Positions 1 through 64,000 of a stretch of DNA of 64,000 nt are shown piece after piece. Under the pieces are notes generated by a model that searched no databases, was not told the DNA's origin, and was given only the letters and a program-made list of their open reading frames with translations. Source of the stretch: Candidatus Campbellbacteria bacterium (lineage in GTDB: Bacteria; Patescibacteriota; Minisyncoccia; Phycocordibacterales; EsbW-18); NCBI GenBank assembly GCA_016699465.1, contig CP064977.1, positions 138,096-202,095 of the forward strand. The letters run 5' to 3'. Positions within the stretch are counted from its first letter, which is position 1. Each line of letters begins with the position of its first letter. The translations under genes were made by a program, and so were the position numbers.

Positions 1-51
1 TTGAAAGCCGCCAACTAGTCCGTCCCCGTCCGTTCTTCCAACCCACTCTCG

Positions 52-87
52 CCCGCCGGCATCTCACCGGCGGGCATTGTATTTTGC
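52..87 (+). terminator. GC hairpin (cccgccgg/ccggcggg) followed by a T-rich tract; probable rho-independent terminator of a + strand gene upstream of the window
   Basis: 8-bp perfect inverted repeat with a 7-nt loop, then cattgtattttgc. Confidence 0.45.
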
Positions 88-95
88 TTGTCTAC

Positions 96-122
96 CTATC
101 CCACAGAAAGTTGTTGCCGAAG
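96..122 (-). repeat. 27-bp direct repeat reproducing the metK 3' end (reverse complement encodes FGNNFLWDR plus stop); copy 1 of the islet-flanking repeat
   Basis: ctatcccacagaaagttgttgccgaag matches 1474-1500 with one mismatch. Confidence 0.7.
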
Positions 123-217
123 ATTTATTTTAGTATCTCTTCAGGAATTGAAAAGGGGCGCCGCACACCGAAGTGTTTGGCGTCCCTTGAGAGCAGTTAC
201 CGACGTTGTGGTGTTGC

Positions 218-877
218 TTAGTCGTCGGCTTCGCTCATGATGCGCAGCAGGTCGAGGAACAAGTTGATGATGTCGAGGTAGAGCGACACCGCGACGTCGA
301 CGGCGTTGTCGAGTGTTGCCGGAATCTCGCTTGCTCGGTACATGTCGTAGCCGATGTAGAGCGAGAAGATGCCGGCGCTGATGTAGTCGATGATGCCGAC
401 GCCCTGAATCGCAGGGATGAAGATTCGAGCGAACGACACGACCACCAGGGCTAGCAGTGCCCCGAACAACGCGCCGCCGATGGAGCGGTAGAAGTTCGGA
501 AACAACAAGCCGGTGATGGCCATCACGATGGTCACCAATCCGGTCATCGTCGCCGCTCGTTCCACCAGACCCGGATGTAACTTGGTGTACATCGCGAGCA
601 GTGGCCCGATGATGGCGGAGATACCGCCGACCACGAGGTTGAACCCGACGAACGAGATGAGCGGGTTGTCGCTCTTCGCCGACATGAAAATCCCGACGAT
701 CGGAATCCCCAGACCGACGAGGAGTAGGGTGACGATGTTCGGCGTCCATCCAGCCGTCGTCTTGGCGATCAAGGTCGTGAAGGTAAACCCCCACGCCAAG
801 ATGGCGCCGAGAACGAAGTAGAACGCGCCGCGCGTCATCGTGTCTCCACCACTGCGGTTCCACACTGTCGATTCCAT
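218..877 (-). CDS. Bax-inhibitor-1/YccA family integral membrane protein (7 TM); the gene is markedly GC-rich relative to the rest of the window
   Basis: Hydrophobic multi-helix translation and acidic C-terminus typical of BI-1/YccA; the off-frame translation is Arg-rich nonsense typical of high GC; good ORF length. Confidence 0.55.
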   Translation of the reverse strand: MESTVWNRSGGDTMTRGAFYFVLGAILAWGFTFTTLIAKTTAGWTPNIVTLLLVGLGIPIVGIFMSAKSDNPLISFVGFNLVVGGISAIIGPLLAMYTKLHPGLVERAATMTGLVTIVMAITGLLFPNFYRSIGGALFGALLALVVVSFARIFIPAIQGVGIIDYISAGIFSLYIGYDMYRASEIPATLDNAVDVAVSLYLDIINLFLDLLRIMSEADD

Positions 878-981
878 CTTTCCTGCTCTCCTCTCTTGTG
901 CGTCTCCACATCACCACGATATGGAGGTATGTCTGGAAAAAATAATAACCGTTTATTTATGTTTTGTCAATCCTGTTCTCT

Positions 982-1386
982 CTACACCCTCTCGTTGGGT
1001 TGGAGGATGCTGAGGCGGTTGCCTTCGGTGTCGGTAAACGCAACAAATTTTCCAACGCCGGGAATGTCGACTGGAAATCCGTGAATTACTCCACCGTTTG
1101 CTTTCACACGCTCCATACCCTCTTCAATATTGGGAACTGCTATAACGACTGAGGGATGTTGTGCTTCAGGTTCAACGACGTGCTTTTGATAGAAGCCACC
1201 ATTGATGGTGCCTGGCGTTTTGACCATGCGGTTCTCATCAGTCTCCGTTGTGGTAACGGTGATGTAATCCCCCATCTCAGCTCCGAGTTGGTGTGTTTGC
1301 CAACCGAACGTTTTCTCATAAAAGGAGCGCATACGCTCTCGGTCTTCTGCGGGTAATTCAAAATGTACAACAGGATTTGGTTTCAT
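982..1386 (-). CDS. VOC/glyoxalase-bleomycin-resistance family protein
   Basis: 134-aa ORF of the size and general composition of the VOC/glyoxalase fold. Confidence 0.5.
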   Translation of the reverse strand: MKPNPVVHFELPAEDRERMRSFYEKTFGWQTHQLGAEMGDYITVTTTETDENRMVKTPGTINGGFYQKHVVEPEAQHPSVVIAVPNIEEGMERVKANGGVIHGFPVDIPGVGKFVAFTDTEGNRLSILQPNERV

Positions 1387-1469
1387 ATGTGATTGAGTAC
1401 AATCATGCCGTGAGGCCGATTTAGCAAAATGTATTTACTTCTAAAGCATTAAGTATACCATTTGCACAC

Positions 1470-2561
1470 TTATCTATCCCACAGAAAGTTATTGCCGAAG
1501 TGGCCGTACTTGGCTGTCTCGCGGAATTGGGGCTTCCTCAAATCAAGTGCCTCAATAATCGCACGAGGTCGCAAATCGTATCCAGTAATTTTTTCTTGCA
1601 CGCCGTCAATCATCGCAACTGCCATCAAAGGTTCAGCAACTCCTATCGCATACGCAATGTGCACAAATACTTCCTGCGCACCACGCTCTCGCAGATAGTC
1701 ACAGGCAATTTTGCGTGCAATGTATGCTCCACTCCGGTCTACTTTTGTTGCATCTTTTCCTGAGAACGCTCCACCACCCACAGGAATAGAAGGTCCGTAG
1801 GTATCCACAGCAATTTTGCGTCCTGTGAGTCCTGTGTCGGCATCAAATCCGCCGATGGTCCACGCGCCGTTTGGATTGCGCATCCAGACGTCCTCAATTG
1901 TTTTTCCCTCGGGTAGAAACGGCGTTACTTCTTGCGCCACAACTTCTTCAAGCACCACGTCACTCATATCTCCGCTCTCGCACAAGGACGTGAGGACGCA
2001 CGAGACTTTCCCATTTTCAACAGTCACTTGTGCTTTGCCATCATGCTTCCCCATCGCACGCACTAATGTTCGTGAGAGCACGACAGGCAACGGCATGAGT
2101 TCGGGTGTTTCAGCGGTTGCGTAGCCCACCATGATTCCTTGATCACCTGCGCCGTCATGGTCAACACCCCGACCAATTTCAGGACTCTGCGCCACAATGT
2201 TCACCGTGATACCAATAGGTGTGTCATATCCGCAGTCGCGGTACACATCCTGCGCTATTTTGCGGAAGTTAACGTGTGCGGTTGTGGTTACTTCTCCTGT
2301 AACGGTAATGAGCCCATGTCCGCCAACTGTTTCAACGGCAACACGTGCATGAGGGTCTTGTTCAAGACATGCGTCTAAAATGGCGTCTGATATTTGGTCG
2401 CACACTTTGTCAGGATGCGCGAGTGTCACCGCTTCTGCTGTTTGCATGGAAAGGGTTGGTTTTTCTAACACTCCTTTATCAACTAAGTGCCCGGTCATTT
2501 CTTCAACAATTTGTTCCTTTGATTTCCCTTGTGTGGAAATAAGTGCAATAAGTTTTTTCAT
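1470..2561 (-). CDS. metK: S-adenosylmethionine synthetase; an alternative start at 2447 would remove a 38-aa N-terminal extension
   Basis: AHPDKVCDQISDAILD N-terminal motif, GGGAFSGKDATKVDRSGAY P-loop-like motif, C-terminal HFGNNFLW. Confidence 0.9.
   Translation of the reverse strand: MKKLIALISTQGKSKEQIVEEMTGHLVDKGVLEKPTLSMQTAEAVTLAHPDKVCDQISDAILDACLEQDPHARVAVETVGGHGLITVTGEVTTTAHVNFRKIAQDVYRDCGYDTPIGITVNIVAQSPEIGRGVDHDGAGDQGIMVGYATAETPELMPLPVVLSRTLVRAMGKHDGKAQVTVENGKVSCVLTSLCESGDMSDVVLEEVVAQEVTPFLPEGKTIEDVWMRNPNGAWTIGGFDADTGLTGRKIAVDTYGPSIPVGGGAFSGKDATKVDRSGAYIARKIACDYLRERGAQEVFVHIAYAIGVAEPLMAVAMIDGVQEKITGYDLRPRAIIEALDLRKPQFRETAKYGHFGNNFLWDR
1474..1500 (-). repeat. Copy 2 of the 27-bp direct repeat; the genuine 3' end of metK
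   Basis: ctatcccacagaaagttattgccgaag. Confidence 0.7.
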
Positions 2562-2587
2562 AAAAAAATTCCTCTAATAAGAGGAAA
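2562..2587 (-). terminator. Leader terminator hairpin (ttcctct/agaggaa) plus U7 immediately 5' of the metK start codon; expression platform of the putative riboswitch
   Basis: Perfect 7-bp stem with a 4-nt loop, followed on the minus strand by TTTTTTT and then ATG. Confidence 0.55.
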
Positions 2588-2722
2588 GATTTTTTGCGGG
2601 GACGAGGCGCAAACATATCTTTCCTGACAGCTTCCACTGTCGGTTGGACGGAGCACCTTGCTTTTGCAGGTTGCTGACGGGTCATAGAGCCAATTCTCTC
2701 GCCGTCTCTTCATACAACTATT
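2588..2722 (-). promoter_or_regulatory. Candidate SAM-I (S-box) riboswitch aptamer in the metK leader
   Basis: The minus-strand sequence AAGAGACGGCGAGAGAAUUGGCUCUAUGACCCGUCAGCAACC ... AGGUGCUCCGUCC ... GACAGUGGAAGCUGUC resembles the S-box core (AAGAGnGGnGGAGGGAnUGGCCCnAUGAnnCCnGGCAACC, GGUGCnAAnUCC, GCAGnGGAAnCUGC). GGAAAGAU can pair with AUCUUUCC as an antiterminator. Confidence 0.5.
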
Positions 2723-2832
2723 TAGTTGTGGCTATACGATACCATAAATAACAACGCTTAAAAAGCCTCTGGCTATGCCATTTTTGTTGTCCACTTTGAG
2801 GAGTATGAGGGTAGGAGTACTCTTAATCGCAT

Positions 2833-3261
2833 ATGAAAAATAATCAAATAGAGCTTATTGCTCGGGCGGTTATTATCGACAAAGATAAAATGTTACTTTG
2901 TGAAAACAAGAAAAGAGGTCACTACTTTTTACCGGGTGGACATGTAGAATTTGGAGAAGGTGTATCAGACGCCCTTACGAGAGAAATGAATGAAGAACTT
3001 GGTGTTTCAGGAGTAGTCCAAGAACTAATCGGGGTTTTAGAAAATACATTTACCATTGACGAAGAGGTTCACCACGAATTCAATATGATATTTTTGGCAA
3101 CACTTTCGAAGACTGATGTTGTTTCGCAAGAAGACCACATTGAGTTTCATTGGGTAGAGCAAAAAGATGTATCAGGAACACCTCTACTTCCAAAAGAACT
3201 CCACACCTTGATACCGCAATGGTTTAAGGACAAAAAAGTATTTTTTGAATCTAATTTTTAA
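2833..3261 (+). CDS. NUDIX hydrolase
   Basis: Nudix box GGHVEFGEGVSDALTREMNEELGV. Confidence 0.8.
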   Translation: MKNNQIELIARAVIIDKDKMLLCENKKRGHYFLPGGHVEFGEGVSDALTREMNEELGVSGVVQELIGVLENTFTIDEEVHHEFNMIFLATLSKTDVVSQEDHIEFHWVEQKDVSGTPLLPKELHTLIPQWFKDKKVFFESNF

Positions 3262-3301
3262 TCCCTAACAAACATAAAAAGGTGTTTGACCGTGCCGTTT
3301 T

Positions 3302-3676
3302 TTAATCTACATGAATGTGGAGTTTCTTTTCTTTTATTTTTGATGCTTCTGCCAACGCCTCAGAGATTTCTTTTAAGTGTAGGCGTATCATTTCATTTGG
3401 AATGTGCATGGTATTGTAACCTTTTTTGTGAGAGAAATACCCTCTGCCCAGATCCTTCAAGATTTGATGGGGGTTTGTAAGGTGTTGGATTCCGTCAACT
3501 TCAACGTTTATTTTTGCGTCAGGGATTCCAAGGTCAATGTGTTTGTGACCGTCATAGGGTTCAACTAAAACCCTTACTCCATGCTTTTCGAGGGCTTCCT
3601 TCAAATCTTTCGCCTCTTTTGTTGGAGCTCGATATTTTTTTATTATTTTTAATGTCTTTTCTGCAGTTTCTTCCAT
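3302..3676 (-). CDS. DUF559/Vsr-like endonuclease-domain protein (short)
   Basis: INVEVDGIQH ... GRGYFSHKKGYNTMHIPNEMI resembles the DUF559 (very-short-patch-repair-like) core. Confidence 0.4.
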   Translation of the reverse strand: MEETAEKTLKIIKKYRAPTKEAKDLKEALEKHGVRVLVEPYDGHKHIDLGIPDAKINVEVDGIQHLTNPHQILKDLGRGYFSHKKGYNTMHIPNEMIRLHLKEISEALAEASKIKEKKLHIHVD

Positions 3677-3758
3677 ATGAATATTTTAGCATTTTCACAA
3701 AAGAAAAGGAGTATAATATAGGTATATAGCAGAGGGTCGTCGACTCACTAAAAAGCTA

Positions 3759-3968
3759 TTGAACATAGAAAGTTATATGGGTAGACCAAAAATTATCATC
3801 AAACCTTCAAAAAACAATCAAAGGGTGATTAGTGTTGTGGGTGGAAACGGTGAAAAACTTTTGACGAGCGAGACACTGAAAAGTGACCAGGCAGTCAAGG
3901 TATCTCTCGCAGCCATAAAGAAAGCGGTTCCAAATGGGGTGGTTGTGGATAAAACCAAAAAAAAGTAG
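3759..3968 (+). CDS. DUF1508 (YegP-like) small protein
   Basis: 69 aa; KIIIKPSKNNQRVISVVGGNGEKLLTSETLKSDQAVKVSLAAIKKAVPN fits the YegP/DUF1508 repeat pattern. Confidence 0.5.
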   Translation: MNIESYMGRPKIIIKPSKNNQRVISVVGGNGEKLLTSETLKSDQAVKVSLAAIKKAVPNGVVVDKTKKK

Positions 3969-4071
3969 GTCACTGAGCAAACGTGCTGGTTTAGTGAGTA
4001 CTTGAGGAGAAGGAGAATTGATTGAGTTGTAGCCACTCTCCAATGGGGCATGAAAAGCACACCTCGCTTAT

Positions 4072-4096
4072 CAAAAACCACCCAATGGGTGGTTTT
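4072..4096. terminator. Bidirectional rho-independent terminator between the DUF1508 gene (+) and hsdS (-)
   Basis: aaaaaccaccca/tgggtggttttt perfect hairpin flanked by an A-run and a T-run. Confidence 0.7.
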
Positions 4097-4132
4097 TGAA
4101 ACTATAGAAAAGATGCCTGACCACATTTCCCC

Positions 4133-5548
4133 CTAGGACAAGTATTTGAGGGCAGACTGCTCGTCTTTTTCAACAAAGATTTCAACGGCTCGCTTTGCCT
4201 TTTTAAGTAGGTTCTTTGCTTCTTTTCGTAGTCGCAAAGCTTCCAGTACTTTGTCTGCAAGTTCTTCTTGCTTCTTTTCTGACAACATCGGGATTTTGAC
4301 TTGCAAAGCACTTTCTGGCTTCAAATGGGCGATAACTGCACCACCTGACATACGTTCAATCTGGGCTTTGCAATAAAAAGAGTTGAGGACTAATGCAAGA
4401 TAGTTATTGTTTATCTTTACCTTCGGCTTGAGGCGTAGAAATGCACCGCTTACAATCGCATCAACGTCCTCACTGAGAGCAAACGAGATGCCGATTGTAC
4501 CGTCTTTTGTGAACAACACGTCGCCCTTCTTCGGTTTGTAGTTATTCTTCAACCCTTCGTAAAGTTCTTCTGAGATTTTTCTTTCAACATCTTCAATGCC
4601 GTAGATAGTGAAATCGGAAACACGCACAAAATCTTTTCCTTCTTCTGCGTATGCTTCGCTTCCAACTTCAACACCTTTCTTTATTGACACAATATCGCCA
4701 AGTTTTTCTTGTGGGATAGATGACACCTTTTTCACTATCTCATCGTATTTTGGTTGCCAATACTCGGCATCAAATCGGTTATCTACAAGACAATCACTGA
4801 AGTTTCGGACCGAGATTGCTTCTTCAGTTCCTTTGTATCCTTTAAGGTTTATTTCTTTGAGAAGCATCTGCTCGGCCTCATCGTACCTTTCTTTTGAGAG
4901 AAGAAGCTTCGTATGTAGGGTATCTAATGCATCTCGGAGCTTATTTTTTAGCCCCTCAGCAGCTTCTGGCATAAGCACACTCTCAATATCAGAAACATTC
5001 AACTTTAGTTGAACATTTCCACTTGCCATACGAAAGATTTGCTTCTGTCCAAAATCTGACAACAAAAAGAAAGCGATGTATGCCTTGTCTATTTCATCGG
5101 TCTTTGCAGAAAACGCTAGACCTATATTGTTCTCGCTTATCGCAACTTTTCCGATTTCCTTAGTGATGATACTTAGACGACCTACGGTGCCGATTTTTGA
5201 AAAAACGATGTCGCCAACTGAAAGCTGGTACTTTTTGAGTTTTGTAAAATTGTCATCGCTAACAAATACCATTTGTTCTTTATCAAGAAAGATGTCTTTG
5301 ATGTCTGAAATACGAACAAAGGGGTATCCTTCGGTAAGATAACTCTCACTCTTGAAGAAAGACCCAAACGGTCCACTGAAAACCCTTACATCGTAAACAC
5401 CTTTGATTGTCCGTGCTTTCTTCTTTACGAGAGTTTCAATCTTGTTCAGATAGACGGGGTCGTAATACTCGGCATCCAAACGCCTATCAGCCTGAGCCCT
5501 GCTTAGATTAATGATTGAAAACGATGCTGTTTGTAAGTTTGGTTGCAT
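4133..5548 (-). CDS. hsdS: Type I restriction-modification specificity subunit
   Basis: Two target-recognition-domain halves each preceded by an (R/F)xDAEYY-type conserved motif; 471 aa; 2-nt gap to hsdM. Confidence 0.85.
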   Translation of the reverse strand: MQPNLQTASFSIINLSRAQADRRLDAEYYDPVYLNKIETLVKKKARTIKGVYDVRVFSGPFGSFFKSESYLTEGYPFVRISDIKDIFLDKEQMVFVSDDNFTKLKKYQLSVGDIVFSKIGTVGRLSIITKEIGKVAISENNIGLAFSAKTDEIDKAYIAFFLLSDFGQKQIFRMASGNVQLKLNVSDIESVLMPEAAEGLKNKLRDALDTLHTKLLLSKERYDEAEQMLLKEINLKGYKGTEEAISVRNFSDCLVDNRFDAEYWQPKYDEIVKKVSSIPQEKLGDIVSIKKGVEVGSEAYAEEGKDFVRVSDFTIYGIEDVERKISEELYEGLKNNYKPKKGDVLFTKDGTIGISFALSEDVDAIVSGAFLRLKPKVKINNNYLALVLNSFYCKAQIERMSGGAVIAHLKPESALQVKIPMLSEKKQEELADKVLEALRLRKEAKNLLKKAKRAVEIFVEKDEQSALKYLS

Positions 5549-5550
5549 GG

Positions 5551-7476
5551 TTATTTCAGAAAGCCAAGACCTTGCTCTTTACCCCAAGCGACAAACGCTT
5601 CAGCTATTTCGTCAAGGTCGCTTAGATATTTAGGATTACCGTCTGCATCTTTCACAATTTGACCTTCTTTGTCCTTCTCAAAAATATAATCGCCACTGTT
5701 GTTTTTGAAGGATTGCTTTTGAGTAGCAAAGAAAATCGGATAGTCGGCTACCTTCGGGCTACCGCTCTTATCAAGTTCTTCCTCGGTCCATTTTTGCAAG
5801 AAGATGATTGAGGTCTTTGTTCCTGTGTGTGGCTTGAACGAGTTTCCGTGAAGTCCTACGACCGCAAGGATGCGTGCCTTCTGCATTATGTGTTTACGCA
5901 CATATTCTTGGCTCGTGTTGTTGAAGATGCCTTGAGGTAAAACAACCGCCAAGCGACCGCCTGCCTTTACGAAATCAAGGTTGCGTTCAATGAAGAGCAG
6001 GTGTCGCTCAACCTTGTTTTGAAGTTTGCCTTTAGCGTTCTTTCCAAGCACATACTGAGCCAAGAGATGCTTCTCTTTGATTTCACCTGCAAAAGGCGGG
6101 TTGGCAAGAAGTATGTCAAAGCCGAGATGTTGAAGTGTGCTTTGGTTATGTCGGTTCGTTTCAAAGTCGGCAAACTCACGGACCAGTTTGAGGTCTGAAA
6201 GTTCGCTCTTGAAACGGTCGGACCATTCTCGTGTGTCAAGCGATGATGACTTGAAGATGTGGCTTTTACCATCGCCTGCGATGAGCATAATGGCACGGCT
6301 GATTTTGGTTGATTTCTCGTCAAAATCTATGCCCCAAAGATACCTGCTTGCGTATTCTTTGCGTGCTTCCATGGTAGGTAGGTTTTTCCAAACGTACTGC
6401 ATGGCGTGGACCAAAAACCCTGCACTACCGCACGCTGTATCTATTACATACTCTTTCTTTTGTGGGTTGAGCATCTGCACACACATATCAATCACAACAC
6501 GAGGTGTGAAGTATTGACCTTTCTTTCCTTTGGCTACATCAGGGAGTAGGTACTCAAACGCTTCATCAATAATGCGTAGATTTGCACCGAACAAGCGGAC
6601 ATCTTGAAGTTCGCCAACGCACACAGAAAGATGCTCAGGACTGAGTTTTATTTCTGTGTTTTTTTCAAAAACATCAGACCACTCTGCTTTTGCTTCTTCA
6701 AAGAGTCCATCAATGATACGTTTTGTTTCTTCAGGTTTTCCTGTCGGACTCTTTCGGAAATGTAGCTCTTCATTCGGTCGGCTCAACGCTTCCTTCTCAT
6801 CATAAAGCTTGACGTAGATGAGTTTGAAGATTTCGTCAAAACTGTCGTTTCCTGAGTTTGCAAGCACGAGCTCTTCAAGGGTCTTGATTGTTTCCTTCAA
6901 GTCATCTTCTCGTAGGTCCTTCAGGGTCTTACGCTTTGCGAGCACATCTTCAACCTCTTCATCTGAAGCAGGGATGTCATCCAGCGTGTCATCAAAATCC
7001 TTCGGGTAGGGACGATAGAGGATGAGGCGTGTCTTACCGTTTACTGCAACGCCTACAGGAGCACCTTCAGCATTGAGATACGACTTCAATTGTTGAACAT
7101 CATTCTCTTCATTGGGAGCTTTTACCTCAATAATGATTTTTGGGGTAATGCCGTCTGGTCGGTACACAACAATGTCAGCACGTTTTATCTCACGTCCAAA
7201 ATTGACGTGCTTTTCAAGTTCAATGAGGTCTTTAGGGTATTTGTAGTGTTTTGTGAGCTTTACAAGATAGAGTTGTCGGACGATTTCTTCAGGTGCACAT
7301 TTTCCTGTCTTGGCATTGTAGACAAGCTTCTCTTCATCCAGCTTTGAAATAGCTTTGATGTAGAACTTACCCTCGTCTTTTTCGTAAATGTCTATCTTGG
7401 ACAAATCATCAAACATCAATAGGTCTTGTTCAGGATTTTTGAAGATTTTATTTAGGATTTGTTGTGTTGTGTTCAT
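5551..7476 (-). CDS. hsdM: Type I R-M N6-adenine DNA methyltransferase subunit with an N-terminal HsdR_N-like domain
   Basis: TPRVVIDMCVQML ... DTACGSAGFL (AdoMet site) and LLANPPFAGE (NPPF motif). The N-terminal ~130 aa (KRADIVVYRPDG ... IIIEVKAP) resembles the type I restriction enzyme R-protein N-terminal domain. Confidence 0.8.
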   Translation of the reverse strand: MNTTQQILNKIFKNPEQDLLMFDDLSKIDIYEKDEGKFYIKAISKLDEEKLVYNAKTGKCAPEEIVRQLYLVKLTKHYKYPKDLIELEKHVNFGREIKRADIVVYRPDGITPKIIIEVKAPNEENDVQQLKSYLNAEGAPVGVAVNGKTRLILYRPYPKDFDDTLDDIPASDEEVEDVLAKRKTLKDLREDDLKETIKTLEELVLANSGNDSFDEIFKLIYVKLYDEKEALSRPNEELHFRKSPTGKPEETKRIIDGLFEEAKAEWSDVFEKNTEIKLSPEHLSVCVGELQDVRLFGANLRIIDEAFEYLLPDVAKGKKGQYFTPRVVIDMCVQMLNPQKKEYVIDTACGSAGFLVHAMQYVWKNLPTMEARKEYASRYLWGIDFDEKSTKISRAIMLIAGDGKSHIFKSSSLDTREWSDRFKSELSDLKLVREFADFETNRHNQSTLQHLGFDILLANPPFAGEIKEKHLLAQYVLGKNAKGKLQNKVERHLLFIERNLDFVKAGGRLAVVLPQGIFNNTSQEYVRKHIMQKARILAVVGLHGNSFKPHTGTKTSIIFLQKWTEEELDKSGSPKVADYPIFFATQKQSFKNNSGDYIFEKDKEGQIVKDADGNPKYLSDLDEIAEAFVAWGKEQGLGFLK

Positions 7477-7602
7477 ATATGTTTCTAAACAATATCACTA
7501 TTTAACCCCTTTTTGAACCACATGCAAAAACATACCTTGAAAAGGGTATAATTTTTGTCAACAAAAGGTTTTTTTTACTACTTCCACTCGGAAGTTGATT
7601 GT

Positions 7603-7941
7603 CTATTTACTTGGAAATAGGTGTTTTACAGCAACCTGTATCATATAAGTAATTTGACTTAAGGTTGCCGCTACCAGCAATTTGAAGCTCCACTCTTCTA
7701 ACGCAAAACCTTTAAAAAACACTGCTTGAAAATATGAAAAGATAAATACGGCTGCCGTTTCAAGTGCTAAAAAACCAAACAAGACACTCAGTGTTAGCCT
7801 TTTTAATGCAATATCTTGTTCAAGTGCGTCATTCTCTAATTTTTTCTTCCGGACATCCTCATTAATTTTTGTTCGCTTACCTCCTTGGAATGGCTCAAAA
7901 TCTTTCAGGTCAAAAACTATTTGTCTTAAATCTTTATCCAT
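7603..7941 (-). CDS. Small hypothetical protein with a charged N-terminus and two C-terminal TM helices, cotranscribed with ImmA and hsdMS
   Basis: 112-aa ORF, 4-nt gap to the upstream ImmA gene, hydrophobic segments LTLSVLFGFLALETAAVFIFSYF and FKLLVAATLSQITYMIQV. Confidence 0.4.
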   Translation of the reverse strand: MDKDLRQIVFDLKDFEPFQGGKRTKINEDVRKKKLENDALEQDIALKRLTLSVLFGFLALETAAVFIFSYFQAVFFKGFALEEWSFKLLVAATLSQITYMIQVAVKHLFPSK

Positions 7942-7945
7942 AACA

Positions 7946-8476
7946 TTATATTAATTTCAACCTTTCCAGTCTGATACTCATTGCAGAGATAGAAACATTA
8001 AAAATTTTTGCACACTCCTCTACATCTTTGAGGGTTGTCCATGCATCTTGAACCAATTTTGTTGGCATTATTAATGCAGCCGCAAAGTTATTTGCCTCAG
8101 TTTCAATTTTTGTAGTTGCAGCTGCATCCAAGCGAAATAGCGCATTGGATCCGTCCAAAGAGTTTTCTCCAATATCTACCAATAAATTATCATTGGTTTT
8201 AATTTCATCTTTATGCAAAAAGTAGTGCCCTATTTCATGAGCTATGGTGAAATTTTGTCTTGTTGCTGGTTTGTTTTTGTTGACGATAATCCTGAACTTT
8301 TCTTCAGTTGTTAAAAAGATGATTGCACCAGAAATTCCATGGTCAAATTCAGCCAGAACAATTTCCAAGTCACCTTTGTCACCAGTAATTCTTTCATATG
8401 GAAAAGGCGATAATCCTAGTGGATTATACTTAGCAGCTAGATCTTCAGCATATGCACAAATCTCCTCTTTGGTCAT
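7946..8476 (-). CDS. ImmA/IrrE family zinc metallopeptidase (DUF955)
   Basis: HEIGHYFLH HEXXH motif in the ImmA/IrrE context. Confidence 0.7.
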   Translation of the reverse strand: MTKEEICAYAEDLAAKYNPLGLSPFPYERITGDKGDLEIVLAEFDHGISGAIIFLTTEEKFRIIVNKNKPATRQNFTIAHEIGHYFLHKDEIKTNDNLLVDIGENSLDGSNALFRLDAAATTKIETEANNFAAALIMPTKLVQDAWTTLKDVEECAKIFNVSISAMSIRLERLKLI

Positions 8477-8535
8477 AGTTATTTAACATACTAATTATAT
8501 CTCTGATTTGGTGCAAATCCAAAAAATTGGCAACA

Positions 8536-9621
8536 TTACACCCCCTCCTTCTTCAATTCCTCAATGAGCTCCTTAGCATGTTTTGAAAGCTTCTCCGGCA
8601 CGATGAAGTGGACCGTAATGAGTAGTGAACCTCGTTTGTTGTCGCCATGGGGTACACCTTTACCTTTTACGCGAAGTACTTGGTTTGGTTTTACGCCTGC
8701 AGGAATGGTGACATCAATACTGCCGTCGAGTGTTTCAATGGTCTGTACCACACCCGTGAGCGCATCGGTGAGCTTAATGTTTAAATCCATGAGCAAATCA
8801 CTTCCCTGTTTGCTGAATACTTTGTGTGACTCAACGTGTATTTTGACGTACAAATCGCCCGCAGAACCGTTTTGAATTGCTTCACCTCGGCCTGTGAGAC
8901 GAATCATTTCTCCATCTTCAATACCTGCAGGCACAGCAATGCGTACTTCTTCTTGCTCTTTCACAATACCTGTTCCCTTACACTTGTGACATGGTGTTTT
9001 GTACTTCTCCCCTTTGCCGTGGCAGGTGCTACACGTCGTAGTTGTTTGGAAGGTGCCGAAGAGTGATGTGCGTGTTTCGTGAAGCTTCCCTTTGCCGTCA
9101 CATGTTTTGCAGACGTCTTTTTCACTTCCTGGTTCGCCTCCGGTGCCTGTGCAGACACTACAAATGTTGTTCTTCGTAACGAGCACCTTTCTTTCAGTGC
9201 CAAAAATAGATTCTTTGAAGGTGAGCTCTATATCAATGGACACGTCTCGCCCTCGACGAACACGGTTGCGCATACTTCCTGCACCAAAGATGTCGCCAAA
9301 AATATCTCCAATATCAAATTCAAAGTTACCCGCGCCACCTTGTCCTTGGGTGAACTGAGAGAAATCAAAGCCGTCAAATCCAGAGAATCCTTGTGCTCCT
9401 CCTGCATTGTTTGCAAAGCCACTGCCGTACTGATCGTACTGCATGCGCTTGGTGCTATCGGAGAGCACGGAGTATGCTTCGTTGATTTCTTTGAACTTTG
9501 CTTCGTTGCCTCCCTTTTTGTCAGGGTGGTGTTCGTGGGCAAGTTTGCGGAACGCCTTTTTAATCTCGTCCTGTGAGGCGTTTCGTTCTACCCCGAGTAC
9601 GTTGTAGTAGTCTTTAGACAT
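8536..9621 (-). CDS. dnaJ: Chaperone DnaJ
   Basis: J-domain with HPD, Gly/Phe-rich linker, four CxxCxGxG zinc-finger repeats. Confidence 0.95.
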
Positions 9622-9725
9622 AGTGTGTAGATTGTAATATGAGACACAAAACTGCAGTTATTGACTTTGTTGGCAATTATAACATAATAGAAACAGGTTG
9701 AACATAGGAAGAATGGAGAAATGGC

Positions 9726-10037
9726 ATGCCAACATATCGGTCATGGGGACAGGTATTCAATCCAAGCTTTCGCCACTCAGGCGGCGATGCATGTCCATCC
9801 TGCCTTTGGGAGTTGAGCGGGTGGGCCCAAGACGGGACCCAACTCCCTAAGGGGTATTGGACATACGTCGTCGGCTTTACGCTCGATGCACCACCTTCTG
9901 TGTGGCCCGACATTGTTGTCGGTGCGCTCATCATCGAGTGTCCACAGTGTTTCGAGAAGTTCTGGTTTCACTGTACGAAGGAAATGCTGAAAACCGCCGT
10001 CAGGCTGGGCGCCTGGCCCCCAGCGAATTCCGACTAA
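9726..10037 (+). CDS. GC-rich small hypothetical protein with two CxxC motifs (CPSC, CPQC), antisense to the heat-shock operon
   Basis: GGAG Shine-Dalgarno 8 nt upstream of the ATG, own hairpin plus T-run terminator at 10024-10067, GC content clearly above flanks. Confidence 0.35.
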   Translation: MPTYRSWGQVFNPSFRHSGGDACPSCLWELSGWAQDGTQLPKGYWTYVVGFTLDAPPSVWPDIVVGALIIECPQCFEKFWFHCTKEMLKTAVRLGAWPPANSD

Positions 10038-10067
10038 GGGTATATCCCGAGGTCGGAGTTTTTCTTT
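10024..10067 (+). terminator. Hairpin tccgac/gtcgga plus T-run ending the small + strand gene
   Basis: ttccgactaagggtatatcccgaggtcggagtttttctttt. Confidence 0.45.
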
Positions 10068-10285
10068 TAGTATGGGTTTTGACGGCGTTTCTGGCGTAGT
10101 CCTAGCATTCGTGTGCGAGATACGGTATCAACAGTGCGCGCAATAAAGGTGGATGGCGTACGATACGTCGGTCGTCCTTTCTTTGAACCAACTTTAGAGT
10201 GAACCTTCATGAATACAATAACAAATATCAAATTTCAAATAACAAAGGAATGTACTTTTTGCTATTGGATATTTGACATTGGACA

Positions 10286-12178
10286 TTACGATTTATCGTT
10301 GCTTTCTTCTGAATTTACGTCTGTAGGTTCTTCTTTCTTTTCAGCACCGCCTTCAGCAGGTGCACCTTGCTCAGGTTGCGCCTTACTCATTGCCTCACCA
10401 ATCTTTTGCATCTCATTTGAAAGCTCAGTTGTAACTCCTGTGATGAGAGCGATATCTGTTCCTTCGAGTGCCTTTTTGAGAGCGTCTATTTTAACTCGGA
10501 CACCACTTGCAACATCGGCTGGAACCTTGTCACCTGCATCTACAAGTGCCTTGTCTGCGAGTGCAATAAAGTGATCAGCATTGTTGCGTGCGTCTGCAAG
10601 CTCTTTCTTTTTCTTGTCTTCGTCAGCATGCTTCTCTGCGTCTGCCTGCATGCGCTTGATATCGTCTTCTGAGAGAGCTCCACTTCCTTCAATTTTGATG
10701 GATTGCTCTTTGCCTGATGTTTTGTCCTTTGCCTTCACTGTGAAGATACCGTTTGCATCAATATCAAAAGATACTTCAATTTGAGGCATACCTCGGCGTG
10801 ATGGTGGAATACCGTCCAAGATAAATCGTCCGAGTGTGCGGTTGTCTGTTGCCATTGGTCGCTCACCTTGCACCACGTGAATTTCAACAGATGTTTGGTT
10901 GTCGGATGCTGTTGAGAATACCTGTGACTTACTTGCGGGAATGGTTGTGTTCTTATCAATCAATTTTGTGGCAACTCCACCGAGTGTTTCAATACCAAGT
11001 GAGAGTGGTGTCACGTCGAGCAAGAGCACGTCACGAACGTCTCCTTGCAAGATTCCAGCTTGAATTGCTGCACCAACAGCCACCACTTCATCAGGGTTGA
11101 TGTTTCGGTTTGGTTCCTTGCCAAAGAACTCTTTAACAGCGTTTTGAATTGCTGGCATGCGTGTCTGTCCTCCAACGAGCACGACTTCATCAATTTCAGC
11201 AATTTTGAATGGAGAATCTCCCATCACTTGTTTGGTAATGGTGATAGCGCGATCAACAAATTCTTGAGCAATTTCTTCAAGTTTTGAACGAGTGATTTTG
11301 AGCAAGAGGTGACGAGGACCTGAACTGTCTGAGGTAATGAAAGGAATGTTGATTTCAGTGTCTGTGGTTGTTGAGAGCTCGTGTTTTGCCTTTTCTGCAG
11401 CTTCGTCGAGACGCTGGAGTGCGAGTGGGTCCTTTGAAATATCAATACCACTTTCCTTCTTGAACTCATCGACGATGTAGCGAACAATTTTTTGGTCGAT
11501 GTCGCGTCCACCGAGGTGACTGTCTCCTCCTGTTGCCTTTACTTCCACAACGCCATCACCTACTTCGAGTACTGAAATATCAAATGTTCCTCCTCCGAAG
11601 TCGAAGACGACAATCTTTTCGTTAGCTTTCTTATTCAAACCGTAGGCAAGTGCTGCGGCCGTTGGTTCGTTGATGATGCGCAATACCTCAAGACCTGCGA
11701 TTTTACCAGCGTCTTTGGTTGCCTTTCGTTGTGAGTCGTTGAAATATGCAGGAACGGTAATAACTGCTTGTGTGATGGTCTCACCAAGCTTTGCTTCAGC
11801 ATCAGCTTTGAGCTTTGAAAGAATCATTGCTGACACCTCTTCTGGACGGTAGACGCTGTCATTCATTTTGACACCCGCTCCTCCATCCTCTGTTTGTACA
11901 ATTTCAAATGGCACCGCTGTCTTTTCTTTCTTGACGGTATCTTCATCAAAACGGTGTCCCATGAGACGCTTGATGCCGTAAATGGTGTTGCGAGGATTGG
12001 TGACAGCTTGTCGACGTGCAATCAGACCTGCGAGTCGCTCGCCTGTCTTTGAAATAGCTACGACAGATGGTGTGGTGCGTCCTCCTTCGTTGTTTTCAAC
12101 AATACGAGGCTCACCTCCTTCCATAACTGCCATTGCGCTGTTTGTTGTTCCTAGGTCAATACCAAGTACTTTTGCCAT
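10286..12178 (-). CDS. dnaK: Chaperone DnaK (Hsp70)
   Basis: [16 protein letters not shown], full-length 630 aa with acidic C-terminus. Confidence 0.97.
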
Positions 12179-12212
12179 ATGTGTGTAGTAAATTTAATTG
12201 CTTGATAATGAA

Positions 12213-12833
12213 TTATTCAAAATGACCAACGCGGACTTTTGGTGCACGAATAAGTTTATCGTGCAGTTGGTACCCTTTTTGTATGACGGAGAGAATTTTA
12301 CCCTCCTCTTTTTCGCTGTCAACAGAAACGGTCTCTGCAGAATCGTGCATGTGCGGATTGAACTGCTCACCGAGAGGGTTGAGTTGTGTCACGCCGTGAT
12401 TGGTGAGAATTGAGAGGAGTTGATTGTAAATATACTCAACACCACGACGCCAGTTTTCTGGTGCCTGGTTCCATGCGTCGACGTTTTGAAATGCCATATC
12501 AAAACTGTCCAAGGCCGGAATGAGCTCAGTGATAACGTCTTCGGTGGCAAGAGACACCATTTTGCGACGGTTGGCGTCTGTTTCTTTCTTGAAGTTAATG
12601 AGGTCTGCTTTTGCTCTCTGCCAACCCTCAAGGTACTCTTGGCGCTCTTTCTGGCACGCTTTAAGCTCTTCACGGAGCGTTTGTATATCTTTTGCGTGAA
12701 ATGATGAAGCCCCCTCTGATTCAATGGTTTCAAAGGTGGTTTCTTCTGTATCAAGCTCTGTCTCAGGAGTATCTTTTTTGTGGTGTGTCATAGAAAAGAC
12801 GTAGGTGTTAGTACACGGACGGTTGCTGTTCAC
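12213..12833 (-). CDS. grpE: Nucleotide exchange factor GrpE (start may be at 12791)
   Basis: Coiled-coil N-terminus plus GrpE C-terminal domain; position upstream of dnaK. Confidence 0.85.
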   Translation of the reverse strand: MNSNRPCTNTYVFSMTHHKKDTPETELDTEETTFETIESEGASSFHAKDIQTLREELKACQKERQEYLEGWQRAKADLINFKKETDANRRKMVSLATEDVITELIPALDSFDMAFQNVDAWNQAPENWRRGVEYIYNQLLSILTNHGVTQLNPLGEQFNPHMHDSAETVSVDSEKEEGKILSVIQKGYQLHDKLIRAPKVRVGHFE

Positions 12834-12849
12834 TAGAGAGCGAACACCT

Positions 12850-12879
12850 GAGTAAACGCTAGTACTCTAGCGTTTACTC
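12850..12879. promoter_or_regulatory. Perfect 13-4-13 palindrome GAGTAAACGCTAG-TACT-CTAGCGTTTACTC between rpsI and grpE; candidate heat-shock operator or U-less terminator; not a CIRCE element
   Basis: Read directly; overlaps the rpsI stop codon, about 60 nt upstream of grpE. Confidence 0.5.
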
Positions 12880-13301
12880 CACTGAGGAGCACGTCGTGCC
12901 TTGCGAAGTCCTGGTTTCTTTCGTTCTACCTTACGAGCATCACGCTTGAGGTATCCGGCCCCCTTGAGAACACCTCGAAATTCTGGGTTGAAGAGAACAA
13001 GCGCACGAGCAATTCCAAGTCGAATCGCCTCAGCTTGTGCGCGAATACCTCCACCCTTCACAACTGCAGTAACGGTCGACTCTTTCATATCAACGAGAGT
13101 AAGCGGATCAGTCACAGAGTGATATAGATCTGGAACTGGGAAAAATTCTTTGTAGGGTCGATCGTTTACCGTGACAGAACCCTTCTGATTTGGAATAAGA
13201 CGAACGCGTGCTTGCGCTTCTTTTCGACGTCCAACGGTCTCAATATAGTGTCCGTCTTTCTTTTTTGTTGTTTTTGTTTCAGTAGTCATATTATTCTTCA
13301 A
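12867..13301 (-). CDS. rpsI: 30S ribosomal protein S9
   Basis: C-terminal GGGIRAQAEAIRLGIARAL ... KARRAPQWSKR. Confidence 0.95.
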   Translation of the reverse strand: MKNNMTTETKTTKKKDGHYIETVGRRKEAQARVRLIPNQKGSVTVNDRPYKEFFPVPDLYHSVTDPLTLVDMKESTVTAVVKGGGIRAQAEAIRLGIARALVLFNPEFRGVLKGAGYLKRDARKVERKKPGLRKARRAPQWSKR

Positions 13302-13644
13302 GAGTGAGCTGCTTTAACATTTTGGCACGAAGTTTGTTGTCGGGAAGCATGCCGTAGACCGCTTTGCGAAGTGCTTCACCATATCCTTTCTTTGTTACAA
13401 GATTTTCGAGTGTTTGACGTCGAAATCCACCTGGATACTGTGTGTGATGTGTGTAATCCTTTGTGCGCAACTTTGTAGCAGAAATATCCATCTTTGATAC
13501 GTTGATAACCTTCACTTCATGTTTTGGATACGTATTTCGTGCGTAGTCAGCTGCGTCTTTACCCTGCAAAATGCGAGCAATTTCAGAAGCGAGGCGACCC
13601 ATTTTTTTGTTTTGTGCGTCAAGCGTTTTCATAGAATTATACAA
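13291..13644 (-). CDS. rplM: 50S ribosomal protein L13
   Basis: GRLASEIARILQGK ... YTHHTQYPGG pattern. Confidence 0.9.
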   Translation of the reverse strand: MYNSMKTLDAQNKKMGRLASEIARILQGKDAADYARNTYPKHEVKVINVSKMDISATKLRTKDYTHHTQYPGGFRRQTLENLVTKKGYGEALRKAVYGMLPDNKLRAKMLKQLTLEE

Positions 13645-13990
13645 ATGAGATTACTCCTTGTGGTGCGGCGTCGCTTGCACGAGTTTCAACTTTGGTGATG
13701 CGTGTGTAGCCACCAGCGCGCTCAACGTATGCTTTTGCTCGTTCAATAAGCTTGTCGGTAACGGTATGATCTGTCGTACCAAGTGTTGCAATGAGATCTC
13801 GACGTACAGCAACTGTCGGATTCTTTGCCTTCGTAACGAGCTTTTCAACAAATGGGCGAATTTCTTTCGCACGTGGAAGAGTCGTCTGCATTGAACCATG
13901 CACGATGAGAGAGGACGCCAAAGAACGCATAAGCGCTAGTCGCTGGTCTTTTTCTCGTCCGAATTTTCGTTGTACGTTACCGTGTCGCAT
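13637..13990 (-). CDS. rplQ: 50S ribosomal protein L17
   Basis: MRHGNVQRKFGREKDQRLALMRSLASSLI ... TTLPRAKEIRPFVEKLVTKAK. Confidence 0.9.
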   Translation of the reverse strand: MRHGNVQRKFGREKDQRLALMRSLASSLIVHGSMQTTLPRAKEIRPFVEKLVTKAKNPTVAVRRDLIATLGTTDHTVTDKLIERAKAYVERAGGYTRITKVETRASDAAPQGVISFV

Positions 13991-13999
13991 AAAAAATAA

Positions 14000-14977
14000 T
14001 TACTGTCGGAGGATAATACCATAGTTTGCAAGGGCTCGGCGAATTTCCTGCAATCCCTTGTCTCCAAGACCTTCAACTTCTAACAAATCAGCTTCTTTCT
14101 TTCGTACGAGACCTCCTACAGTGCGGATGTTTGCACTCGTAAGCGCATTCTCTGTTCGTGTTGAAAGGTCAAGTGATTCAATACGTGTTTTGAGGAATTC
14201 CTTTGCATCTTCATCTGCGTTTTCTGCTTGCGATGTTTCTGTTGTTTCGCCTCCTTTAACTTCGTGCACCACAGCTTCTTCAAAGTTTTCTTCTTGGAAG
14301 CCAACGATTGAACGGAGCTGTTGAATCATAGTACTGATTGATCGTTCAAGTACCGTACGTGGAGCAATTGTACCATCTGTTTCAATAAACATTTTGATGC
14401 GGTTGAAATCTGTTCGATCACCAACGCGCATGTTTTCAACTTCGTAGGTTGCTCGGCGAATAGGTGTGAACGCTGCATCAAGTACGATGGTACCGATTTC
14501 AACACGGTCACGATGAAGGTTTTCCTTTGGAACGTATCCGAGACCTTTTTCAACGTGCATTTCAATCGTAAGTGTGTTTTTTCCTGTAAGCTCGCAAATG
14601 TATGCGTCTGGGTTGAGTACTGTGAGTTGTCCAGGAACGGTAATATCTTTTGCAGTAATGTGTGCTGGGCCCTTTGCGGTCAATGTGACCATTTGTGGCT
14701 CATCTGTTGTCATTTCAAAACGAATTTGTTTGAGGTTAAGCAAAATGTTAACCACATCTTCTTTCACACCCTCAATCGTTGAAAATTCATGAGGAACACC
14801 ATCAATTTTAACTGCGGTAATAGCAGCACCTGGAATAGATGACAAAATGATACGGCGGAGAGAGTTACCAAGCGTGTGGCCATATCCCGGATACAATCCG
14901 TCAATTTGGTACATACCGGCGTTACCTTTCTCGGTGATAACTTTTGGTTGCGATGGCAAATGTATTGTGTAGTCCAT
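14000..14977 (-). CDS. rpoA: DNA-directed RNA polymerase alpha subunit
   Basis: LRRIILSSIPGAAITAVKIDGVPHEFSTIEGV, alpha-CTD at the end. Confidence 0.95.
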   Translation of the reverse strand: MDYTIHLPSQPKVITEKGNAGMYQIDGLYPGYGHTLGNSLRRIILSSIPGAAITAVKIDGVPHEFSTIEGVKEDVVNILLNLKQIRFEMTTDEPQMVTLTAKGPAHITAKDITVPGQLTVLNPDAYICELTGKNTLTIEMHVEKGLGYVPKENLHRDRVEIGTIVLDAAFTPIRRATYEVENMRVGDRTDFNRIKMFIETDGTIAPRTVLERSISTMIQQLRSIVGFQEENFEEAVVHEVKGGETTETSQAENADEDAKEFLKTRIESLDLSTRTENALTSANIRTVGGLVRKKEADLLEVEGLGDKGLQEIRRALANYGIILRQ

Positions 14978-15001
14978 AACTCAATCGTTAATACTAAATG
15001 T

Positions 15002-15616
15002 TTATCGAGAGTAAAACTCGATAACCGCGTTTAAATTAAAACCCGACTGTACTAATTCGAGATGTGGAACTCCGACTATTTTCCACTCCTTCTTTTTTTC
15101 ATCAAATGAAATCCAATTTGGAAGCGTTGCTGTTGGAGTCTTTCCCTCTTCTTGTACAAACAACCTTGATCCCTGACTACCTTCGCGAATTGAAACAACT
15201 TCTCCTTCAGATACGCTGTGGGATGGTACGCGCATTTTCTTTCCACCAATAGTGATGTGACCGTGCGATACCATCTGGCGAGCTGCGCGGTGTGTTGGCG
15301 CAAGACCAATACGTGCAACAACGTTATCAAGGCGCTGTTCGAGTCGTGCGAAAAGGTGTGCAACAGGATTGCCTTTGAGCGCCATTGATTCTTTCACGTA
15401 ACGTGAAAATTGTCGTTCTGAAATACCGTAATAAAAACGAACGCGCTGTTTCTCTTTAAGGGCAATGTTAAATGCTGAAATATTCTTGCGGTGTTTATCC
15501 TTCACCATTGCCTTCTTCTTTCGTGCTTCAGAAAGAGCAAAACGCTCTGTTTGAGTTTGCTCATACACAGAAGGACCGAGACGACGTGCGATTTTAAATT
15601 TTTTTGGTTTCAACAT
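15002..15616 (-). CDS. rpsD: 30S ribosomal protein S4
   Basis: S4 N-terminal basic region plus S4 RNA-binding domain. Confidence 0.93.
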   Translation of the reverse strand: MLKPKKFKIARRLGPSVYEQTQTERFALSEARKKKAMVKDKHRKNISAFNIALKEKQRVRFYYGISERQFSRYVKESMALKGNPVAHLFARLEQRLDNVVARIGLAPTHRAARQMVSHGHITIGGKKMRVPSHSVSEGEVVSIREGSQGSRLFVQEEGKTPTATLPNWISFDEKKKEWKIVGVPHLELVQSGFNLNAVIEFYSR

Positions 15617-15628
15617 ATAAAGGAAAGA

Positions 15629-16060
15629 CTATACACGACGAGGCTTTTTAGGACGTGGACCATTGAATGGAACTGGCGTCTTGTCTTGAATAAATGAAAT
15701 CAATGCTCCGCTTTTTGCCACAAATGAACGGATAGCAGATTCTCGTCCAGAACCAACTCCTTTCACAATGACACCAACTTCACGAATACCAATAAGCTTT
15801 GCGCGATCACCGATAAGTTCTCCAACTTTTGCGGCAGCAAATGGCGTTCCTTTCTTTGCTCCCTTGAAACCGAGAGAACCACTTGATGACCATGTCACCA
15901 CTTTTCCATCAATTGATGTCAATGTTAATTTTGTATTGTTGTACGTTGCCTCAATGTGCACAACACCTTTGTCGAGCTTCTTACGTGCAAGTTTAGATGC
16001 AGCCCCTTGTGCCGATCCTTCTGCTCCTCCTGCTTTTGTTGCAACGCGTTTTTTACCCAT
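15629..16060 (-). CDS. rpsK: 30S ribosomal protein S11
   Basis: C-terminal IREVGVIVKGVGSGRESAIR ... PFNGPRPKKPRRV. Confidence 0.95.
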   Translation of the reverse strand: MGKKRVATKAGGAEGSAQGAASKLARKKLDKGVVHIEATYNNTKLTLTSIDGKVVTWSSSGSLGFKGAKKGTPFAAAKVGELIGDRAKLIGIREVGVIVKGVGSGRESAIRSFVAKSGALISFIQDKTPVPFNGPRPKKPRRV

Positions 16061-16077
16061 ATAAATATTGAAATGGA

Positions 16078-16458
16078 TTACTTGAGTTCAACCTTACGTT
16101 TTCCTGAACCCATAGTCTTACGTACGTTTCCACGAACTGTTCGTGAATTTGTTTTTGTGCGTTGACCACGAACAGGTAGACGGCGACTGTGGCGCATACC
16201 ACGGTATGAACCAGCATCTTTCAATCGCTTAATGTTACCAGACACTTCTCGTTTTAAATCTCCCTCGAGCACGTATCCTTCGAGTGCCTTTCGAATTGTA
16301 TTTTCTTCTGCTTCGGTAAGATCTGCCGCCTTTTTATCTGCAGGAACCTTGGCAACCGCGAGAATCTTGAGCGCGCGCGCACGACCGATACCGTACACTG
16401 CAGTGAGTGCGAATTCCATCTGTTTCTTATCAGGAAGTGTGATACCAGCGATACGCAT
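16078..16458 (-). CDS. rpsM: 30S ribosomal protein S13
   Basis: MRIAGITLPDKKQMEFALTAVYGIGRARA. Confidence 0.95.
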   Translation of the reverse strand: MRIAGITLPDKKQMEFALTAVYGIGRARALKILAVAKVPADKKAADLTEAEENTIRKALEGYVLEGDLKREVSGNIKRLKDAGSYRGMRHSRRLPVRGQRTKTNSRTVRGNVRKTMGSGKRKVELK

Positions 16459-16520
16459 AAATGATATTAGAAATTGAACGTTAAATTAGTTATGTGTTTC
16501 AAACAATGAAGCAAAAAACG

Positions 16521-16634
16521 CTATCCTTGACGCTGTTTGTGTCGAGGATTTTCACACACAACACGAAGATGTCCGTTGCGGCGGACAAGTTTACATTTGA
16601 TACAACGCTTTTTAATGGATGACTTGACTTTCAT
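16521..16634 (-). CDS. rpmJ: 50S ribosomal protein L36 (not in the ORF track; 37 aa)
   Basis: Manual translation of the minus strand gives [37 protein letters not shown] with the L36 C4 zinc ribbon. Confidence 0.85.
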
Positions 16635-16664
16635 AAAAAACTGTTTTCTTTTGACGTTCTTTGT

Positions 16665-16696
16665 AGAGATACAAAAAGGCGTCTAGTCCAGACGTC
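16665..16696 (-). terminator. Hairpin (ggcgtct/agacgtc) plus U-run between infA and rpmJ; terminator or attenuator
   Basis: 7-bp stem with one G-U, followed on the minus strand by tttttgtatc. Confidence 0.35.
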
Positions 16697-16784
16697 TTCG
16701 TAGGACGCATTCGCCCAAAACAGAAAGACCCGAACAGAATAACACAATCATTTTCAGGGCGCAACACCTTCCCTATCCCCACGG

Positions 16785-17039
16785 CTACAGTCGTCGAATA
16801 ATACGTGGTTTGCCGCCATAACTATCAACAAGAAGCTCAACTTTGTCCCCAACGATGATTCTGATGCGGTGGAGACGCATTTTTCCAGCCAAATAGCATA
16901 TAACGATTGGTTTTTCCTCACCTTCGATAGCTGGAAGGTTACTTGAGGGCTTATCAAATTGGACACGAAAATGCGCATTCGCGAGTGCCTCAACGACTGT
17001 CCCTTGGAGTACTTCTGATCCTTCTGGTTGACGTGTCAT
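16785..17039 (-). CDS. infA: Translation initiation factor IF-1 with a short internal insertion
   Basis: QGTVVEALANAHFRVQ ... GKMRLHRIRIIVGDKVELLVDSY S1-like IF-1 signature. Confidence 0.85.
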   Translation of the reverse strand: MTRQPEGSEVLQGTVVEALANAHFRVQFDKPSSNLPAIEGEEKPIVICYLAGKMRLHRIRIIVGDKVELLVDSYGGKPRIIRRL

Positions 17040-17048
17040 GACAATACT

Positions 17049-18359
17049 CTATTCTGTTGCGATGAGAACGTCAATTTTTTCTGGGTTTGACGGGAATGAT
17101 AATCGCCACACAGGACGTATAACCAAGTCTGCATTTTCAATGCCTGTGTACGTAGCAATAACCTCACTTGCAGCCGATCGACTCTTTCCTGCGATATCGC
17201 TTGCGAGTTGTTCTGCGTCAAATTTCCACAACAAATTGGTTGAACCCTGAATCTTAAATTCAATATCTGACAATGTTGAGAACTTTGTTGATGAAGCTGT
17301 TGGTTCGATGACAAGAGCCTTCGGATCCTTGAAGTACACATCACTTCCGTCATATCCTGCAACCATTACGCGAGCAACCATGGCTCCCAATTTTGTTTCA
17401 TCAACGGCCACCAAGGATGCAGTTCCCTTTACACGAACTGAAACCGACGTATCCGTTGCTCCATCTGCATTTGGTAACGTTTGATAACTTGTTTGAACTG
17501 TTGAAGGGACAGGAATAAATCCTTCAGGCACTGCGCCGAGGACTTCATTTTCAAGAGCTGTCTTGAGCTCAGCATTCAAACTATCGTATGCTGCTTTTGT
17601 ATCAGCCGCAGAAGCTGTTTTAACCGTTCCCGCAAACCCACCAGTCATGGGTGTCTTTGAGCGGGCATAGAAACCAGCAAATCGCGGTGCGTCTTTATCT
17701 TTAAATCCCGGAATAGTGAAATCAGAAAGACCGATGTTGTATTTCTCCCCCGCGCTATCTGCAAACACTTCAGCCTCTACACTTCCCGGTACCATATCCC
17801 CTTTTTCGTTTTTGTGCTTACCAGGAACATTAATTGACTCTTTAATGCGGTAAATAAGACCATCTGGCGTTTCAAATCGAGTATTTGTGATGAGTTTTTG
17901 TATTTGGTCGTCAAAATTGTTGTACACAATGATAGTTCCCGATGCAGGGCGCTCAACACGCTCTTGTCCAGTTGCGGCAACTTCTTTGCTCATTTCTTTA
18001 TCAAGAGTAACCATTTCAAATCCAATACCATCAGCTACAGGAGCAAGTGACGCAGTGAAAGTGTGGTCGAGATTAACAAGTACTGATTTTGGATGCACCG
18101 TCACTTTTCCACCCGCAAAAAGTGCACTTGAACTAAAAAAGATAACGAGAATGGCAGCAACAACACCACCCCACACTAGATATTTTTTTGAACCTCGACC
18201 TGTTGAAACAAGAGGAGACGCATTTCGTGGAGGAAGTGTTACGCCAATAGTTTCTGGCGACGCATCACCACTTTCTTCTGGACGAGATGAAAACGTTTGG
18301 GGGCGCTCAATAGAAATATTACGAATTGATTTTTTTTCTGATGGTACAAAGTCCTGCAT
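17049..18359 (-). CDS. Bitopic membrane protein of unknown function (cytoplasmic N-terminal ~60 aa, one TM, large extracytoplasmic domain)
   Basis: TM segment YLVWGGVVAAILVIFFSSSALFA; 436 aa. Confidence 0.4.
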   Translation of the reverse strand: MQDFVPSEKKSIRNISIERPQTFSSRPEESGDASPETIGVTLPPRNASPLVSTGRGSKKYLVWGGVVAAILVIFFSSSALFAGGKVTVHPKSVLVNLDHTFTASLAPVADGIGFEMVTLDKEMSKEVAATGQERVERPASGTIIVYNNFDDQIQKLITNTRFETPDGLIYRIKESINVPGKHKNEKGDMVPGSVEAEVFADSAGEKYNIGLSDFTIPGFKDKDAPRFAGFYARSKTPMTGGFAGTVKTASAADTKAAYDSLNAELKTALENEVLGAVPEGFIPVPSTVQTSYQTLPNADGATDTSVSVRVKGTASLVAVDETKLGAMVARVMVAGYDGSDVYFKDPKALVIEPTASSTKFSTLSDIEFKIQGSTNLLWKFDAEQLASDIAGKSRSAASEVIATYTGIENADLVIRPVWRLSFPSNPEKIDVLIATE

Positions 18360-18391
18360 ACGAGTAGATACTACGTTATAATAATGTGTTG

Positions 18392-19624
18392 CTATTGTAC
18401 TCCTTTTTTCTCATCTCTCATAGCAAGAGACTTATGCACATAGAGCATTGAGAAGATGAGGAGCGGGTGCACCGACGTCACGTCCTCGTTGGCAGTGTAA
18501 AAAGGCTTCAACGTATCGCTTGTCAGCACCACACTACTCAGTGGTGAACCTGTGTGCGAACTCACAATGCGCTCTGTGGGCATAAAAAATGTTTGTAGAG
18601 AAACAAAATCTACTGATTCACCGAGAATAAACACCGACGTAGGAATACCTCCTTCTTGTTCGAGTTGAAAAAGAATGTTTCCACAGTGTGTCGCCCACTC
18701 TTTTTGTGTTTTTTCTTGCGCCTCAGTATATCGTTGGGCGACAGTAGCGTCTAATTTACCCGCCTGAAGCGACCGTACCGTACCAAGCACTTCTTCTGGA
18801 AGAATACCTGCATACTGTGCAAATGAACGCATTGCAGATGATGTACCATACGGAAATGTTGCCGTTTCAACCAATACACCATTTCGAACAAACGACACAT
18901 CTGTTACTTCTGAAGAGATATCAACAATAAGGAAGGAGTTTTCTGTAACAAGCGTATCTTGTATACCCACAAATTCCATTGTTGGTGCACATCGGTGCGT
19001 ACAAGGCGTATGTGAGAAAAAACGAGACACACTTTCTTCAACGTACGAATGGAATTTTTTTGAAAGTGCGCCAGACACCACTGAAAACGAAATATGCTTC
19101 CCCACTTTTCCGAGAGGTGTTTCGATTGCATAGCCATTGAGGTGCGTTCCAACGATGTGCTGCTCTAATAGATACACAGAATCTGTTTCATCGGTGCGTA
19201 TTGTTTGAAATGCGTCAAATGATATATGCTGAGCGAGTAATTCAGCCAACATCTTTTGTGTTACCAGTACCGGGCTATCTTTTTCAATTGTGAGTGTTTG
19301 TGTTTGTGAAATAAACCATGGAGATCCGTATACGCAATAGATGTGATCTATATGACCACGTTGGACTCGACGAGACGAAACAAGTGGAATACCCTTTGCC
19401 ACAATTTCGGTGCACGCATCAACAAGAGCCTGCAGTGTTACTGTAGAAAGTCGTGCATGATCAAGTGTTTCTTGAAATGGAACCGCTTTTGAAACACTGT
19501 ACGCAATAAAGGGTTTTTTCTGTGGGTACGCCAAAACAAGAGCTACATGAACGGCACCACTTTCAATACAACAAAGAAGAAAACTATGTTCTTTTTGTTT
19601 TTGTGATCCAAATACAAAGGACAT
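18392..19624 (-). CDS. Actin-fold (FtsA/PilM-like) protein, possibly with a degenerate ATP site
   Basis: FLIVDISSEVTDVSFVRNGVLVETATFPYG parallels the FtsA VVDIGGGTMDIAV ... IPYAG block; the N-terminal phosphate loop is not canonical. Confidence 0.4.
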   Translation of the reverse strand: MSFVFGSQKQKEHSFLLCCIESGAVHVALVLAYPQKKPFIAYSVSKAVPFQETLDHARLSTVTLQALVDACTEIVAKGIPLVSSRRVQRGHIDHIYCVYGSPWFISQTQTLTIEKDSPVLVTQKMLAELLAQHISFDAFQTIRTDETDSVYLLEQHIVGTHLNGYAIETPLGKVGKHISFSVVSGALSKKFHSYVEESVSRFFSHTPCTHRCAPTMEFVGIQDTLVTENSFLIVDISSEVTDVSFVRNGVLVETATFPYGTSSAMRSFAQYAGILPEEVLGTVRSLQAGKLDATVAQRYTEAQEKTQKEWATHCGNILFQLEQEGGIPTSVFILGESVDFVSLQTFFMPTERIVSSHTGSPLSSVVLTSDTLKPFYTANEDVTSVHPLLIFSMLYVHKSLAMRDEKKGVQ

Positions 19625-19680
19625 GACGTGTATAGTGTACCATCTTCAACCTCACAAAACACACATGTGTCTGTGCAGAA

Positions 19681-21477
19681 CTACGAAAGTACTGCCTTGA
19701 TACGTCGTATACCAGCAGCGACCGCTTCTTCTTTTACAATTTTGAAATGACCGAGCTCGCGTGTATTTGTCACATGAGGACCTCCACAGAATTCTCGACT
19801 CACCACAGTTCCCTGCGCATCATGTACGACATACACCGAAACAACATCTGGATACTTTGCACCAAATTCCATTTCCGCACCAAGTGTTTCCGCTTCACTC
19901 TTTGGCATTTCCAAACGTTTCACTTCTAACTGATTCTGGATATACGTATTAACGATATCTTGAACACGTTTCTTTTCCTCATCAGTCATTTTTGTAGGAT
20001 GTGCAAAATCAAAACGGAGACGTTCTGATGTGATGTTGCTTCCTCGCTGCTTCACATGTGCTCCCAACACTTCACGAAGAGCCGCATTGAGAAGGTGTGT
20101 TGCTGTATGAAGGCGAGTTACTTCAGGAGACGCATCCGCAAGTCCGCCCTTAAATTTTTGCTCACTACCTGCACGGGACAGCTCTTGGTGTTTTTTCATT
20201 TCTTCAAAAAAACCTTCTGTATCAACAGTAAAATTATGTTCTTGTGCTACTTCCCGCGTCAGTTCTATAGGAAATCCATACGATTGGTATAAACGAGCAC
20301 ACTCTGCCCCAGAAAGATGTGTATTTCCCTCGCTATTCATTCTTTGAAAAACTTTTTCTATTTCTCGAGTTCCATCAGTTAATGTTTCTGCAAATTTTTC
20401 ACTCTCCTTAAAAATAGTGGCGATGATTGAATCTTTTTTCTCTGGTAACACCTCATAGGTATCACCATACGTATCTACAATAGCTTCCACGAGTGCCTCA
20501 ATTGCTTCGTGTGAAAGTTTTTTGGTATCAGTATTAAACACAGCACGACGAATGAGACGGCGGAGAACGTATCCGCGATCTGTGTTTGACGGAAGAACAC
20601 CGTCACCGATCATAAACACCGCACTTCGTATGTGATCAGAAATAATACGTTGACTTCGGAGCACACGTGAAAGCTCACGTGCTTCAGCCATCACTTTTTC
20701 AAAAATATCCGTATCAAAAATATTATCCTTTCCTTGCAACACTGCGCATATTCGTTCAAATCCAGAACCCGTATCAATATTTTTACGTTCGAGTTTACCA
20801 ACAACGGTGTCGTCCTTCTTTACATACTCCATGAATACATCATTCCAGATCTCTACAATTTTTTGCTCCGTGTCTGCTTTAAGATATGCCTCTTTAGTCA
20901 TTCCGGATGCCAATGTGCCTGTAAGATCATAGAACATTTCCGTATCGGGACCACACGGACCATTTGGACCAGCTTGCCACCAGTTATTTTTTGCAGGCAT
21001 AAAGTAGATTCGTTCACCAGAAACACCATGTCGAGCAAACAAGTCACGCCATATTTCTGCAGATTCTTCATCACGGGGAGCATCATCATTCCCTTCAAAA
21101 CAGGTAACGTACAGGCGCTGTGGGTCGAGCCCAAATCCTTCCTCTTTTGAGGTGAGGAGTTCAAAACTCCATGAAATTGCTTCTTTTTTAAAGTAATCGC
21201 CGAGTGACCAGTTCCCCATCATTTCAAAAAATGTTGCGTGCGTGCTATCTCCCACGTCATCAATATCACCAGTGCGCACACATTTCTGTACATTCACCAG
21301 ACGTGTGCCCAAAGGATGTTTTTCGCCTAACAAGTACGGAACAAGCGGATGCATTCCAGCAGTGGTAAACAGCACAGACGCATCATTTTCAGGAATAAGT
21401 GACGCAGACGGAATAATTGCATGACCGCGCTTGGCAAAGAATTCTAGAAATTTTTTACGAACATCGTGTGAAGGCAT
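19681..21477 (-). CDS. alaS: Alanine--tRNA ligase, short form lacking the C-Ala domain
   Basis: N-terminal catalytic motifs (FTTAGMHPLVPY, FEMMGNWSLGDY) and editing-domain HTATHLLNAALREVLG ... CGGPHV; 598 aa. Confidence 0.9.
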   Translation of the reverse strand: MPSHDVRKKFLEFFAKRGHAIIPSASLIPENDASVLFTTAGMHPLVPYLLGEKHPLGTRLVNVQKCVRTGDIDDVGDSTHATFFEMMGNWSLGDYFKKEAISWSFELLTSKEEGFGLDPQRLYVTCFEGNDDAPRDEESAEIWRDLFARHGVSGERIYFMPAKNNWWQAGPNGPCGPDTEMFYDLTGTLASGMTKEAYLKADTEQKIVEIWNDVFMEYVKKDDTVVGKLERKNIDTGSGFERICAVLQGKDNIFDTDIFEKVMAEARELSRVLRSQRIISDHIRSAVFMIGDGVLPSNTDRGYVLRRLIRRAVFNTDTKKLSHEAIEALVEAIVDTYGDTYEVLPEKKDSIIATIFKESEKFAETLTDGTREIEKVFQRMNSEGNTHLSGAECARLYQSYGFPIELTREVAQEHNFTVDTEGFFEEMKKHQELSRAGSEQKFKGGLADASPEVTRLHTATHLLNAALREVLGAHVKQRGSNITSERLRFDFAHPTKMTDEEKKRVQDIVNTYIQNQLEVKRLEMPKSEAETLGAEMEFGAKYPDVVSVYVVHDAQGTVVSREFCGGPHVTNTRELGHFKIVKEEAVAAGIRRIKAVLS

Positions 21478-21479
21478 AG

Positions 21480-22748
21480 TTAGACATTGAGAATACGATT
21501 TAATTTCGGTGTTTTTTTGACAGGACCAACTGCCGCAAGATTAAGTGTGGCATTTTTGAAAATCTCTCGTGCGACTTTTTGTACATCTTTTGCCGTGACC
21601 TCGGAGATTTCTTTGAGCGCTTCTTCTGGTGTTTGAATCTTTTTATGGAGAATTTCTTGTTCACCAAACCAATTAGCAACATCATCAGATGATTCAAGTC
21701 CCATTTGTGTATGACCCAAAATCATTTCTTTTGCTTTTGCCAACTCAGTAGGTTCAACGAGCTCATTTTTGAGTCGGCGAACCTGAGCAAGGATTTCACT
21801 CAACACTTCCTCAAAACGTTTTGTATCAACACCAGATGCAATTTTAAATACCCCTGTATCTGTTGATGTTTGACTTCCCGCACGAACGTAATAACACACA
21901 CCCATTTCATCGCGAAGTTTTCTAAAAAGACGCGAACTCATACCCCGACCAAGAATCGTTGTAAGTACCTCAACGGCAGGATTTCGTTTGTCAAACAAAT
22001 CAAATGAACGGAAACCAAGAAGAAAGTGAGTTTGGTCTGTTTTTTTAGGTTTTATCAATATTTGAGGGGTTTTCTGATTTTCTTTTGTCTTGGCGCGTTG
22101 AACGTACTTCGCCTTTGGAAGATGCGAGAAGTACTTTGCGATTTTTTTCTCTGCATCAGCAACTGATACATTTCCCGCAACAACAAGCGTTGTCTTTGGA
22201 GCTACATAGTGTGTCGTACGGTACTTGATAAAATCAGGACGTGTAAAGCGAATGAGATTTTCTTTTGAGCCGATAATAGGACGTCCTGCACTCTGACCTT
22301 TATACAAACACTCTTCAAGTACGTCGTGCACAATACGTTGTGGAAGATCTTCATACATATTAAGTTCTTCAATGATGACGCCTCGTTCTGTGGCAATGTC
22401 ATGTTCTGGAAGAAGTGGGTTCAAATACAAATCAGACACAATCTCAAGAATGTGATCAAATTGATGTGCGCGTGCCTTTGCCCAGTAGCCAGTTACTTCA
22501 TCTCCCGTAAATGCGTTACTTTCTGCACCCATAGAATCCAGCTCGTGCGAAATATCTCCTGAATGAGGTCGCTTAGGTGTCCCTTTAAAACACATGTGCT
22601 CAAGAAAGTGTGAAATACCATTCATGCGCTTATCTTCATATCGTGAGCCAGCCTCAACAAGCACCATAACGGTAACCGTTGGATTATCTTTCATTGGAGC
22701 GACAATGGTACGCATACCATTGGGAAGAACTTTTTTGTGATACTTCAT
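21480..22748 (-). CDS. M16-family (pitrilysin/insulinase-like) zinc peptidase
   Basis: Inverted zinc motif HFLEHM (HxxEH) near the N-terminus. Confidence 0.8.
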   Translation of the reverse strand: MKYHKKVLPNGMRTIVAPMKDNPTVTVMVLVEAGSRYEDKRMNGISHFLEHMCFKGTPKRPHSGDISHELDSMGAESNAFTGDEVTGYWAKARAHQFDHILEIVSDLYLNPLLPEHDIATERGVIIEELNMYEDLPQRIVHDVLEECLYKGQSAGRPIIGSKENLIRFTRPDFIKYRTTHYVAPKTTLVVAGNVSVADAEKKIAKYFSHLPKAKYVQRAKTKENQKTPQILIKPKKTDQTHFLLGFRSFDLFDKRNPAVEVLTTILGRGMSSRLFRKLRDEMGVCYYVRAGSQTSTDTGVFKIASGVDTKRFEEVLSEILAQVRRLKNELVEPTELAKAKEMILGHTQMGLESSDDVANWFGEQEILHKKIQTPEEALKEISEVTAKDVQKVAREIFKNATLNLAAVGPVKKTPKLNRILNV

Positions 22749-23362
22749 AAATATGTTTTTAGAATTTCTATATCCGTCTTATGGGTTGGAAGTAATGCTC
22801 GAGAATAAAGCGCCGATGCGGGGTGATATAAAGGAACAATGTCCACAGGCCCATACGGCACTGACGCAGTATACCTTTTTCCATGCGCTTTGCTAATTGG
22901 CTCAATTTGATTTTGGAGACCAAGACGCCCCATTACATACGCCATGGAAAAGCGTCCTAGTGTAGCAATAACTTTTGGTTGAAGTATTTCAATTTGTCTA
23001 TCGAGAAACGGACCGTAGAGTTCTATTTCTTGCGGTGTTGGATCTCGATTTTCTGGCGGACGATCTTTTACAATATTGGTAACGTACACCGTCGAGCGAT
23101 CGAGTCCAATATGTGCAAGGAGTTCATCAAGAATTTTTCCTGCAGCTCCACAAAAAGGTTTACCTGTTTTCGCTTCGTTTTTTCCAGGAGCCTCTCCAAT
23201 AAACATAATATGTGCGTCATGACTTCCCTCTCCTATCACAGGAAAATAATTGTTGTGTGTTCGATATTCATACAAAGGTGACTGTGTAAAATGCAGCAAA
23301 GCGTCACAAACCTCCCTCATACGTTCTATTTTTGAAATTTCAGAACCAGACATATATATCAT
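22745..23362 (-). CDS. Uracil-DNA glycosylase, family 4 (start trimmed from the ORF-track 23440)
   Basis: MFIGEAPG motif, overall family-4 UDG layout. Confidence 0.8.
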   Translation of the reverse strand: MIYMSGSEISKIERMREVCDALLHFTQSPLYEYRTHNNYFPVIGEGSHDAHIMFIGEAPGKNEAKTGKPFCGAAGKILDELLAHIGLDRSTVYVTNIVKDRPPENRDPTPQEIELYGPFLDRQIEILQPKVIATLGRFSMAYVMGRLGLQNQIEPISKAHGKRYTASVPYGPVDIVPLYHPASALYSRALLPTHKTDIEILKTYL

Positions 23363-23370
23363 TGTAGCAT

Positions 23371-24048
23371 TCACTTGCGAGCTTTTGGCCAACGTTTTGC
23401 AACATCGGGATATACTTTTGAAATAGGATGTTGCGTGCAATCGTGTACTCGTCCAGGACAGATTTGGCGACCATATTCAATAAGACGATACGTAAGAACA
23501 AACCACTCTTTCTTAGGAAAAAGTATCATTAAATCTTGTTCAATCTTTTTTGGATCAGCGTGTGTTGTGAGACCAAACTTTTGAGCAAAACGTTTGACGT
23601 GTGTGTCCACTGCAATTCCTTCAACAATTCCATAAGCATTCCCGAGAACCACATTTGCTGTTTTACGTGCAACACCCGGAATGGTGAGCATTTCTTCCAT
23701 GGTGCGTGGTATTTTTCCACCAAAATCATTCGTTATTTTTTGTGCGGCACCAAGAATATTTTTTGTTTTAGCATTAAAAAATCCTGTCTGATGGATATCC
23801 TGTGCAAATTCTTTTGGGTCTGCATGCACATAGTCATCCAGCGTTTTATATTTCTTAAAAAGTTTTTCTGTGACCTCGTTTACCTTTTTATCTGTACATT
23901 GCGCAGAAAGAATAACGGCAACCAACAGTTCCCAATGAGTACTGTACCAAAGCGCCATAGACGCGTTAGGAAATAGTTTCTTGAGTCGAGCATTAATTAC
24001 TCGAGCACGTTTCTTTTTTTCCTGAAGCGTCATACGTGGTACATGCTT
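23371..24048 (-). CDS. nth: Endonuclease III (start trimmed to an internal Met; the ORF-track start at 24303 is unlikely)
   Basis: HhH-GPD core (LTIPGVARKTANVVLGNAYG), catalytic D in IAVDTHV, C-terminal Cys cluster. Confidence 0.8.
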   Translation of the reverse strand, partial: KHVPRMTLQEKKKRARVINARLKKLFPNASMALWYSTHWELLVAVILSAQCTDKKVNEVTEKLFKKYKTLDDYVHADPKEFAQDIHQTGFFNAKTKNILGAAQKITNDFGGKIPRTMEEMLTIPGVARKTANVVLGNAYGIVEGIAVDTHVKRFAQKFGLTTHADPKKIEQDLMILFPKKEWFVLTYRLIEYGRQICPGRVHDCTQHPISKVYPDVAKRWPKARK

Positions 24049-24052
24049 CATA

Positions 24053-24706
24053 TTACATGGTACGTGGCATATACACAGCACAAAGATCCAAGAGTAGTTT
24101 TGGGGAGCACCCACGCTCAAGGACATACGAGCGAACCAGCTCGAGCGTGTGCAAAAAAGATATTTTTTTAGCACCAGGCAGAGATTGTAGCGTGTACTCT
24201 TCCAAATCATTGATAAAACGCACCATCTGTTCTTTATTTTTCTCTTCAATAAGTGGTTGTACCATTTCAAACCGCTCCGTGTATGGTGATGCAACAAACA
24301 CACCTATATCAATACTACTTTTCTGCATACTTGCCACGTGTTCAATCTCCTGTGTTCGCGAGTGAAGTGTTGGCAAAAGTGCATACGCCGAAGGTGTACT
24401 CAAAAACAAAATTGTATTATCTCCAGGTTCTTCGCACACCTTGAGAAGTGCATTCTGTGCTTCGTGTGTACCCAACGAAAAACGAATGAGCACGATTCGC
24501 TTTTCGGTAGGAGCAACTCGAGTACGTAATCGTTCGTGAAGTTTTCGCACAGTATCAATACTAAGCGTATCTTCAGACTCCTCAATATACGTCACCTGCA
24601 CAGATTCTTTTTGAGATAGCGCGTCATGTACAAGAGCATACACACGCGAGCGAATACCGTCCGAATCCCCATGTATACGATAGGCGTGATGGTCGAATAT
24701 ATTCAT
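24053..24706 (-). CDS. holB: DNA polymerase III delta-prime-like clamp-loader subunit (short)
   Basis: NALLKVCEEPGDNTILFLST corresponds to the LLKTLEEPP clamp-loader motif; 217 aa. Confidence 0.55.
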   Translation of the reverse strand: MNIFDHHAYRIHGDSDGIRSRVYALVHDALSQKESVQVTYIEESEDTLSIDTVRKLHERLRTRVAPTEKRIVLIRFSLGTHEAQNALLKVCEEPGDNTILFLSTPSAYALLPTLHSRTQEIEHVASMQKSSIDIGVFVASPYTERFEMVQPLIEEKNKEQMVRFINDLEEYTLQSLPGAKKISFLHTLELVRSYVLERGCSPKLLLDLCAVYMPRTM

Positions 24707-24790
24707 AAATACGAAGCACTAAATTCGAAATACGAAACAAATTTAAAATTCAAATTTTCAAAAGTTTTAAACATTATTCGAATTTCGAGC

Positions 24791-25804
24791 TTATCTCTTA
24801 GCGATAATCGATTTCTTGTACGTATCAAGATGTTCGAGCGCAATACCCGTTCCCTTTGCAACACACAAGAGCGCATCGTCTGCAACAATTGCCCGAACAC
24901 CTGTTGTGCGATAAATGAGCTCGGGAAAATTACGTAGTTGCGATGTTCCACCCGTCATAACAATACCTTTTTCAATAATGTCTGCGGAAAGTTCCGGTGG
25001 TGTTTCTTGAAACACATCTTTTATCGCTTTCACCATTTCGCGCAACTCTCGTCGTGTTGATTTTACAATTTCATTTGTACGAATTTCCATTTCACGCGGC
25101 AATCCCGTTACAACGTCACGCCCACGAATACGTAACGCCAACTCTTCTTCAACAGATACCGCTGAACCAATTTTTATTTTGATACGCTCTGCTGTTTTTT
25201 CTCCAATTGAAAGATTGTAATTTTTCTTTATATAATCAACAATTGCTTGATCAAGCTTATTGCCGGCCGTCTTAACTGATGCACATGTCACAATTCCTCC
25301 TAGGGAAATAACCGCAACGTCTGTCGTTCCTCCCCCAATATCAACCACCATACGTCCTTCAGGATCTTGAATAGGAATTTGTGCACCAATAGCTGCCAAA
25401 ATCGGTTCCTTGATAACATATGCCTGCTTTGCCCCAGCACGTATTGCAGCTTCTACCACCGCACGTCGTTCTGTTGATGTTACTCCCGCAGGAACTGAAA
25501 TGAGAACGTCAGGTTTCCACACATTCCATTTACCTAATGCCTTGTTGATGAAGTAGCGTAACATCGCCTCAGTCACACGGTAGTCAGCAATCACTCCATC
25601 CTTCATCGGTCGGTACGCAATAATATTGTCTGGCGTTTTGCCAATCATTTCTTTCGCATCAATACCAATAGCAAGAATTCTGTTGTCATCTTGAGATACA
25701 ACAACAACGGATGGTTCATTGAGTACAATTCCTTTTCCAGGAACAAATACGAGCACATTTGTTGTTCCTAAATCGATACCAATTTTTTTTGAAAAGAATG
25801 CCAT
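24791..25804 (-). CDS. mreB: Rod-shape-determining protein MreB (start trimmed to [16 protein letters not shown])
   Basis: [20 protein letters not shown], actin-fold hallmarks. Confidence 0.93.
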   Translation of the reverse strand: MAFFSKKIGIDLGTTNVLVFVPGKGIVLNEPSVVVVSQDDNRILAIGIDAKEMIGKTPDNIIAYRPMKDGVIADYRVTEAMLRYFINKALGKWNVWKPDVLISVPAGVTSTERRAVVEAAIRAGAKQAYVIKEPILAAIGAQIPIQDPEGRMVVDIGGGTTDVAVISLGGIVTCASVKTAGNKLDQAIVDYIKKNYNLSIGEKTAERIKIKIGSAVSVEEELALRIRGRDVVTGLPREMEIRTNEIVKSTRRELREMVKAIKDVFQETPPELSADIIEKGIVMTGGTSQLRNFPELIYRTTGVRAIVADDALLCVAKGTGIALEHLDTYKKSIIAKR

Positions 25805-25809
25805 GTTTT

Positions 25810-27138
25810 TTATTGTGCCATCCGTTCTATTGATACACCAATCGCACGAAGTTTTTCTTCGCACTGTTCGTATCCACGATCTATAAAGTGTACATTATGA
25901 ACACGCGACGTTCCCTTTGCAACACACGCGGCAATAATGTATGCCAAACCAGCACGTAAGTCTGGCGTATACAACTCACGACCAGTCAACTTACATGGGC
26001 CTCGCACGACCGCACGGTGCGGATGAGCAATATCGATTGTGGCACCCATATACACAAGATCTTTTGTATACCCCAACCGCCCTTCAAATATCATTTCCTC
26101 AACAATACTTTCACCGTTTGTTTGGGTAAAGAAGACAGTGAATGGTGCCTGCAGGTCTGTCGGAAACCCTGGGTACTCGTGCGTACGAAGTGAACTACAA
26201 ATAAACTCTTTATTTTCTTTTGTGTTGTTGACAATACGGATTGTAGAATCAGTTGTTTCGATTGGTACACCACAGCTCTGTAAAATACGAATGGGTAATT
26301 CGAGGTGTGCGGGATTACAATTTGTAATTTCCAAACGCTCTGCGCAAAGCGCGCCAAGCACCATGTAACTTCCCGCTTCAATCCTGTCGGGAATCACCCG
26401 ATATGGTTCTGATGCAGTATATGAAAGTAATTCTCCACCTGTTCCTCGAATCGTGAGTGTCATGGTACCAATTCCTTCAATACGAGCTCCACATGATTTC
26501 AAAAAATGTGCGAGTTCTGTCACCTCAGGTTCAAGAGCCACATTCTTAAGAAAAGTTGTACCGTGCGCCAAAATCGCAGACATGAGAAGTGTCTCTGTAG
26601 CGGTCACACTCTGTACCTTAAAAAATATTTCAGTACCAATGAGACCTTTTTCTGTTGTTATGGTAAATGAATCCCCATTATGATCTGCAACGCGTGCACC
26701 CATGCTTGTGTATCCATCAAGAAACAAATCGATGGGGCGCTTACCAATAACACATCCTCCGGGTGATGGAAATGAAATAGCTCCCAAACGCGACAACAGT
26801 GGGCCTGTAAGAATAATTGATGCACGTAGTTTGTGTGCAGTGTCCGTATCAAAACTACCATTTGTAATTTTTTCAGGATGAACAACAACCATATCTCCAT
26901 TTCGGACAACGCGCGCACCAGCGTGCGTCAACAATGTTGTCATGTGTTCAATATCGGTTATATCTGGCACATTAGAAAAAGATACCGGCGTTTTAAAAAG
27001 TACCGCACTTGCCAATAGTGGAAGAATATGGTTTTTCGCTCCAGCAACAGCTATACGGCCAGACAACGTTTTTTTGCCATTAAGCCCTGTTACATTAAAA
27101 ACATCTTGTGTTTCAGCCATAGAGATATAGTACCCCAC
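25810..27138 (-). CDS. murA: UDP-N-acetylglucosamine 1-carboxyvinyltransferase
   Basis: EPSP-synthase fold; N-terminal GRIAVAGAKNHILP. Confidence 0.9.
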   Translation of the reverse strand: MGYYISMAETQDVFNVTGLNGKKTLSGRIAVAGAKNHILPLLASAVLFKTPVSFSNVPDITDIEHMTTLLTHAGARVVRNGDMVVVHPEKITNGSFDTDTAHKLRASIILTGPLLSRLGAISFPSPGGCVIGKRPIDLFLDGYTSMGARVADHNGDSFTITTEKGLIGTEIFFKVQSVTATETLLMSAILAHGTTFLKNVALEPEVTELAHFLKSCGARIEGIGTMTLTIRGTGGELLSYTASEPYRVIPDRIEAGSYMVLGALCAERLEITNCNPAHLELPIRILQSCGVPIETTDSTIRIVNNTKENKEFICSSLRTHEYPGFPTDLQAPFTVFFTQTNGESIVEEMIFEGRLGYTKDLVYMGATIDIAHPHRAVVRGPCKLTGRELYTPDLRAGLAYIIAACVAKGTSRVHNVHFIDRGYEQCEEKLRAIGVSIERMAQ

Positions 27139-27163
27139 AAAGAGTTACCAGTGGTATCATAGC

Positions 27164-29077
27164 ATGTACAGTATGTTCATCATCTCAGTTGTCCCATTCA
27201 CATCAAAATCTGTCCTCGCACCCCTTTCGTATTATTTTCAAAGGGAACTTTCAAGTGGCACACTCGTGACTATTCCTTTTGGTGCACAGCGCATAGTAGG
27301 TCTCGTTATTGAATCAAAAAGTGCACACCTTGAAAAAGCATCTATTCGTCGAGCAGACTTTTCAATGAAAAAAATTGTGAGTGTTGAATCAGAAACTGCT
27401 TTTTCAAAAGAGTACATTGAAACTTGCACCGACATTGCACGTCATCATGCAACAACACTCGGTACGGTTCTCTCAACACTTGTTTCTCATCCACTTGTGC
27501 GAGCACTTCGAGAAACAAATCGAAGTACCACAACACTCATAACGCACGCAGAAGCACCTGAAGTAAAAATTTTCGAAGATACAGACGACTCTCGTATTAG
27601 CAGATACAAAGCATTAACGCGAGAATCATTTGCACACGCACTGTCTGTATGCATCGTGTGCCCAACAATTGCTGAAGCGGAACGTTTAGGACAACATCTT
27701 ATAAAAGGAATTGAGGGAAGATGTTTTGTACTTACCGGACGGCTCACTCCCAAAAAAATATTTGAGACCTATACAAGTATACTTGAAGCACAACACTCGA
27801 TCCTCGTCATCACCACACCTTCACTTGCCTTTTTTCCACGACACGACATGGGACTCTATGTTGTAGAACATGAATCATCCCTCAATTACAAACAACGCGA
27901 ACGTCCATATCTTGATTACCGATTCTGCATTGAATCATTCGCACGGCATCAAAAGTGCGACGCAATACTCGGAGATTCTTTCTTGCGAATTGAAACACTC
28001 TATCGATACTATCAACATACACTCTCAGAAGTTGCCCGCCCATCTCTCCGGCAAGAAAGTGCAAACGTCATACACATTGTTGATATGCGCACACAGCGTT
28101 CTGGAGAAAGTGCCCCTCCACTACCACTTTTCTCAAAAGAATCCCGCCTCGCAATTGCTGGCGCACTAGAAGAAAAACGCCGTCTCTTTATTTTCTGTGT
28201 TCGAAAAGGGTTTGCGCCATTCACGGTGTGCAGAGATTGTGGCCACATCCTTTCATGTGACGCATGCGATGCGCCTATGGTGTTGTACGGCTTAAAAGAT
28301 GTTCAAGAATCCCGTTCATTTAAATGTAACCGCTGTGGAAAATCAAAAAATGCACGAACGGTGTGTCCGGTATGCTCGAGTTGGCGACTAGAAGCATACG
28401 GTGTTGGTATCGAACGTATTCTCGATTTCTTAAAGACTCATCATCCTACAGCACTCACATTTGTGGTAAGTAGAGACACAACAACGACTCCGCAAAGTGC
28501 ACAAAAAGTGGTAGATGCGTGGGAAAAAACTTCCTCCGGTATTTTATTGGGAACAGAAATGTCACTTCCACACATACGTCCAAAATCTGCACATAGTGGT
28601 ATCGTTGCGTCCCTCGACACACTCACCTTTTTACCTGATTTTCATATGGGCGAACGCGTGTTCCATCTTGTAACAACTCTTGCTTCACTTGTTTCGCAAC
28701 GACTGTATATTCAAACACGCACTCCTGAATACACATCTCTAGTATATGCAAAAGCAGGAGATGGAATGGGAATGTACCGATACGAGGAAGCTTCTCGAAA
28801 AAAATTCGGCTATCCACCATTTACTCTATTCATAAAAATTTCAAGACATGGAGACAAAGAAACTGTTCTTAAAGAATTGAACGCACTCAAAGAACGATTC
28901 GCAGACTACTCGCCTGTTGTGTATCCTGCATTTGTGTCCAGAATTCGAAATTCATTTTTTGCACATCTCCTTTTGACACTCCCACGCGAGTCTTGGTCTG
29001 ACACGAAACTCGTTACAGCTCTACAAGCGCTCCCTCCACAATACGCCGTGAATGTTGATCCCGACTCACTTCTCTAG
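27164..29077 (+). CDS. priA: Primosomal protein N' (PriA) homolog with degenerate helicase motifs I and II
   Basis: Collinear with PriA: VTIPFGAQRIVGLV, ILVITTPSLAF ... YVVEHESS, RRLFIFCVRKGFAPFTVCRDCGHILSCDACD zinc ribbon, ILLGTEM. No GxGKT Walker A, and DEEH is replaced by VEHE. Confidence 0.65.
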   Translation: MYSMFIISVVPFTSKSVLAPLSYYFQRELSSGTLVTIPFGAQRIVGLVIESKSAHLEKASIRRADFSMKKIVSVESETAFSKEYIETCTDIARHHATTLGTVLSTLVSHPLVRALRETNRSTTTLITHAEAPEVKIFEDTDDSRISRYKALTRESFAHALSVCIVCPTIAEAERLGQHLIKGIEGRCFVLTGRLTPKKIFETYTSILEAQHSILVITTPSLAFFPRHDMGLYVVEHESSLNYKQRERPYLDYRFCIESFARHQKCDAILGDSFLRIETLYRYYQHTLSEVARPSLRQESANVIHIVDMRTQRSGESAPPLPLFSKESRLAIAGALEEKRRLFIFCVRKGFAPFTVCRDCGHILSCDACDAPMVLYGLKDVQESRSFKCNRCGKSKNARTVCPVCSSWRLEAYGVGIERILDFLKTHHPTALTFVVSRDTTTTPQSAQKVVDAWEKTSSGILLGTEMSLPHIRPKSAHSGIVASLDTLTFLPDFHMGERVFHLVTTLASLVSQRLYIQTRTPEYTSLVYAKAGDGMGMYRYEEASRKKFGYPPFTLFIKISRHGDKETVLKELNALKERFADYSPVVYPAFVSRIRNSFFAHLLLTLPRESWSDTKLVTALQALPPQYAVNVDPDSLL

Positions 29078-29083
29078 GTCGCC

Positions 29084-30352
29084 ATGCTCGTGATACAATA
29101 CGACCACATGACCGAGAAAAGTAAAAAAGTTTCTACAGAGCCGTACAAGGGTGTTCGGGATTTTTATCCTGAAGACATGGCGGTACAAAAATATATTTTT
29201 GGGGTATGGCGCAAAGTAAGTGAGCAGTTTGGGTATGAAGAATATGCTGCATCGATTTTAGAGCCCACAGAGTTGTATGCTTCAAAAACAAGTGATGAGA
29301 TTGTAAACGAACAAACATACACATTTACTGACCGCGGCGAACGAAGTGTAACGCTTCGTCCAGAAATGACACCGAGTGTGGCACGTATGGTGGCCGCACG
29401 AAAACGAGAACTTGCGTTCCCACTTCGTTGGTATTCAATACAAAACTTTTTTCGATACGAGCGCCCACAACGTGGTCGTGTTCGCGAGTTTTGGCAATTA
29501 AACGCCGATATGTTTGGCGTAAATAGTATTGATGCTGATGTGGAAATTATTTCGCTTGCATACCACATTATGAAAGCGTTTGGGGCAAACGATGAAGATT
29601 TTCAAATTAGAATAAATCACAGAGATTTACTACAAGAAAGAATTCTACACATGCTCCGTGATCAGTCGTCTCTGCCTCAAGCAATACGTTTGATAGATAA
29701 GAAGCAAAAAATGTCTTCAGAAACTTTTGCGGAGGCGTGGGCTACGCTCTCCAACGTGCCTTTTGTGTTTGAAACACAAAAAAAAGCAGAGGTTATAACA
29801 CGCTTAGAGTCGCGAGGAATACGAAACGTTGTTTTGGATGAACTCTTAGCACGTGGTTTTGATTACTACACAGGAATGGTATTTGAGGTTTTTGATACAA
29901 ACCCTGAAAATAACCGCTCCATCTTTGGTGGCGGACGATATGACAGATTACTTGAATTGTTTGGTGATGAAGTTGTCCCTGCCGTCGGTTTCGGGTTAGG
30001 CGATGTCACCATGCGTGATTTTCTTGAGACACACAAATTGTTGCCAGCACATATTTCAGAGACAGATATTCTGATTTGTCCAGTAAATGAAGAGAGTGTT
30101 GAACTAGCCAGTGAACTCGCTGATGAGTTTAGAAAACAAGGTGTTAGTGTTGCTGTATATCTTGGTACAAAGAAAATTGGAGATCAAATTTCACTCGCCA
30201 ACAAAAAGAAAATTCCTTTTGTTGTTGCTGTGGGCTTAGAAGAAAAAGAGCGTAATGAATTTACTCTAAAAGAACTTAAAACTGGGCGAGAAGAACTTGT
30301 TCAAAATCGAGATATTGTAGGACCCTTAAGACGTTGTGGTTTTAAAATATAA
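29084..30352 (+). CDS. hisS: Histidine--tRNA ligase
   Basis: KGVRDFYPED, motif 2 FRYERPQRGRVREFWQ, C-terminal anticodon-binding domain. Confidence 0.88.
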   Translation: MLVIQYDHMTEKSKKVSTEPYKGVRDFYPEDMAVQKYIFGVWRKVSEQFGYEEYAASILEPTELYASKTSDEIVNEQTYTFTDRGERSVTLRPEMTPSVARMVAARKRELAFPLRWYSIQNFFRYERPQRGRVREFWQLNADMFGVNSIDADVEIISLAYHIMKAFGANDEDFQIRINHRDLLQERILHMLRDQSSLPQAIRLIDKKQKMSSETFAEAWATLSNVPFVFETQKKAEVITRLESRGIRNVVLDELLARGFDYYTGMVFEVFDTNPENNRSIFGGGRYDRLLELFGDEVVPAVGFGLGDVTMRDFLETHKLLPAHISETDILICPVNEESVELASELADEFRKQGVSVAVYLGTKKIGDQISLANKKKIPFVVAVGLEEKERNEFTLKELKTGREELVQNRDIVGPLRRCGFKI

Positions 30353-30357
30353 TACCC

Positions 30358-30933
30358 ATGAAAAAAGTTGTCTTTGATATAGAAACAAGGAACATTTTTG
30401 ATGATGTTGGAAAAAATGATCCAGCACTTTTAGATATTTCAATTGTTGGTGTATATGATTACGAAACAGACACGTACACATCGTACGCTCAAGAAGAATT
30501 TCCAGCACTTTGGGCGCTTCTCGAACGAGCTGATGTGCTCATTGGTTTTAACTCAGACCACTTTGATATTCCACTTCTCAATAAATATTTTCCAGGAGAA
30601 CTCACTGCACTTAAAAGTATTGATATCATGACGTCTATAAAAGATGCTCTCGGAAGACGACTGTCACTCAACAACGTTGCAGGTGCAACACTTGGACTTA
30701 AAAAAAGTGCAGATGGACTTCAAGCATATCAGTGGTGGAAAGAAGGCAGGGTACAAGAAATTCGCGACTACTGTCTTCAAGATGTAAAAGTAACCAAGGA
30801 TTTGTACGAACACATCGTTGCACATAAAAAAATAAAATATCGTGACGGTCAAGATCTTAAAGAACTTACCCTTGACACATCCGAGTGGGATAAGGGTGGT
30901 GATCACGCACTTACCTATTCTCTTGGTTTCTAG
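30358..30933 (+). CDS. DEDDh 3'-5' exonuclease (DnaQ/RNase T-like)
   Basis: Exo I FDIET, Exo II FNSDHFDIP, Exo III YCLQDVKVTKDLYEH. Confidence 0.75.
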   Translation: MKKVVFDIETRNIFDDVGKNDPALLDISIVGVYDYETDTYTSYAQEEFPALWALLERADVLIGFNSDHFDIPLLNKYFPGELTALKSIDIMTSIKDALGRRLSLNNVAGATLGLKKSADGLQAYQWWKEGRVQEIRDYCLQDVKVTKDLYEHIVAHKKIKYRDGQDLKELTLDTSEWDKGGDHALTYSLGF

Positions 30934-31032
30934 CCACCACACGGTTCGCCATACCACATACGTGGTAAACGAGTATCTCATGAGGTATACTTTCCCGTAT
31001 TACAGACATAATAATTAGAAGATTTATACTAT

Positions 31033-31755
31033 ATGCAAGAAAACAAATTTCTCATCCCGCTAGCAGTTGTCGTTGCCGGTGCGCTTGTAGCTGGTGCTGT
31101 CATGTTTCGTGATAAAACACCAAAAACAGCAACACCAACAGAAGATCCTGTTGTTGTTGAACCAGTTACTGCAAGTGATCGCATTATTGGAAATCCAAAT
31201 GCGCCAATTATTGTCGTAGAGTACTCAGATACTGAGTGCCCATTCTGTAAGACATTCCAACAAACAATGCACCGCATCATGGATACGTACGGCCCCCTTG
31301 GACAAGTAGCGTGGGTATACCGACATGCACCAATCGTACAATTACACCCAAAGGCATTCAAAGAAGCTGAGGCAGTTGAATGTGCCGGGGAACAAGGTGG
31401 CAACACCATGTTCTGGAAGTATTTGGACAAAGTATACGAAATAACTCCTTCAAATAACGACCTCGATCCTGCAGAACTTCCAAAAATTGCACAAGAATTT
31501 GGTCTCAACATGGCTACGTTCAACACATGTTTGGAAAGTGGAAAATACACAGAGAAAGTACAAAAAAGTGTCGACGCTGCCATTAAGGCAACCAACGGAA
31601 AATTGGGAACACCATTCAGTGTAATTCTCTCTCCCGACGGAACAGCACTTCCTATTAGAGGAGCTGAATCGTTTGACGTTATGAAGCAAACAATACAAAC
31701 ACTTCTTCTCTCGGTTGGCACAAGCACACAAGCAACAACAACGCCCGCAAACTAG
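31033..31755 (+). CDS. DsbA-family thiol:disulfide oxidoreductase, membrane-anchored
   Basis: N-terminal TM, CPFC active site, thioredoxin-fold length. Confidence 0.8.
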   Translation: MQENKFLIPLAVVVAGALVAGAVMFRDKTPKTATPTEDPVVVEPVTASDRIIGNPNAPIIVVEYSDTECPFCKTFQQTMHRIMDTYGPLGQVAWVYRHAPIVQLHPKAFKEAEAVECAGEQGGNTMFWKYLDKVYEITPSNNDLDPAELPKIAQEFGLNMATFNTCLESGKYTEKVQKSVDAAIKATNGKLGTPFSVILSPDGTALPIRGAESFDVMKQTIQTLLLSVGTSTQATTTPAN

Positions 31756-31789
31756 TCGGAAGAACCTACCTAAAAACAAAAACACCCTG

Positions 31790-34729
31790 TTATGCAGGGT
31801 GTTTTTTGTGTGTAATCATTTTTCCGAGGGTACAGTACTGACAGCTACGTTCCGTACACGTTGAGTTCCAAAATGAAAGTTCACGAATCTCTTCGGCAAC
31901 TCGTGCAATGGTCTGCGTAAGTTCCTGAACATGGGCATCGGTAAGCTCAAATAGTTCATTTCGGAAAACACCTTTTGTATCAGGTTCTACAAAAATGAGT
32001 GCCCCCTGACGTGCCGTATAAAGTCCCTCAAGAGAAAGAATGAGGCGATAAAAAACAAGCTGTCGAAAATAATCTCCGTTACTATTTTTTGTTTTACCCT
32101 CAATCTCATTTCGACTTTTTGGTTTGCCTGTTTTGTAATCAACAACAGAAACGACCGAATCCCCACCTGTGTGCATATCCACACGATCAATAACTCCCCG
32201 TAGCTCGACATGGTGGGCTTGAGGTAATGGAAGCACGGCACGTACGGAATGTTCCCACAATGAAAGCCGTGGATGTGTTGGCTTATGAGTATTCCAGAAT
32301 TTTTCGATAACATGCATCCCCTTATGTACAAACAATTCTTCCTCGCGTTCTGAAATCGCACTTTGAAGTGCAGCTTTGTGAATACTTTTTTGTAGATACA
32401 TGTGTGTCACTTTCTTTCCTGAAGCTTCTCGTTCACCGAGCAACCGAAGTGTCATGTGGAGCATGGTACCAAACCGTTGTGGTGAACTCGGAGCTGTTGG
32501 AATACGGAGAAGATTTACAAAAAAATATTTCCACGGACACGAAAGATAATTATTAAGCGCAGAAACAGAAAATCCCTGCTCAGAAAAAAGCCGATTGAGA
32601 AATTCTTTTTCTGCAATATCGAGCCCTACAGCAATCGGTTCAGCAAAAGAAAGTTTTTTTGTAATATCCTGAAGAATACGCGCCGTGGTGTCTGTTGTTT
32701 CTCGCACAACAACACGCGCATCAAGCTCCTCAATAAACTGCGACGGAGTTTTTGGTGAGCCGCTCATGTCTGTTTTTGGAAATGTGAGAACCACTTCCTT
32801 TTTTGCGCGTGTCAAAGCAACGTACAACAACCGTCGCTCATCATCATCACTTGTTTCAATAAGTGACGGGACGGTAAACAACGAGCGTTTTTTACGATTT
32901 CCCCAATGCCCATCAACCACGTCTGTGATATAGACATGTTCAAACTCAAGCCCCTTTGCTCGATGTGCCGTCATGAGCGTTACCGCTGATACAAGGCCTG
33001 TATCAGGAAGCATTTTGAGCGTACTACCGTGCTCTTCCATAATAGCAATATGTTCAAGAAAGTCGGAAAGTTTGTACATCCCAACACCTGTCGAAAGTGT
33101 TTTAACCTCCTGAAACAAAACCTCCAGGGCCTTCAAAGTATCTGCAGATCCTGGCGCACGAATAACCGATGCAATAAAATTCGATTCACGCACCACACTA
33201 TCAAACACCTCAATAAATGGACGTGTCCGTCCGCGTTGTGACCACGAAAGTATCTTTGAAAAACTATTGAGTATGTGTGCACTCTCTTCAATACCAGCAT
33301 CTGTGAGATATTTTTTTGACGAAAGAACTGTTGAAAGCGGAATGCGTTTTATGCTTGCGTACGTCAGTGCTTTATATGCATCAAGAGAATGAATCTCTAA
33401 AAATGGCGCGAAGAGTATCTCGCCCAACAACATACTATCGGTAACATGATGTATAAGATTAAAAAGTTGAATGAGAGTATGAATGTGTGTATTTTCGAGC
33501 ACATTAACATTTGATTTAATAACGAACGGAATAGTTGTGCGCTCAAGGAGTGTTGCCAATTCGTGTGCATCAGTATTATCACGATAGATAAGAGCTATTT
33601 CTTCCCATGGAGTTCCTTCAGCGTGCACCCGCTCTATTTCGTGAATCAAAAACGCACGTTCTTCTGAATCCGTACCACACGTAACTACCCGCACGCGCGA
33701 TGTTCCTTTCCGCGCGGATTGCAACGGAACACGAAGTTTTTGTATATCATGCGACATTGCCCCAGAAGATATTAAACCGTGTGCCGCATCTAAAATACTT
33801 TGTCCTGAACGATAGTTACTTGTAAGGAAAATAAGTTTCGCCGTATGGTATCGTTTTTTAAAATAGAGAAAATTTTCCAATGATGCACCTTGAAAACGAA
33901 AGATCGCCTGTTTTTCATCACCAACAATAAGAAGATTCGGCGTATCATCATACGAAGAAAGTAATTCAAGTATGGCATTCTGTGATGCGTTTGCGTCTTG
34001 ATGTTCGTCAGCAAGAATGTACTGGAATCGTTCTTGAAGCGTTGCCCGAAGTGTCTCGTGTTCTTTAAGCGCCGTTACCACATCCAAAAGCATGTCATCA
34101 AAATCAAATGATTTATTCTTAGTAAGCGCTTTTTCATATTCTTCATACACAATAGCAAGTTCAGTATTGCGTCCATATCGAACGGCGTCTTCTTGTTGCT
34201 CTTTATTTTCTAAAAGTGCTTTAAATTTCTCAGCAGTACTCCCTTCACGTTTAAGGGATTGAATCGCCTTGAGTGCGTCATTCACATAGTGAAATGGACT
34301 TCCAAACGGCTTGATATGTGTAAATGTGTGACGCTCAATAATTTCTCGAACAATTTTTATCTGCTCAATATCTCGGATATGGTGCGAACCAATAATACGA
34401 GGAAAATATTCTGGGTAACGACTAATAACGTCATTTGCAAACCCATGAAATGTATTAATGTGTACACGATACGCATCCGTGCCAATAATCTCAAACAACT
34501 TCGTACGCATGGATGACACGGCACTTTCGGTAAACGTCAGAGCTAAAATAGAGCTTGCTGAGGCATCTGTTTTCTGCAATATATTTGCTATACGGAGAGT
34601 CAGAAGTGTCGTCTTACCAGTACCAGGACCTGCAATGACCATCACTGGCCCATAAATCGTGTCTACGGCCTTTTTTTGCTCAGCATTGAGTGCTTTATAT
34701 TGTTTTTGAAATACAGGACTTGTGCGCAT
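31790..34729 (-). CDS. UvrD/PcrA-family helicase fused to a C-terminal PD-(D/E)xK (RecB/AddB-like) nuclease domain (start trimmed to MRTSPVF)
   Basis: Walker A AGPGTGKTT; C-terminal GVIDRVD ... VVDYKTGK with a Cys cluster ending CQYC. Confidence 0.75.
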   Translation of the reverse strand: MRTSPVFQKQYKALNAEQKKAVDTIYGPVMVIAGPGTGKTTLLTLRIANILQKTDASASSILALTFTESAVSSMRTKLFEIIGTDAYRVHINTFHGFANDVISRYPEYFPRIIGSHHIRDIEQIKIVREIIERHTFTHIKPFGSPFHYVNDALKAIQSLKREGSTAEKFKALLENKEQQEDAVRYGRNTELAIVYEEYEKALTKNKSFDFDDMLLDVVTALKEHETLRATLQERFQYILADEHQDANASQNAILELLSSYDDTPNLLIVGDEKQAIFRFQGASLENFLYFKKRYHTAKLIFLTSNYRSGQSILDAAHGLISSGAMSHDIQKLRVPLQSARKGTSRVRVVTCGTDSEERAFLIHEIERVHAEGTPWEEIALIYRDNTDAHELATLLERTTIPFVIKSNVNVLENTHIHTLIQLFNLIHHVTDSMLLGEILFAPFLEIHSLDAYKALTYASIKRIPLSTVLSSKKYLTDAGIEESAHILNSFSKILSWSQRGRTRPFIEVFDSVVRESNFIASVIRAPGSADTLKALEVLFQEVKTLSTGVGMYKLSDFLEHIAIMEEHGSTLKMLPDTGLVSAVTLMTAHRAKGLEFEHVYITDVVDGHWGNRKKRSLFTVPSLIETSDDDERRLLYVALTRAKKEVVLTFPKTDMSGSPKTPSQFIEELDARVVVRETTDTTARILQDITKKLSFAEPIAVGLDIAEKEFLNRLFSEQGFSVSALNNYLSCPWKYFFVNLLRIPTAPSSPQRFGTMLHMTLRLLGEREASGKKVTHMYLQKSIHKAALQSAISEREEELFVHKGMHVIEKFWNTHKPTHPRLSLWEHSVRAVLPLPQAHHVELRGVIDRVDMHTGGDSVVSVVDYKTGKPKSRNEIEGKTKNSNGDYFRQLVFYRLILSLEGLYTARQGALIFVEPDTKGVFRNELFELTDAHVQELTQTIARVAEEIRELSFWNSTCTERSCQYCTLGKMITHKKHPA

Positions 34730-34788
34730 GAATCCTATTGTAGCATTTTTGAAAAGACCGACGCTTACAGATATAGTATAAAAAAATA

Positions 34789-34811
34789 AGGCCGGAAAGT
34801 ATTTCCGGCCA
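34789..34811 (-). terminator. Hairpin ggccggaaa/tttccggcc plus T-run terminating the small GC-rich gene
   Basis: 9-bp stem; a T7 run follows on the minus strand. Confidence 0.55.
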
Positions 34812-34825
34812 ACGTACACGACGAC

Positions 34826-35019
34826 TTACTCGTCACCTCTTCCCGCTCTTCCACCCCTCCTCTTAGGCCTCGAGGGGTGCCCCTGCTTGGCGAGAAACTC
34901 CTCGCTGGGGCCAATCGGCGCCGAGGCCGAACGAAGCCTTTCAAGTAGCCTGCGCTGCTCTTCGTTCAGAATTGGGCCCTGCTGGCCCCGGAACCCTCGT
35001 TCATCACCTTTTGTTGCCA
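34826..35019 (-). CDS. Small GC-rich hypothetical protein (64 aa) with an Arg/Gly-rich C-terminus
   Basis: Perfect SD AGGAGGAG 5 nt before the ATG, own terminator, GC well above background. Confidence 0.4.
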
Positions 35020-35223
35020 TAGCTCCTCCTGCATTAAACAGTCCGTTTTGATTTGTACCACATGTATTCAAGTATCGCAATGTTTTTATTCTCAACAATG
35101 AGTTGGGCTTGACAATACAAGTCAATGATTATAGAGTTGTCTCATGCATTACATGCATTCACAACTTAATAAAAACGTCTCTGGCCCTATCTTTGGCCTT
35201 TTTGCCATTGATACACAGACAGT

Positions 35224-35311
35224 TTTTGTGTAGCCGTGAATGCTGTAACTCCTACGTATTCAATTCTTGTTAAAGAACTCTCGGCTACACAAAAGCCGAG
35301 ATTTTGTGTAG
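35224..35311. promoter_or_regulatory. Three copies of TTTTGTGTAG (one inverted) in the GNAT leader; candidate operator
   Basis: ttttgtgtagccg at 35224, cggctacacaaaa at 35282, ttttgtgtag at 35302; GGAGG RBS at 35336. Confidence 0.3.
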
Positions 35312-35346
35312 TACTGTTCTTTCACACAACGACAACGGAGGATGTC

Positions 35347-35919
35347 ATGGAAACCAAGACTGCGTTTTTGAATGGGAAGCTCGTTTCTCTTCGCCCTGTC
35401 AACGAGAACGACGCCGATACTCTTGTTCGATGGATCAATGATCCGGAAGTCACCCACTTTATCTCTTCGGGTGTTTTTCCGAACTCACACGCACAAGAGG
35501 TTTCGTGGATTCGTGGACTCGATGACAAAAAGGACAATCTTGTTCTTGTCATTGAAACCGCGAAAGGTATTCCTATCGGAACCGTCGGCCTTCACAGAAT
35601 CAATTGGGTCGACCGTACAGGAACCACCGGAGCACTCATCGGTGAAAAAGAATACTGGGGAAAGGGATATGGCACCGAAGCCAAGATACTCCTTCTCCAT
35701 CACGCATTCACGAGAATGAACCTGCGAACCATTTCCTCGTCGGTCATTGCTTTCAACGAACGCTCCTACCGGGCACTTCGCAAGCAGGGATACGTTGAGG
35801 TGGGACGTATGCCCAAGTGGCATTATCGTGACGGAAAGTATCACGATCAGATCATGCTCATTCTCACCAAACAAGCGTTCATGCGCAAGTGGAACATCTT
35901 CAAGACTTCTCTCGTCTAG
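35347..35919 (+). CDS. GNAT-family N-acetyltransferase (RimJ/RimL-like); start moved to the METKTAF Met that carries the RBS
   Basis: GNAT acetyl-CoA region VGLHRINWVDRTGTTGALIGEKEYWGKGYGTEA. Confidence 0.7.
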   Translation: METKTAFLNGKLVSLRPVNENDADTLVRWINDPEVTHFISSGVFPNSHAQEVSWIRGLDDKKDNLVLVIETAKGIPIGTVGLHRINWVDRTGTTGALIGEKEYWGKGYGTEAKILLLHHAFTRMNLRTISSSVIAFNERSYRALRKQGYVEVGRMPKWHYRDGKYHDQIMLILTKQAFMRKWNIFKTSLV

Positions 35920-35922
35920 TCA

Positions 35923-35956
35923 CAAAAAAGACCGGCTCTCGGCGCCGGTCTTTTTT
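35923..35956. terminator. Bidirectional terminator between the GNAT gene and rpoD
   Basis: A6-gaccggc ... gccggtc-T6. Confidence 0.7.
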
Positions 35957-35976
35957 CTATAAGCTAAAAGCTATCA

Positions 35977-36000
35977 GCTAACAAGCTCAAAAATTACATT
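35977..36000. repeat. Perfect 10-bp inverted repeat CAAAAATTAC-ATTA-GTAATTTTTG overlapping the rpoD stop codon
   Basis: Read directly. Confidence 0.6.
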
Positions 36001-37258
36001 AGTAATTTTTGAGTTGCTGTGCCTTCTGGTGATGACGAATTTTTTCGTGTGCTTTTGCTTCGATTTGTCGAATACGCTCACGAGTCACACCAAACTCCTT
36101 CCCCACTTCTTCAAGAGTATGAGCAATACCATCAGCGAGTCCGTTTCGAAGCTCCAGAATTTTTCTCTCCTTTGGAGAAAGTTCACCCAGGACTTCTTTG
36201 ATGTGTTCGGCGAGAATTCGTTGCGATGATTCCTTGTCAGGCGATGGAAGATGTTCATCCTTTAGAAAATCACCAAGCGTTGAGCCTTTTTCATCATCAT
36301 CTCCAACAGGAAGTTCAAGTGATACTGTGTTTTGGTTAATCTGTTGAATGTGGTGAATTTTATCAACGTCCATGTCCATTTCAACTGCAATTTCTTCAGG
36401 AAGTGGTTCACGCCCCAAATCTTGAGCCAGACGGCGAACGATACGCTTGTATTTTGCAATGGTTTCAACCATGTGCACAGGAATACGAATGGTGCGTGAC
36501 TGATCGGCAATAGCACGTGTTACTGCCTGACGAATCCACCACGTTGCATACGTCGAAAACTTATACCCTTTTGTCCAATCAAATTTTTCTACTGCCTTAA
36601 AAAGACCAATGTTCCCCTCTTGAATGAGATCGAGAAGCGTTAGATTTGAACTTCGATTTGCATATTTTTTTGCAATAGACACCACAAGACGAAGGTTGGC
36701 ACGTGCAAGAACATTTTTTGCCTCTTCATCACCCTGCTCAATACGTCGCGCCAAATCTTTTTCCATCGCCGCGGAAATAAGATCATACTTACCAATATCT
36801 CTCAGGTACATTTGAATGGAATCGAAACGACCTTCATCTTTATGGTATACATTTTTCTCTAGACCAGCTTCCCCGCCAAAATCGAGCAACCCACCACTTT
36901 CAATAACATCAATACCTTCCGTATCGAACGTATCATAGAGCTCTTCAAGAAAGAGTACATTGTCCTCAATATTTGGAAACTCTTTTAAAATTTCATCATA
37001 CGTAATAAAACCTCGTTCGCGCCCTTTTTGGTACAGTTTATTTGCCTTGTCTTGGAGTGCGTGTTCTTTTTTCGACATCTTTTTGGGAATTTTTTGTGCC
37101 GGAACAACAACACTTTTCTTGGGTACGCGCACAGAAGCTGTAGACACCACCTTTTTTTGTACAACCTTTTTTGGTTGTATCTTTCGTGGTGCCGTTTTTG
37201 TTTTACGAACAGTACGCCGTGCAGTTTGTTTTGTGCGTTTTACTTTTGTTTTTTTCAT
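35999..37258 (-). CDS. rpoD: RNA polymerase primary sigma factor with a Lys-rich N-terminal tail
   Basis: Regions 2-4: [33 protein letters not shown]-terminal HTH. Confidence 0.93.
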
Positions 37259-37289
37259 ACAATGTGTTTAGTATTACAAATGTATTAGA

Positions 37290-39053
37290 TTAATGGGTAT
37301 TTTTTATGCGACTATTTCGAAGAGATTTTGAAATAGTCATACATTCACGCAACAACTCTGCCATACGAGACTCATCACCACCACGTTCCGCTTCGATAAG
37401 TTTTTCTCGTGTCCGTGTGTACGTATCTTTTAATATTTCCTCATGAAGTGCGAGAAGCATTTCTTCGAGGTGCAACTCACTGTCTCCAAACTCTGTCTCT
37501 GCCTTTTCTAATTCAAACATGTCTTCTTGATACTGTGATTCATCGATGTGTTCTAGCGGATCCCTACCCAATATCTCCTTGACCTTCTCGTGCACCGTGC
37601 GTAATTCAGTTTCTTTACCGCGGTGTTTATACATAAAAATGAGAGCGATGAGTTGCCGGAGAAGTACCTCTTTTCGTCCTTCGTATACATGAGGTGACGC
37701 TGACGCGTGTGGCACTTCTGGTGTATTGAGTGTTTCCTGAAAAGCTACTTTTTGCATTTCTTCTTCAATAACCGAAGCATCTACACCAGCCCGCGTTGCG
37801 ACACTATCTATAAAATATTTTTGATCAATCTTGTTTTGAATAAGTCCGATGTACGGCAACACTTCATTTCGTATTCTTTGTCTAAACAACCTCTCATCCC
37901 CCTTATGCGAACGTTGTATTTGTTCAATAAGAAAGAACACAACATGCACCGCTTCTCGAATGGCCTTTTTCCAGATATCAGGATTTGTTTTAAGAACATC
38001 TGCCGGATCACTTCCTTCTGGCAATACTGCACATTTGACATCCATATCGGCTTCAATTGCTCGTCGAGATGTTTTGAGTGCTGATTGTATACCCGCAGCA
38101 TCTCCATCAAGTGCGACCACGATGTTACGTGACAACCTTTTCACCCTTTCTATGTGTTCCTGCGTCAACGCCGTTCCCATAACCGCCACTGTATTTGTAA
38201 AGCCGTACTGGTGTGCCATGATGAGATCGATAGGGCCTTCAACAAGAATAGAAAAATTATATTTTCGAATTCCTATTTTTGCTTTTTCAAATCCATAGAG
38301 TACGTTTCCTTTCTTAAACAATGGCGTTTCTGGAGAGTTGATATATTTTGGTGCCTCTGGAGATTCATCTCCAAAGTGTCTACCGGAGAACGCAATCGGC
38401 CTTCCTGACGGATCAAAAATCGGAAACATGATGCGCGAACGGAACGTATCGTAGTAGTCTTGTCCTGAGGTCTTTGCCGCATCATCTTGTTTTCGTTTTA
38501 TAAGTCCCACTTTTTCAATATTGCTCTTTGTGTGTCCGCGAGCAACAAGATACTCACAGAGTGTTCGCCACGAAGCTGGAGCAAATCCAACACGGAATGA
38601 TGCGCTTGTTTTTTCTGTTATTCCACGCTGTGTAAGATACGCCTGTGCAGAGGGTGTCTGATGTAATGTTTTTTCGAAAAAAGAAACTGCATCTTCAAGA
38701 ATTTTGTAGAGTGTTTGATCGGTTTCACTTTTTTGAAATGTTTCTTTACTGATTTCTACACCAGCACGCGACGCAAGTGTTTTAAGGGCGCCCATAAAAT
38801 CAACGCCCTCAATTTTTTCAACGAACGTGAATATGTCACCGTGCTCACCGCATCCAAAACAGTAGTAACTCTCCCGTTCTGGAGAAACATAAAATGACGC
38901 CGATTTTTCGTTGTGAAACGGACATCGTGCTTTGAGATTTTTTCCTGATTTCTCAAGCTTTATGTACGAAGACACAACGTCGGTAATACCGAGACGATCT
39001 TTTATTTGTTGCGTGACGTTTGACATTGGTGTGTGTGACTCATAGTGAGTCAT
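37290..39053 (-). CDS. dnaG: DNA primase
   Basis: Zinc ribbon CPFHNEKSASF ... CFGCGEHGD, TOPRIM domain. Confidence 0.92.
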   Translation of the reverse strand: MTHYESHTPMSNVTQQIKDRLGITDVVSSYIKLEKSGKNLKARCPFHNEKSASFYVSPERESYYCFGCGEHGDIFTFVEKIEGVDFMGALKTLASRAGVEISKETFQKSETDQTLYKILEDAVSFFEKTLHQTPSAQAYLTQRGITEKTSASFRVGFAPASWRTLCEYLVARGHTKSNIEKVGLIKRKQDDAAKTSGQDYYDTFRSRIMFPIFDPSGRPIAFSGRHFGDESPEAPKYINSPETPLFKKGNVLYGFEKAKIGIRKYNFSILVEGPIDLIMAHQYGFTNTVAVMGTALTQEHIERVKRLSRNIVVALDGDAAGIQSALKTSRRAIEADMDVKCAVLPEGSDPADVLKTNPDIWKKAIREAVHVVFFLIEQIQRSHKGDERLFRQRIRNEVLPYIGLIQNKIDQKYFIDSVATRAGVDASVIEEEMQKVAFQETLNTPEVPHASASPHVYEGRKEVLLRQLIALIFMYKHRGKETELRTVHEKVKEILGRDPLEHIDESQYQEDMFELEKAETEFGDSELHLEEMLLALHEEILKDTYTRTREKLIEAERGGDESRMAELLRECMTISKSLRNSRIKNTH

Positions 39054-39074
39054 CGTCCGCGCACGAGAACTCTT

Positions 39075-42000
39075 TTAATCTGTTTCTGCTTCGTAGTTAT
39101 TTTCGATACCCTGTTGCGCGTCTTGTATCATGTTCCACTTAGGACTTCCACTAAATCCTGTACCTGCAGGAATAAGACGTCCGACAATGATATTTTCTTT
39201 CAATCCACGGAGATCGTCTTTCTTTCCGCGTACAGCTGCGTCAATAAGTACTTTGTTTGTGTGTTGGAATGAAGCAGCAGAAAGGAATGATGCGCGTGAC
39301 AATGCCACGTTGGTAATACCGAGTACGAGAGGAATAAGTTTTGCCTCTTTTCCTCCGGCATTCTTCGCAATCGTGTTTGCTTCACGTGCCTCCGACATTT
39401 CAATAACTGTTCCACGAGGAAGATCTGTATCTCCTGGGTCTTTTACTTGTACACGTGAGAACATCTGTTTGATGATAATTTCAATGTGCTTGCGAGATAC
39501 TGATGCACCTTGCAACTCATAAATTTTACTAATTTCATCAATAACGTATGTCTGGCTCTTCTCACGTCCTGCGTGTTTAAACAATTCAGTTAAATCAGCA
39601 GAACCGTCTGTCAACAGTTGCCCCTTTTCAATAGCATCACCTGTCTTTACGATTGGTGTACGACGGAATGGAATACTGTACTCAACAGTTTTATCGCTTT
39701 TACCATCTTCTACGTTCGGCAAAATACGAATGGTTCGTTCATTTCCCTTTTCGAGAATCTCTGCAACCGTTCCTGAAACTTCTGAAATAATAGCTGGGTT
39801 TTTCGGTGGGCGACGTTCAAATATTTCTTGCACACGTGGAAGACCTGAAACGATGTCTCCTGCAGCAGCTGCGGCACCTCCGGCGTGGAATGTACGCATG
39901 GTAAGCTGTGTGGCTGGTTCACCGATTGATTGTGCGGCAATTGTTCCTACTGCTTCTCCAAGAACAATTGGAGTTGCTGTTCCAAGATCATTTCCGTAAC
40001 ACTTCTGACATACACCGCGAGATGTTTCGCATGACATTGGAGAACGAACCCATGCCTCTGTAACACCAGCTTTTTCAATTGCCTCAGCAACATCCGCACT
40101 GACGAGCTCACCACGCCTGTAGAGAACATCTCCAGAAGATGTTTTTACATCTCGTGCAAGAAAACGTCCTGAGATATTTTTTGTGAGAGAAATTTCAATA
40201 CCGGCAAGATTTTGTGCGGAAAGCACGATTCCTTCTTTTGTTCCACAATCATCTTCAAGAACAACGACGTCTTGTGCCACATCAAAGAGACGACGAGTCA
40301 AATATCCTGACTGAGCAGTGTTGAGCGCGGTATCTCCAAGACCCTTACGTGCACCGTTTGTTGTAATGAAGTATTCAATTGGTGACAATCCTTCTTTTGC
40401 TGATGAGAGAATTGGGAAGTCGATAGTACGTCCTTGTGAACCAGCAATAAGTCCTTTCACACCGGCCATGTTGGTAATCTGACCAATTTGCCCACGAGCA
40501 CCAGATTTCCACATGGTATATACCGGTCCAAACGTATCAAGAGATTCGGCAACAATTTTTTCCATGTCCGTACGAACTCCGTGCCACACTTCAATATCTT
40601 TTCTGAATTTTTCTTCATCAGACAAGAGACCTTCTTCGTACTGTGAAGCATTTTTATCCACCTTAATACGAGCCGCGGCAATAAGCTCTTGTTTACCTTG
40701 AGGAGTTGGAACGTCGCTGAGTGAGAATGTTGTTCCAGAAAGTGTTGCATACGTAAAACCAACATGCTTCACCTTATCAAGGATGCTCATGATTTCTGCC
40801 TTGTTGTACGTTACGATAAGCGTGTTTACCAATTCCGCCATTTCTTTCTTTGTAATTTCCTTGTTTATGAATGGGTATGAACTTGGAAGCGCTGCGTTGA
40901 AAAGCAATCGTCCAACAGAAGTCTCAAATGGCGCACCACCAAATCCAGCGTATCGTTCACTGTCAGTTGGTCGGACAGTAATTTTTGCGCGAAGTGAAAG
41001 AATCTTAAAATCATATGCAAGAATTGCGTCATTTGGACTTGCAAACACACCACCTTCTCCCTTTTCTCCAGGGATAATGCGTGTCATCCAGTACGAACCA
41101 AGTACAATGTCCTGGTGACCAAGAGATACAATCGGTGTACCACTTCCTGGTTTCAAGATATTTGTTCCTGACGACATAATTTCTTTTGCCTCAAGTTGTG
41201 CTTCGTCAGAAAGGGGAAGGTGCACTGCCATTTGGTCTCCGTCGAAGTCGGCGTTGTATGCCTGCACAACGAGTGGGTGAATCTGAATTGCCTGTCCTTC
41301 AATGAGAATTGGACGAAATGCCTGAATACCAAGACGGTGAAGTGTTGGTGCACGGTTGAGCAACACATACTTACCAGCAATCACCTCTTCGAGAATTCCC
41401 CACACTTCTGGTCCTGCATCATCAATGAGACGTCCTGCACCACGAATGTTGTATGCGTGTCCTCGATCAATCAATTTTGAAATAACAAACGGACGGAACA
41501 ATTCAAGTGCCATTTGCTTTGGCAAACCACATTCATCGAGTTTAAGTGTTGGACCAACAACAATTACTGAACGTCCTGAATAGTCAACGCGTTTTCCGAG
41601 GAGATTTTGACGGAAGATTCCTTGTTTTCCTTTAAGGTTATCAGACAATGATTTGAGAGGGCGACGTTGTGACTGACTCACTGCGGCGGTACCACCAGGG
41701 TGACGCATTGAGTTATCAATGAGCGCGTCAACCGCTTCTTGAAGAATACGTTTTTCGTTTCGTAAAATAACGCTTGGTGCGTGAATTTCAAGAAGTTTTT
41801 TGAGACGATTGTTTCGGTTAATCACACGACGGTATAAATCGTTGAGATCACTTGTTGCGTGACGTCCACCATCAAGAGCGACCATCGGGCGAAGTGCTGC
41901 TGGAATAACTGGAATATTGATGAGGAACATCCACTCTGGACGAATTTTTGAACGCACCATCGAACGAACAAGACTCAAACGCTTGCGCATTTTCTTCTTG

Positions 42001-42746
42001 TCTTCCGCACCCGCATCATCAATTGTTGCCTCAATCGTCGTTGCAATTTCCTCCAAATTAACATCTTTAAGAAGATTGTAGATTGCTTCAGCACCAATAC
42101 CTGCCTCGAAAAGCGTTCCATACTTCATCGTAAACTTCGCGTATGTTGCTTCATCGAGAACTGAGTACTTTGTGATTGAGTTAATTTCTCGCTTGGTTGC
42201 AAGATATACTTCCTTTAATTTATCTTTTGATTTCTCATCTTTGAGTGCTTTCGTTTTTACTCGATACTCACCATCTAAGTTCTTAAGAAAGAGCTCTCGT
42301 TCAGATTCAGATACTGAGGTAACAACGTATCCTGCAAAGTAGATAACCTTTTCAAGATCCTGACCTGTAATATCAAGAATGAGTCCAATACGAGACGGAA
42401 CGTTACGAACAAACCAAATGTGTGCAACTGGTGTTGCCAATGTAAGGTGTCCCATGCGTTCACGACGAACAATGGAACGTGTAATTTCAACTCCACATTT
42501 TTCACAGACGATACCTTTGTAGCGAATGCCTTTGTACTTTCCACAGTAACATTCGAAGTCACGCTCAGGACCAAAAATTCGTTCGTCAAACAAACCATTC
42601 TTTTCACTACGCTGCGTACGATAGTTGATGGTTTCTGGCTTGGTCACTTCCCCATGCGACCACTCTGCAATTTTTTCTGGACTTGCGAGTTTAATACCGA
42701 GCGTATCAAACGTCTCCATGATATTTGTTTGTGTAGTGCGACGCAT
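39075..42746 (-). CDS. rpoC: DNA-directed RNA polymerase beta' subunit
   Basis: NADFDGDQMAVH catalytic motif, 1223 aa. Confidence 0.97.
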   Translation of the reverse strand: MRRTTQTNIMETFDTLGIKLASPEKIAEWSHGEVTKPETINYRTQRSEKNGLFDERIFGPERDFECYCGKYKGIRYKGIVCEKCGVEITRSIVRRERMGHLTLATPVAHIWFVRNVPSRIGLILDITGQDLEKVIYFAGYVVTSVSESERELFLKNLDGEYRVKTKALKDEKSKDKLKEVYLATKREINSITKYSVLDEATYAKFTMKYGTLFEAGIGAEAIYNLLKDVNLEEIATTIEATIDDAGAEDKKKMRKRLSLVRSMVRSKIRPEWMFLINIPVIPAALRPMVALDGGRHATSDLNDLYRRVINRNNRLKKLLEIHAPSVILRNEKRILQEAVDALIDNSMRHPGGTAAVSQSQRRPLKSLSDNLKGKQGIFRQNLLGKRVDYSGRSVIVVGPTLKLDECGLPKQMALELFRPFVISKLIDRGHAYNIRGAGRLIDDAGPEVWGILEEVIAGKYVLLNRAPTLHRLGIQAFRPILIEGQAIQIHPLVVQAYNADFDGDQMAVHLPLSDEAQLEAKEIMSSGTNILKPGSGTPIVSLGHQDIVLGSYWMTRIIPGEKGEGGVFASPNDAILAYDFKILSLRAKITVRPTDSERYAGFGGAPFETSVGRLLFNAALPSSYPFINKEITKKEMAELVNTLIVTYNKAEIMSILDKVKHVGFTYATLSGTTFSLSDVPTPQGKQELIAAARIKVDKNASQYEEGLLSDEEKFRKDIEVWHGVRTDMEKIVAESLDTFGPVYTMWKSGARGQIGQITNMAGVKGLIAGSQGRTIDFPILSSAKEGLSPIEYFITTNGARKGLGDTALNTAQSGYLTRRLFDVAQDVVVLEDDCGTKEGIVLSAQNLAGIEISLTKNISGRFLARDVKTSSGDVLYRRGELVSADVAEAIEKAGVTEAWVRSPMSCETSRGVCQKCYGNDLGTATPIVLGEAVGTIAAQSIGEPATQLTMRTFHAGGAAAAAGDIVSGLPRVQEIFERRPPKNPAIISEVSGTVAEILEKGNERTIRILPNVEDGKSDKTVEYSIPFRRTPIVKTGDAIEKGQLLTDGSADLTELFKHAGREKSQTYVIDEISKIYELQGASVSRKHIEIIIKQMFSRVQVKDPGDTDLPRGTVIEMSEAREANTIAKNAGGKEAKLIPLVLGITNVALSRASFLSAASFQHTNKVLIDAAVRGKKDDLRGLKENIIVGRLIPAGTGFSGSPKWNMIQDAQQGIENNYEAETD

Positions 42747-42752
42747 ATAGGT

Positions 42753-45700
42753 TTATTCGTTTTCTTCTTTTAATTCAACATCAAGCGCAAGCCCACGAAG
42801 GTAGTGCAAGAGTACGCTGAATGATGCTGGGGTGTTTGGCTGTGTCAATCGAGAACCGCGAACGATGGAATCGAAGGCAGCAGAACGTCCCATAATGTCA
42901 TCTGATTTAATCGTAAGCATTTCACGAAGTGTGTAGGCTGCACCGTATCCAAGAAGTGCCCACACTTCCATTTCTCCAAATCGTTGTCCTCCGTTTTGTG
43001 CACGACCACCAAGTGGTTGTTGTGTGATGAGCGAGTACGGACCGATTGATCGCATGTGAATCTTATCTTCAACCATGTGTTCGAGTTTGAGAATGTACAT
43101 GTATCCAACGGAGATATCGTTTTCAAATTGCTCTCCGGTACGTCCGTCGATCAATTTCATCTTTCCTGTTTCTGAAAAACCAGCTTCTTTGAGTTCAGAT
43201 TTAATTTCTTCTTCAGTAGCACCAACAAATGGAGGAACGATTGCTTGGTAGCCGAGTGTTTTTGCTGCCATACCAAGGTGCAATTCAAGAATCTGTCCAA
43301 GGTTCATACGACTTGGCACACCAAGTGGTGTCAAAATAACATCAACAGGTGTTCCGTCTGCCATGTGTGGCATGTCTTCAATAGGAACCACGCGTGAAAT
43401 AACTCCTTTGTTTCCGTGACGTCCTGCAAGTTTGTCACCCACAGTGATGTTTCGAAGTTGTGCAATTTCAATATAAATTTTCTTGATGATTCCTGATTCG
43501 AGTTGGTCTCCTTTTTCTCGGGAGAACACTTTAATACCAACCACGCGTCCACGCTTTCCTCCTTCCATGCGAAGTGAAGTATCTTTTACATCACGAGCCT
43601 TATCACCAAAGATAGAACGTAAGAGGCGCTCTTCAGGAGTAAGTTGTGACTCGCCCTTTGGAGTAATTTTTCCAACGAGAATATCACCTGGTTGTACTTC
43701 TGAACCGATGCGAATAATACCCTCTTCATCAAGATTACGAAGTTTCAATTCTCCAACGTTTGGAATATCGTTTGTGGTTACTTCCGGTCCAAGTTTTGTA
43801 TCGCGAACATTTGATGAGAATTCTTCAATGTGAATTGAGGTAAGGTAGTTGTCGCGAACAAGTCGTTCAGACAAAATAATAGCGTCTTCAAAGTTATTAC
43901 CAGACCATGGCATGAAAGCCACAAGAAGGTTCTGACCAAGAGCAATCTGACCATTGGCACTTGTTGAAGTATCGGCAAGCAAATCACCGCGCTTTACAGT
44001 ATCACCTACTGACACTGATGGACGCTGATGAAATACCGTAAATCCGTTTGTTCGTGAAAACGTAATAAGTCGATATTCGTCGTCTTTTCCTTTCGCGTTT
44101 TTAACAACAATCTTTTTTGCATCAACATACGAAACCTTTCCCGCTTCACGTGCGTATACAAGTCGTCCCGAATCACGAGCGGCGCGTTCCTCAATACCTG
44201 TTGCAACGAGTGGAGCTTCTGGTCGAATACACGGGACCGCCTGCTTCTGCATGTTCGATGCCATGAGTGCTCGGTTTGCTTCGTCGTGGTTGAGGAACGG
44301 AACAAGTGAGGTTGCAATTGAGTATGCTTGATTTGTTGCAACATCAATAAACTCAACATCCTTTGGAGATACTGAAACAGGTCGTCCTTTTACACGAACG
44401 TCAACACGATCATCGGTAATAACACCTTTTTCATCGCGCGCAATAGCGGCGTGGGCAATTTTATAGTTTTGTTCGTCTTGTGCGTTAAGGTACGCAACTT
44501 CTGTCGTAACAATTCCGTTCACCACTTTCATGTATGGTGTTTCGATAATACCGAAATCATTAATACGAGCGTATGTTGCCAAGTGCAGAATAAGACCAAT
44601 GTTTGGACCTTCTGGCGTACAAATAGGACACAAGCGTCCGTAGTGCGATACGTGCACGTCACGAACTTCAAATCCTGCACGCTCACGAGAGAGACCTCCC
44701 GGACCGAGTGCTGAAAGTGTGCGCAGGTGTTCCATTTCAGCAAGAATGTTTTCTTGCGCCATGAACTGACAGAGTTGGTTGGTACTAAAAAATTCTCGAA
44801 TTTGCCCCTGAAGCGGACGTGGGTTAATCACCTGCGTTGGCATTGTTGTATCAGCATCAATAATAGACATGCGATCCTGAATGTTTCGCTTCATACGCGC
44901 AAAACCAACACGCATTTTTTGTTGCATCATTTCACCAACATATCGAACACGTCGTGACGAAAGATCGTCAACGTCATCAGCACGTGCATCTGGCGTTGTG
45001 TTCAATTCCACAATCTTGTTGATAATCGTAATCAAATCATCAAGTGAAAGTGTTCTCTCACCCATTGCTTTTTTGTCCATTGACTTACCAAAACGCTGGT
45101 TAAATCGAAAACGTCCAACCTCAGAAAGGTCGTACCGTTCTGCGTTAAAAATTGAATTAACGAAATCGCGGGCATTTTCTGCAGTTGCAAGCTCACCATC
45201 ACGAAGTTTTTTGTGAATTTCAATGAATGAGTCGTCTATTGTTTGTGCTGTGTCGTGCGCAAATGTCTTTTCAATGAATGGAAGCGCTGGTGTACCAGCA
45301 AAAAGCTTGAGAATGTCCTCTTTCGTGTGTACTCCCAACACGCGCAACAAATGTGTTACAGGGAATTTTCTCTTTCTATCAATACGAACTTGGAGAGATG
45401 CGTTTGGTTCGGTTTCGATTTCAATCCATGCTCCGCGGGATGGAATGATTTTTGCCCCAAAGTACTCCTTTCCTCGAAATTCTTGTGAAGTAAACAAAAC
45501 TCCGAACGAACGAATAAGCTGAGAAACGATGACACGCTCAACACCGTTGATGACGAATGTTCCGCGATCTGTCTGAATAGGCATATCTGAAAGGAAAATT
45601 TCTTGTTCCTTTTCAGTACCCAATGTCTTGTTGATCAGTTTTGCAGTTACCTTCAACTGCACCTCGTAACTCAACTTGTTTTCTTTAGCATAATATTCGT

Positions 45701-45902
45701 CATGCAAACTCTCAGTAAATACTGGATTACTAAGGTGTAATTCGAACTTTTTGCCTGAATAATCTGAAATTGGTGAGAACTCTTTCAAAAGTTCCTTAAC
45801 ACCTTTCTCCATTAGCCATCGAAAGGACACGAGTTGTGCTTCCGCAAGATTTGGAAGCTCAAGAAGTGGCTTTTGATATTTCGCGAAGACTTTTTGTTGC
45901 AT
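42753..45902 (-). CDS. rpoB: DNA-directed RNA polymerase beta subunit (compact, 1049 aa)
   Basis: Rif cluster and C-terminal conserved blocks (GGQRFGEMEVWAL). Confidence 0.97.
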   Translation of the reverse strand: MQQKVFAKYQKPLLELPNLAEAQLVSFRWLMEKGVKELLKEFSPISDYSGKKFELHLSNPVFTESLHDEYYAKENKLSYEVQLKVTAKLINKTLGTEKEQEIFLSDMPIQTDRGTFVINGVERVIVSQLIRSFGVLFTSQEFRGKEYFGAKIIPSRGAWIEIETEPNASLQVRIDRKRKFPVTHLLRVLGVHTKEDILKLFAGTPALPFIEKTFAHDTAQTIDDSFIEIHKKLRDGELATAENARDFVNSIFNAERYDLSEVGRFRFNQRFGKSMDKKAMGERTLSLDDLITIINKIVELNTTPDARADDVDDLSSRRVRYVGEMMQQKMRVGFARMKRNIQDRMSIIDADTTMPTQVINPRPLQGQIREFFSTNQLCQFMAQENILAEMEHLRTLSALGPGGLSRERAGFEVRDVHVSHYGRLCPICTPEGPNIGLILHLATYARINDFGIIETPYMKVVNGIVTTEVAYLNAQDEQNYKIAHAAIARDEKGVITDDRVDVRVKGRPVSVSPKDVEFIDVATNQAYSIATSLVPFLNHDEANRALMASNMQKQAVPCIRPEAPLVATGIEERAARDSGRLVYAREAGKVSYVDAKKIVVKNAKGKDDEYRLITFSRTNGFTVFHQRPSVSVGDTVKRGDLLADTSTSANGQIALGQNLLVAFMPWSGNNFEDAIILSERLVRDNYLTSIHIEEFSSNVRDTKLGPEVTTNDIPNVGELKLRNLDEEGIIRIGSEVQPGDILVGKITPKGESQLTPEERLLRSIFGDKARDVKDTSLRMEGGKRGRVVGIKVFSREKGDQLESGIIKKIYIEIAQLRNITVGDKLAGRHGNKGVISRVVPIEDMPHMADGTPVDVILTPLGVPSRMNLGQILELHLGMAAKTLGYQAIVPPFVGATEEEIKSELKEAGFSETGKMKLIDGRTGEQFENDISVGYMYILKLEHMVEDKIHMRSIGPYSLITQQPLGGRAQNGGQRFGEMEVWALLGYGAAYTLREMLTIKSDDIMGRSAAFDSIVRGSRLTQPNTPASFSVLLHYLRGLALDVELKEENE

Positions 45903-46122
45903 AAATAGTTATGTAAAAGGGGACGCACGAAACCGAACCTTTGCTCAAGGTCGGCAACATTGGTCACAAAAAGCTATCTGCTAGGTATGTCTAGCAAAAT
46001 ATAATTTTTAATCTATAAAAATCCGAGAGTGCCCCATAACTCACTCTACCCCCTGATTAAGCGCCATTCTAAACTAAATATCGTTTGCAGTCAAGCCTTT
46101 TTTATGGTGTGTGGATAACTCG

Positions 46123-46776
46123 CTATCTGTGCGTATTTTTTCTCCACATGTCAATGTTTTTGTGGTGACCTGAAGAGAGGACCCTTGGAACCTTGCGTGC
46201 CTTCCCTTTCCAAATAAAGGTATCAGGTCGTGTATACACATCCTTTGATGCAATGCGCTCTTCTTCGAGAGATTCGTACGTTCCAAGAATTCCCGGAATG
46301 TGTCGGGCAACCGCATCAATCACAACAAGCGCTGGAATTTCTCCTCCTGTAAGTACAAACGGACCGATAGACACATCATCTGCTTTCAAAATTTTCTGGA
46401 CGCGTGCGTCAACTCCTTCATATCGTCCTGCAATGAAAATAATATGGTCATATCGTTTTGAAAGTGTACGTGCATGGACATGTGTAAATTGTTTTCCTGT
46501 TGGAGAAAAGAAAATAATTTTTGTGCGTTCTTTTTTCTTTTTGCTTTTTTGTAAGACTGACTCTACCGCCTTAAGGATCGGTTCTGCTTTCATCACCATG
46601 CCCGGCCCTCCACCGTATGGTTTGTCATCAACCTTATGATGAGCATCGGTAGTAAAGGTTCGTGGGTTTACAAACGAAACTGAGAGAAGCTTTTTTTCTT
46701 GAGCGCGCTTCAATATAGAGCTATTAACATAGCTCTCGATTGACTCTGGAAAAAGTGTAATAACTGTACATTTCAT
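46123..46776 (-). CDS. trmD: tRNA (guanine37-N1)-methyltransferase
   Basis: SPOUT/TrmD fold, YGGGPGMV motif. Confidence 0.9.
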   Translation of the reverse strand: MKCTVITLFPESIESYVNSSILKRAQEKKLLSVSFVNPRTFTTDAHHKVDDKPYGGGPGMVMKAEPILKAVESVLQKSKKKKERTKIIFFSPTGKQFTHVHARTLSKRYDHIIFIAGRYEGVDARVQKILKADDVSIGPFVLTGGEIPALVVIDAVARHIPGILGTYESLEEERIASKDVYTRPDTFIWKGKARKVPRVLSSGHHKNIDMWRKNTHR

Positions 46777-46853
46777 GCAAATATCCTAACACACAACCCG
46801 CCTTGTGTGGCGGGTGTGTTGTTATATGTTTTGTGCTATACACCGCGTGTCTT

Positions 46854-47165
46854 CTATTCCTTAAGCGCCGCCATTGCGTCATCAATATTTGCAGCAGCCA
46901 TTCGTGTTGAACCTTCTGGTTCAAGAATTTTCAAATTGACACGTGCATTGTTTCGCATACCAACAACTCGCAATAGTGTGCGGATTGCCTTTGCGGTATT
47001 ACCTGAGCGACCAACAACGGTACCCATGTCTTTTTGGTTAACCTTGAGTGTAATGAGCACCCCCATTTCGTCGACAGTGCGCGTGACTTTCACATCTGCC
47101 GGAACTTCTACAAGTGCCTTAACAACGGCTTCGAGAAATACTGCGTCTTGATACTCTTGTGTCAT
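46854..47165 (-). CDS. KH-domain RNA-binding protein (KhpA/YlqC-like)
   Basis: GxxG loop VVGRSGNTAKAIR; position between rpsP and trmD. Confidence 0.75.
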   Translation of the reverse strand: MTQEYQDAVFLEAVVKALVEVPADVKVTRTVDEMGVLITLKVNQKDMGTVVGRSGNTAKAIRTLLRVVGMRNNARVNLKILEPEGSTRMAAANIDDAMAALKE

Positions 47166-47263
47166 AATGTGTGACTAAGTTTCTAGTAAATCTGTTTACT
47201 GTTAACAGACTCCATCCGGCACCTGCCGATGGTTTGCAATGAGTATATCCTCTGAAACAAAAA

Positions 47264-47293
47264 ATGTCCACGACCCCAAAGTGTCGTGGACAT
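47264..47293 (-). terminator. Hairpin atgtccacgac/gtcgtggacat with A/T flanks between rpsP and the KH gene
   Basis: 11-bp perfect stem; on the minus strand it is followed by ttttttgtttc. Confidence 0.6.
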
Positions 47294-47311
47294 TTTTATC
47301 GTATGATGAAT

Positions 47312-47800
47312 TTATGCCGCTGGAACTTCTTCTGAAACAGGGGCAGGAGTTTCTTCTGGAGTAGCCACCTCTTCCGTAACTGCTGGTGTTTCTACTGATG
47401 TTTCAACAGGAACTGAGGCCTCTTCCGCAACAGGTGCCACGGACTCCTCAACAGCCGCAGATGGTGTCTCAACAACAGGTGCCACCTTTACTGGAGCCGC
47501 TACAACTTCTGGCTCATTCTTCTTAATAGGACTCTTCTTGGGAAGTGCATTTTTCTTTTTACCTTCAATGGCACCAGCTGTAACAAGCATGTTGTATACC
47601 GTATCTGATGGCTGTGCACCTTTTGACATCCAGTATGTTGCTTTTGCAGTATCAAGCGTTTTCTGTTTTGTCACTGCATTATAAAAACCAATCTGATCAA
47701 TGTGCTTACCTGCTTTTGGACCTTGTGTTGCCTCAAGAACAACCACTCGGAAAGAGGGGTCATTTTTTCGTCCAACTCGTTGTAATCGTATTTTTAGCAT
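47312..47800 (-). CDS. rpsP: 30S ribosomal protein S16 with an Ala/Pro/Glu/Val-rich C-terminal extension
   Basis: MLKIRLQRVGRKNDPSFRVVV. Confidence 0.9.
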   Translation of the reverse strand: MLKIRLQRVGRKNDPSFRVVVLEATQGPKAGKHIDQIGFYNAVTKQKTLDTAKATYWMSKGAQPSDTVYNMLVTAGAIEGKKKNALPKKSPIKKNEPEVVAAPVKVAPVVETPSAAVEESVAPVAEEASVPVETSVETPAVTEEVATPEETPAPVSEEVPAA

Positions 47801-47851
47801 GTGAAATGAAAACTGCCTTCTGGCAGTTCCGATACTATACCAAGAAGCTCA

Positions 47852-47888
47852 AAAAAAGACAATCCCACCCGGTATTTTGGGTGGGATT
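47852..47888 (-). terminator. Hairpin caatcccaccc/gggtgggattg plus T7 terminating the secreted-protein operon
   Basis: 11-bp stem, 8-nt loop. Confidence 0.65.
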
Positions 47889-47911
47889 GAAGGTACAACA
47901 ACAGAAAGGAG

Positions 47912-48589
47912 TTACGGACCAGGCCACGTAAACTTATGTGTCCAGTTGGTTGAGCTTGTATTCGTGTAGCTGGAACAATTAACACCCGGTGTGCAGTAAT
48001 CACCGCCCGGAAAACGCTGGGTGTTGCTGTAGCGCATTGAATACACGGATACTGTGTATGTTGCAGGATACCCGGCGTGAACATGTGTTCCGTTCCAAAG
48101 ACCACAACCCGTGTCATTGACGATGTTGCCAATGAACTTAACGTTGTATGTATCGTTACCGGCTGTGGCAATAGGAAACTCCTGATTTGAGTTCATGTCG
48201 ATATGAAGATATCGCATGATTCCCCTAATCTTGAGTAGTGCCGTGTCAGCAACAACAACATCTTGCCTCTCACAATCAAAATTACCACCAGTGAGACGAA
48301 CTCGCCTACCAATGAGTCGTGTGGTCTCGTAGGGAGAACTCCCCCTACTAAAAAAACCGCGGAAGTAGACTGCATTGGAGCTGGTGTTGTCCCAATCAAG
48401 GAACGTACCGGTTGACGTTGTTCCGCACGAACCATCGTGCCAGCCACACGTCAAAACAGGCACCTGACCGTTCGTGCCAGATGGAGGAAGCATCTTCACA
48501 ACGTACGTGTAGAGCGTGCCACTTTCGGCAGGAAACGTACCACCAAAAAAGGCACCGAGCAGAATAGGGACCAACCACCTCAGTCGCAT
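47912..48589 (-). CDS. Secreted Cys-rich hypothetical protein (signal peptide), moderately GC-rich; HIDM and THVH motifs hint at a metallo-hydrolase
   Basis: N-terminal MRLRWLVPILLGAFFGG signal peptide; AGGAGA RBS. Confidence 0.45.
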   Translation of the reverse strand: MRLRWLVPILLGAFFGGTFPAESGTLYTYVVKMLPPSGTNGQVPVLTCGWHDGSCGTTSTGTFLDWDNTSSNAVYFRGFFSRGSSPYETTRLIGRRVRLTGGNFDCERQDVVVADTALLKIRGIMRYLHIDMNSNQEFPIATAGNDTYNVKFIGNIVNDTGCGLWNGTHVHAGYPATYTVSVYSMRYSNTQRFPGGDYCTPGVNCSSYTNTSSTNWTHKFTWPGP

Positions 48590-48603
48590 GCATGTCTCCT
48601 TTC

Positions 48604-49317
48604 TTACTGCGTTCTCGTGCTGGATGCAACGAGCTCAACAAGTTTCATAAACTCTTCTCTAGGGAGGCTAGACGTATGAACAAACGTCAAACCAAACGAT
48701 TCCGGAATCATGGCAATTCCGTTTTCCAAAAAACCGTCTTCCGTGAGGGGTTCGATTACAACCACATCCCTACCAGCAATCTTCATCACCTTTGGACGGT
48801 CCGAGGCAGTGTCGATTTCATCATAATTTAGAACAGTTCGTCCAATAATGATGAGCGCCTGGCTGTGCCCCTTGATCGAATCATCGTAGGTGTAGGTCTT
48901 TTTGGCGATATACGGAACGCCATTTCCACAAGCAACAACCCCGTAATCCATATCATCCTTTTGGATGGCATACTCAGTCGGAAGTTCGAGGTCGAGTGTG
49001 AGTTGACCAGCCTGATCGTCCGGAATAGTAATTGACGATGGCTCGAGACCACACACATCTTCAAACGACGTGTACTTCTCGGGTACAGGTACACCATGTG
49101 GAGCAAGGAAAATGCCACCAATGTCACCACTGAAACGTGGCTTGTTGCGTTCGATGGCAAGTGCGGCGTCACGAATCAAAATGGGGTTTGACAGACGCAC
49201 ATCATCACCGGCGACAAGCGTGGTGCGAAAGTACAACGTTGCACCAAATCCGGTCACGACGAGAAGAACGAAGAGAAGAATGGTACGGGGCGAGAACGTG
49301 GACGTCGAGATGCTCAT
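48604..49317 (-). CDS. N-terminally membrane-anchored hypothetical protein (start moved to MSISTSTF)
   Basis: TM ILLFVLLVVTGFGATLYF, AAGGA RBS; forms an operon with the downstream secreted protein. Confidence 0.4.
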   Translation of the reverse strand: MSISTSTFSPRTILLFVLLVVTGFGATLYFRTTLVAGDDVRLSNPILIRDAALAIERNKPRFSGDIGGIFLAPHGVPVPEKYTSFEDVCGLEPSSITIPDDQAGQLTLDLELPTEYAIQKDDMDYGVVACGNGVPYIAKKTYTYDDSIKGHSQALIIIGRTVLNYDEIDTASDRPKVMKIAGRDVVVIEPLTEDGFLENGIAMIPESFGLTFVHTSSLPREEFMKLVELVASSTRTQ

Positions 49318-49546
49318 AGTTTTTCCTTGTGAGATGGTGGTTATGAATAGAACTTGTTGATAATACCCACTACGACACGACAGCTGACACAAAAACTTTT
49401 TTCCTCCTTTCTGTTGTCAAAGATCTTTCTGGGCGTCAGTGTATACAAGAGAAATGAAGAAAAAATAAAATAATGTTTCTATAATCTAAGACAAGGATAG
49501 TGTAGCAAAACAAGGTCTAAAATGTTATTATTGCTCTCTACAAAGA

Positions 49547-51520
49547 ATGAAAGCTAAGAAACACCCCCATCACGACCGCCGTGCCCACAAAAATGAGGGT
49601 ACACAAAGGTCTCCACAAACATTTGAAAACACCATCCGTACTATTGCGCGAGGTGTTGGTTTTGTACCGCATCCAACATTAGAGAAAGAGGATATCCGTA
49701 TTGAAAGCGAGAATCTTAATACCGCTCTCAACGGAGACCTTGTAGAAGTAGAGCTTCTCGGAAAAAAACTCCGCGATCAACACCTTGGTCGTGTTACACA
49801 TATAGTGCATCGTGCACGAACAAAATTTGTAGGAAATGTTATTGAAGAAGACGGCATGACGTTCCTGGTACCCGATGACCGCAAAAGCTACATTAAAATT
49901 CTCCTTTCAAAAGATGAGGATGTGTCCGTAAATGAAAAAGTATTTGTGGAATTACTTCCGTGGACCAATCCTACCGAAACACCTCGCGGAAAGGTACTCG
50001 AACGACTCGGCAACAAAGGTGTTCATGAAGTAGAAATACGCTCCATTATCTTGGAAAAAGGAATTGACGATACGTTTCCAAAGGCGGTTGAAGATGAAGC
50101 CGACCGTATTCACAAAGCCTATAAAGTTGAAGAAGTGCTTGTAGGACGAAAAGATTTTCGTACCGTACCAACGTTCACCATTGACCCTGTTGATGCAAAA
50201 GATTTTGATGATGCTATTTCATTTCAATTTCTACCAGATGGTACGTATGAAATTGGTGTACATATTGCCGATGTATCACACTTTGTCACACCAGGAAGCG
50301 CCCTTGATCAAGAAGCCAAGAAACGAGCTTTTTCAGCATATCTCGTTGACCGCACTATTCCGATGCTCCCTGAAATTCTCTCTAATGACTTATGTAGTCT
50401 CAAAGCAGATGTTGATCGTCTCACCTTTTCTGCGTGGTTTGTAGTTGCACAGGACGGAACAGTACTCTCACGAAATTTTGGAAAATCAATCATTCACTCC
50501 GATAAACGCTTTACCTACGAAGAAGCTCAGGATGTCCTCAATGCTGGTGAGGGCCTCTATTTCAAGGAGCTCAACACACTTAATACTCTTGCAAAGAAAT
50601 CACGAGAGCAGCGTATGGCAGCAGGTGCTATTGATTTTGAACAACACGAGGTTCGTTTTGAATTGGCAGATGACGGCGTTCCCCTTTCCGCATACTTGAA
50701 AGAACGACTTGATACTCACAAACTTGTTGAGGAATTCATGTTACTTGCCAACCGTGAAGTTGCCGAGCACGCCTACAAAAAATATACCAAAGCACGTCAC
50801 GCATTCATCTACCGAATTCACGACACACCAAACATGGACAAAATCAAAGATTTGGCCTCCTTTGCGCACGCACTTGGCCACACACTCGAGATTTCTCCCA
50901 AAGGAACAGTGACCGGCAAATCACTCAATAAGCTCTTCAAAGACGTTACCGGAACACCTGAGGAGGATCTTATTGCAACAGCTGGAATTCGTTCTATGGC
51001 AAAAGCAATCTACTCAACAGCAAATATTGGACACTTTGGACTTGCACTTCCAGCCTACACACACTTCACATCTCCTATTCGTCGCTATGCCGATCTTATT
51101 GTGCATCGACTTCTAGATTACATGAACACTAATGGTCAACTTCCCAACAACGACTACGCAACGTATGCAGCCATTGCTGATAGTATTTCAAATCGAGAAC
51201 TTTCTATTATTGAAGCTGAGCGTGAGTCCATAAAACTCAAACAAGCAGAATACATGAACGCACGTGTTGGCCAAGAGTTTGATGCAGTCATTTCTGGAGT
51301 ATCTGAATGGGGTATCTTTGTTGAAGAAACAAATACACACGCCGAAGGTCTTATTCGTCTCTCTGATATGCCAAACGACTTCTACAAGTATGAACAGAAA
51401 AAGTACCGCATCATTGGACAAAAAACACACAAAGTATATTCACTTGGTGACCAAGTTCGTATCACCGTCAAAGCGGTCGACATCGACAAAAAATTAATTG
51501 AGTGCGCGCTTATTGCGTAA
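49547..51520 (+). CDS. rnr: Ribonuclease R / RNase II-family exoribonuclease
   Basis: RNB catalytic block DPVDAKDFDDAISF, C-terminal S1 domain. Confidence 0.9.
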   Translation: MKAKKHPHHDRRAHKNEGTQRSPQTFENTIRTIARGVGFVPHPTLEKEDIRIESENLNTALNGDLVEVELLGKKLRDQHLGRVTHIVHRARTKFVGNVIEEDGMTFLVPDDRKSYIKILLSKDEDVSVNEKVFVELLPWTNPTETPRGKVLERLGNKGVHEVEIRSIILEKGIDDTFPKAVEDEADRIHKAYKVEEVLVGRKDFRTVPTFTIDPVDAKDFDDAISFQFLPDGTYEIGVHIADVSHFVTPGSALDQEAKKRAFSAYLVDRTIPMLPEILSNDLCSLKADVDRLTFSAWFVVAQDGTVLSRNFGKSIIHSDKRFTYEEAQDVLNAGEGLYFKELNTLNTLAKKSREQRMAAGAIDFEQHEVRFELADDGVPLSAYLKERLDTHKLVEEFMLLANREVAEHAYKKYTKARHAFIYRIHDTPNMDKIKDLASFAHALGHTLEISPKGTVTGKSLNKLFKDVTGTPEEDLIATAGIRSMAKAIYSTANIGHFGLALPAYTHFTSPIRRYADLIVHRLLDYMNTNGQLPNNDYATYAAIADSISNRELSIIEAERESIKLKQAEYMNARVGQEFDAVISGVSEWGIFVEETNTHAEGLIRLSDMPNDFYKYEQKKYRIIGQKTHKVYSLGDQVRITVKAVDIDKKLIECALIA

Positions 51521-51527
51521 GAACGCG

Positions 51528-51575
51528 AAACAGCCCCGCCGAGTACAAAGTACGTCGGCGGGGCTGTTTCATTTT
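51528..51575. terminator. Bidirectional terminator between rnr and the propeller-like gene
   Basis: cagccccgccga/tcggcggggctg 12-bp stem with A/T flanks. Confidence 0.7.
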
Positions 51576-51588
51576 CGCTTTCTACTTT

Positions 51589-53457
51589 CTACATCCCCGC
51601 CAGCTGTTGTTGGAGTAGTGCCACGAGTTGTTGAATCAGAGAAACAACCTGTACTTTGATATCAGCGATGAGTTTCGTTCGTTCGTCAGGAGTGAGAGGT
51701 GTGTCGGATGTGGGTGGTAGTAGTGGAGATGGTGGTGGTGTAACGGTATGTGGTTGAGTGGTGGTACGAGTGCTTCCGCCACTTCCTCCATTGGTGTTTG
51801 AGGGTGAGTCATTAGCGGTGAGGGTACAGGTGTAGGTGGTGTTGAGGGACATGGTGAGAGTTCCATCTGATGCACAGTCGCCACCCCAGGTGATGTCATA
51901 GGTGGTGCCAGCGGGTGTTGCGTGGGTGAGCGTATGGGCGGTGGCGAGAGTCGTGGTGGCGACTGCGCTGGTGATAGGGAGACCATCAAGGTAGAGGGTG
52001 AAGTCTGCTACCTCTGCAGTACCACGGTCGTCGTTGGTGAGTGTGGTGGTGACGGTGAGGGTTGGTCCAATGTCGTCATTGGTGACGGTACATGCATACG
52101 TACTTCCCGCCTCCATGGTGATGTCACCGTTTTCGTCACAGTCTCCGCCATATGTGACGGCATACGCAGGGTCTTCTGTTTCGGAGATGGTGTATGAACC
52201 TGCTGACAGTGTGGTGGTGGCTACGCCACTGTCGATGGAGACACCATCAACAAACAACGGAAAGTCCTCGACGGCGAGTGTTCCTCCGTTGTCGTTGGTG
52301 ACTGTGGTGGTGATGGTGAGGGTCGGAGAAGAGGGCGGGTATGCAAACTTAAGATCAGCGTTGGTGGTGTCGTAGTAGCTTATGAGCGGAACGTCATCGG
52401 TGTCGAGAAAGATTGATGGGTACGTACCAACAGTACCCGATGAGTCAACAGTTTCAGTGGTGTTCGTCGAACAATCCGCATTGGTGCACTGGAGAAGCTC
52501 AAGATCGCCGTCCGCATCGTCGTAATATGCGATTCGAGCGAAGCCATCAGACCCCATGGCGGAAGATATACCCTGCCCCGCACCTCCCAACGGATCAACA
52601 ATGGTGCTGGTATTTTTCGTTGAACAATCGGCGTTGGTGCACTGAACAAAGCGTAATGTGCCACCACCGTAATAATAAATAATACGAACAAAACCATCCA
52701 AACCAAGAGAGAGTCCCGTGTTCACTAACCCGAGATTATCTGAATCAACAATCGTGATGTTTTTTGTTGAACACGACGCATTGGTACACTGAGCAAATTT
52801 CAAAAGAGCGTTATACGAATCGTTGTAACTAATACGCGCGAAACCATCGCCACCAATAACAAGAGACGTACCGTCCCCAAGCAGGTCGCCTCCGGGATCA
52901 ACTCCGGTGTCAACCACCGTAGTGACCCGCGTCGAACAATCGGCATTGGTACATTGAATAAATTTCAAACTATTAGGAACAAAGTCATCGTAACTATTGT
53001 ATGAAATGCGCGCGAAACCATCCCCTCCCATCGCGATAGACGTGTATCTTCCGACAGAACCAGTCGAATCAATGGTTGTTATGACATTCGTCGAACATGC
53101 GGCATTAGTACACCGAACAAATTTGAGATCTTTGTTTGTAAAGTCGTTGTACGCAATGCGTGCAAAACCATCAGCACCTATCGCAATAGACGTGTATCGC
53201 CCAACAACCCCTGTTGAGTCGATTGTTGTGACAACCTTTGTTGAACAGTCTGCATTCGTACACTGAATGAATTTGAGGTTCGTATTGGTAACATCGTAAT
53301 ACGCGATGCGCGCAAAACCATCCAAACCACGTGCGCTAGATACATACTGTCCAACGTTTCCCGTCGAATCGAGCGCTGTTGTTGTCCACGTCGCCGCAGA
53401 AACAAGTGATGGAACACTAATAATTAAAAACGCGACAACAAATAGAAGTTTTTTCAT
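51589..53457 (-). CDS. Secreted repeat protein: signal peptide, about eight ~46-aa propeller-like repeats each with a Cys pair, two ~85-aa beta-sandwich-like repeats, low-complexity Pro/Thr linker and a C-terminal helix
   Basis: Repeat unit TTIDSTGxVGRYTSIAxGxDGFARIAYxDxTNxDLKFxxCTNAxCST; C-terminal PTLTxTTTxTNDxxGT ... GGDC ... TYxCTxT repeated twice. Confidence 0.6.
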   Translation of the reverse strand: MKKLLFVVAFLIISVPSLVSAATWTTTALDSTGNVGQYVSSARGLDGFARIAYYDVTNTNLKFIQCTNADCSTKVVTTIDSTGVVGRYTSIAIGADGFARIAYNDFTNKDLKFVRCTNAACSTNVITTIDSTGSVGRYTSIAMGGDGFARISYNSYDDFVPNSLKFIQCTNADCSTRVTTVVDTGVDPGGDLLGDGTSLVIGGDGFARISYNDSYNALLKFAQCTNASCSTKNITIVDSDNLGLVNTGLSLGLDGFVRIIYYYGGGTLRFVQCTNADCSTKNTSTIVDPLGGAGQGISSAMGSDGFARIAYYDDADGDLELLQCTNADCSTNTTETVDSSGTVGTYPSIFLDTDDVPLISYYDTTNADLKFAYPPSSPTLTITTTVTNDNGGTLAVEDFPLFVDGVSIDSGVATTTLSAGSYTISETEDPAYAVTYGGDCDENGDITMEAGSTYACTVTNDDIGPTLTVTTTLTNDDRGTAEVADFTLYLDGLPITSAVATTTLATAHTLTHATPAGTTYDITWGGDCASDGTLTMSLNTTYTCTLTANDSPSNTNGGSGGSTRTTTQPHTVTPPPSPLLPPTSDTPLTPDERTKLIADIKVQVVSLIQQLVALLQQQLAGM

Positions 53458-53559
53458 ACATTTTTAAGTTAAACAACTCCACCAGCTAAAACCATATCTC
53501 ATATAGCATACCATCCACCCCATTCTTCGCGTCAGTACTTTGTGTATAACTTTTTTTAA

Positions 53560-53690
53560 ATAGTATGTAGTAGCTGGTATGTAGTATGCGGGAGGAGATT
53601 TTGGATATTTGCCTGCCTGCGCAGGCAGGATATTAGATTTTTCCACCCCCTACATACTAACTACCAAATACCAGCTACCATTCCTCTATC
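53560..53690. promoter_or_regulatory. Structured element in a divergent promoter region: perfect 18-bp palindrome CCTGCCTGCGCAGGCAGG flanked by imperfect inverted tacatacta / taccagctac arms
   Basis: Read directly; the tacatactac motif recurs at 59080-59105. Confidence 0.35.
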
Positions 53691-53712
53691 TGGCGTTGTA
53701 CACTATGTACAT

Positions 53713-53964
53713 ATGCTTGGTACACCGTCATTAAATTTTTTTGGCACCATATCTTCTGCACTTCCGAACACACTCTCCCCTGTTATTCTGTGGGTGATTT
53801 TTGCAGTCGTCTGTATCGTATGGAGTGTCCTTGCTGGTATCCTTGTCTATCACTGGAATGCATATGATGCACACAGCAAACGCCTCATACGAGTCCGTCG
53901 TATCTTCTTTATTGGTTCTTTCGTTATACTATCCCTTGCCGCAAGTTTTATTTTTTCTCTATGA
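53713..53964 (+). CDS. Small two-TM membrane protein
   Basis: 83 aa; 4-nt overlap with the downstream bPH gene. Confidence 0.4.
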   Translation: MLGTPSLNFFGTISSALPNTLSPVILWVIFAVVCIVWSVLAGILVYHWNAYDAHSKRLIRVRRIFFIGSFVILSLAASFIFSL

Positions 53965-54524
53965 GCATCGAACACCTTGTACAACTCGAGGACGGTGAGC
54001 GTGTAATTCTTGAAGTGCGCCGACACATGTTTATGCTCTACAGTAAACTGGCATTCCTGCTCATTTTATTTTTTGTTCCACTCACACTATCTCCTGTTGT
54101 CGCAGCTGCAATAGACAAAGTTATGGGCGGCACATACGGAAACGTACTGATGGGTTTTCTCTTTATGCTCTGGTGCCTCTTTTTGTGGGTATTCTTTTTC
54201 TTTTATTGGACCGATTACTACCTTGACGTATGGATAATCACCAATAAACGTATTTTTGATATTGAACAAAAATCAGTCTTCCGTCGTGAGATTTCAGTTA
54301 CTCGACTAGAACAAGTGCAAGACGTTACTATTTCCATCAATGGTATGTTTGCCACATTTATGAAATTTGGAGACATTCACGTTCACACTGCGGGGAGCGA
54401 GATTGATTTCACTATAAAAAACGCAGCAAACCCACTTACTGTCAAAGAAACGATTATGAAAGCACACGGCGAAACGTACCAACACATGCAAACCCAAGGC
54501 GCACAACAAACCCACGTAGAATAA
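53961..54524 (+). CDS. Bacterial PH-domain (bPH_2/YdbT-like) membrane protein
   Basis: Two TM helices followed by YWTDYYLDVWIITNKRI ... typical of the bPH_2 domain. Confidence 0.65.
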   Translation: MSIEHLVQLEDGERVILEVRRHMFMLYSKLAFLLILFFVPLTLSPVVAAAIDKVMGGTYGNVLMGFLFMLWCLFLWVFFFFYWTDYYLDVWIITNKRIFDIEQKSVFRREISVTRLEQVQDVTISINGMFATFMKFGDIHVHTAGSEIDFTIKNAANPLTVKETIMKAHGETYQHMQTQGAQQTHVE

Positions 54525-54583
54525 CTCTCCGCTCGCCTGAATTACCTCAAAAGCACGCGTCGTTTTCTACTGAAAACGCGCTC

Positions 54584-54616
54584 ACTCTCGGACCCGCGTC
54601 CTCCGAGAGTCTTTTT
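54584..54616 (+). terminator. Rho-independent terminator downstream of the bPH gene
   Basis: actctcgga/tccgagagt stem plus ctttttcgg. Confidence 0.6.
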
Positions 54617-54637
54617 CGGCAACAGGCTCACTCCGTA

Positions 54638-54669
54638 CCACGAATTTTTGTAGCAACAAAAATTCGTGG
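54638..54669. repeat. Perfect 14-bp inverted repeat CCACGAATTTTTGT-AGCA-ACAAAAATTCGTGG
   Basis: Read directly; lies between two convergent genes. Confidence 0.6.
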
Positions 54670-54703
54670 TACGAAGCAAACTCTGATATTTTTTGCCTAA
54701 TGA

Positions 54704-54746
54704 AGCTATAAGCTAACAAGCTATAAGCTAACAAGCTATAAGCTAT
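54704..54746. repeat. Tandem 15-mer AAGCTATAAGCTAAC, about 2.9 copies, overlapping the smc stop codon; member of the ATAAGCTAACAAG motif family
   Basis: aagctataagctaacaagctataagctaacaagctataagctat. Confidence 0.8.
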
Positions 54747-57043
54747 TTGGCCACATGCACTGCTTCATCAAACGAAACAGACAACAATTGTGAAATGGCA
54801 TCGGCTCCCATAGTGATTCCGTAAAGCACTCCTGCCCGAGACATTGTTTCACGATTGTGCGTGATCAAGATAAGCTGTGTTTTCTTTGCAAGATTTTCAA
54901 TCATATCTCCATAGCGCTTCGAGTTTGCTTCATCGAGCGCCGCGTCTGTTTCGTCCAAAATAATGAATGGTGGAGGATTTACTTGAGACATTGCAAAAAT
55001 AAGTGCAATCGATGTAAGCGCACGCTCCCCTCCTGAAAGCATTTCCAAACCATGCACTTTTTTACGCGGAAGAGAAATATGAATTTCAACACCTTCAAGC
55101 ACTTTTTCTTCACGCGACACCTCACTGTCGACATGATTATCATCAGTAAGCCCCTCGATATCGGTGTCTCGTTTTGCCTTTCGAATTTCACGAACAACCT
55201 CAAGTGACGCACTTCCACCATTAAACATGAGTGAGAAAAATTCAGAAAACTGCTCGTTTATTTTTTTGATACCTTCAGCAAATTCACGCGCAAGTGTTTC
55301 TTCCAAATCAGCAATCAAAGCACGCAATGACACCGCAGATTGTTCCAAATCAGCAACTTCTTTTTCCAAAAATGCATCTCGTTGTGAAACCTCTTCAAAT
55401 TCTTTGACGATTTCATCACCACCTCCACTTCCTGCATCCTCCAAGCGAACTTTTGTACGTTCAATTTGTCGCTTGCGTTCGTGTTGTTCACTACGATCTT
55501 CTACAATTCCACTCTCGGCAAGTGCAGTAGACAAATCATCAAATCGAACCGCCTCAACACCCACTAGTGCACCCGCTTCAAGTAAATCACGTTTGTATTC
55601 CTCTTCTTCCAACTGGTAGGTATTTTTTTCACTCAGCAATGCTTGAATACGCATACGCACTTCTTGTTGTTCATTTGAAAGTGTAAAAATACGTCGTTCC
55701 ATTTCACGTCCCGAGTGCATGTCTGATTCGATTGTTTGTTGAATACGTCTGTATTCGAGAGCACACTCTTGCTCTTCTTTTTCTAGACGTAAACGCTCTT
55801 CTTCACGAGCCTGTGTATCACTTTCAAGTTGTGTAAGACTGTCGCGAACCTCCTGAATATCTTCATTGTGTACTGCTTCTCCACGAATGGTGTTCATAAA
55901 CTCAGACACGAGCGTTTTGATATCACCGAGTGCTTTTTTGAATTCTGTTGGATTATTTTGAGAGAGAGCGCTGTCTATCAAACGCCCCAAAGTTACCGTC
56001 ATTGAAGATACCGATAGAAACGGCACTGTTTTATGCGCTTCTTCCGATTGTTTGCGTTCCTCTTTTGCAAGGAGTGAACGAAGTGCAGAAATTTCTCCTT
56101 CAATGCGTCCGATATCTCGCACCGCCGCGTCTTTCTTTTCTCGCACACTGCGCATTTTTTCTTCCGACACTAGCAATGCATCCGACGTCACGTCTTTTTG
56201 AGAAAGTTTTTGCAATTCTTCTCGTGCATGAGCAATATCCTTTTGTAATTGCTCCATACGACTTTCTTGAGGAGAGAGTTCGTGTGTGATACGTGCAAGG
56301 GTGGAATCAAGGTATGCTTTTTCACGAGCAAAATATTCTCGATACGCTTGTTTCAAATCAAGAGCTAATTCACGTGCCTTCTCTACCTTTGCAACCTGTT
56401 TTTTTAAAAATGCCAGGTGTGGCTTAAGTTCACGGCGAATACTTTCAACCTTCTCAAGGTTTTCTTGTGTCTTCTCAAGTTTGTGCTCACTCTCTTCTTT
56501 TTTGTAATGGTAAATTTTAAGTCCAAGTGCATCTTCAACCATCCCTTTACGTTCGCGGGCATTCACCGACAAAATCCTGTCAGCCTCACCTTGCGAAATA
56601 ATATGGTGACCCGAAGCTCCAATGTGTGCACCAGAGAGAAGCTCGATGGTGTCTTTCAATCGAACCACAGATCCATTGAGACGATACTCACTCGTTGCAT
56701 CACGATGGATAATGCGCTCAAGGGCAACTTCGTCAAAGTCTATTCCAAAAAGTCGACCTGACTCTGTTGCATTTCCCATCGTTGTGTTATCAAACACCAA
56801 CTTCACATGCGCCCGATTGCTTCGCGGCACAGTCTTTGAACCATTCCAAATAAGATCTTCGGTGCGTTTTCCACGCATTGATTTGATTGACTGCTCACCA
56901 AGAACAAACCGAAACGATTCGGCTATGTTTGATTTACCAGAACCATTTGGACCAACAATGGCGGTAATAGGTGTTGTAAATTCAAGCGACGCTTTTTTGG
57001 CGAACGATTTGAATCCGGAAAGTTCTAGAGATTTGAGATACAT
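54743..57043 (-). CDS. smc: SMC-family chromosome condensation ATPase, compact 766-aa form
   Basis: N-terminal FKSFA ... IVGPNGSGKSNI Walker A; C-terminal LSGGERALTSIALIFA signature plus Walker B ILDETDAALD. Confidence 0.85.
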   Translation of the reverse strand: MYLKSLELSGFKSFAKKASLEFTTPITAIVGPNGSGKSNIAESFRFVLGEQSIKSMRGKRTEDLIWNGSKTVPRSNRAHVKLVFDNTTMGNATESGRLFGIDFDEVALERIIHRDATSEYRLNGSVVRLKDTIELLSGAHIGASGHHIISQGEADRILSVNARERKGMVEDALGLKIYHYKKEESEHKLEKTQENLEKVESIRRELKPHLAFLKKQVAKVEKARELALDLKQAYREYFAREKAYLDSTLARITHELSPQESRMEQLQKDIAHAREELQKLSQKDVTSDALLVSEEKMRSVREKKDAAVRDIGRIEGEISALRSLLAKEERKQSEEAHKTVPFLSVSSMTVTLGRLIDSALSQNNPTEFKKALGDIKTLVSEFMNTIRGEAVHNEDIQEVRDSLTQLESDTQAREEERLRLEKEEQECALEYRRIQQTIESDMHSGREMERRIFTLSNEQQEVRMRIQALLSEKNTYQLEEEEYKRDLLEAGALVGVEAVRFDDLSTALAESGIVEDRSEQHERKRQIERTKVRLEDAGSGGGDEIVKEFEEVSQRDAFLEKEVADLEQSAVSLRALIADLEETLAREFAEGIKKINEQFSEFFSLMFNGGSASLEVVREIRKAKRDTDIEGLTDDNHVDSEVSREEKVLEGVEIHISLPRKKVHGLEMLSGGERALTSIALIFAMSQVNPPPFIILDETDAALDEANSKRYGDMIENLAKKTQLILITHNRETMSRAGVLYGITMGADAISQLLSVSFDEAVHVAK

Positions 57044-57161
57044 CCCGTTAGAGGCAGATCGCGATCCGTATTAATCTGCGCATCATTACTGAAACTTATA
57101 AAACTTCTTTATCCAATCTTTTTGTGATATCCCTAGAAGCGATCGCGGCTTCTAATGGGAT
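57042..57161. repeat. Copy 1 of a ~120-bp element with 14-bp terminal inverted repeats (atcccgttagaRgc ... gcttctaaYgggat) abutting the smc start codon
   Basis: Alignment with 58894-59012; both termini and an internal gcagatcgcgatc-N7-atctgcg hairpin are conserved, the centre is divergent. Confidence 0.8.
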
Positions 57162-57227
57162 ACATACACGTTATCGATAAGGCAGTCTTTATTATCGCAA
57201 ATAATTTTCTTTTATGCCAACGGAAAT

Positions 57228-57254
57228 GCCGGCCGAGGGACTCCCTCGGCCGGC
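57228..57254. terminator. GC-rich hairpin gccggccgagg/cctcggccggc after the small minus-strand gene; followed by an ATAAGCTAACAAG motif
   Basis: 11-bp stem with a 5-nt loop; no clean U-tract. Confidence 0.4.
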
Positions 57255-57263
57255 CAACATAAG

Positions 57264-57566
57264 CTAACAAGAACGATAGAACGTCATGCGATGCGCCCCA
57301 CAGTCACAGCAATGCACCGTAGTTTCTCGTGCCCCCACCTTTCGATAGGCGATGTGAGCATGAGCACACTGGTTGATGTGTCCCTGCCACAAGAGCTGCA
57401 TAATCATTATCTTCTTCTTGAGAAAAACAATCAGCTCGAGAAAGAGGAATGCGGTAATGAAATACCGAAGCAGTTTACCCTGTAACCCCGTCAACACCTC
57501 AATAGAGTTCTTCAGTGATAACGCCTCGTCACTGACAGTAGTCCGAAACTTCTGCGAATTGGACAT
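57264..57566 (-). CDS. Small hypothetical protein with a hydrophobic core and a Cys/His-rich C-terminus (HCCDCGAH)
   Basis: AAAGGAG SD 5 nt before the second ATG; 100 aa. Confidence 0.35.
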   Translation of the reverse strand: MSNSQKFRTTVSDEALSLKNSIEVLTGLQGKLLRYFITAFLFLELIVFLKKKIMIMQLLWQGHINQCAHAHIAYRKVGARETTVHCCDCGAHRMTFYRSC

Positions 57567-57707
57567 ACGTTCTCCTTTCAAGGATATCCGAAAAAAGTAT
57601 ACTCAAAAACACAATGAGCGCAACACGCCTTTCATAGTTACTGACTTATCAACATATCTGAGTACTATCACGTCAGAACATGTACCGACAAAAGAAAGGG
57701 CTACGCC

Positions 57708-57944
57708 ATGGGCACCCATCAAAAAGTCGATGTTTCAGCACTTCGTACGGATGTGTTAGAGGAAGTGAAGAGCACCCTTCGTCTCACCCACTGCCCGAAG
57801 TGTGGTAACGGCATGGATTCGGACACCTGCTCTCTTGGTGTCGAAATTCAACGACCAGATAACGATTCCTTCGGTAACACCCAGAGCAAGTGGAAAACTT
57901 GTCCAGCGTGTCAGCTCGTTTGGCAACTGAAGCTTTGCAACTAG
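57708..57944 (+). CDS. Small zinc-ribbon protein (CPKC ... CPAC)
   Basis: 78-aa ORF, AAGGG RBS, + strand terminator at 58136. Confidence 0.4.
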   Translation: MGTHQKVDVSALRTDVLEEVKSTLRLTHCPKCGNGMDSDTCSLGVEIQRPDNDSFGNTQSKWKTCPACQLVWQLKLCN

Positions 57945-58135
57945 ACCAATGAAAGAGGCGACGGTATGGTTACCGGAGAAGGATACCTGCTGAGTTTGTA
58001 CGCCTTCAGTAACTGTTACTGTCGCTCTTCACTTCTGTACACTGGAGAGGTGTGGAACCGTAGACACGGTTTGATTATTGAGGATAGTAAGCGTGGACAC
58101 GGACGTCTTCCTTTCTAGTTCCTTTCTAGAACGCA

Positions 58136-58170
58136 CGAGGCACCTTCCTTACTGGGATGGTGCCTTTTCA
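58136..58170 (+). terminator. Hairpin aggcacc/ggtgcct plus TTTT
   Basis: 7-bp stem with a 14-nt loop. Confidence 0.4.

Positions 58171-64000: not shown

Follow-up and report, generated by a model that had tools for sequence, protein, structure and literature searches.

A Candidatus Campbellbacteria Genome with a 1,378-bp Insertion of Modular Cargo at the metK 3' End

Introduction

Gene gain and loss in the tiny genomes of CPR/Patescibacteria are poorly documented. The locus described here raises the question of how a 1,378-bp segment, bracketed by a direct repeat, came to follow metK in the roughly 0.8-Mb genome (811,376 bp) of a Candidatus Campbellbacteria bacterium. It is situated at the left end of the stretch of DNA analysed (64,000 nucleotides, hereafter the window, to which all positions refer unless a contig is named). 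The initial annotation had taken the segment for a single foreign islet acquired from a high-GC donor, for example an actinobacterial host, by site-specific integration. Our analysis of the repeat, the cargo and the corresponding region in related genomes indicates that the locus bears a genuine, if rather unexceptional, mark of gene shuffling.

Results

Duplication of the metK 3' End

A repeat search of the window detected a direct repeat of 30 nt at 93-122 and 1471-1500, with 28 of 30 positions identical (93%) and a spacing of 1378; one of these att-like copies overlaps the last nine codons of metK. The 27-nt core (96-122 and 1474-1500) contains one mismatch, and with the stop codons included the repeat covers 31 nt (92-122 and 1470-1500) with three differences. 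Both copies, read on the minus strand, encode F G N N F L W D R followed by a stop, and all three differences between the remnant and the live gene (AAC/AAT, AGG/AGA, and TAG/TAA, respectively) are silent. A comparable repeat occurred in 0 of 100 dinucleotide-preserving shuffles (chance expectation 0.00), and thus the initially reported 27-bp duplication of the metK end, with its single mismatch and in-frame stop, is verified. An assembly artefact was ruled out by the Logan assembly of SRR11674038 (contigs L001 and L002), which is independent and 100% identical across both junctions; the Logan contigs break at 1391-1411, within sequence that is contiguous with the VOC gene in the related genome L177.

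The metK gene itself (SAM synthetase; Pfam N, M, and C domains) lies on the minus strand at 1470-2447. Its mechanical open reading frame extends over 1470-2561; since the NCBI protein and the homologues have 325-330 aa, translation likely starts at M39, at 2447, which gives the 325 aa of P0121/QQR82911.1 (100% identical). On the same strand upstream, a SAM-I riboswitch is predicted at 2612-2718 (Rfam RF00162, full model, 53.8 bits, gathering score 44.4), with its candidate expression-platform terminator at 2569-2586 in the terminator scan. Compared with the nearest relative, L092, metK is 87.6% identical along its length, and the last 60 nt before the repeat are perfectly identical (60/60), divergence setting in from 'GATAG' onward. 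Sliding identity against L092 and L093 revealed no shift of divergence that would mark a donor tract within metK.

The last bases of the two copies tell the original end from the newcomer. The remnant ends in GAT AGG TAG A, the same as the metK ending of L092; live metK ends in AGA TAA GTGTGC, and the DNA past its stop is unrelated. From the repeat search and these alignments, the stretch at 92-122 (minus strand; nine codons, FGNNFLWDR, and TAG) is the displaced original 3' end of metK. It is non-coding now, the frame upstream being closed by a stop codon (EILK-stop-IFGNNFLWDR-stop), and is the attR-like copy of the direct repeat. The current last nine codons with TAA (1470-1500, minus strand) form the attL-like copy, and the final bases of the live gene (AGA TAA G...) derive from the insert. 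As judged by sequence comparison, the locus records an insertion of 1,378 bp into the last 30 bp of metK, and the insert carries a look-alike of the last nine metK codons and stop. Because the insert brings this look-alike, metK stays intact at the junction (1470-1500), and its original end is left as a dead remnant at 92-122. The earlier proposal of an insertion into the metK 3' end that duplicates the gene end and restores the frame is therefore upheld by the L092-type AGG TAG A ending of the remnant.

An 83-nt spacer (1387-1469, minus strand), delimited by homology to L177, connects the metK stop to the VOC start. This homology spans 990 to 1435 only, so 1387-1435 travels with VOC and 1436-1469 is unique to the junction. 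At the other end of the insert, an AT-rich spacer of 24 nt (123-146, minus strand) separates the BI-1 terminator from the metK remnant; homology to the genome L083 stops at 147, and the L177 alignment is ambiguous over the spacer. Just past the remnant, the terminator scan found a GC-rich hairpin on the plus strand (hairpin 1; 51-75, 9 GC pairs then ATTGTATTTT), a part of the original metK-downstream DNA and probably the terminator of a convergent 114-aa gene located left of the window.

Two Cargo Modules

The gene adjacent to metK (982-1386, minus strand; QQR82638.1) encodes a 134-aa protein of the VOC (glyoxalase/bleomycin-resistance) fold, recognized by Pfam PF00903 (E 1.6e-08; 35.4 bits, cut-off 20.6), a family match that gives no substrate. 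Its 49.1% GC and GC3 of 0.49 are within 1 sd of the window ORFs and resemble those of metK (49.5%, GC3 0.445) and dnaJ (GC3 0.48). Homologous VOC proteins occur in the same variable region of L177 (97% amino acid identity), L178 (87%), and L093 (76.5%). The suggestion that VOC is foreign is not supported, given both this normal composition and its presence at 76-97% amino acid identity in relatives; by the same sequence comparison, VOC is a member of the clade's own flexible gene pool.

The second gene (218-877, minus strand; NCBI QQR82637.1, 'US12 family protein', Candidatus Campbellbacteria) encodes a 219-aa membrane protein of the BI-1/YccA (TMBIM, 'US12') family. It matches Pfam PF01027 (Bax1-I; E 1.6e-25; 90.5 bits, cut-off 34.1) at full length, residues 21-214 aligning with positions 11-207 of the 207-position profile. 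With the bacterial BI-1/YccA/YetJ (TMBIM) proteins it shares this full-length match, the typical length of 219 aa, and the conserved C-terminal motif; in contrast to them, it falls into a subclade specific to CPR, with Parcubacteria as the named hits, whose members are often far GC-richer than their host genomes.

On its predicted signals, BI-1 constitutes an independent, self-contained unit of transcription that has a promoter and a terminator to itself. The candidate promoter is of the sigma-70 type (942-970, minus strand; TTGACA / 17 nt / TATTAT, 11 of 12 consensus matches) and is kept almost base for base in L083 and L084. The intrinsic terminator detected by the scan (147-186, minus strand; GGGACGCC...GGCGCCCC then TTTTCAAT) is conserved in the same two genomes and recurs behind another GC-rich ORF in L177, at 16714-16753. 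The whole unit at 147-988 shows 92% nucleotide identity to L083/L084, which have other genes upstream of it and another convergent gene downstream. In L083 the unit sits in a different context, downstream of a putative decayed VOC remnant, and L177 has no BI-1 after VOC. Thus the supposed single islet is a composite, with the BI-1 unit found separately in L083 (92% nucleotide identity) and absent after VOC in L177, and its cargo consists of two separable modules, VOC and the BI-1 unit.

In L083, the putative VOC 3' remnant that precedes BI-1 was noticed in an alignment in which 27 of 45 bases match; the resemblance is suggestive of a decayed gene end.

The foreign composition ascribed to the islet is true of BI-1 (59% GC, GC3 84%) but not of VOC (49% GC, GC3 0.49). 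In a window of 43.9% GC, where the ORFs have a mean GC3 of 0.40 (sd 0.095), BI-1 with its 59.2% GC is the most extreme ORF across 64 kb, and the compositionally odd stretch measures about 840 bp (the BI-1 unit, about 147-988), not the whole bracketed segment. Codon changes in BI-1 are 26 synonymous versus 4 non-synonymous, a ratio indicative of purifying selection. Polarised substitutions run from GC to AT in 11 cases and from AT to GC in 2, an excess that places the gene away from compositional equilibrium. Homologues of at least 54% identity exceed their flanks by 8 GC points on average and by up to 32, and those of at least 70% identity have 57-59% GC in hosts that range from 38 to 50% GC. 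High GC is therefore common to the clade and by itself no proof of recent transfer. More distant family members track the GC of their genome. The proposed high-GC actinobacterial donor is not supported, since the named close homologues are all from Parcubacteria/CPR (56-79% identity), whereas those in high-GC surroundings reach only 38-42% identity; the best relative on viral contigs is 45% identical. We take the GC3 of 84% as the mark of an older acquisition, probably from a GC-richer donor inside the CPR-type BI-1 clade; the gene is now drifting towards AT.

The Locus in Related Genomes

The comparison of metK-downstream regions recommended in the initial annotation found BI-1 beside metK in 0 of 80 related genomes, and also not in L092, L093, L218, and L219; the gene directly after the metK stop differs in each relative. 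VOC occurs near metK only in L093, 2.3 kb downstream. The variable region adjoins dnaK-dnaJ and metK, and its content differs gene by gene among close relatives. An exact empty site (metK followed by ACAAGC and hairpin 1) was found in none of the relatives, nor does any of them share the right-hand flank; we infer the insertion for this reason, rather than reading it off as presence and absence.

In the relative L177, VOC is 94% identical in nucleotide sequence and dnaK/dnaJ are 88% identical. There VOC is followed by 16 nt and then by its own metK 3' remnant (26/30; probability of a chance match estimated at about 1e-7), and the right-hand DNA is different. Since L177 has no metK upstream of VOC, a secondary deletion has to be invoked. 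In ten relatives, the DNA that follows metK contained no further metK 3' remnants. Other gene ends have been duplicated around other insertions: in L177, a 47-nt repeat of the VOC 3' end flanks a 2.4-kb insertion, and in L092, a perfect 25-nt repeat of the metK leader flanks an HTH gene.

Search for a Recombinase

The report of a missing integrase is corroborated: a recombinase Pfam match was obtained neither in the islet, where VOC and BI-1 are the only genes, nor in about 55 ORFs of the window. A look for an integrase just left of position 1 had also been advised; the extension of contig L002 by 588 nt beyond the window contains no recombinase-sized ORF, its single ORF being the convergent one of 114 aa. 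Exact-pattern scans for the att sequence (metK end) gave 0 matches in JGI metagenome contigs and 0 in IMG/VR viral contigs. By blastn, the islet has no match among phage records, and among plasmids it matches only through a 56-nt BI-1 motif, in Pseudomonas megaplasmids. No tandem element was observed on either side of the islet, in the 64-kb window or the 588 nt to its left, and a literature search for metK as an att site or for Campbellbacteria islands found nothing.

An integron gene cassette, which would go with an IntI integrase, attI, and a folded attC end, was also considered but is not supported: there is no integrase-family match in the window, and the repeat is a gene end with no dyad symmetry by eye.

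Discussion

We favour, with modest confidence, an explanation in which the insertion with its modular cargo arose by a single crossover on short homology. A Campbell-type exchange would have joined chromosomal metK to a circular DNA, with the metK end of about 30 bp as the sole homology. If the original end of the host matched that of L092 (AAT ... AGG TAG), the exchange would fall within the 17-nt identical core AACTTTCTGTGGGATAG, a placement given by three polymorphic sites only. The live copy would then combine host sequence on the left (AAT) with insert sequence on the right (AGA TAA), and the remnant would combine insert sequence on the left (AAC) with host sequence on the right (AGG TAG). 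The expected empty site would have the metK end ...GATAGGTAG running directly into ACAAGCAAAATACAATGCCC, and the expected circle junction would read ...CTAAAATAAATC-TTCGGCAA...GATAGATAA-GTGTGCAAATGG. The least certain point is the enzyme, most likely that of general recombination on short homology, which would have acted on a circularised fragment from a related strain with VOC already downstream of metK. Against such a crossover stand the length of the homology, as 30 bp lies close to the minimum for RecA-type recombination, and the secondary deletion needed in L177. On the other side, repeat-flanked insertions in relatives occur at unrelated sequences, and for that reason a homology-driven process fits better than one dedicated integrase, which we consider the less likely agent.

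Nevertheless, several features are those of a decayed site-specific element, in which a tyrosine or serine integrase would have used an attB at the metK 3' end, the integrase and most of the cargo being lost later, or a CIME-like satellite being mobilised in trans; we regard this as a serious but unlikely alternative. Att sites classically show up as a direct repeat over a conserved gene 3' end for which the insert supplies a functional substitute, and in every relative the variable DNA sets in exactly at the metK stop codon. A metK remnant accompanies VOC in two genomes, the present one and L177, with right flanks differing, and the identity of VOC (94%, against 88% for dnaK/dnaJ) is as expected of a cassette that repeatedly targets metK; the remnant beside VOC in both genomes could equally reflect a metK-targeting recombinase encoded elsewhere in the 811-kb genome. 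The attP junction in this case would read AAATC-TTCGGCAAC...GATAGATAA-GTGTGC. However, neither the islet nor the tested window ORFs yielded an integrase, resolvase, or transposase Pfam match, the 588 nt to the left hold no ORF of recombinase size, and the att sequence lacks a match in viral or JGI metagenome contigs, as does the islet in phages, with plasmids giving the 56-nt BI-1 motif only. Moreover, the 25-nt and 47-nt repeats of relatives are unrelated and would need several different integrases, and downstream of metK in relatives there are no further metK remnants. With no recombinase found in the islet, about 55 window ORFs, or the 588 nt to the left, and unrelated repeats used in relatives, site-specific integration as originally proposed is not supported, though it retains some probability. 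It is also conceivable, if rather doubtful, that these Campbellbacteria reshuffle their flexible genes through integrase-free cassettes, each carrying along a short copy of a gene end (the metK 3' end, the VOC 3' end, or the metK leader/RBS) as its attachment site, with each insertion rebuilding its target and leaving a dead copy of the end. VOC and the metK look-alike would then make up one of these cassettes, which would have entered metK separately in two or more lineages.

A circle would be dispensable if linear DNA of a relative, anchored in metK, had been joined at its far end 30 bp before the metK stop by homology-facilitated illegitimate recombination or a template switch. CPR bacteria are thought to take up DNA, extended homology is present on one side (metK) only, and the perfect identity of the 60 nt before the repeat within a gene otherwise 87.6% identical to L092 would suit such an anchor. 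We nevertheless hold this to be improbable: metK shows no divergence shift marking a donor tract, the left edge of the remnant (TTCGGC) coincides with the exact start of identity, which would be a coincidence here and is expected for a homologous crossover, and the complete 30-nt remnant in L177 is left unexplained. Finally, the repeat might be a chance match, an artefact, or a functional motif, and the GC of BI-1 a family trait kept by selection. The 57-59% GC of close BI-1 homologues (at least 70% identity) whatever the host GC (38-50%) agrees with the latter, but the excess of GC-to-AT substitutions (11:2) shows BI-1 off compositional equilibrium and distant family members follow genome GC. 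The absence of such a repeat from 100 shuffles, the independent assembly identical at both junctions, and the match of the remnant to relatives' metK end including the stop codon largely refute this reading, which we consider scarcely credible.

The preferred single crossover has its closest laboratory counterpart in Campbell-like integration of circular DNA and in the homology-facilitated illegitimate recombination that accompanies natural transformation, which are usually documented with hundreds of bp of homology. As in Campbell-like integration, the homologous segment and nothing else is duplicated on both sides of the insert and no dedicated recombinase is needed, and this would explain the different repeats (metK end, VOC end, and metK leader) around different insertions in relatives; in contrast, the homology here spans only 25-47 nt, and the insertions arose in nature and have become fixed. 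Elements that target a gene 3' end and supply a replacement end are known from icd of Escherichia coli (e14 and phage 21), fda of streptococci (ICESt1/ICESt3), and rlmH/orfX (SCCmec). The present locus shares with them a short repeat over the last codons of a housekeeping gene, a near-identical end in the insert that keeps the gene intact, and a displaced end with silent differences. It differs in that no integrase or excisionase was found, in its size (1.4 kb with two cargo genes), in a target, metK, not found as an att site in the literature search, and in its CPR host. CIMEs and microCIMEs are decayed ICEs or IMEs that lack an integrase but keep an att site at either end; what defines them is a recognisable ICE or IME of the same att specificity from which they descend or with which they accrete in tandem (PMC7563491). 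The islet resembles a CIME in that att-like direct repeats bound DNA without recombination or transfer genes, mobilisable in principle only by a recombinase in trans; however, no parent ICE or IME with the same att specificity was seen in the window, the 588 nt to the left, viral and JGI contigs, phages, or plasmids.

Taken alone, the islet is small, its cargo unremarkable, and its architecture already known. The locus as a whole cleanly illustrates, at single-base resolution, a variable region whose insertions are flanked by gene-end duplications of 25-47 nt, with no recombinase in sight. If this pattern were genome-wide, short-homology recombination, perhaps on DNA acquired from relatives, could be a main route of gene flux in these organisms. 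The GC-rich BI-1 clade also provides a caution, since a deviating GC content is not enough to trace a gene to an (actinobacterial) host.

A minor observation concerns the left flank. A further hairpin outside the window (hairpin 2; L002 1423-1452) has no second copy within the window. The hairpins that follow BI-1 in L083 and the VOC remnant in L177 resemble it (20/23, with two compensatory stem changes), a likeness in sequence that is suggestive only.

Genomic Setting of the metK Locus

Outside one variable region, the window is made up of core genome, including ribosomal proteins, rpoA/B/C, sigma-70, dnaG, and grpE-dnaK-dnaJ. Between dnaJ (8536-9621) and the beginning of the window, this variable region contains an M78 peptidase, a type I restriction-modification system, a NUDIX gene, metK, and the genes for a VOC protein and a BI-1 family protein; the same stretch carries different restriction systems and different small genes in related genomes. 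The M78/IrrE-like peptidase (7946-8476) and the type I system (HsdS at 4133-5548, HsdM at 5551-7476) lie beside dnaJ and together span 4133-8476. Their place is occupied by a type III-like system in L093 and by Dcm with an EcoO109I-type system in L177, both contigs from relatives.

The SAM-I riboswitch (2612-2718), metK (1470-2561, with the start probably at M39, position 2447), the VOC gene (982-1386), the BI-1 gene (218-877), and a remnant of the metK 3' end (92-122) are all on the minus strand. NCBI holds identical proteins for metK (QQR82911.1), BI-1 (QQR82637.1), and VOC (QQR82638.1) from Candidatus Campbellbacteria (811,376-bp contig). The gene right after the metK stop is a different one in every relative sampled: VOC in the window genome, a 262-aa protein of unknown function in L092, DUF4406 in L093, a Ser hydrolase in L218, and a 132-aa ORF in L219.

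Duplication of the metK End and Direction of the Insertion

The segment carrying VOC and BI-1 is bracketed by a 30-nt direct repeat (93-122 and 1471-1500; 28/30 identical, spacing 1378), in which the 27-nt core reported by the initial annotation (96-122 and 1474-1500, one mismatch) was confirmed. A comparable repeat was absent from 100 dinucleotide-preserving shuffles of the sequence. Read on the minus strand, each copy specifies FGNNFLWDR and then a stop codon. The three differences between them, stop codons included (AAT/AAC, AGA/AGG, and TAA/TAG), are all silent, the pattern expected of copies that diverged when each still served as a genuine gene end; by a rough estimate, three random changes would all be silent third-position ones with a chance of about 1/27. 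Over both junctions the sequence agrees at 100% with an independent Logan assembly of SRR11674038, which rules out an assembly error. The Logan assembly breaks between VOC and metK (1391-1411) with an overlap of only 21 nt, and co-existing strains with VOC in another context may account for this break.

Just before the repeat the live metK is identical to that of L092 at 60 of 60 positions, and then ends in AGA TAA GTGTGC, whereas the remnant ends in AGG TAG A, exactly as metK of L092 does (AGG is also found in L093). This switch bears out the proposed insertion at the metK end and indicates that the ancestral end is preserved in the remnant and that the live gene received its final bases from the insert. 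Starting from an L092-like host (AAT ... AGG TAG) and an insert with AAC ... AGA TAA, a single exchange within the identical core AACTTTCTGTGGGATAG would yield exactly the two hybrids observed. These three polymorphic sites lead us to infer that a circular molecule entered by a Campbell-type single crossover.

Composite Structure of the Inserted Segment

The segment had been regarded as one unitary islet of foreign composition. This holds for BI-1, which with 59.2% GC and GC3 of 84% is the strongest outlier among the ORFs of the 64-kb window (mean GC3 0.40, sd 0.095), but not for the rest: VOC (49.1% GC, GC3 0.49) cannot be told apart from metK (49.5%, 0.445) by composition. The tract of high GC spans about 150 to 900, and only about 840 bp of the 1,378 bp are compositionally foreign.

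The BI-1 unit (147-988), consisting of a sigma-70-type promoter (11/12 consensus matches), the gene, and an intrinsic terminator, is 92% identical to L083/L084, contigs from another metagenome in which other genes lie upstream and another convergent gene downstream. L083 is a member of the same genome group, since the gene downstream there shares 90% identity with a gene of L177. The latter contig, from a relative with dnaK/dnaJ 88% identical at the nucleotide level, has a VOC gene with 94% nucleotide identity and, 16 nt beyond it, a decayed metK 3' remnant of its own, TTCGACAATAGTTTTCTGTGGGATAGGTAA (26/30 matches to the metK end; chance estimate about 1e-7 for a 17-kb contig). BI-1 is absent from this VOC-remnant site, and the DNA to the right of the remnant differs from that in the window. 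L093 (metK 82% identical at the amino acid level) has a VOC homologue (76.5% amino acid identity) that shares the strand of metK and lies 2.3 kb downstream of it. Taken together, these comparisons contradict both the unity of the islet and the foreign origin of VOC, which is a member of the clade's flexible gene pool linked to the metK remnant, with BI-1 as a separate module.

L177, itself about 43% GC, also contains three single-gene islets of about 60% GC (10001-10800, 14001-14600, and 16401-16760). The terminator of the 119-aa ORF in the last of these (16714-16753) is nearly that of the BI-1 unit (90% identical to window 146-186), a possible sign that GC-rich cassettes are drawn from a common pool. 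A hairpin (TGAAACGGCC...GGCCG) showing two compensatory changes in its stem appears to be conserved in three genomes (L002, a Logan contig of SRR11674038, 1423-1452; L083, 2521-2551; L177, 9829-9864); at the outer end of the variable region it precedes a convergent gene that differs among the three.

Origin of BI-1

A high-GC actinobacterial donor, as initially suggested for BI-1, is not supported. Among its 120 best homologues (56-98% identical) the named ones are all from Parcubacteria/CPR or unclassified 'bacterium' MAG entries, labeled 'US12 family protein' or 'Bax inhibitor-1 family protein', and homologues with high-GC flanks are only 38-42% identical. Within the subclade of at least 54% identity the gene averages 8 GC points above its flanks, with extremes in L123 (3617-4261, 61% versus 42%) and L120 (6001-6645, 58% versus 26%); in more distant members GC tracks their own genomes. 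Of the codon changes between the window and L083 genes, 26 are synonymous and 4 non-synonymous, which marks BI-1 as functional. Polarized changes run from GC to AT in 11 cases versus 2 from AT to GC (one-sided binomial p ~0.01), so the gene is out of compositional equilibrium and drifting towards its host; selection keeping its GC high does not fit this drift. These data fit an acquisition that predates the split of the window and L083 lineages, from a CPR-type source richer in GC.

Mechanism of Insertion

Site-specific integration, the mechanism initially proposed, has in its favor the att-like repeat, but seems the less likely mechanism. Integrase, resolvase, and transposase families had no match in the islet or in about 55 window ORFs, and the 588 nt left of the window hold only a convergent 114-aa ORF, in agreement with the initial remark that no integrase remains. 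Neither JGI metagenome contigs nor viral contigs matched the att sequence, and no counterpart of the islet was found in phage or plasmid sequences.

Relatives repeat the architecture, an insertion between duplicated gene-end or leader repeats, at unrelated sequences. In L177, a 47-nt direct repeat of the VOC 3' end (7306-7352 and 9769-9815, 43/47) brackets 2.4 kb with DUF5680, NUDIX, Ser hydrolase, and N6/N4 methyltransferase genes and no recombinase; the displaced VOC-end copy is closer to the VOC end of the window than is the live end of L177. In the close relative L092 (9287-10001), 25 nt of the metK leader/RBS recur without mismatch (9656-9680 and 9963-9987) on either side of a 95-aa HTH gene, which is located between metK and a SAM riboswitch 96% identical to that of the window. 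An HTH gene upstream of metK was likewise observed in L218. Three unrelated repeat sequences without a recombinase are explained more economically by short-homology recombination, for which circularized fragments from related strains could be the substrate, than by three dedicated integrases. At that, a dedicated integrase acting at the metK end is still a serious rival, because the remnant accompanies VOC in two genomes whose right flanks differ, VOC (94%) and NUDIX (96%) are more similar between the window and L177 than dnaK/dnaJ (88%), and the recombinase search covered the islet, about 55 window ORFs, and 588 nt of an 811,376-bp contig. Recurrent insertions of this kind, duplicating gene ends and lacking recombinases, are a lead worth following in this CPR genome group.

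Several elements, such as icd/e14, fda/ICESt, and rlmH/SCCmec, insert at the 3' end of a protein-coding gene and restore that gene, and the metK islet matches their architecture. In its lack of genes it is like CIMEs, which are decayed, att-bounded elements (PMC7563491). The integrase by which integrase-type elements are defined was not found in the islet or in about 55 window ORFs, and no parent element was found among JGI/viral contigs or phage and plasmid sequences; therefore, we place it in neither family. In its working it resembles a Campbell-type insertion.

Other Unusual ORFs in the Window

A 170-aa minus-strand ORF (60506-61018; 54% GC, no Pfam match) has a GC3 of 0.66, second only to BI-1 among likely real genes. 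Tandem 63-nt units (21-aa repeats, more than 20 copies; 61683-64000) run to the window end and occupy two neighboring ORFs on the minus strand (61724-62560 and 62564-63712) with GC of 51-53%, GC skew of +0.33, and a weak HNH_5 hit as the sole Pfam match. Finally, a 622-aa minus-strand ORF (51589-53457) with only faint Pfam matches contains six copies of a repeat of ~150-160 nt (52465-53296).

Follow-up and report, generated by a model that had tools for sequence, protein, structure and literature searches.

The gene at 27164..29077 (+) of the window (the whole 64,000-nucleotide stretch of DNA analyzed here) clearly encodes an intact PriA homolog, which retains the fold of that family, has lost its ATPase motifs in common with the rest of its clade, and is under purifying selection. 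We consider it likely that the product is a functional PriA pseudohelicase, i.e., a protein that provides fork recognition and a scaffold for the primosome without a motor. Judging from the sequences of its relatives, the motif loss is ancient and shared throughout the Parcubacteria group rather than confined to this Campbellbacteria genome.

The reading frame (637 codons plus a stop) is open throughout, with no frameshifts or internal stops. Homologs are 632 to 637 aa long, are collinear with the 637-aa protein over 100% of its length, and share a near-invariant methionine at Met4; hence, translation probably starts at the ATG at 27173, which would give a product of 634 aa. Searches with curated profiles recovered the Pfam PriA_3primeBD domain (PF17764; aa 21 to 106; E = 4.1 × 10−8; 33.4 bits, above the cutoff of 22.7 bits) and the NCBIfam priA model TIGR00595 (E = 4 × 10−55; 187.4 bits, short of the equivalog threshold of 230.35 bits), and aa 15 to 633 could be aligned with positions 10 to 608 of the 612 in the NCBIfam model NF004069. 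A phmmer comparison with the Klebsiella pneumoniae and Escherichia coli PriA structures gave E = 1 × 10−26, and a profile of the family matched solved PriA with E = 8 × 10−68, canonical PriA scoring about 232 bits against it. The Pfam models DEAD, Helicase_C, and ResIII found no match in the protein. The AlphaFold2 model (pLDDT, 91.2; pTM, 0.89) and its Foldseek matches nevertheless agree in the presence of both RecA-like lobes of the SF2 fold; the top nine matches in the PDB were all PriA (TM score, 0.65 to 0.77; best E = 1 × 10−37), followed by Mfd (E of about 10−10) and DEAD-box helicases. These searches bear out the assignment to PriA made by the first-pass annotation.

The motifs of the motor were compared across 111 close homologs, 146 independent representatives at 50% identity, a second subfamily of 116 sequences (subfamily 2), and 9 canonical PriAs. 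Regular-expression searches recovered none of the patterns G....GK[ST], DE.H, and Q..GR.GR anywhere in the 637-aa protein. Walker A and motif VI are found in all nine canonical PriAs and in none of the 111 close homologs; a DE.H string occurs in eight of the nine and in a single close homolog (P0086, residue 206), where it lies off the motif II column. The first RecA-like lobe (HD1; 27560..28048 (+), aa 133 to 295), delimited by the secondary structure of the model and the fold match, has thus lost its ATP-binding motifs while remaining under strong constraint. Its degenerate motif I (Walker A; 27572..27607 (+), aa 137 to 148) reads FEDTDDSRISRY, as opposed to HGVTGSGKTEVY in canonical PriA. 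The Walker A columns themselves correspond to residues 138 to 145 (EDTDDSRI versus the canonical GVTGSGKT), with R144 in the column of the Walker lysine, which is occupied by Arg in 145 of the 146 representatives and in all 116 members of subfamily 2. Just before this Arg, the last glycine of the P-loop is replaced by an acidic residue (Glu or Asp) in 135 of the 146. The state of the nucleotide pocket was judged from the sequence and the DSSP string of the AlphaFold2 model, in which a helix runs from residue 141, so that the P-loop position would be left with only about two loop residues.

The remaining motifs are altered to a similar extent. Motif II (27866..27877 (+), aa 235 to 238) is EHES versus the canonical DEEH and has the form [ED]-[RKH]-E-[SN] in the family, the catalytic Glu being replaced throughout by Arg, Lys, or His; this second position is Arg in 116 of 116 members of subfamily 2, which is also without the third acid of the motif. 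Motif III (27971..27985 (+), aa 270 to 274) reads GDSFL versus GSATP, the SAT having given way to G-D-x-x-L, with D271 present in 131 of the 146 representatives and again in every member of subfamily 2. Motif Ia is likewise degenerate in the PriA of the Parcubacteria group. The second part of RecA-like lobe 2 (HD2; 28388..28798 (+), aa 409 to 545; dN/dS, 0.064) contains a motif V, LGTEM (28547-28561 (+), aa 462 to 466), in which Gln has become Glu (E465; G-T-E in the family), and a lost motif VI, TLASLVSQ (28676-28699 (+), aa 505 to 512; canonical QVAGRAGR), without either of the two arginines. The derived states of the motifs in subfamily 2 equal those of the 146 representatives. Since the P-loop, the acid and His of motif II, SAT, the motif V Gln, and the motif VI arginines have all been lost, the protein is predicted neither to use ATP nor to unwind DNA, and ATP binding, ATP hydrolysis, and unwinding are most likely absent. 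Other proteins encoded in the window retain canonical P-loops (AGPGTGKT in an AddA-like helicase and GPNGSGKS in SMC); therefore, the loss is specific to the priA-like gene.

The absence of Walker A and DExH had already been noted in the first-pass annotation, and both the searches over the protein and the column alignments across the family agree with it on this point, although the motifs had been misplaced. The stretch LITHAEAPE that it took for the GxGKT position comprises residues 125 to 133, in the linker that precedes RecA1 strand beta-1, and Walker A lies about 12 residues away. Its reading of VEHE (residues 234 to 237) as the counterpart of DEEH correctly recognized motif II as degenerate, but DEEH aligns one residue later, with E235-H236-E237-S238. 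The corrected positions leave the conclusion of motif loss unchanged. The regular expressions and alignments over the whole protein and family brought up no conserved P-loop, ruling out that one had merely been misplaced, and the frame, as mentioned above, is intact.

The gene shows a dN/dS of 0.084 relative to an ortholog with 87% identity, as compared to 0.076 for murA, 0.14 for hisS, and 0.02 for mreB. By domain, the constraint is strongest in the cysteine-rich region (CRR; 0.022) and RecA1 (0.043), the latter with 18 columns conserved at 90% or more. An intact full-length frame is present in >370 sequenced lineages. In searches with the family profile, the 150th-best representative at 50% identity still scores 709 bits versus about 232 bits for canonical PriA; the family thus falls into considerably more than 150 clusters when grouped at 50% identity, and all of the members examined appear to be motor dead. 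Because identical replacement residues recur across the 146 representatives and subfamily 2, the alignments argue for a loss that occurred once, long ago, in the Parcubacteria group (Patescibacteria) and has been maintained since. A homolog search for intact PriA in other classes of Patescibacteria, seeded with the nearest canonical PriA (P0113), recovered only Dormibacterota and Chloroflexota.

In contrast to the motor, most of the parts by which PriA binds DNA are retained. The 3′ DNA-binding domain (3′BD; 27164..27487 (+), aa 1 to 108; dN/dS, 0.13) encompasses the PF17764 match, and in our alignments its pocket, whose residues were defined in E. coli PriA (PMC5778457), keeps the equivalents of E. 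coli Y18 (Y23), K61 (K70), and G37 (G40), with D17 replaced by S22. The loop after motif II (27878..27922 (+), aa 239 to 253; SLNYKQRERPYLDYR), with invariant or near-invariant P248, D251, and R253, may be the functional equivalent of the HD1 loop of E. coli PriA that wedges into the fork junction (PMC10175261). The first part of HD2 (28049..28219 (+), aa 296 to 352) includes motif IV, VRKGFAP (28199-28219 (+), aa 346 to 352), with R347-K348-G349 kept and R347 and G349 invariant; the E. coli motif IV residues R427 and R428 touch lagging-strand single-stranded DNA (ssDNA) in the pore of PriA (PMC13594977). The CRR (28220..28387 (+), aa 353 to 408) scores below threshold with the Pfam PriA_CRR model. 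Its four CxxC pairs (C356/359, C365/368, C388/391, and C401/404) imply two predicted zinc sites, and conservation of these eight cysteines ranges from 93 to 100% in the family and is complete (100%) in canonical PriA, with only C356/359 and C401/404 kept in subfamily 2. The probable C-terminal domain (CTD; 28799..29074 (+), aa 546 to 637; dN/dS, 0.11), which we delimit from the conserved YPPF at aa 550 to 553, gives no match to Pfam PF18074; however, the NCBIfam PriA models align up to aa 633, conservation is complete at P551 and P552 and extends to YPPF and the terminal DP, and the fold of the whole chain matches PriA. The proposal of the first-pass annotation that ATPase and helicase chemistry was lost with retention of a DNA-binding scaffold is thus supported by the family motifs, the structure model, and the purifying selection, all of which are computational evidence.

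One canonical domain, which binds DNA in PriA, is missing altogether. A circularly permuted winged-helix (WH) domain is absent between the 3′BD and lobe 1, where there are instead about 25 poorly conserved residues. This short linker (27488..27559 (+), aa 109 to 132), which contains LITHAEAPE, has the lowest pLDDT of any block (68), a dN/dS of 0.49, and not a single conserved column. The family profile aligns in one piece with a WH deletion construct of PriA (PDB code 6DCR) and in two pieces with full-length PriA, leaving about 90 residues unmatched, and the best Foldseek match of the protein is the same engineered E. coli ΔWH PriA (6dcr_A; TM score, 0.77; E = 1 × 10−37). Both point to a natural protein with the ΔWH architecture. 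The full-length collinearity with PriA claimed by the first-pass annotation therefore holds for the 3′BD and the cysteine cluster, both of which are present, but is inexact with respect to the approximately 90 residues of the WH, whose absence had been overlooked.

The gene is flanked by a divergent murA (25810..27138 (−)), itself within the conserved synteny, and directly 3′ by hisS (29084-30352) and a gene for an RNase H-fold exonuclease-like protein (30358-30933), both on the (+) strand. As the three genes on this strand are separated by gaps of only 6 and 5 nt, they probably form an operon. A locus search with a narrow family alignment recovered five close loci, and the gene order around the priA-like gene is kept in six genomes (loci L001 to L006). 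The second, intact priA that the first-pass annotation suggested looking for is found neither in the 64-kb window nor in six related loci of 16 to 22 kb. We also recognized no PriB, DnaT, DnaD, DnaB, or DciA in the 64-kb window.

Canonical PriA, as known from E. coli and K. pneumoniae (PDB codes 4NL4, 6DGD, and 8FAK), shares with the Parcubacteria-group protein the domain order (3′BD, two RecA-like lobes with the CRR inserted in lobe 2, and the probable CTD), the R-[RK]-G of motif IV, the G-T of motif V, YPPF, the Tyr and Lys of the 3′BD, and the eight cysteines. It differs in possessing Walker A, DExH, SAT, the motif V Gln, the motif VI arginines, and the WH, all of which the Parcubacteria-group protein lacks; on account of the missing WH, the latter is about 95 residues shorter. 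The closest precedent is the PriA pseudohelicase of Deinococcus-Thermus (Lopper et al. 2015; PMC4504706): Deinococcus radiodurans PriA has the Walker Lys replaced by Arg and poor motifs I and II, shows neither ATPase nor helicase activity, and binds ssDNA, forks, and DnaB. The two share this Lys-to-Arg change, the degeneration of motifs I and II, an apparently functional gene, and the proposed role of a restart scaffold that is not a motor. In the Parcubacteria group, known here from sequence and model, the clade is far larger, the decay extends to motifs Ia, III, V, and VI, P-loop glycines have become acidic, and the WH has been lost. Hence, this is a more extreme case, from a much larger clade, of a kind of PriA previously known only in Deinococcus; from the taxonomic distance between the two groups, we assume that the losses were independent. 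A second precedent is the E. coli priA300 allele (K230R), which is dead for ATPase and helicase activity and yet supports primosome assembly and PriA-PriB restart (PMC5778457 and PMC13594977). It has the same Walker Lys-to-Arg change, but it and K230A/D are laboratory point mutants of an otherwise intact motor, whereas the Parcubacteria nucleotide site has been wholly remodeled by evolution, and priA300 cannot support the PriA-PriC pathway. Likewise, the construct in 6DCR is artificial and, unlike the Parcubacteria-group protein, has every ATPase motif. To our knowledge, neither PriB nor PriC is known in this lineage, and our searches of the literature for PriA in Patescibacteria, CPR, or Parcubacteria yielded no relevant work.

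By likeness to D. radiodurans PriA and E. coli priA300, the role of a "restart-loader adaptor" suggested by the first-pass annotation is plausible, and we infer from the retained domains that the protein binds forks and acts in restart or helicase loading. Both RecA-like lobes would then persist as a rigid scaffold. As in the E. coli structures, the 3′BD would capture the nascent leading strand at its 3′ end, HD1 and the loop after motif II would sit at the fork junction, and the CRR, HD2 (through the Arg/Lys of motif IV), and CTD would clamp the ssDNA of the lagging-strand template. With the partner protein absent from the window, the DnaB-loading step is offered as conjecture. In E. coli, the helicase activity of PriA is needed for the PriA-PriC pathway and at forks with a duplex lagging arm, so a motor-less PriA would fail to handle some substrates if no other helicase stepped in.

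We weighed this scaffold function against other explanations. The genomes of Patescibacteria are reduced, the protein reaches 187 of the 230 bits needed for the NCBI priA equivalog model, and many family members are annotated as "hypothetical protein," all of which might suggest a decaying relic whose motifs were lost under relaxed selection. We reject this pseudogene explanation as extremely improbable in light of the dN/dS, which is on par with that of the essential murA, and of the conservation: the frame is full length in the >370 lineages, constraint peaks in RecA1 and the CRR, the replacement residues are near invariant, and the structure model is confident. The same constraint on RecA1, together with the invariant Arg in the Walker lysine column and the [DE]-x-E remnant of motif II, could instead be taken to mean that the protein is an active ATPase or translocase with a noncanonical nucleotide site formed by Arg144, E235, and E237, and E. 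coli PriA has been proposed to possess a second, weaker nucleotide site (PMC5778457). Yet the P-loop glycines are all gone, and their acidic substitutes would repel phosphate; the modeled loop is cut to about two residues; SAT, the motif V Gln, and both motif VI arginines are lost; and subfamily 2 is without the third acid of motif II. Moreover, K230R by itself abolishes ATPase activity in E. coli, and no ATPase activity could be measured for D. radiodurans PriA, which carries this change as well, making this explanation very unlikely.

Somewhat less improbable, but still unlikely, is that the protein has been neofunctionalized as a binder of DNA structures (in fork protection or occlusion, the binding of recombination intermediates, or regulation), with restart, if any, being accomplished otherwise. 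Decay beyond that in Deinococcus (loss of the WH and, in subfamily 2, of one zinc site) and the lack of a recognizable PriB, DnaT, or DnaD in the window would fit such a role, and the charged residues that have become conserved where ATP used to bind could signal a novel interface. Conversely, the parts that recognize forks in E. coli (the 3′BD pocket, motif IV, CRR, and probable CTD) are kept, the protein is the sole PriA homolog in every locus examined, E. coli manages restart with a helicase-dead PriA, and DnaB is a binding partner of D. radiodurans PriA. Under the favored scaffold function, the same charged residues admit a bolder proposal, which we regard as doubtful: Arg144, the acidic residues 142/143, Arg/Lys/His236, Asp271, and Glu465 might form a salt-bridge network that mimics the nucleotide and locks the RecA lobes in a DNA-clamped state. 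The result would be a minimal, constitutively primed PriA, WH-less and ATP-independent, that brings in DnaB directly, with no need of PriB, DnaT, or DnaD, and serves as the restart system ancestral to a major bacterial radiation.

These observations have a practical consequence: with scores under the curated priA threshold and labels that are often "hypothetical," these proteins present an annotation problem, and surveys may wrongly count PriA as absent from CPR genomes. At about 630 aa, they also offer a minimal PriA for structural and mechanistic study. Given that the loss is common to hundreds of Parcubacteria lineages, restart in this group of the CPR probably runs on a motor-less scaffold, which would be the second exception to PriA as a motor after Deinococcus, far larger and apparently much older. 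It raises the question of how duplex lagging arms are cleared, and DnaB is loaded, in these ultrasmall symbionts. More generally, the family may provide natural evidence that the indispensable job of PriA is to recognize forks in a structure-specific manner and to scaffold the primosome, while unwinding and the WH can be dispensed with; were the salt-bridge lock to prove true, fork recognition and scaffolding would be the universal core of PriA, and unwinding would be secondary.

The product of the ORF at 27164 to 29077 (+; 637 codons, no interruption) is a PriA homolog, as the first-pass annotation had proposed. Pfam matched the PriA 3' DNA-binding domain (3'BD) above threshold, and 14 NCBIfam PriA models recovered the protein (best, NF004066, E = 8e-63, and TIGR00595, E = 4e-55), all of them under their curated cutoffs. 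PriA was the sole family matched in a phmmer search of the PDB (E = 1e-26), and a profile built from 79 family members matched solved PriA at E = 8e-68. An AlphaFold2 model computed from the alignment of these 79 members (mean pLDDT, 91.2; pTM, 0.89) was compared with the PDB by Foldseek: the top nine hits were all PriA chains (lowest E, 1e-37; highest TM, 0.77), followed by Mfd and DEAD-box helicases at E = 1e-10 or weaker. Since homologs are 632 to 637 aa long and Met4 is near-invariant among them, the true start is probably the ATG at 27173.

The protein has lost the motifs of an ATPase. Pattern searches for G....GK[ST], DE.H, and Q..GR.GR found none anywhere in the protein, and alignment with canonical PriAs placed EDTDDSRISR (aa 138 to 147) at motif I (HGVTGSGKTE), EHES (aa 235 to 238) at motif II (DEEH), GDSFL (aa 270 to 274) at motif III (GSATP), GTEM (aa 463 to 466) at motif V (GTQM), and TLASLVSQ (aa 505 to 512) at motif VI (QVAGRAGR); only the proline of motif Ia (LVPEIALT) is retained. 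The model has a strand at residues 134 to 138 and a helix from residue 141, leaving about two loop residues versus the eight expected of a P-loop. The reported absence of Walker A and DExH was therefore correct and extends to further motifs. The segments assigned to those positions were misplaced, with no effect on the motif loss itself: LITHAEAPE (aa 125 to 133) precedes the actual Walker A columns by about 12 residues, and VEHE is one residue out of register. Canonical P-loops are present in two other proteins of the window, an AddA-like UvrD/PD-(D/E)XK helicase and an SMC protein, and the loss is thus specific to the priA-like gene within the window.

A full-length collinearity with PriA had also been claimed, overlooking that the winged-helix (WH) domain is absent. 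Only about 25 residues (aa 109 to 132), weakly conserved, modeled with low confidence, and under relaxed constraint, separate the 3'BD from RecA lobe 1. The family profile aligned in a single unbroken piece to 6DCR, an engineered delta-WH PriA from E. coli and also the best Foldseek match, and in two pieces to full-length PriA, with about 90 residues left without a match. By alignment, the retained positions correspond to those with which E. coli PriA touches DNA or maintains its fold. In the 3'BD these are Y23, G40, and K70 (E. coli Y18, G37, and K61; for the roles of 3'BD residues, see PMC5778457). Within the loop after motif II, which in E. coli PriA wedges into the fork junction (PMC10175261), P248 is invariant and D251 and R253 are near-invariant. 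Motif IV (R347-K348-G349), the cysteines of the CRR domain, and the YPPF at the start of the C-terminal domain (CTD) are likewise kept.

This form is family-wide. Among 111 close homologs (28 to 98% identity; full-length ones, 543 to 687 aa), none has Walker A or motif VI, and the only DE.H string (P0086, residue 206) falls outside the motif II column; of the nine canonical PriAs that this search also recovered, all carry Walker A and motif VI and eight match DE.H. HMMER was run exhaustively against 1.84 billion representatives clustered at 50% identity and listed 150 matches, every one full-length and scoring 709 to 868 bits; the same profile gives canonical PriA about 232 bits. The number of such clusters in the family is therefore far above 150. 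Across 146 of these representatives, the substituted residues show conservation of their own: the Walker lysine column is Arg in 145, the last P-loop glycine is Glu or Asp in 135, motif II reads [ED]-[RKH]-E-[SN] (DEEH in 1), motif III reads G-D-x-x-L (Asp in 131), the motif V Gln is Glu in 134, and at least 139 keep R-[RK]-G of motif IV. A second, sister subfamily (P0109, P0274 to P0390; 116 sequences, about 600 to 620 aa; sources labeled Parcubacteria, Paceibacterota, or "Pacebacteria") has Arg144, Arg at the catalytic-Glu column, and Asp271 in all 116 and Glu465 in 115. Its CRR keeps the outer four cysteines in 116/116 and the inner columns C365, C368, C388, and C391 in 0/116; the disappearance of four of eight cysteines implies a single remaining zinc site, one having probably been lost. 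Because the derived states are common to subfamilies sharing only about 28% identity, these alignments argue for a single ancient loss of the ATPase motifs followed by long maintenance. The nearest canonical PriA traced is from Dormibacterota/Chloroflexota. A second, intact priA, for which the first-pass annotation had suggested a search, was found neither in the 64-kb window nor in six related loci.

Against the 87%-identical ortholog of a Campbellbacteria MAG (L001; dS, ~1.0), the gene has a dN/dS of 0.084, compared with 0.076 for murA, 0.14 for hisS, and 0.02 for mreB in the same genome pair. By region, the values are 0.022 for the CRR, 0.043 for RecA1 (the lobe that lost its P-loop), 0.064 for the second part of RecA2, 0.11 for the CTD, 0.13 for the 3'BD, and 0.49 for the linker (aa 109 to 132). 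murA and mreB are divergent from the priA-like gene; hisS lies 6 nt downstream, and next comes an RNase H-fold exonuclease-like gene. Each of the six related genomes obtained has the order HhH-GPD/mreB/murA, priA-like/hisS/RNase H-like/DsbA-like ... sigma70/dnaG, with the orientation switching between murA and the priA-like gene, across PriA identities to the window protein of 87% to 47%. The host belongs to the Parcubacteria group of Patescibacteria (CPR), and the nearest relatives of both the protein and the entire locus are MAGs labeled Candidatus Campbellbacteria or Paceibacterota. Constraint, conserved synteny, and family-wide retention of the dead form together rule out a decaying relic or pseudogene.

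By analogy with E. coli structures, we infer that the protein most likely recognizes an abandoned fork or D-loop: the 3'BD would bind the nascent 3' end, HD1 (RecA lobe 1) would sit at the fork junction, and the CRR, HD2 (RecA lobe 2), and CTD would clamp the lagging-strand template ssDNA, so that the bound protein would provide a platform for DnaB reloading. ATP-driven unwinding of a duplex lagging arm would lie beyond it. Experiments on two other PriA proteins offer precedents. E. coli PriA K230R (priA300), without ATPase or helicase activity, still builds primosomes and sustains restart through the PriA-PriB pathway (PMC5778457, PMC13594977). In D. radiodurans PriA, which has the same Lys-to-Arg change, neither ATPase nor unwinding activity could be measured, yet its affinity for ssDNA and forks is near normal and it also binds DnaB (PMC4504706). 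PriB, DnaT, DnaD, DnaB, and DciA were not found in the 64-kb window. A noncanonical but active ATPase is unlikely given the acidic residues in place of P-loop glycines, the disappearance of the SAT motif and of both motif VI arginines, and the additional loss of the last motif II acid in the second subfamily. Structure-specific DNA binding for a purpose other than restart, i.e., a changed job, appears rather improbable to us.

In its proposed mode of action, the protein most resembles the Deinococcus-Thermus PriA pseudohelicase. It shares the fold and domain order of canonical PriA, its ortholog, but departs from that family in three defining features: the ATPase motifs are gone, the WH domain is missing, and the score is under the curated equivalog cutoff. 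It differs from the Deinococcus-Thermus form in its clade, which is another and a much larger one, in lacking the WH domain, and in a far more complete motif degeneration with a conserved charged set of replacement residues. A 2017 review names Deinococcus as the sole exception (PMC5778457), and our literature search found no paper on a motor-less PriA in CPR/Patescibacteria.

The window has several other features. The AddA-like protein (31790 to 34819, -; 1,009 aa), a UvrD helicase with a C-terminal PD-(D/E)XK nuclease and an intact Walker A, is encoded between the DsbA-like gene and sigma70; the syntenic position in L001 (13525 to 14349) holds only a 274-aa PDDEXK_1 gene. That this helicase compensates for the motor-less PriA is speculation. 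The SMC_N-family protein (54743 to 57043, -; 766 aa) is short for a bacterial SMC, its head domains being matched end to end. The gene metK (S-adenosylmethionine synthetase; 1470 to 2561, -) is immediately preceded by a SAM riboswitch (RF00162; 2612 to 2718, -; 53.8 bits). A restriction-modification-like cluster (4133 to 8476, -) has an HsdS-like specificity subunit (4133 to 5548, -) and an HSDR_N and N6 DNA methylase fusion (5551 to 7476, -), with an IrrE/M78 peptidase-domain gene (7946 to 8476, -) beside them, beyond a small ORF. The region from 61683 to 64000 (-; GC, 0.53, elevated; strong positive GC skew, +0.33) looks like a repeat-protein gene array, with two complete tandem paralogous ORFs (61724 to 62560 and 62564 to 63712) and a third copy that apparently continues past the window end; their N termini are identical (MPTSCPELMMKYHAWKDAVATLRQ...), each is made up of 63-nt (21-aa) tandem repeats (23 copies in total), and a weak HNH_5 match is their sole family match. 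ORFs of 436 aa (17049 to 18359, -), 410 aa (18392 to 19624, -), and 258 aa (141 to 917, -) had no or only subthreshold Pfam matches.

Many members of the PriA family described here are deposited as "hypothetical protein" (P0002, P0079, P0085, P0086, P0206, and others) because they score under the curated priA equivalog cutoff (187 versus 230 bits); the JGI name is primosomal protein N'. Gene-content surveys may therefore count PriA as absent from CPR genomes.

What the first reader, a model, noticed from the sequence alone, without database searches (positions are those of the whole stretch)
51589..53457. Secreted propeller-like protein with Cys-paired 46-aa repeats and two Ig-like C-terminal repeats
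A signal peptide is followed by about eight repeats (TTIDSTGxVGRYTSIAxGxDGFARIAYxDxTNxDLKFxxCTNAxCST), each with two Cys four residues apart. Next come two ~85-aa repeats with a GGDC motif and a Thr/Pro-rich linker, and the protein ends in a coiled C-terminal helix. It is likely a surface-displayed binding protein. For an epibiont this is a candidate host-attachment factor.
Basis: partly seen in the sequence, partly recalled or inferred. Interest (0 to 1): 0.55.

Follow-up and report, generated by a model that had tools for sequence, protein, structure and literature searches.

The report
Secreted seven-bladed propeller on Ig-like stalk
This gene of a tiny-genome Campbellbacteria bacterium encodes an exported protein with a seven-bladed, cysteine-clamped propeller head on a two-domain stalk, so it is a plausible but untested binding or attachment protein from a very large family that no curated database describes.

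Summary
There are seven repeats of 45-55 aa, not eight of 46. Six end in CTNxxC; the last has no Cys pair. AlphaFold2 predicts a seven-bladed, four-stranded beta-propeller (pLDDT 91-98). The nearest solved folds are the Photorhabdus PLL/PHL fucose lectins, with no sequence homology. Two CnaB/SpaA-type beta-sandwich domains follow (pLDDT ~97), then a Pro/Thr linker and a 32-residue amphipathic helix that is not a membrane span.

The propeller family is very large: 14,302 clusters at 50% identity, with repeat counts peaking at 7, 14 and 21. No Pfam or NCBIfam model covers it. In other Patescibacteria the same propeller sits on ~970-aa proteins inside type IV pilus operons. Elsewhere it is fused to SLH, LysM, SH3 or PKD domains.

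A paralogue in the same genome (QQR82752.1) has a PD40 propeller on a 99%-identical copy of the stalk, linker and helix, so heads are exchanged on a shared stalk. The gene is syntenic with a 63%-identical orthologue and evolves about three times faster than its housekeeping neighbours.

An extracellular location is well supported. A binding or adhesion role is inferred. How the protein is anchored is unknown.

The parts
51589..53457 (-). Complete gene, 622 codons plus TAG stop
   Evidence: ORF list. A full-length orthologue, P0001, is 63% identical and syntenic. dN/dS is about 0.14.
53395..53457 (-). Sec-type signal peptide, residues 1-21 (MKKLLFVVAFLIISVPSLVSA)
   Evidence: Only hydrophobic segment above the membrane-span threshold. 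No lipobox. 38% identical over the first 61 residues to the N-terminus of the paralogue P0009.
52330..53394 (-). Seven-bladed beta-propeller, residues 22-376. Blades cover 53239-53394, 53089-53238, 52930-53088, 52765-52929, 52618-52764, 52465-52617 and 52330-52464. Blades 1-6 each end in a CTNxxC connector.
   Evidence: AlphaFold2 predicts 28 strands at pLDDT 91-98. Best Foldseek matches are PLL/PHL lectins, E 4e-14, TM 0.71-0.77.
52066..52329 (-). Stalk domain 1, residues 377-464: CnaB/SpaA_2-type beta-sandwich with Cys440/Cys456
   Evidence: AlphaFold2 pLDDT about 97. Foldseek matches PitA, SdrD B domains, SHIRT and Spy0128. Pfam SpaA_2 scores 21.4 bits, against a cut-off of 25.
51805..52065 (-). 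Stalk domain 2, residues 465-551: same fold, with Cys528/Cys544
51691..51804 (-). Gly/Ser then Pro/Thr-rich linker, residues 552-589, predicted disordered
   Evidence: pLDDT below 50. Composition. Highest dN/dS of any segment, 0.40.
51592..51690 (-). C-terminal amphipathic helix, residues 590-622 (DERTKLIADIKVQVVSLIQQLVALLQQQLAGM)
   Evidence: Predicted as a helix in both models, pLDDT 79-93. Mean hydropathy is 0.46 and the hydrophobic moment 1.12; the heptad a/d positions are mostly L/I/V. Conserved in P0001 and identical in P0009.
51526..51571 (.). G+C-rich hairpin between the convergent gene ends (this gene and RNase R); likely a bidirectional terminator
   Evidence: Folding energy -39.4 kcal/mol, z-score -7.7. 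Arms located.

Best explanation
The gene encodes an exported, extracellular modular protein. Its 'head' is a seven-bladed, four-stranded beta-propeller. The connector between each pair of consecutive blades is a CTNxxC loop, most likely closed by a disulfide. That gives six clamps for seven blades, and the last blade needs none. The head most likely binds a ligand multivalently, and a glycan or another repetitive cell-surface polymer is the most likely target. Two CnaB/SpaA-type beta-sandwich domains form a rigid stalk. A flexible Pro/Thr linker and a C-terminal amphipathic helix then tether or oligomerise the protein, either as a coiled coil or by lying in the plane of the membrane. The stalk, linker and helix form a cassette shared with at least one other exported protein of the same genome, which carries a different propeller head. 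The organism therefore displays alternative heads on one common stalk.

Shown: the ORF, the repeats, the folds, the family size, the genomic contexts of relatives and the shared cassette.

Inferred: the disulfides, the ligand class, the role of the helix, surface retention and any role in host attachment.
For: Export: a signal peptide with an AXA-type site and no other hydrophobic span.

Head:
- AlphaFold2 predicts 28 strands in 7 blades at pLDDT 91-98.
- The top 21 PDB matches are all seven-bladed Photorhabdus lectins (E 4e-14 to 5e-12, TM 0.71-0.77). These bind sugars between adjacent blades (PMC6943638).
- Conserved residues recur in every blade, and the Cys are at least 90% conserved across 121 homologues.
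- Among 244 homologues, repeat counts peak at 7 (145 proteins), 14 (35) and 21 (8).

Use as a displayed module:
- Homologues of ~970 aa that are 46-52% identical sit between three prepilin-motif minor pilins and PilM, in PilB-PilC-...-PilM-PilN operons.
- Five of 28 GTDB loci show this context.
- A propeller-bearing PilX2 is needed for efficient host binding in Saccharibacteria TM7x (PMC11623550).
- Other homologues carry SLH, LysM, SH3_3, PKD, fn3 or FG-GAP domains.

Stalk:
- pLDDT is about 97, and the matches are Gram-positive pilin and MSCRAMM stalk domains.
- Homologous stalk domains elsewhere end in LPATG or FPNTG sortase signals.

Cassette:
- The C-terminal 246 aa are 243/246 identical to QQR82752.1. 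That protein has seven PD40-type repeats and comes from the same 811-kb genome.
- A third gene, in L014, shares the DNA of stalk domain 1 at 262/264 nt and then diverges.

Real and evolving fast: a syntenic orthologue exists with dN/dS about 0.14. Its dN is 0.27, against 0.07-0.10 for RNase R, SMC, TrmD and the PH-domain gene.
Against: - There is no direct evidence of binding or of a ligand.
- The Trp-lined inter-blade pockets of PLL lectins are absent: the propeller has one Trp. Sequence search against the PDB finds nothing.
- No recognised anchor is present: no LPXTG, lipobox, membrane span, SLH or LysM. The helix tail found no relatives in the one search that could be run. The protein might simply be released.
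- The gene's neighbours are housekeeping genes, not pilus or symbiosis genes.
- The family also occurs in lineages not known as epibionts.
Confidence: 0.55

Rival explanations
1. It is a structural envelope protein, an S-layer or surface-lattice subunit. The propeller and stalk would build a coat, and the C-terminal helix would mediate lattice or membrane contacts. There would be no specific host ligand.
For: The mature protein is strongly acidic and Thr/Ser/Gly-rich (66 D+E against 26 K+R; T 16.5%), as many S-layer proteins are. Some homologues carry SLH domains. From my own knowledge, not tested here: archaeal S-layer proteins combine a seven-bladed YVTN propeller with PKD (Ig-like) domains. 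The helix could drive oligomerisation.
Against: The same propeller is used as a module of pilus-operon proteins and of giant multi-propeller proteins of up to 7,237 aa. That fits a binding module better than a lattice subunit. A second head type sits on the identical stalk. The gene evolves three times faster than its neighbours. Nothing is known about its expression level.
Confidence: 0.17
2. It is a secreted carbohydrate-active enzyme, a beta-propeller glycoside hydrolase or polysaccharide lyase, presented on a stalk to degrade host or environmental glycans.
For: Second-tier structural matches are GH145 BT3686, L-rhamnose-alpha-1,4-D-glucuronate lyase and sialidases (E 1e-9 to 1e-7, TM 0.4-0.64).
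Against: These matches are weaker than the lectin matches. The conserved residues are the same in every blade, which is the pattern of structural or multivalent sites rather than one asymmetric active site. No Pfam or NCBIfam enzyme family is hit.
Confidence: 0.1
3. It is a soluble released lectin or effector, not surface-attached. The helix would only oligomerise it, as in the dimeric and tetrameric PLL/PHL lectins.
For: No recognised anchor is present. The closest folds are soluble oligomeric lectins (PMC6943638).
Against: Stalk domains of this type are typical of cell-anchored proteins, and homologous stalks end in sortase signals. A long Pro/Thr spacer before a terminal helix looks like a tether.
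Confidence: 0.13
4. It is an assembly chimera or a decaying pseudogene, created by the 740-nt near-identical repeat shared with the PD40 gene.
For: The exact protein is absent from the 15-billion-sequence collection although its neighbours are present. A 99%-identical repeat within a MAG is a classic site of misjoining. The L014 contig breaks exactly at this repeat.
Against: An independent MAG has the same full architecture, from signal peptide through propeller, two stalk domains and linker to helix, at 63% identity and with the same flanking genes on both sides. The ORF is intact and under purifying selection in every segment.
Confidence: 0.03

Closest known systems
Photorhabdus PLL-family lectins (PLL, PLL2-5, PHL; e.g. 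PDB 5c9l, 6rg2, 5mxg)
   Same: A seven-bladed propeller of about 350 aa, built from ~50-aa four-stranded blades that repeat almost exactly. These are the best structural matches (E about 1e-13, TM about 0.75). They are multivalent lectins with sites between adjacent blades (PMC6943638).
   Different: Only 12-16% identity and no sequence-level hit. The Trp residues that line the PLL sugar pockets are missing. PLL lectins have no intra-chain CxxxxC connectors, stalk domains, linker or tail helix. Their cysteines form inter-subunit bridges (PMC6943638).
Large propeller-bearing proteins of patescibacterial type IV pilus operons (P0049 in Terrybacteria, P0004; functional precedent PilX2 of Saccharibacteria TM7x)
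   Same: P0049 and P0004 carry the same Cys-clamped propeller family, 46-52% identical over residues ~22-372. TM7x PilX2 also has a heptabladed propeller, and deleting it halves host binding (PMC11623550). The 'effector module grafted on a carrier' logic follows the modular-pilin concept (PMC8179133).
   Different: The window protein has a cleavable Sec signal peptide instead of a pilin-like N-terminus. It is not in a pilus operon. Its C-terminal part is a SpaA-type stalk rather than the choice-of-anchor-R region. The TM7x PilX2 propeller is of the RCC1 type, a different repeat family.
CnaB / SpaA-type (prealbumin-like) stalk domains of Gram-positive pilins and MSCRAMMs (PitA, SdrD B repeats, Spy0128, SHIRT, Cna B repeat; Pfam SpaA_2 PF19403)
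   Same: The fold of residues 377-551. The domains occur in tandem below a functional head. Homologous repeats elsewhere end in sortase signals.
   Different: The Pfam score is just below cut-off (21.4 against 25 bits). Each domain has a conserved Cys pair. The first-strand Lys present in most homologues (TVTK) is Thr in both domains here, so a Lys-Asn isopeptide bond is unlikely. There is no LPXTG sorting signal.
PilY1/PilC tip adhesins (IPR008707 propeller)
   Same: A seven-bladed propeller used for pilus-associated adhesion. It is cited as an analogue for the CPR propeller pilins (PMC11623550, PMC8179133).
   Different: No sequence or top-ranking structural match here. The repeat family is different, and the protein is not pilus-associated in this genome region.

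Membership tests
PLL-family seven-bladed lectins | Seven four-stranded blades (W-motifs) forming a torus | tested here: met
   AlphaFold2 predicts 28 strands at pLDDT 91-98. Foldseek TM is 0.71-0.77 to 21 PLL/PHL entries.
PLL-family seven-bladed lectins | Detectable sequence homology and Trp-lined inter-blade sugar pockets | tested here: not met
   phmmer against all PDB sequences gives no hit at E<=10. Identity in the structural alignment is 12-16%. The propeller contains a single Trp, W24.
PLL-family seven-bladed lectins | Binds fucose or O-methylated sugars | not testable with these tools
   Needs a glycan array or ITC.
Pfam SpaA_2 (PF19403) prealbumin-like / CnaB-type stalk domain | Sequence score at or above the gathering cut-off (25 bits) | tested here: inconclusive
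   The query scores 21.4 bits, E 3.9e-4. The 99%-identical module of P0009 scores 25.1 bits. Most homologues of the module carry a precomputed PF19403 hit.
Pfam SpaA_2 (PF19403) prealbumin-like / CnaB-type stalk domain | Beta-sandwich fold of Gram-positive pilin or MSCRAMM stalk domains | tested here: met
   pLDDT is about 97. Foldseek hits include PitA, SpyCEP, SHIRT, SdrD, TIE, Spy0128 and the Cna B repeat.
Isopeptide-bonded CnaB domains | Lys in the first strand paired with Asn/Asp in the last strand | tested here: not met
   Most homologues have TVTK in the first strand. Both query domains have Thr at that position (TITT, TVTT), although the last-strand TNDD / TAND is kept. That the family's Lys forms an isopeptide bond is itself an inference.
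Sortase-anchored (LPXTG) surface proteins | C-terminal LPXTG-type motif, then a hydrophobic span, then a basic tail | tested here: not met
   The only candidate is 'LPPTS' at 580, which is not conserved in P0001 or L014. The helix has mean hydropathy 0.46, and the protein ends ...QQQLAGM with no basic residues.
Modular type IV pilins / PilX-like minor pilins | N-terminal prepilin-type hydrophobic helix | tested here: not met
   The N-terminus is a Sec-type signal peptide with VSA|A. By contrast, P0004, P0029 and P0049 begin ...NGFA(S/A)L + a ~20-residue hydrophobic stretch.
Modular type IV pilins / PilX-like minor pilins | Encoded within a type IV pilus gene cluster | tested here: not met
   The neighbours are RNase R, an 83-aa ORF, a PH-domain protein and SMC. 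tblastn with PilB/C/M/N finds nothing in the window.
Modular type IV pilins / PilX-like minor pilins | Effector module homologous to the one displayed by pilus-operon proteins | tested here: met
   46-52% identity over the propeller to P0004 and P0049, which lie between minor pilins and PilM.
Curated propeller repeat families (WD40, PD40, Kelch, YVTN, NHL, FG-GAP, BNR, RCC1, PQQ) | Match to the family HMM | tested here: not met
   No propeller family appears even at E<=10 in Pfam or NCBIfam. The only hits are spurious zinc-ribbon models triggered by CxxxxC.

The most novel reading that the evidence does not exclude
Patescibacteria may use a large, uncurated family of disulfide-clamped seven-bladed propellers as their general host- or surface-recognition module. 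The module would be mounted either on type IV pilus minor pilins or, as here, on a recombining SpaA-type stalk. That stalk ends in a previously undescribed C-terminal helix that anchors or oligomerises the protein. Near-identical stalk cassettes shared between genes with different heads would then reflect ongoing gene conversion that reshuffles recognition heads, a cassette system for changing attachment specificity.
Probability: 0.15. Interest if true: 0.7.

Novelty: new variant of a known kind. Interest (0 to 1): 0.48.

Why it matters
How ultrasmall CPR/Patescibacteria recognise and hold on to partner cells is largely unknown. The only genetic evidence so far points to a propeller-bearing pilus protein in Saccharibacteria.

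This locus draws attention to a different propeller family. It is very abundant (more than 14,000 clusters at 50% identity) and has no curated model. It recurs on pilus-operon proteins, on wall-anchored proteins and on this stalked secreted protein.

It also shows that one organism mounts different propellers on an identical stalk-and-tail cassette.

This yields three concrete follow-ups:
- a domain worth a Pfam entry;
- a candidate ligand-binding head for binding assays;
- an unexplained C-terminal helix that may be a new way of tethering exported proteins in these bacteria.

If the protein is merely a structural or released lectin-like protein, the finding is of routine interest.

Tried and rejected
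- Pfam and NCBIfam scans of the protein gave only sub-threshold zinc-ribbon hits (Ogr_Delta, PyrI_C, IBR, PRK09678). These are artefacts of the repeated CxxxxC and were rejected.
- Sequence search against PDB chains found nothing.
- I looked for other copies of the propeller or the stalk/tail in the 64-kb window. There are none.
- I searched for relatives of the linker and helix tail with a 3-sequence profile. Whether the tail is a widespread sorting or anchoring signal stays open.
- I tried to fetch the DNA of the PD40 paralogue QQR82752.1 to date the gene conversion. It is not on record, and the genome is not among the GTDB representatives scanned.
- A metagenome scan with the C-terminal module returned only distant stalk-domain relatives, 31-45% identical.
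- Pfam on the N-termini of the ~970-aa homologues did not hit PilX_N or N_methyl. Their pilin-like nature rests on operon context and the G-F-A-S-L + hydrophobic motif.
- Sortase motif: 'LPPTS' at 580 was rejected because it is not conserved and lacks a membrane span and basic tail.
- Promoter scan: no sigma-70-like site was found upstream.
- I asked whether GenBank annotates this gene. The exact sequence is absent from the collection, and one accession number (QQR82682) remains for two ORFs, so this cannot be decided.
Full report
**Observation.** The window holds an intact ORF at exactly 51589-53457 on the - strand, encoding 622 aa.
- Its first 21 residues (MKKLLFVVAFLIISVPSLVSA) form a Sec-type signal peptide with a V-S-A cleavage-type site.
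- This is the only segment of the protein hydrophobic enough to span a membrane. There is no lipobox.
- Seven tandem repeats of 45-55 aa follow (residues 22-376), not 'about eight' of 46.
- The repeats are 33-74% identical to one another. Their local alignment scores average 112, against 22.5 +/- 4.9 for shuffled sequence.
- The first six repeats end in CTNA[DAS]C. The seventh has no cysteine.
- Two repeats of 88 and 87 aa follow, each with GGDC and a second Cys 16 residues later. Their alignment score is 219, against 41 +/- 7 for shuffles.
- Next come a Gly/Ser then Pro/Thr-rich stretch and a terminal helix.

**Origin and reality of the gene.**
- The flanking RNase R and SMC proteins are exact matches to QQR82681.1 and QQR82684.1, from an 811,376-bp Candidatus Campbellbacteria contig.
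- The 187-aa PH-domain neighbour is QQR82683.1.
- The exact 622-aa sequence is not in the protein collection. I cannot tell whether GenBank annotates it.
- A second Campbellbacteria MAG encodes a full-length orthologue (P0001, 63% identical, same domain order).
- That orthologue lies in the same neighbourhood: SMC, the PH-domain gene, the 83-aa gene, then the orthologue convergent with RNase R. The one difference is an extra 772-aa gene inserted upstream.
- dN/dS is about 0.14 overall and 0.08-0.17 in the folded parts. It is 0.40 in the linker. dS is saturated, so these values are rough.
- dN is 0.27, against 0.07-0.10 for RNase R, SMC, TrmD and the PH-domain gene. The gene is constrained but evolves about three times faster than its housekeeping neighbours.
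- A strong hairpin (-39.4 kcal/mol, z -7.7) lies between the convergent gene ends.
- This evidence argues against a pseudogene or an assembly chimera.

**The head.**
- AlphaFold2, run with a 121-sequence alignment, predicts residues 22-373 as 28 beta-strands in seven four-stranded blades, at pLDDT 91-98.
- Each sequence repeat is one blade (A-B-C-D). The CTNxxC motif begins at the last residue of strand D and runs into the loop leading to strand A of the next blade.
- This explains why seven blades carry six Cys pairs.
- The pair is the most conserved feature of the family: at least 90% conserved in 121 homologues, and about 77% of 2,465 repeat instances, close to 6/7.
- I infer a short disulfide-closed connector that clamps neighbouring blades.
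- Foldseek against the PDB puts 21 entries of the Photorhabdus PLL/PHL/PLL2-5 lectins on top (E 4e-14 to 5e-12, TM 0.71-0.77, 12-16% identity).
- Propeller glycoside hydrolases, a rhamnose-glucuronate lyase and sialidases follow.
- PLL lectins are seven-bladed and bind sugars between adjacent blades (PMC6943638).
- There is no sequence homology to any PDB chain, and the Trp residues of the PLL pockets are absent.
- The protein therefore resembles these lectins in fold and in its near-perfect sevenfold repetition, but it is not a member of their family.

**The family.**
- No Pfam or NCBIfam model covers the repeat. The only hits are sub-threshold zinc-ribbon models triggered by CxxxxC.
- Yet the family is very large. 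phmmer of the propeller against 1.84 billion cluster representatives finds 14,302 proteins at E<=1e-3, 9,111 at E<=1e-10 and 3,001 at E<=1e-30. Some are giant proteins of up to 7,237 aa.
- Among 244 retrieved homologues, repeat counts peak at 7 (145 proteins), 14 (35) and 21 (8), as expected for seven-bladed units.
- Named members are mostly Patescibacteria: Campbell-, Sung-, Azam-, Terry-, Moran-, Uhr-, Giovannoni-, Kaiser-, Wolfe- and Curtissbacteria, Gracilibacteria and Saccharimonadales. Members labelled Nitrospiria, Actinomycetota and Planctomycetes also occur.

**Context of relatives.**
- The commonest architecture is a protein of ~960-980 aa, 46-52% identical over the propeller.
- Its gene lies inside a type IV pilus operon in the order histidine kinase, response regulator, PilB, PilC, three small proteins with canonical prepilin motifs, the propeller protein, PilM, PilN.
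- Five of 28 GTDB loci show this context.
- Their N-termini (...NGFASL + a hydrophobic stretch) look PilX-like, although Pfam does not confirm this.
- In Saccharibacteria TM7x a minor pilin with a different (RCC1-type) heptabladed propeller is required for efficient host binding (PMC11623550).
- The idea of functional modules grafted on pilins is established (PMC8179133).
- Other homologues fuse the propeller to SLH, LysM, SH3_3, PKD, fn3 or FG-GAP domains.
- All of this places the module outside the cell and suggests it is a displayed functional head.

**The stalk and tail.**
- With a dedicated alignment, AlphaFold2 predicts residues 377-551 as two beta-sandwiches (pLDDT about 97), followed by a disordered linker and a helix at 590-620.
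- Foldseek matches CnaB/SpaA-type stalk domains of Gram-positive pilins and MSCRAMMs: PitA, SpyCEP, SHIRT, SdrD B domains, TIE, Spy0128 and the Cna B repeat.
- Pfam SpaA_2 scores 21.4 bits here and 25.1 bits, just above the cut-off of 25, on the 99%-identical copy in P0009.
- Homologous stalk repeats elsewhere end in classical sortase signals: LPATG or FPNTG, then a membrane span, then a basic tail.
- The window protein has no such signal. Instead it has the Pro/Thr linker and an amphipathic helix that is too polar for a membrane span (mean hydropathy 0.46, moment 1.12, L/I/V at heptad a/d positions, no basic tail).
- I infer oligomerisation by coiled coil, or peripheral membrane association. 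Neither was testable, and a profile search for the tail found nothing.

**A shared cassette.**
- The last 246 residues (both stalk domains, the linker and the helix) are 243/246 identical to the C-terminus of QQR82752.1.
- That protein is encoded about 70 genes away in the same genome.
- Its head is an unrelated propeller of seven PD40-type repeats, and its N-terminus is similar (38% identity over the first 61 residues).
- A third gene, on a non-syntenic contig of another MAG (L014), shares the DNA of stalk domain 1 at 262/264 nt and then falls to about 50%.
- Different heads are therefore mounted on a stalk that is being homogenised or exchanged by recombination.
- The orthologue comparison shows the propeller-on-stalk architecture itself is at least as old as the split between the two Campbellbacteria genomes.

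**Verdict.**
- The architecture is well supported: an exported protein with a seven-bladed Cys-clamped propeller, two CnaB/SpaA-type stalk domains, a linker and a helix.
- A multivalent binding or adhesion role is the best-supported function. It rests on fold resemblance and on how relatives deploy the module, not on any direct test.
- Surface retention is unexplained.
- Rivals are a structural envelope (S-layer-like) protein, a released lectin, a propeller enzyme and, least likely, an assembly artefact.
- I rate it as a new variant of a known kind (a modular bacterial surface or lectin-like protein) and of moderate interest.
- The interest lies mainly in three things: the size of the uncurated propeller family, its link to patescibacterial pili, and the shared stalk/tail cassette.

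Noticed in passing
window 61724-62560 (-), 62564-63712 (-), and a third copy running off the end at about 63716-64000 (-): These are tandem paralogous genes with nearly identical ~125-aa N-terminal domains. Each then carries 7-13 copies of a 21-aa leucine-rich-type repeat (LxLxxLTSAEGLxLPxSIGGxLxL; 63-nt DNA period). No signal peptide is evident, and the only Pfam hit is a spurious HNH_5 match.
   Followed up: partly
window 2612-2718 (-): SAM riboswitch (RF00162), 53.8 bits, above the gathering score. It is the only Rfam match in the window.
   Followed up: no
L001 7513-9831 (+), compared with window 53458-53712: In the syntenic Campbellbacteria relative, an extra 772-aa secreted protein lies directly upstream of the orthologue. 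It has a weak Peptidase_S74 (tail-spike intramolecular chaperone) match and a Pro-rich tail. The window has only a 255-nt intergenic gap there.
   Followed up: partly
L014 1-723 (contig CAZMAP010000015.1): The contig starts exactly at stalk domain 1. It is 262/264 nt identical to the window over that domain and then drops to about 50% identity. It has a different tail helix (…EERTQKIEEIKRLLIPLMRQLILELQSQLDALGA) and is not syntenic with the window. This is either a recombination mosaic or an assembly break at a repeat.
   Followed up: partly
window 47912-48589 (-) and 48604-49392 (-): Two ORFs with no Pfam hit on record for their counterparts in L001. They diverge from those counterparts as fast as the propeller gene (dN 0.29-0.34, against 0.07-0.10 for housekeeping neighbours). 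They may be further envelope or secreted proteins.
   Followed up: no
P0066 and P0132 (homologues of the stalk domain): Tandem SpaA_2-like domains in other lineages end in classical sortase sorting signals: LPATGG + membrane span + KRRG in P0066, and FPNTGA + membrane span + RKSNQ in P0132. The Campbellbacteria proteins replace this with a Pro/Thr linker and an amphipathic helix.
   Followed up: partly
window 51526-51571: A 20-bp-stem G+C-rich hairpin lies between the convergent ends of the propeller gene and RNase R (-39.4 kcal/mol, z -7.7). It is likely a bidirectional terminator.
   Followed up: yes
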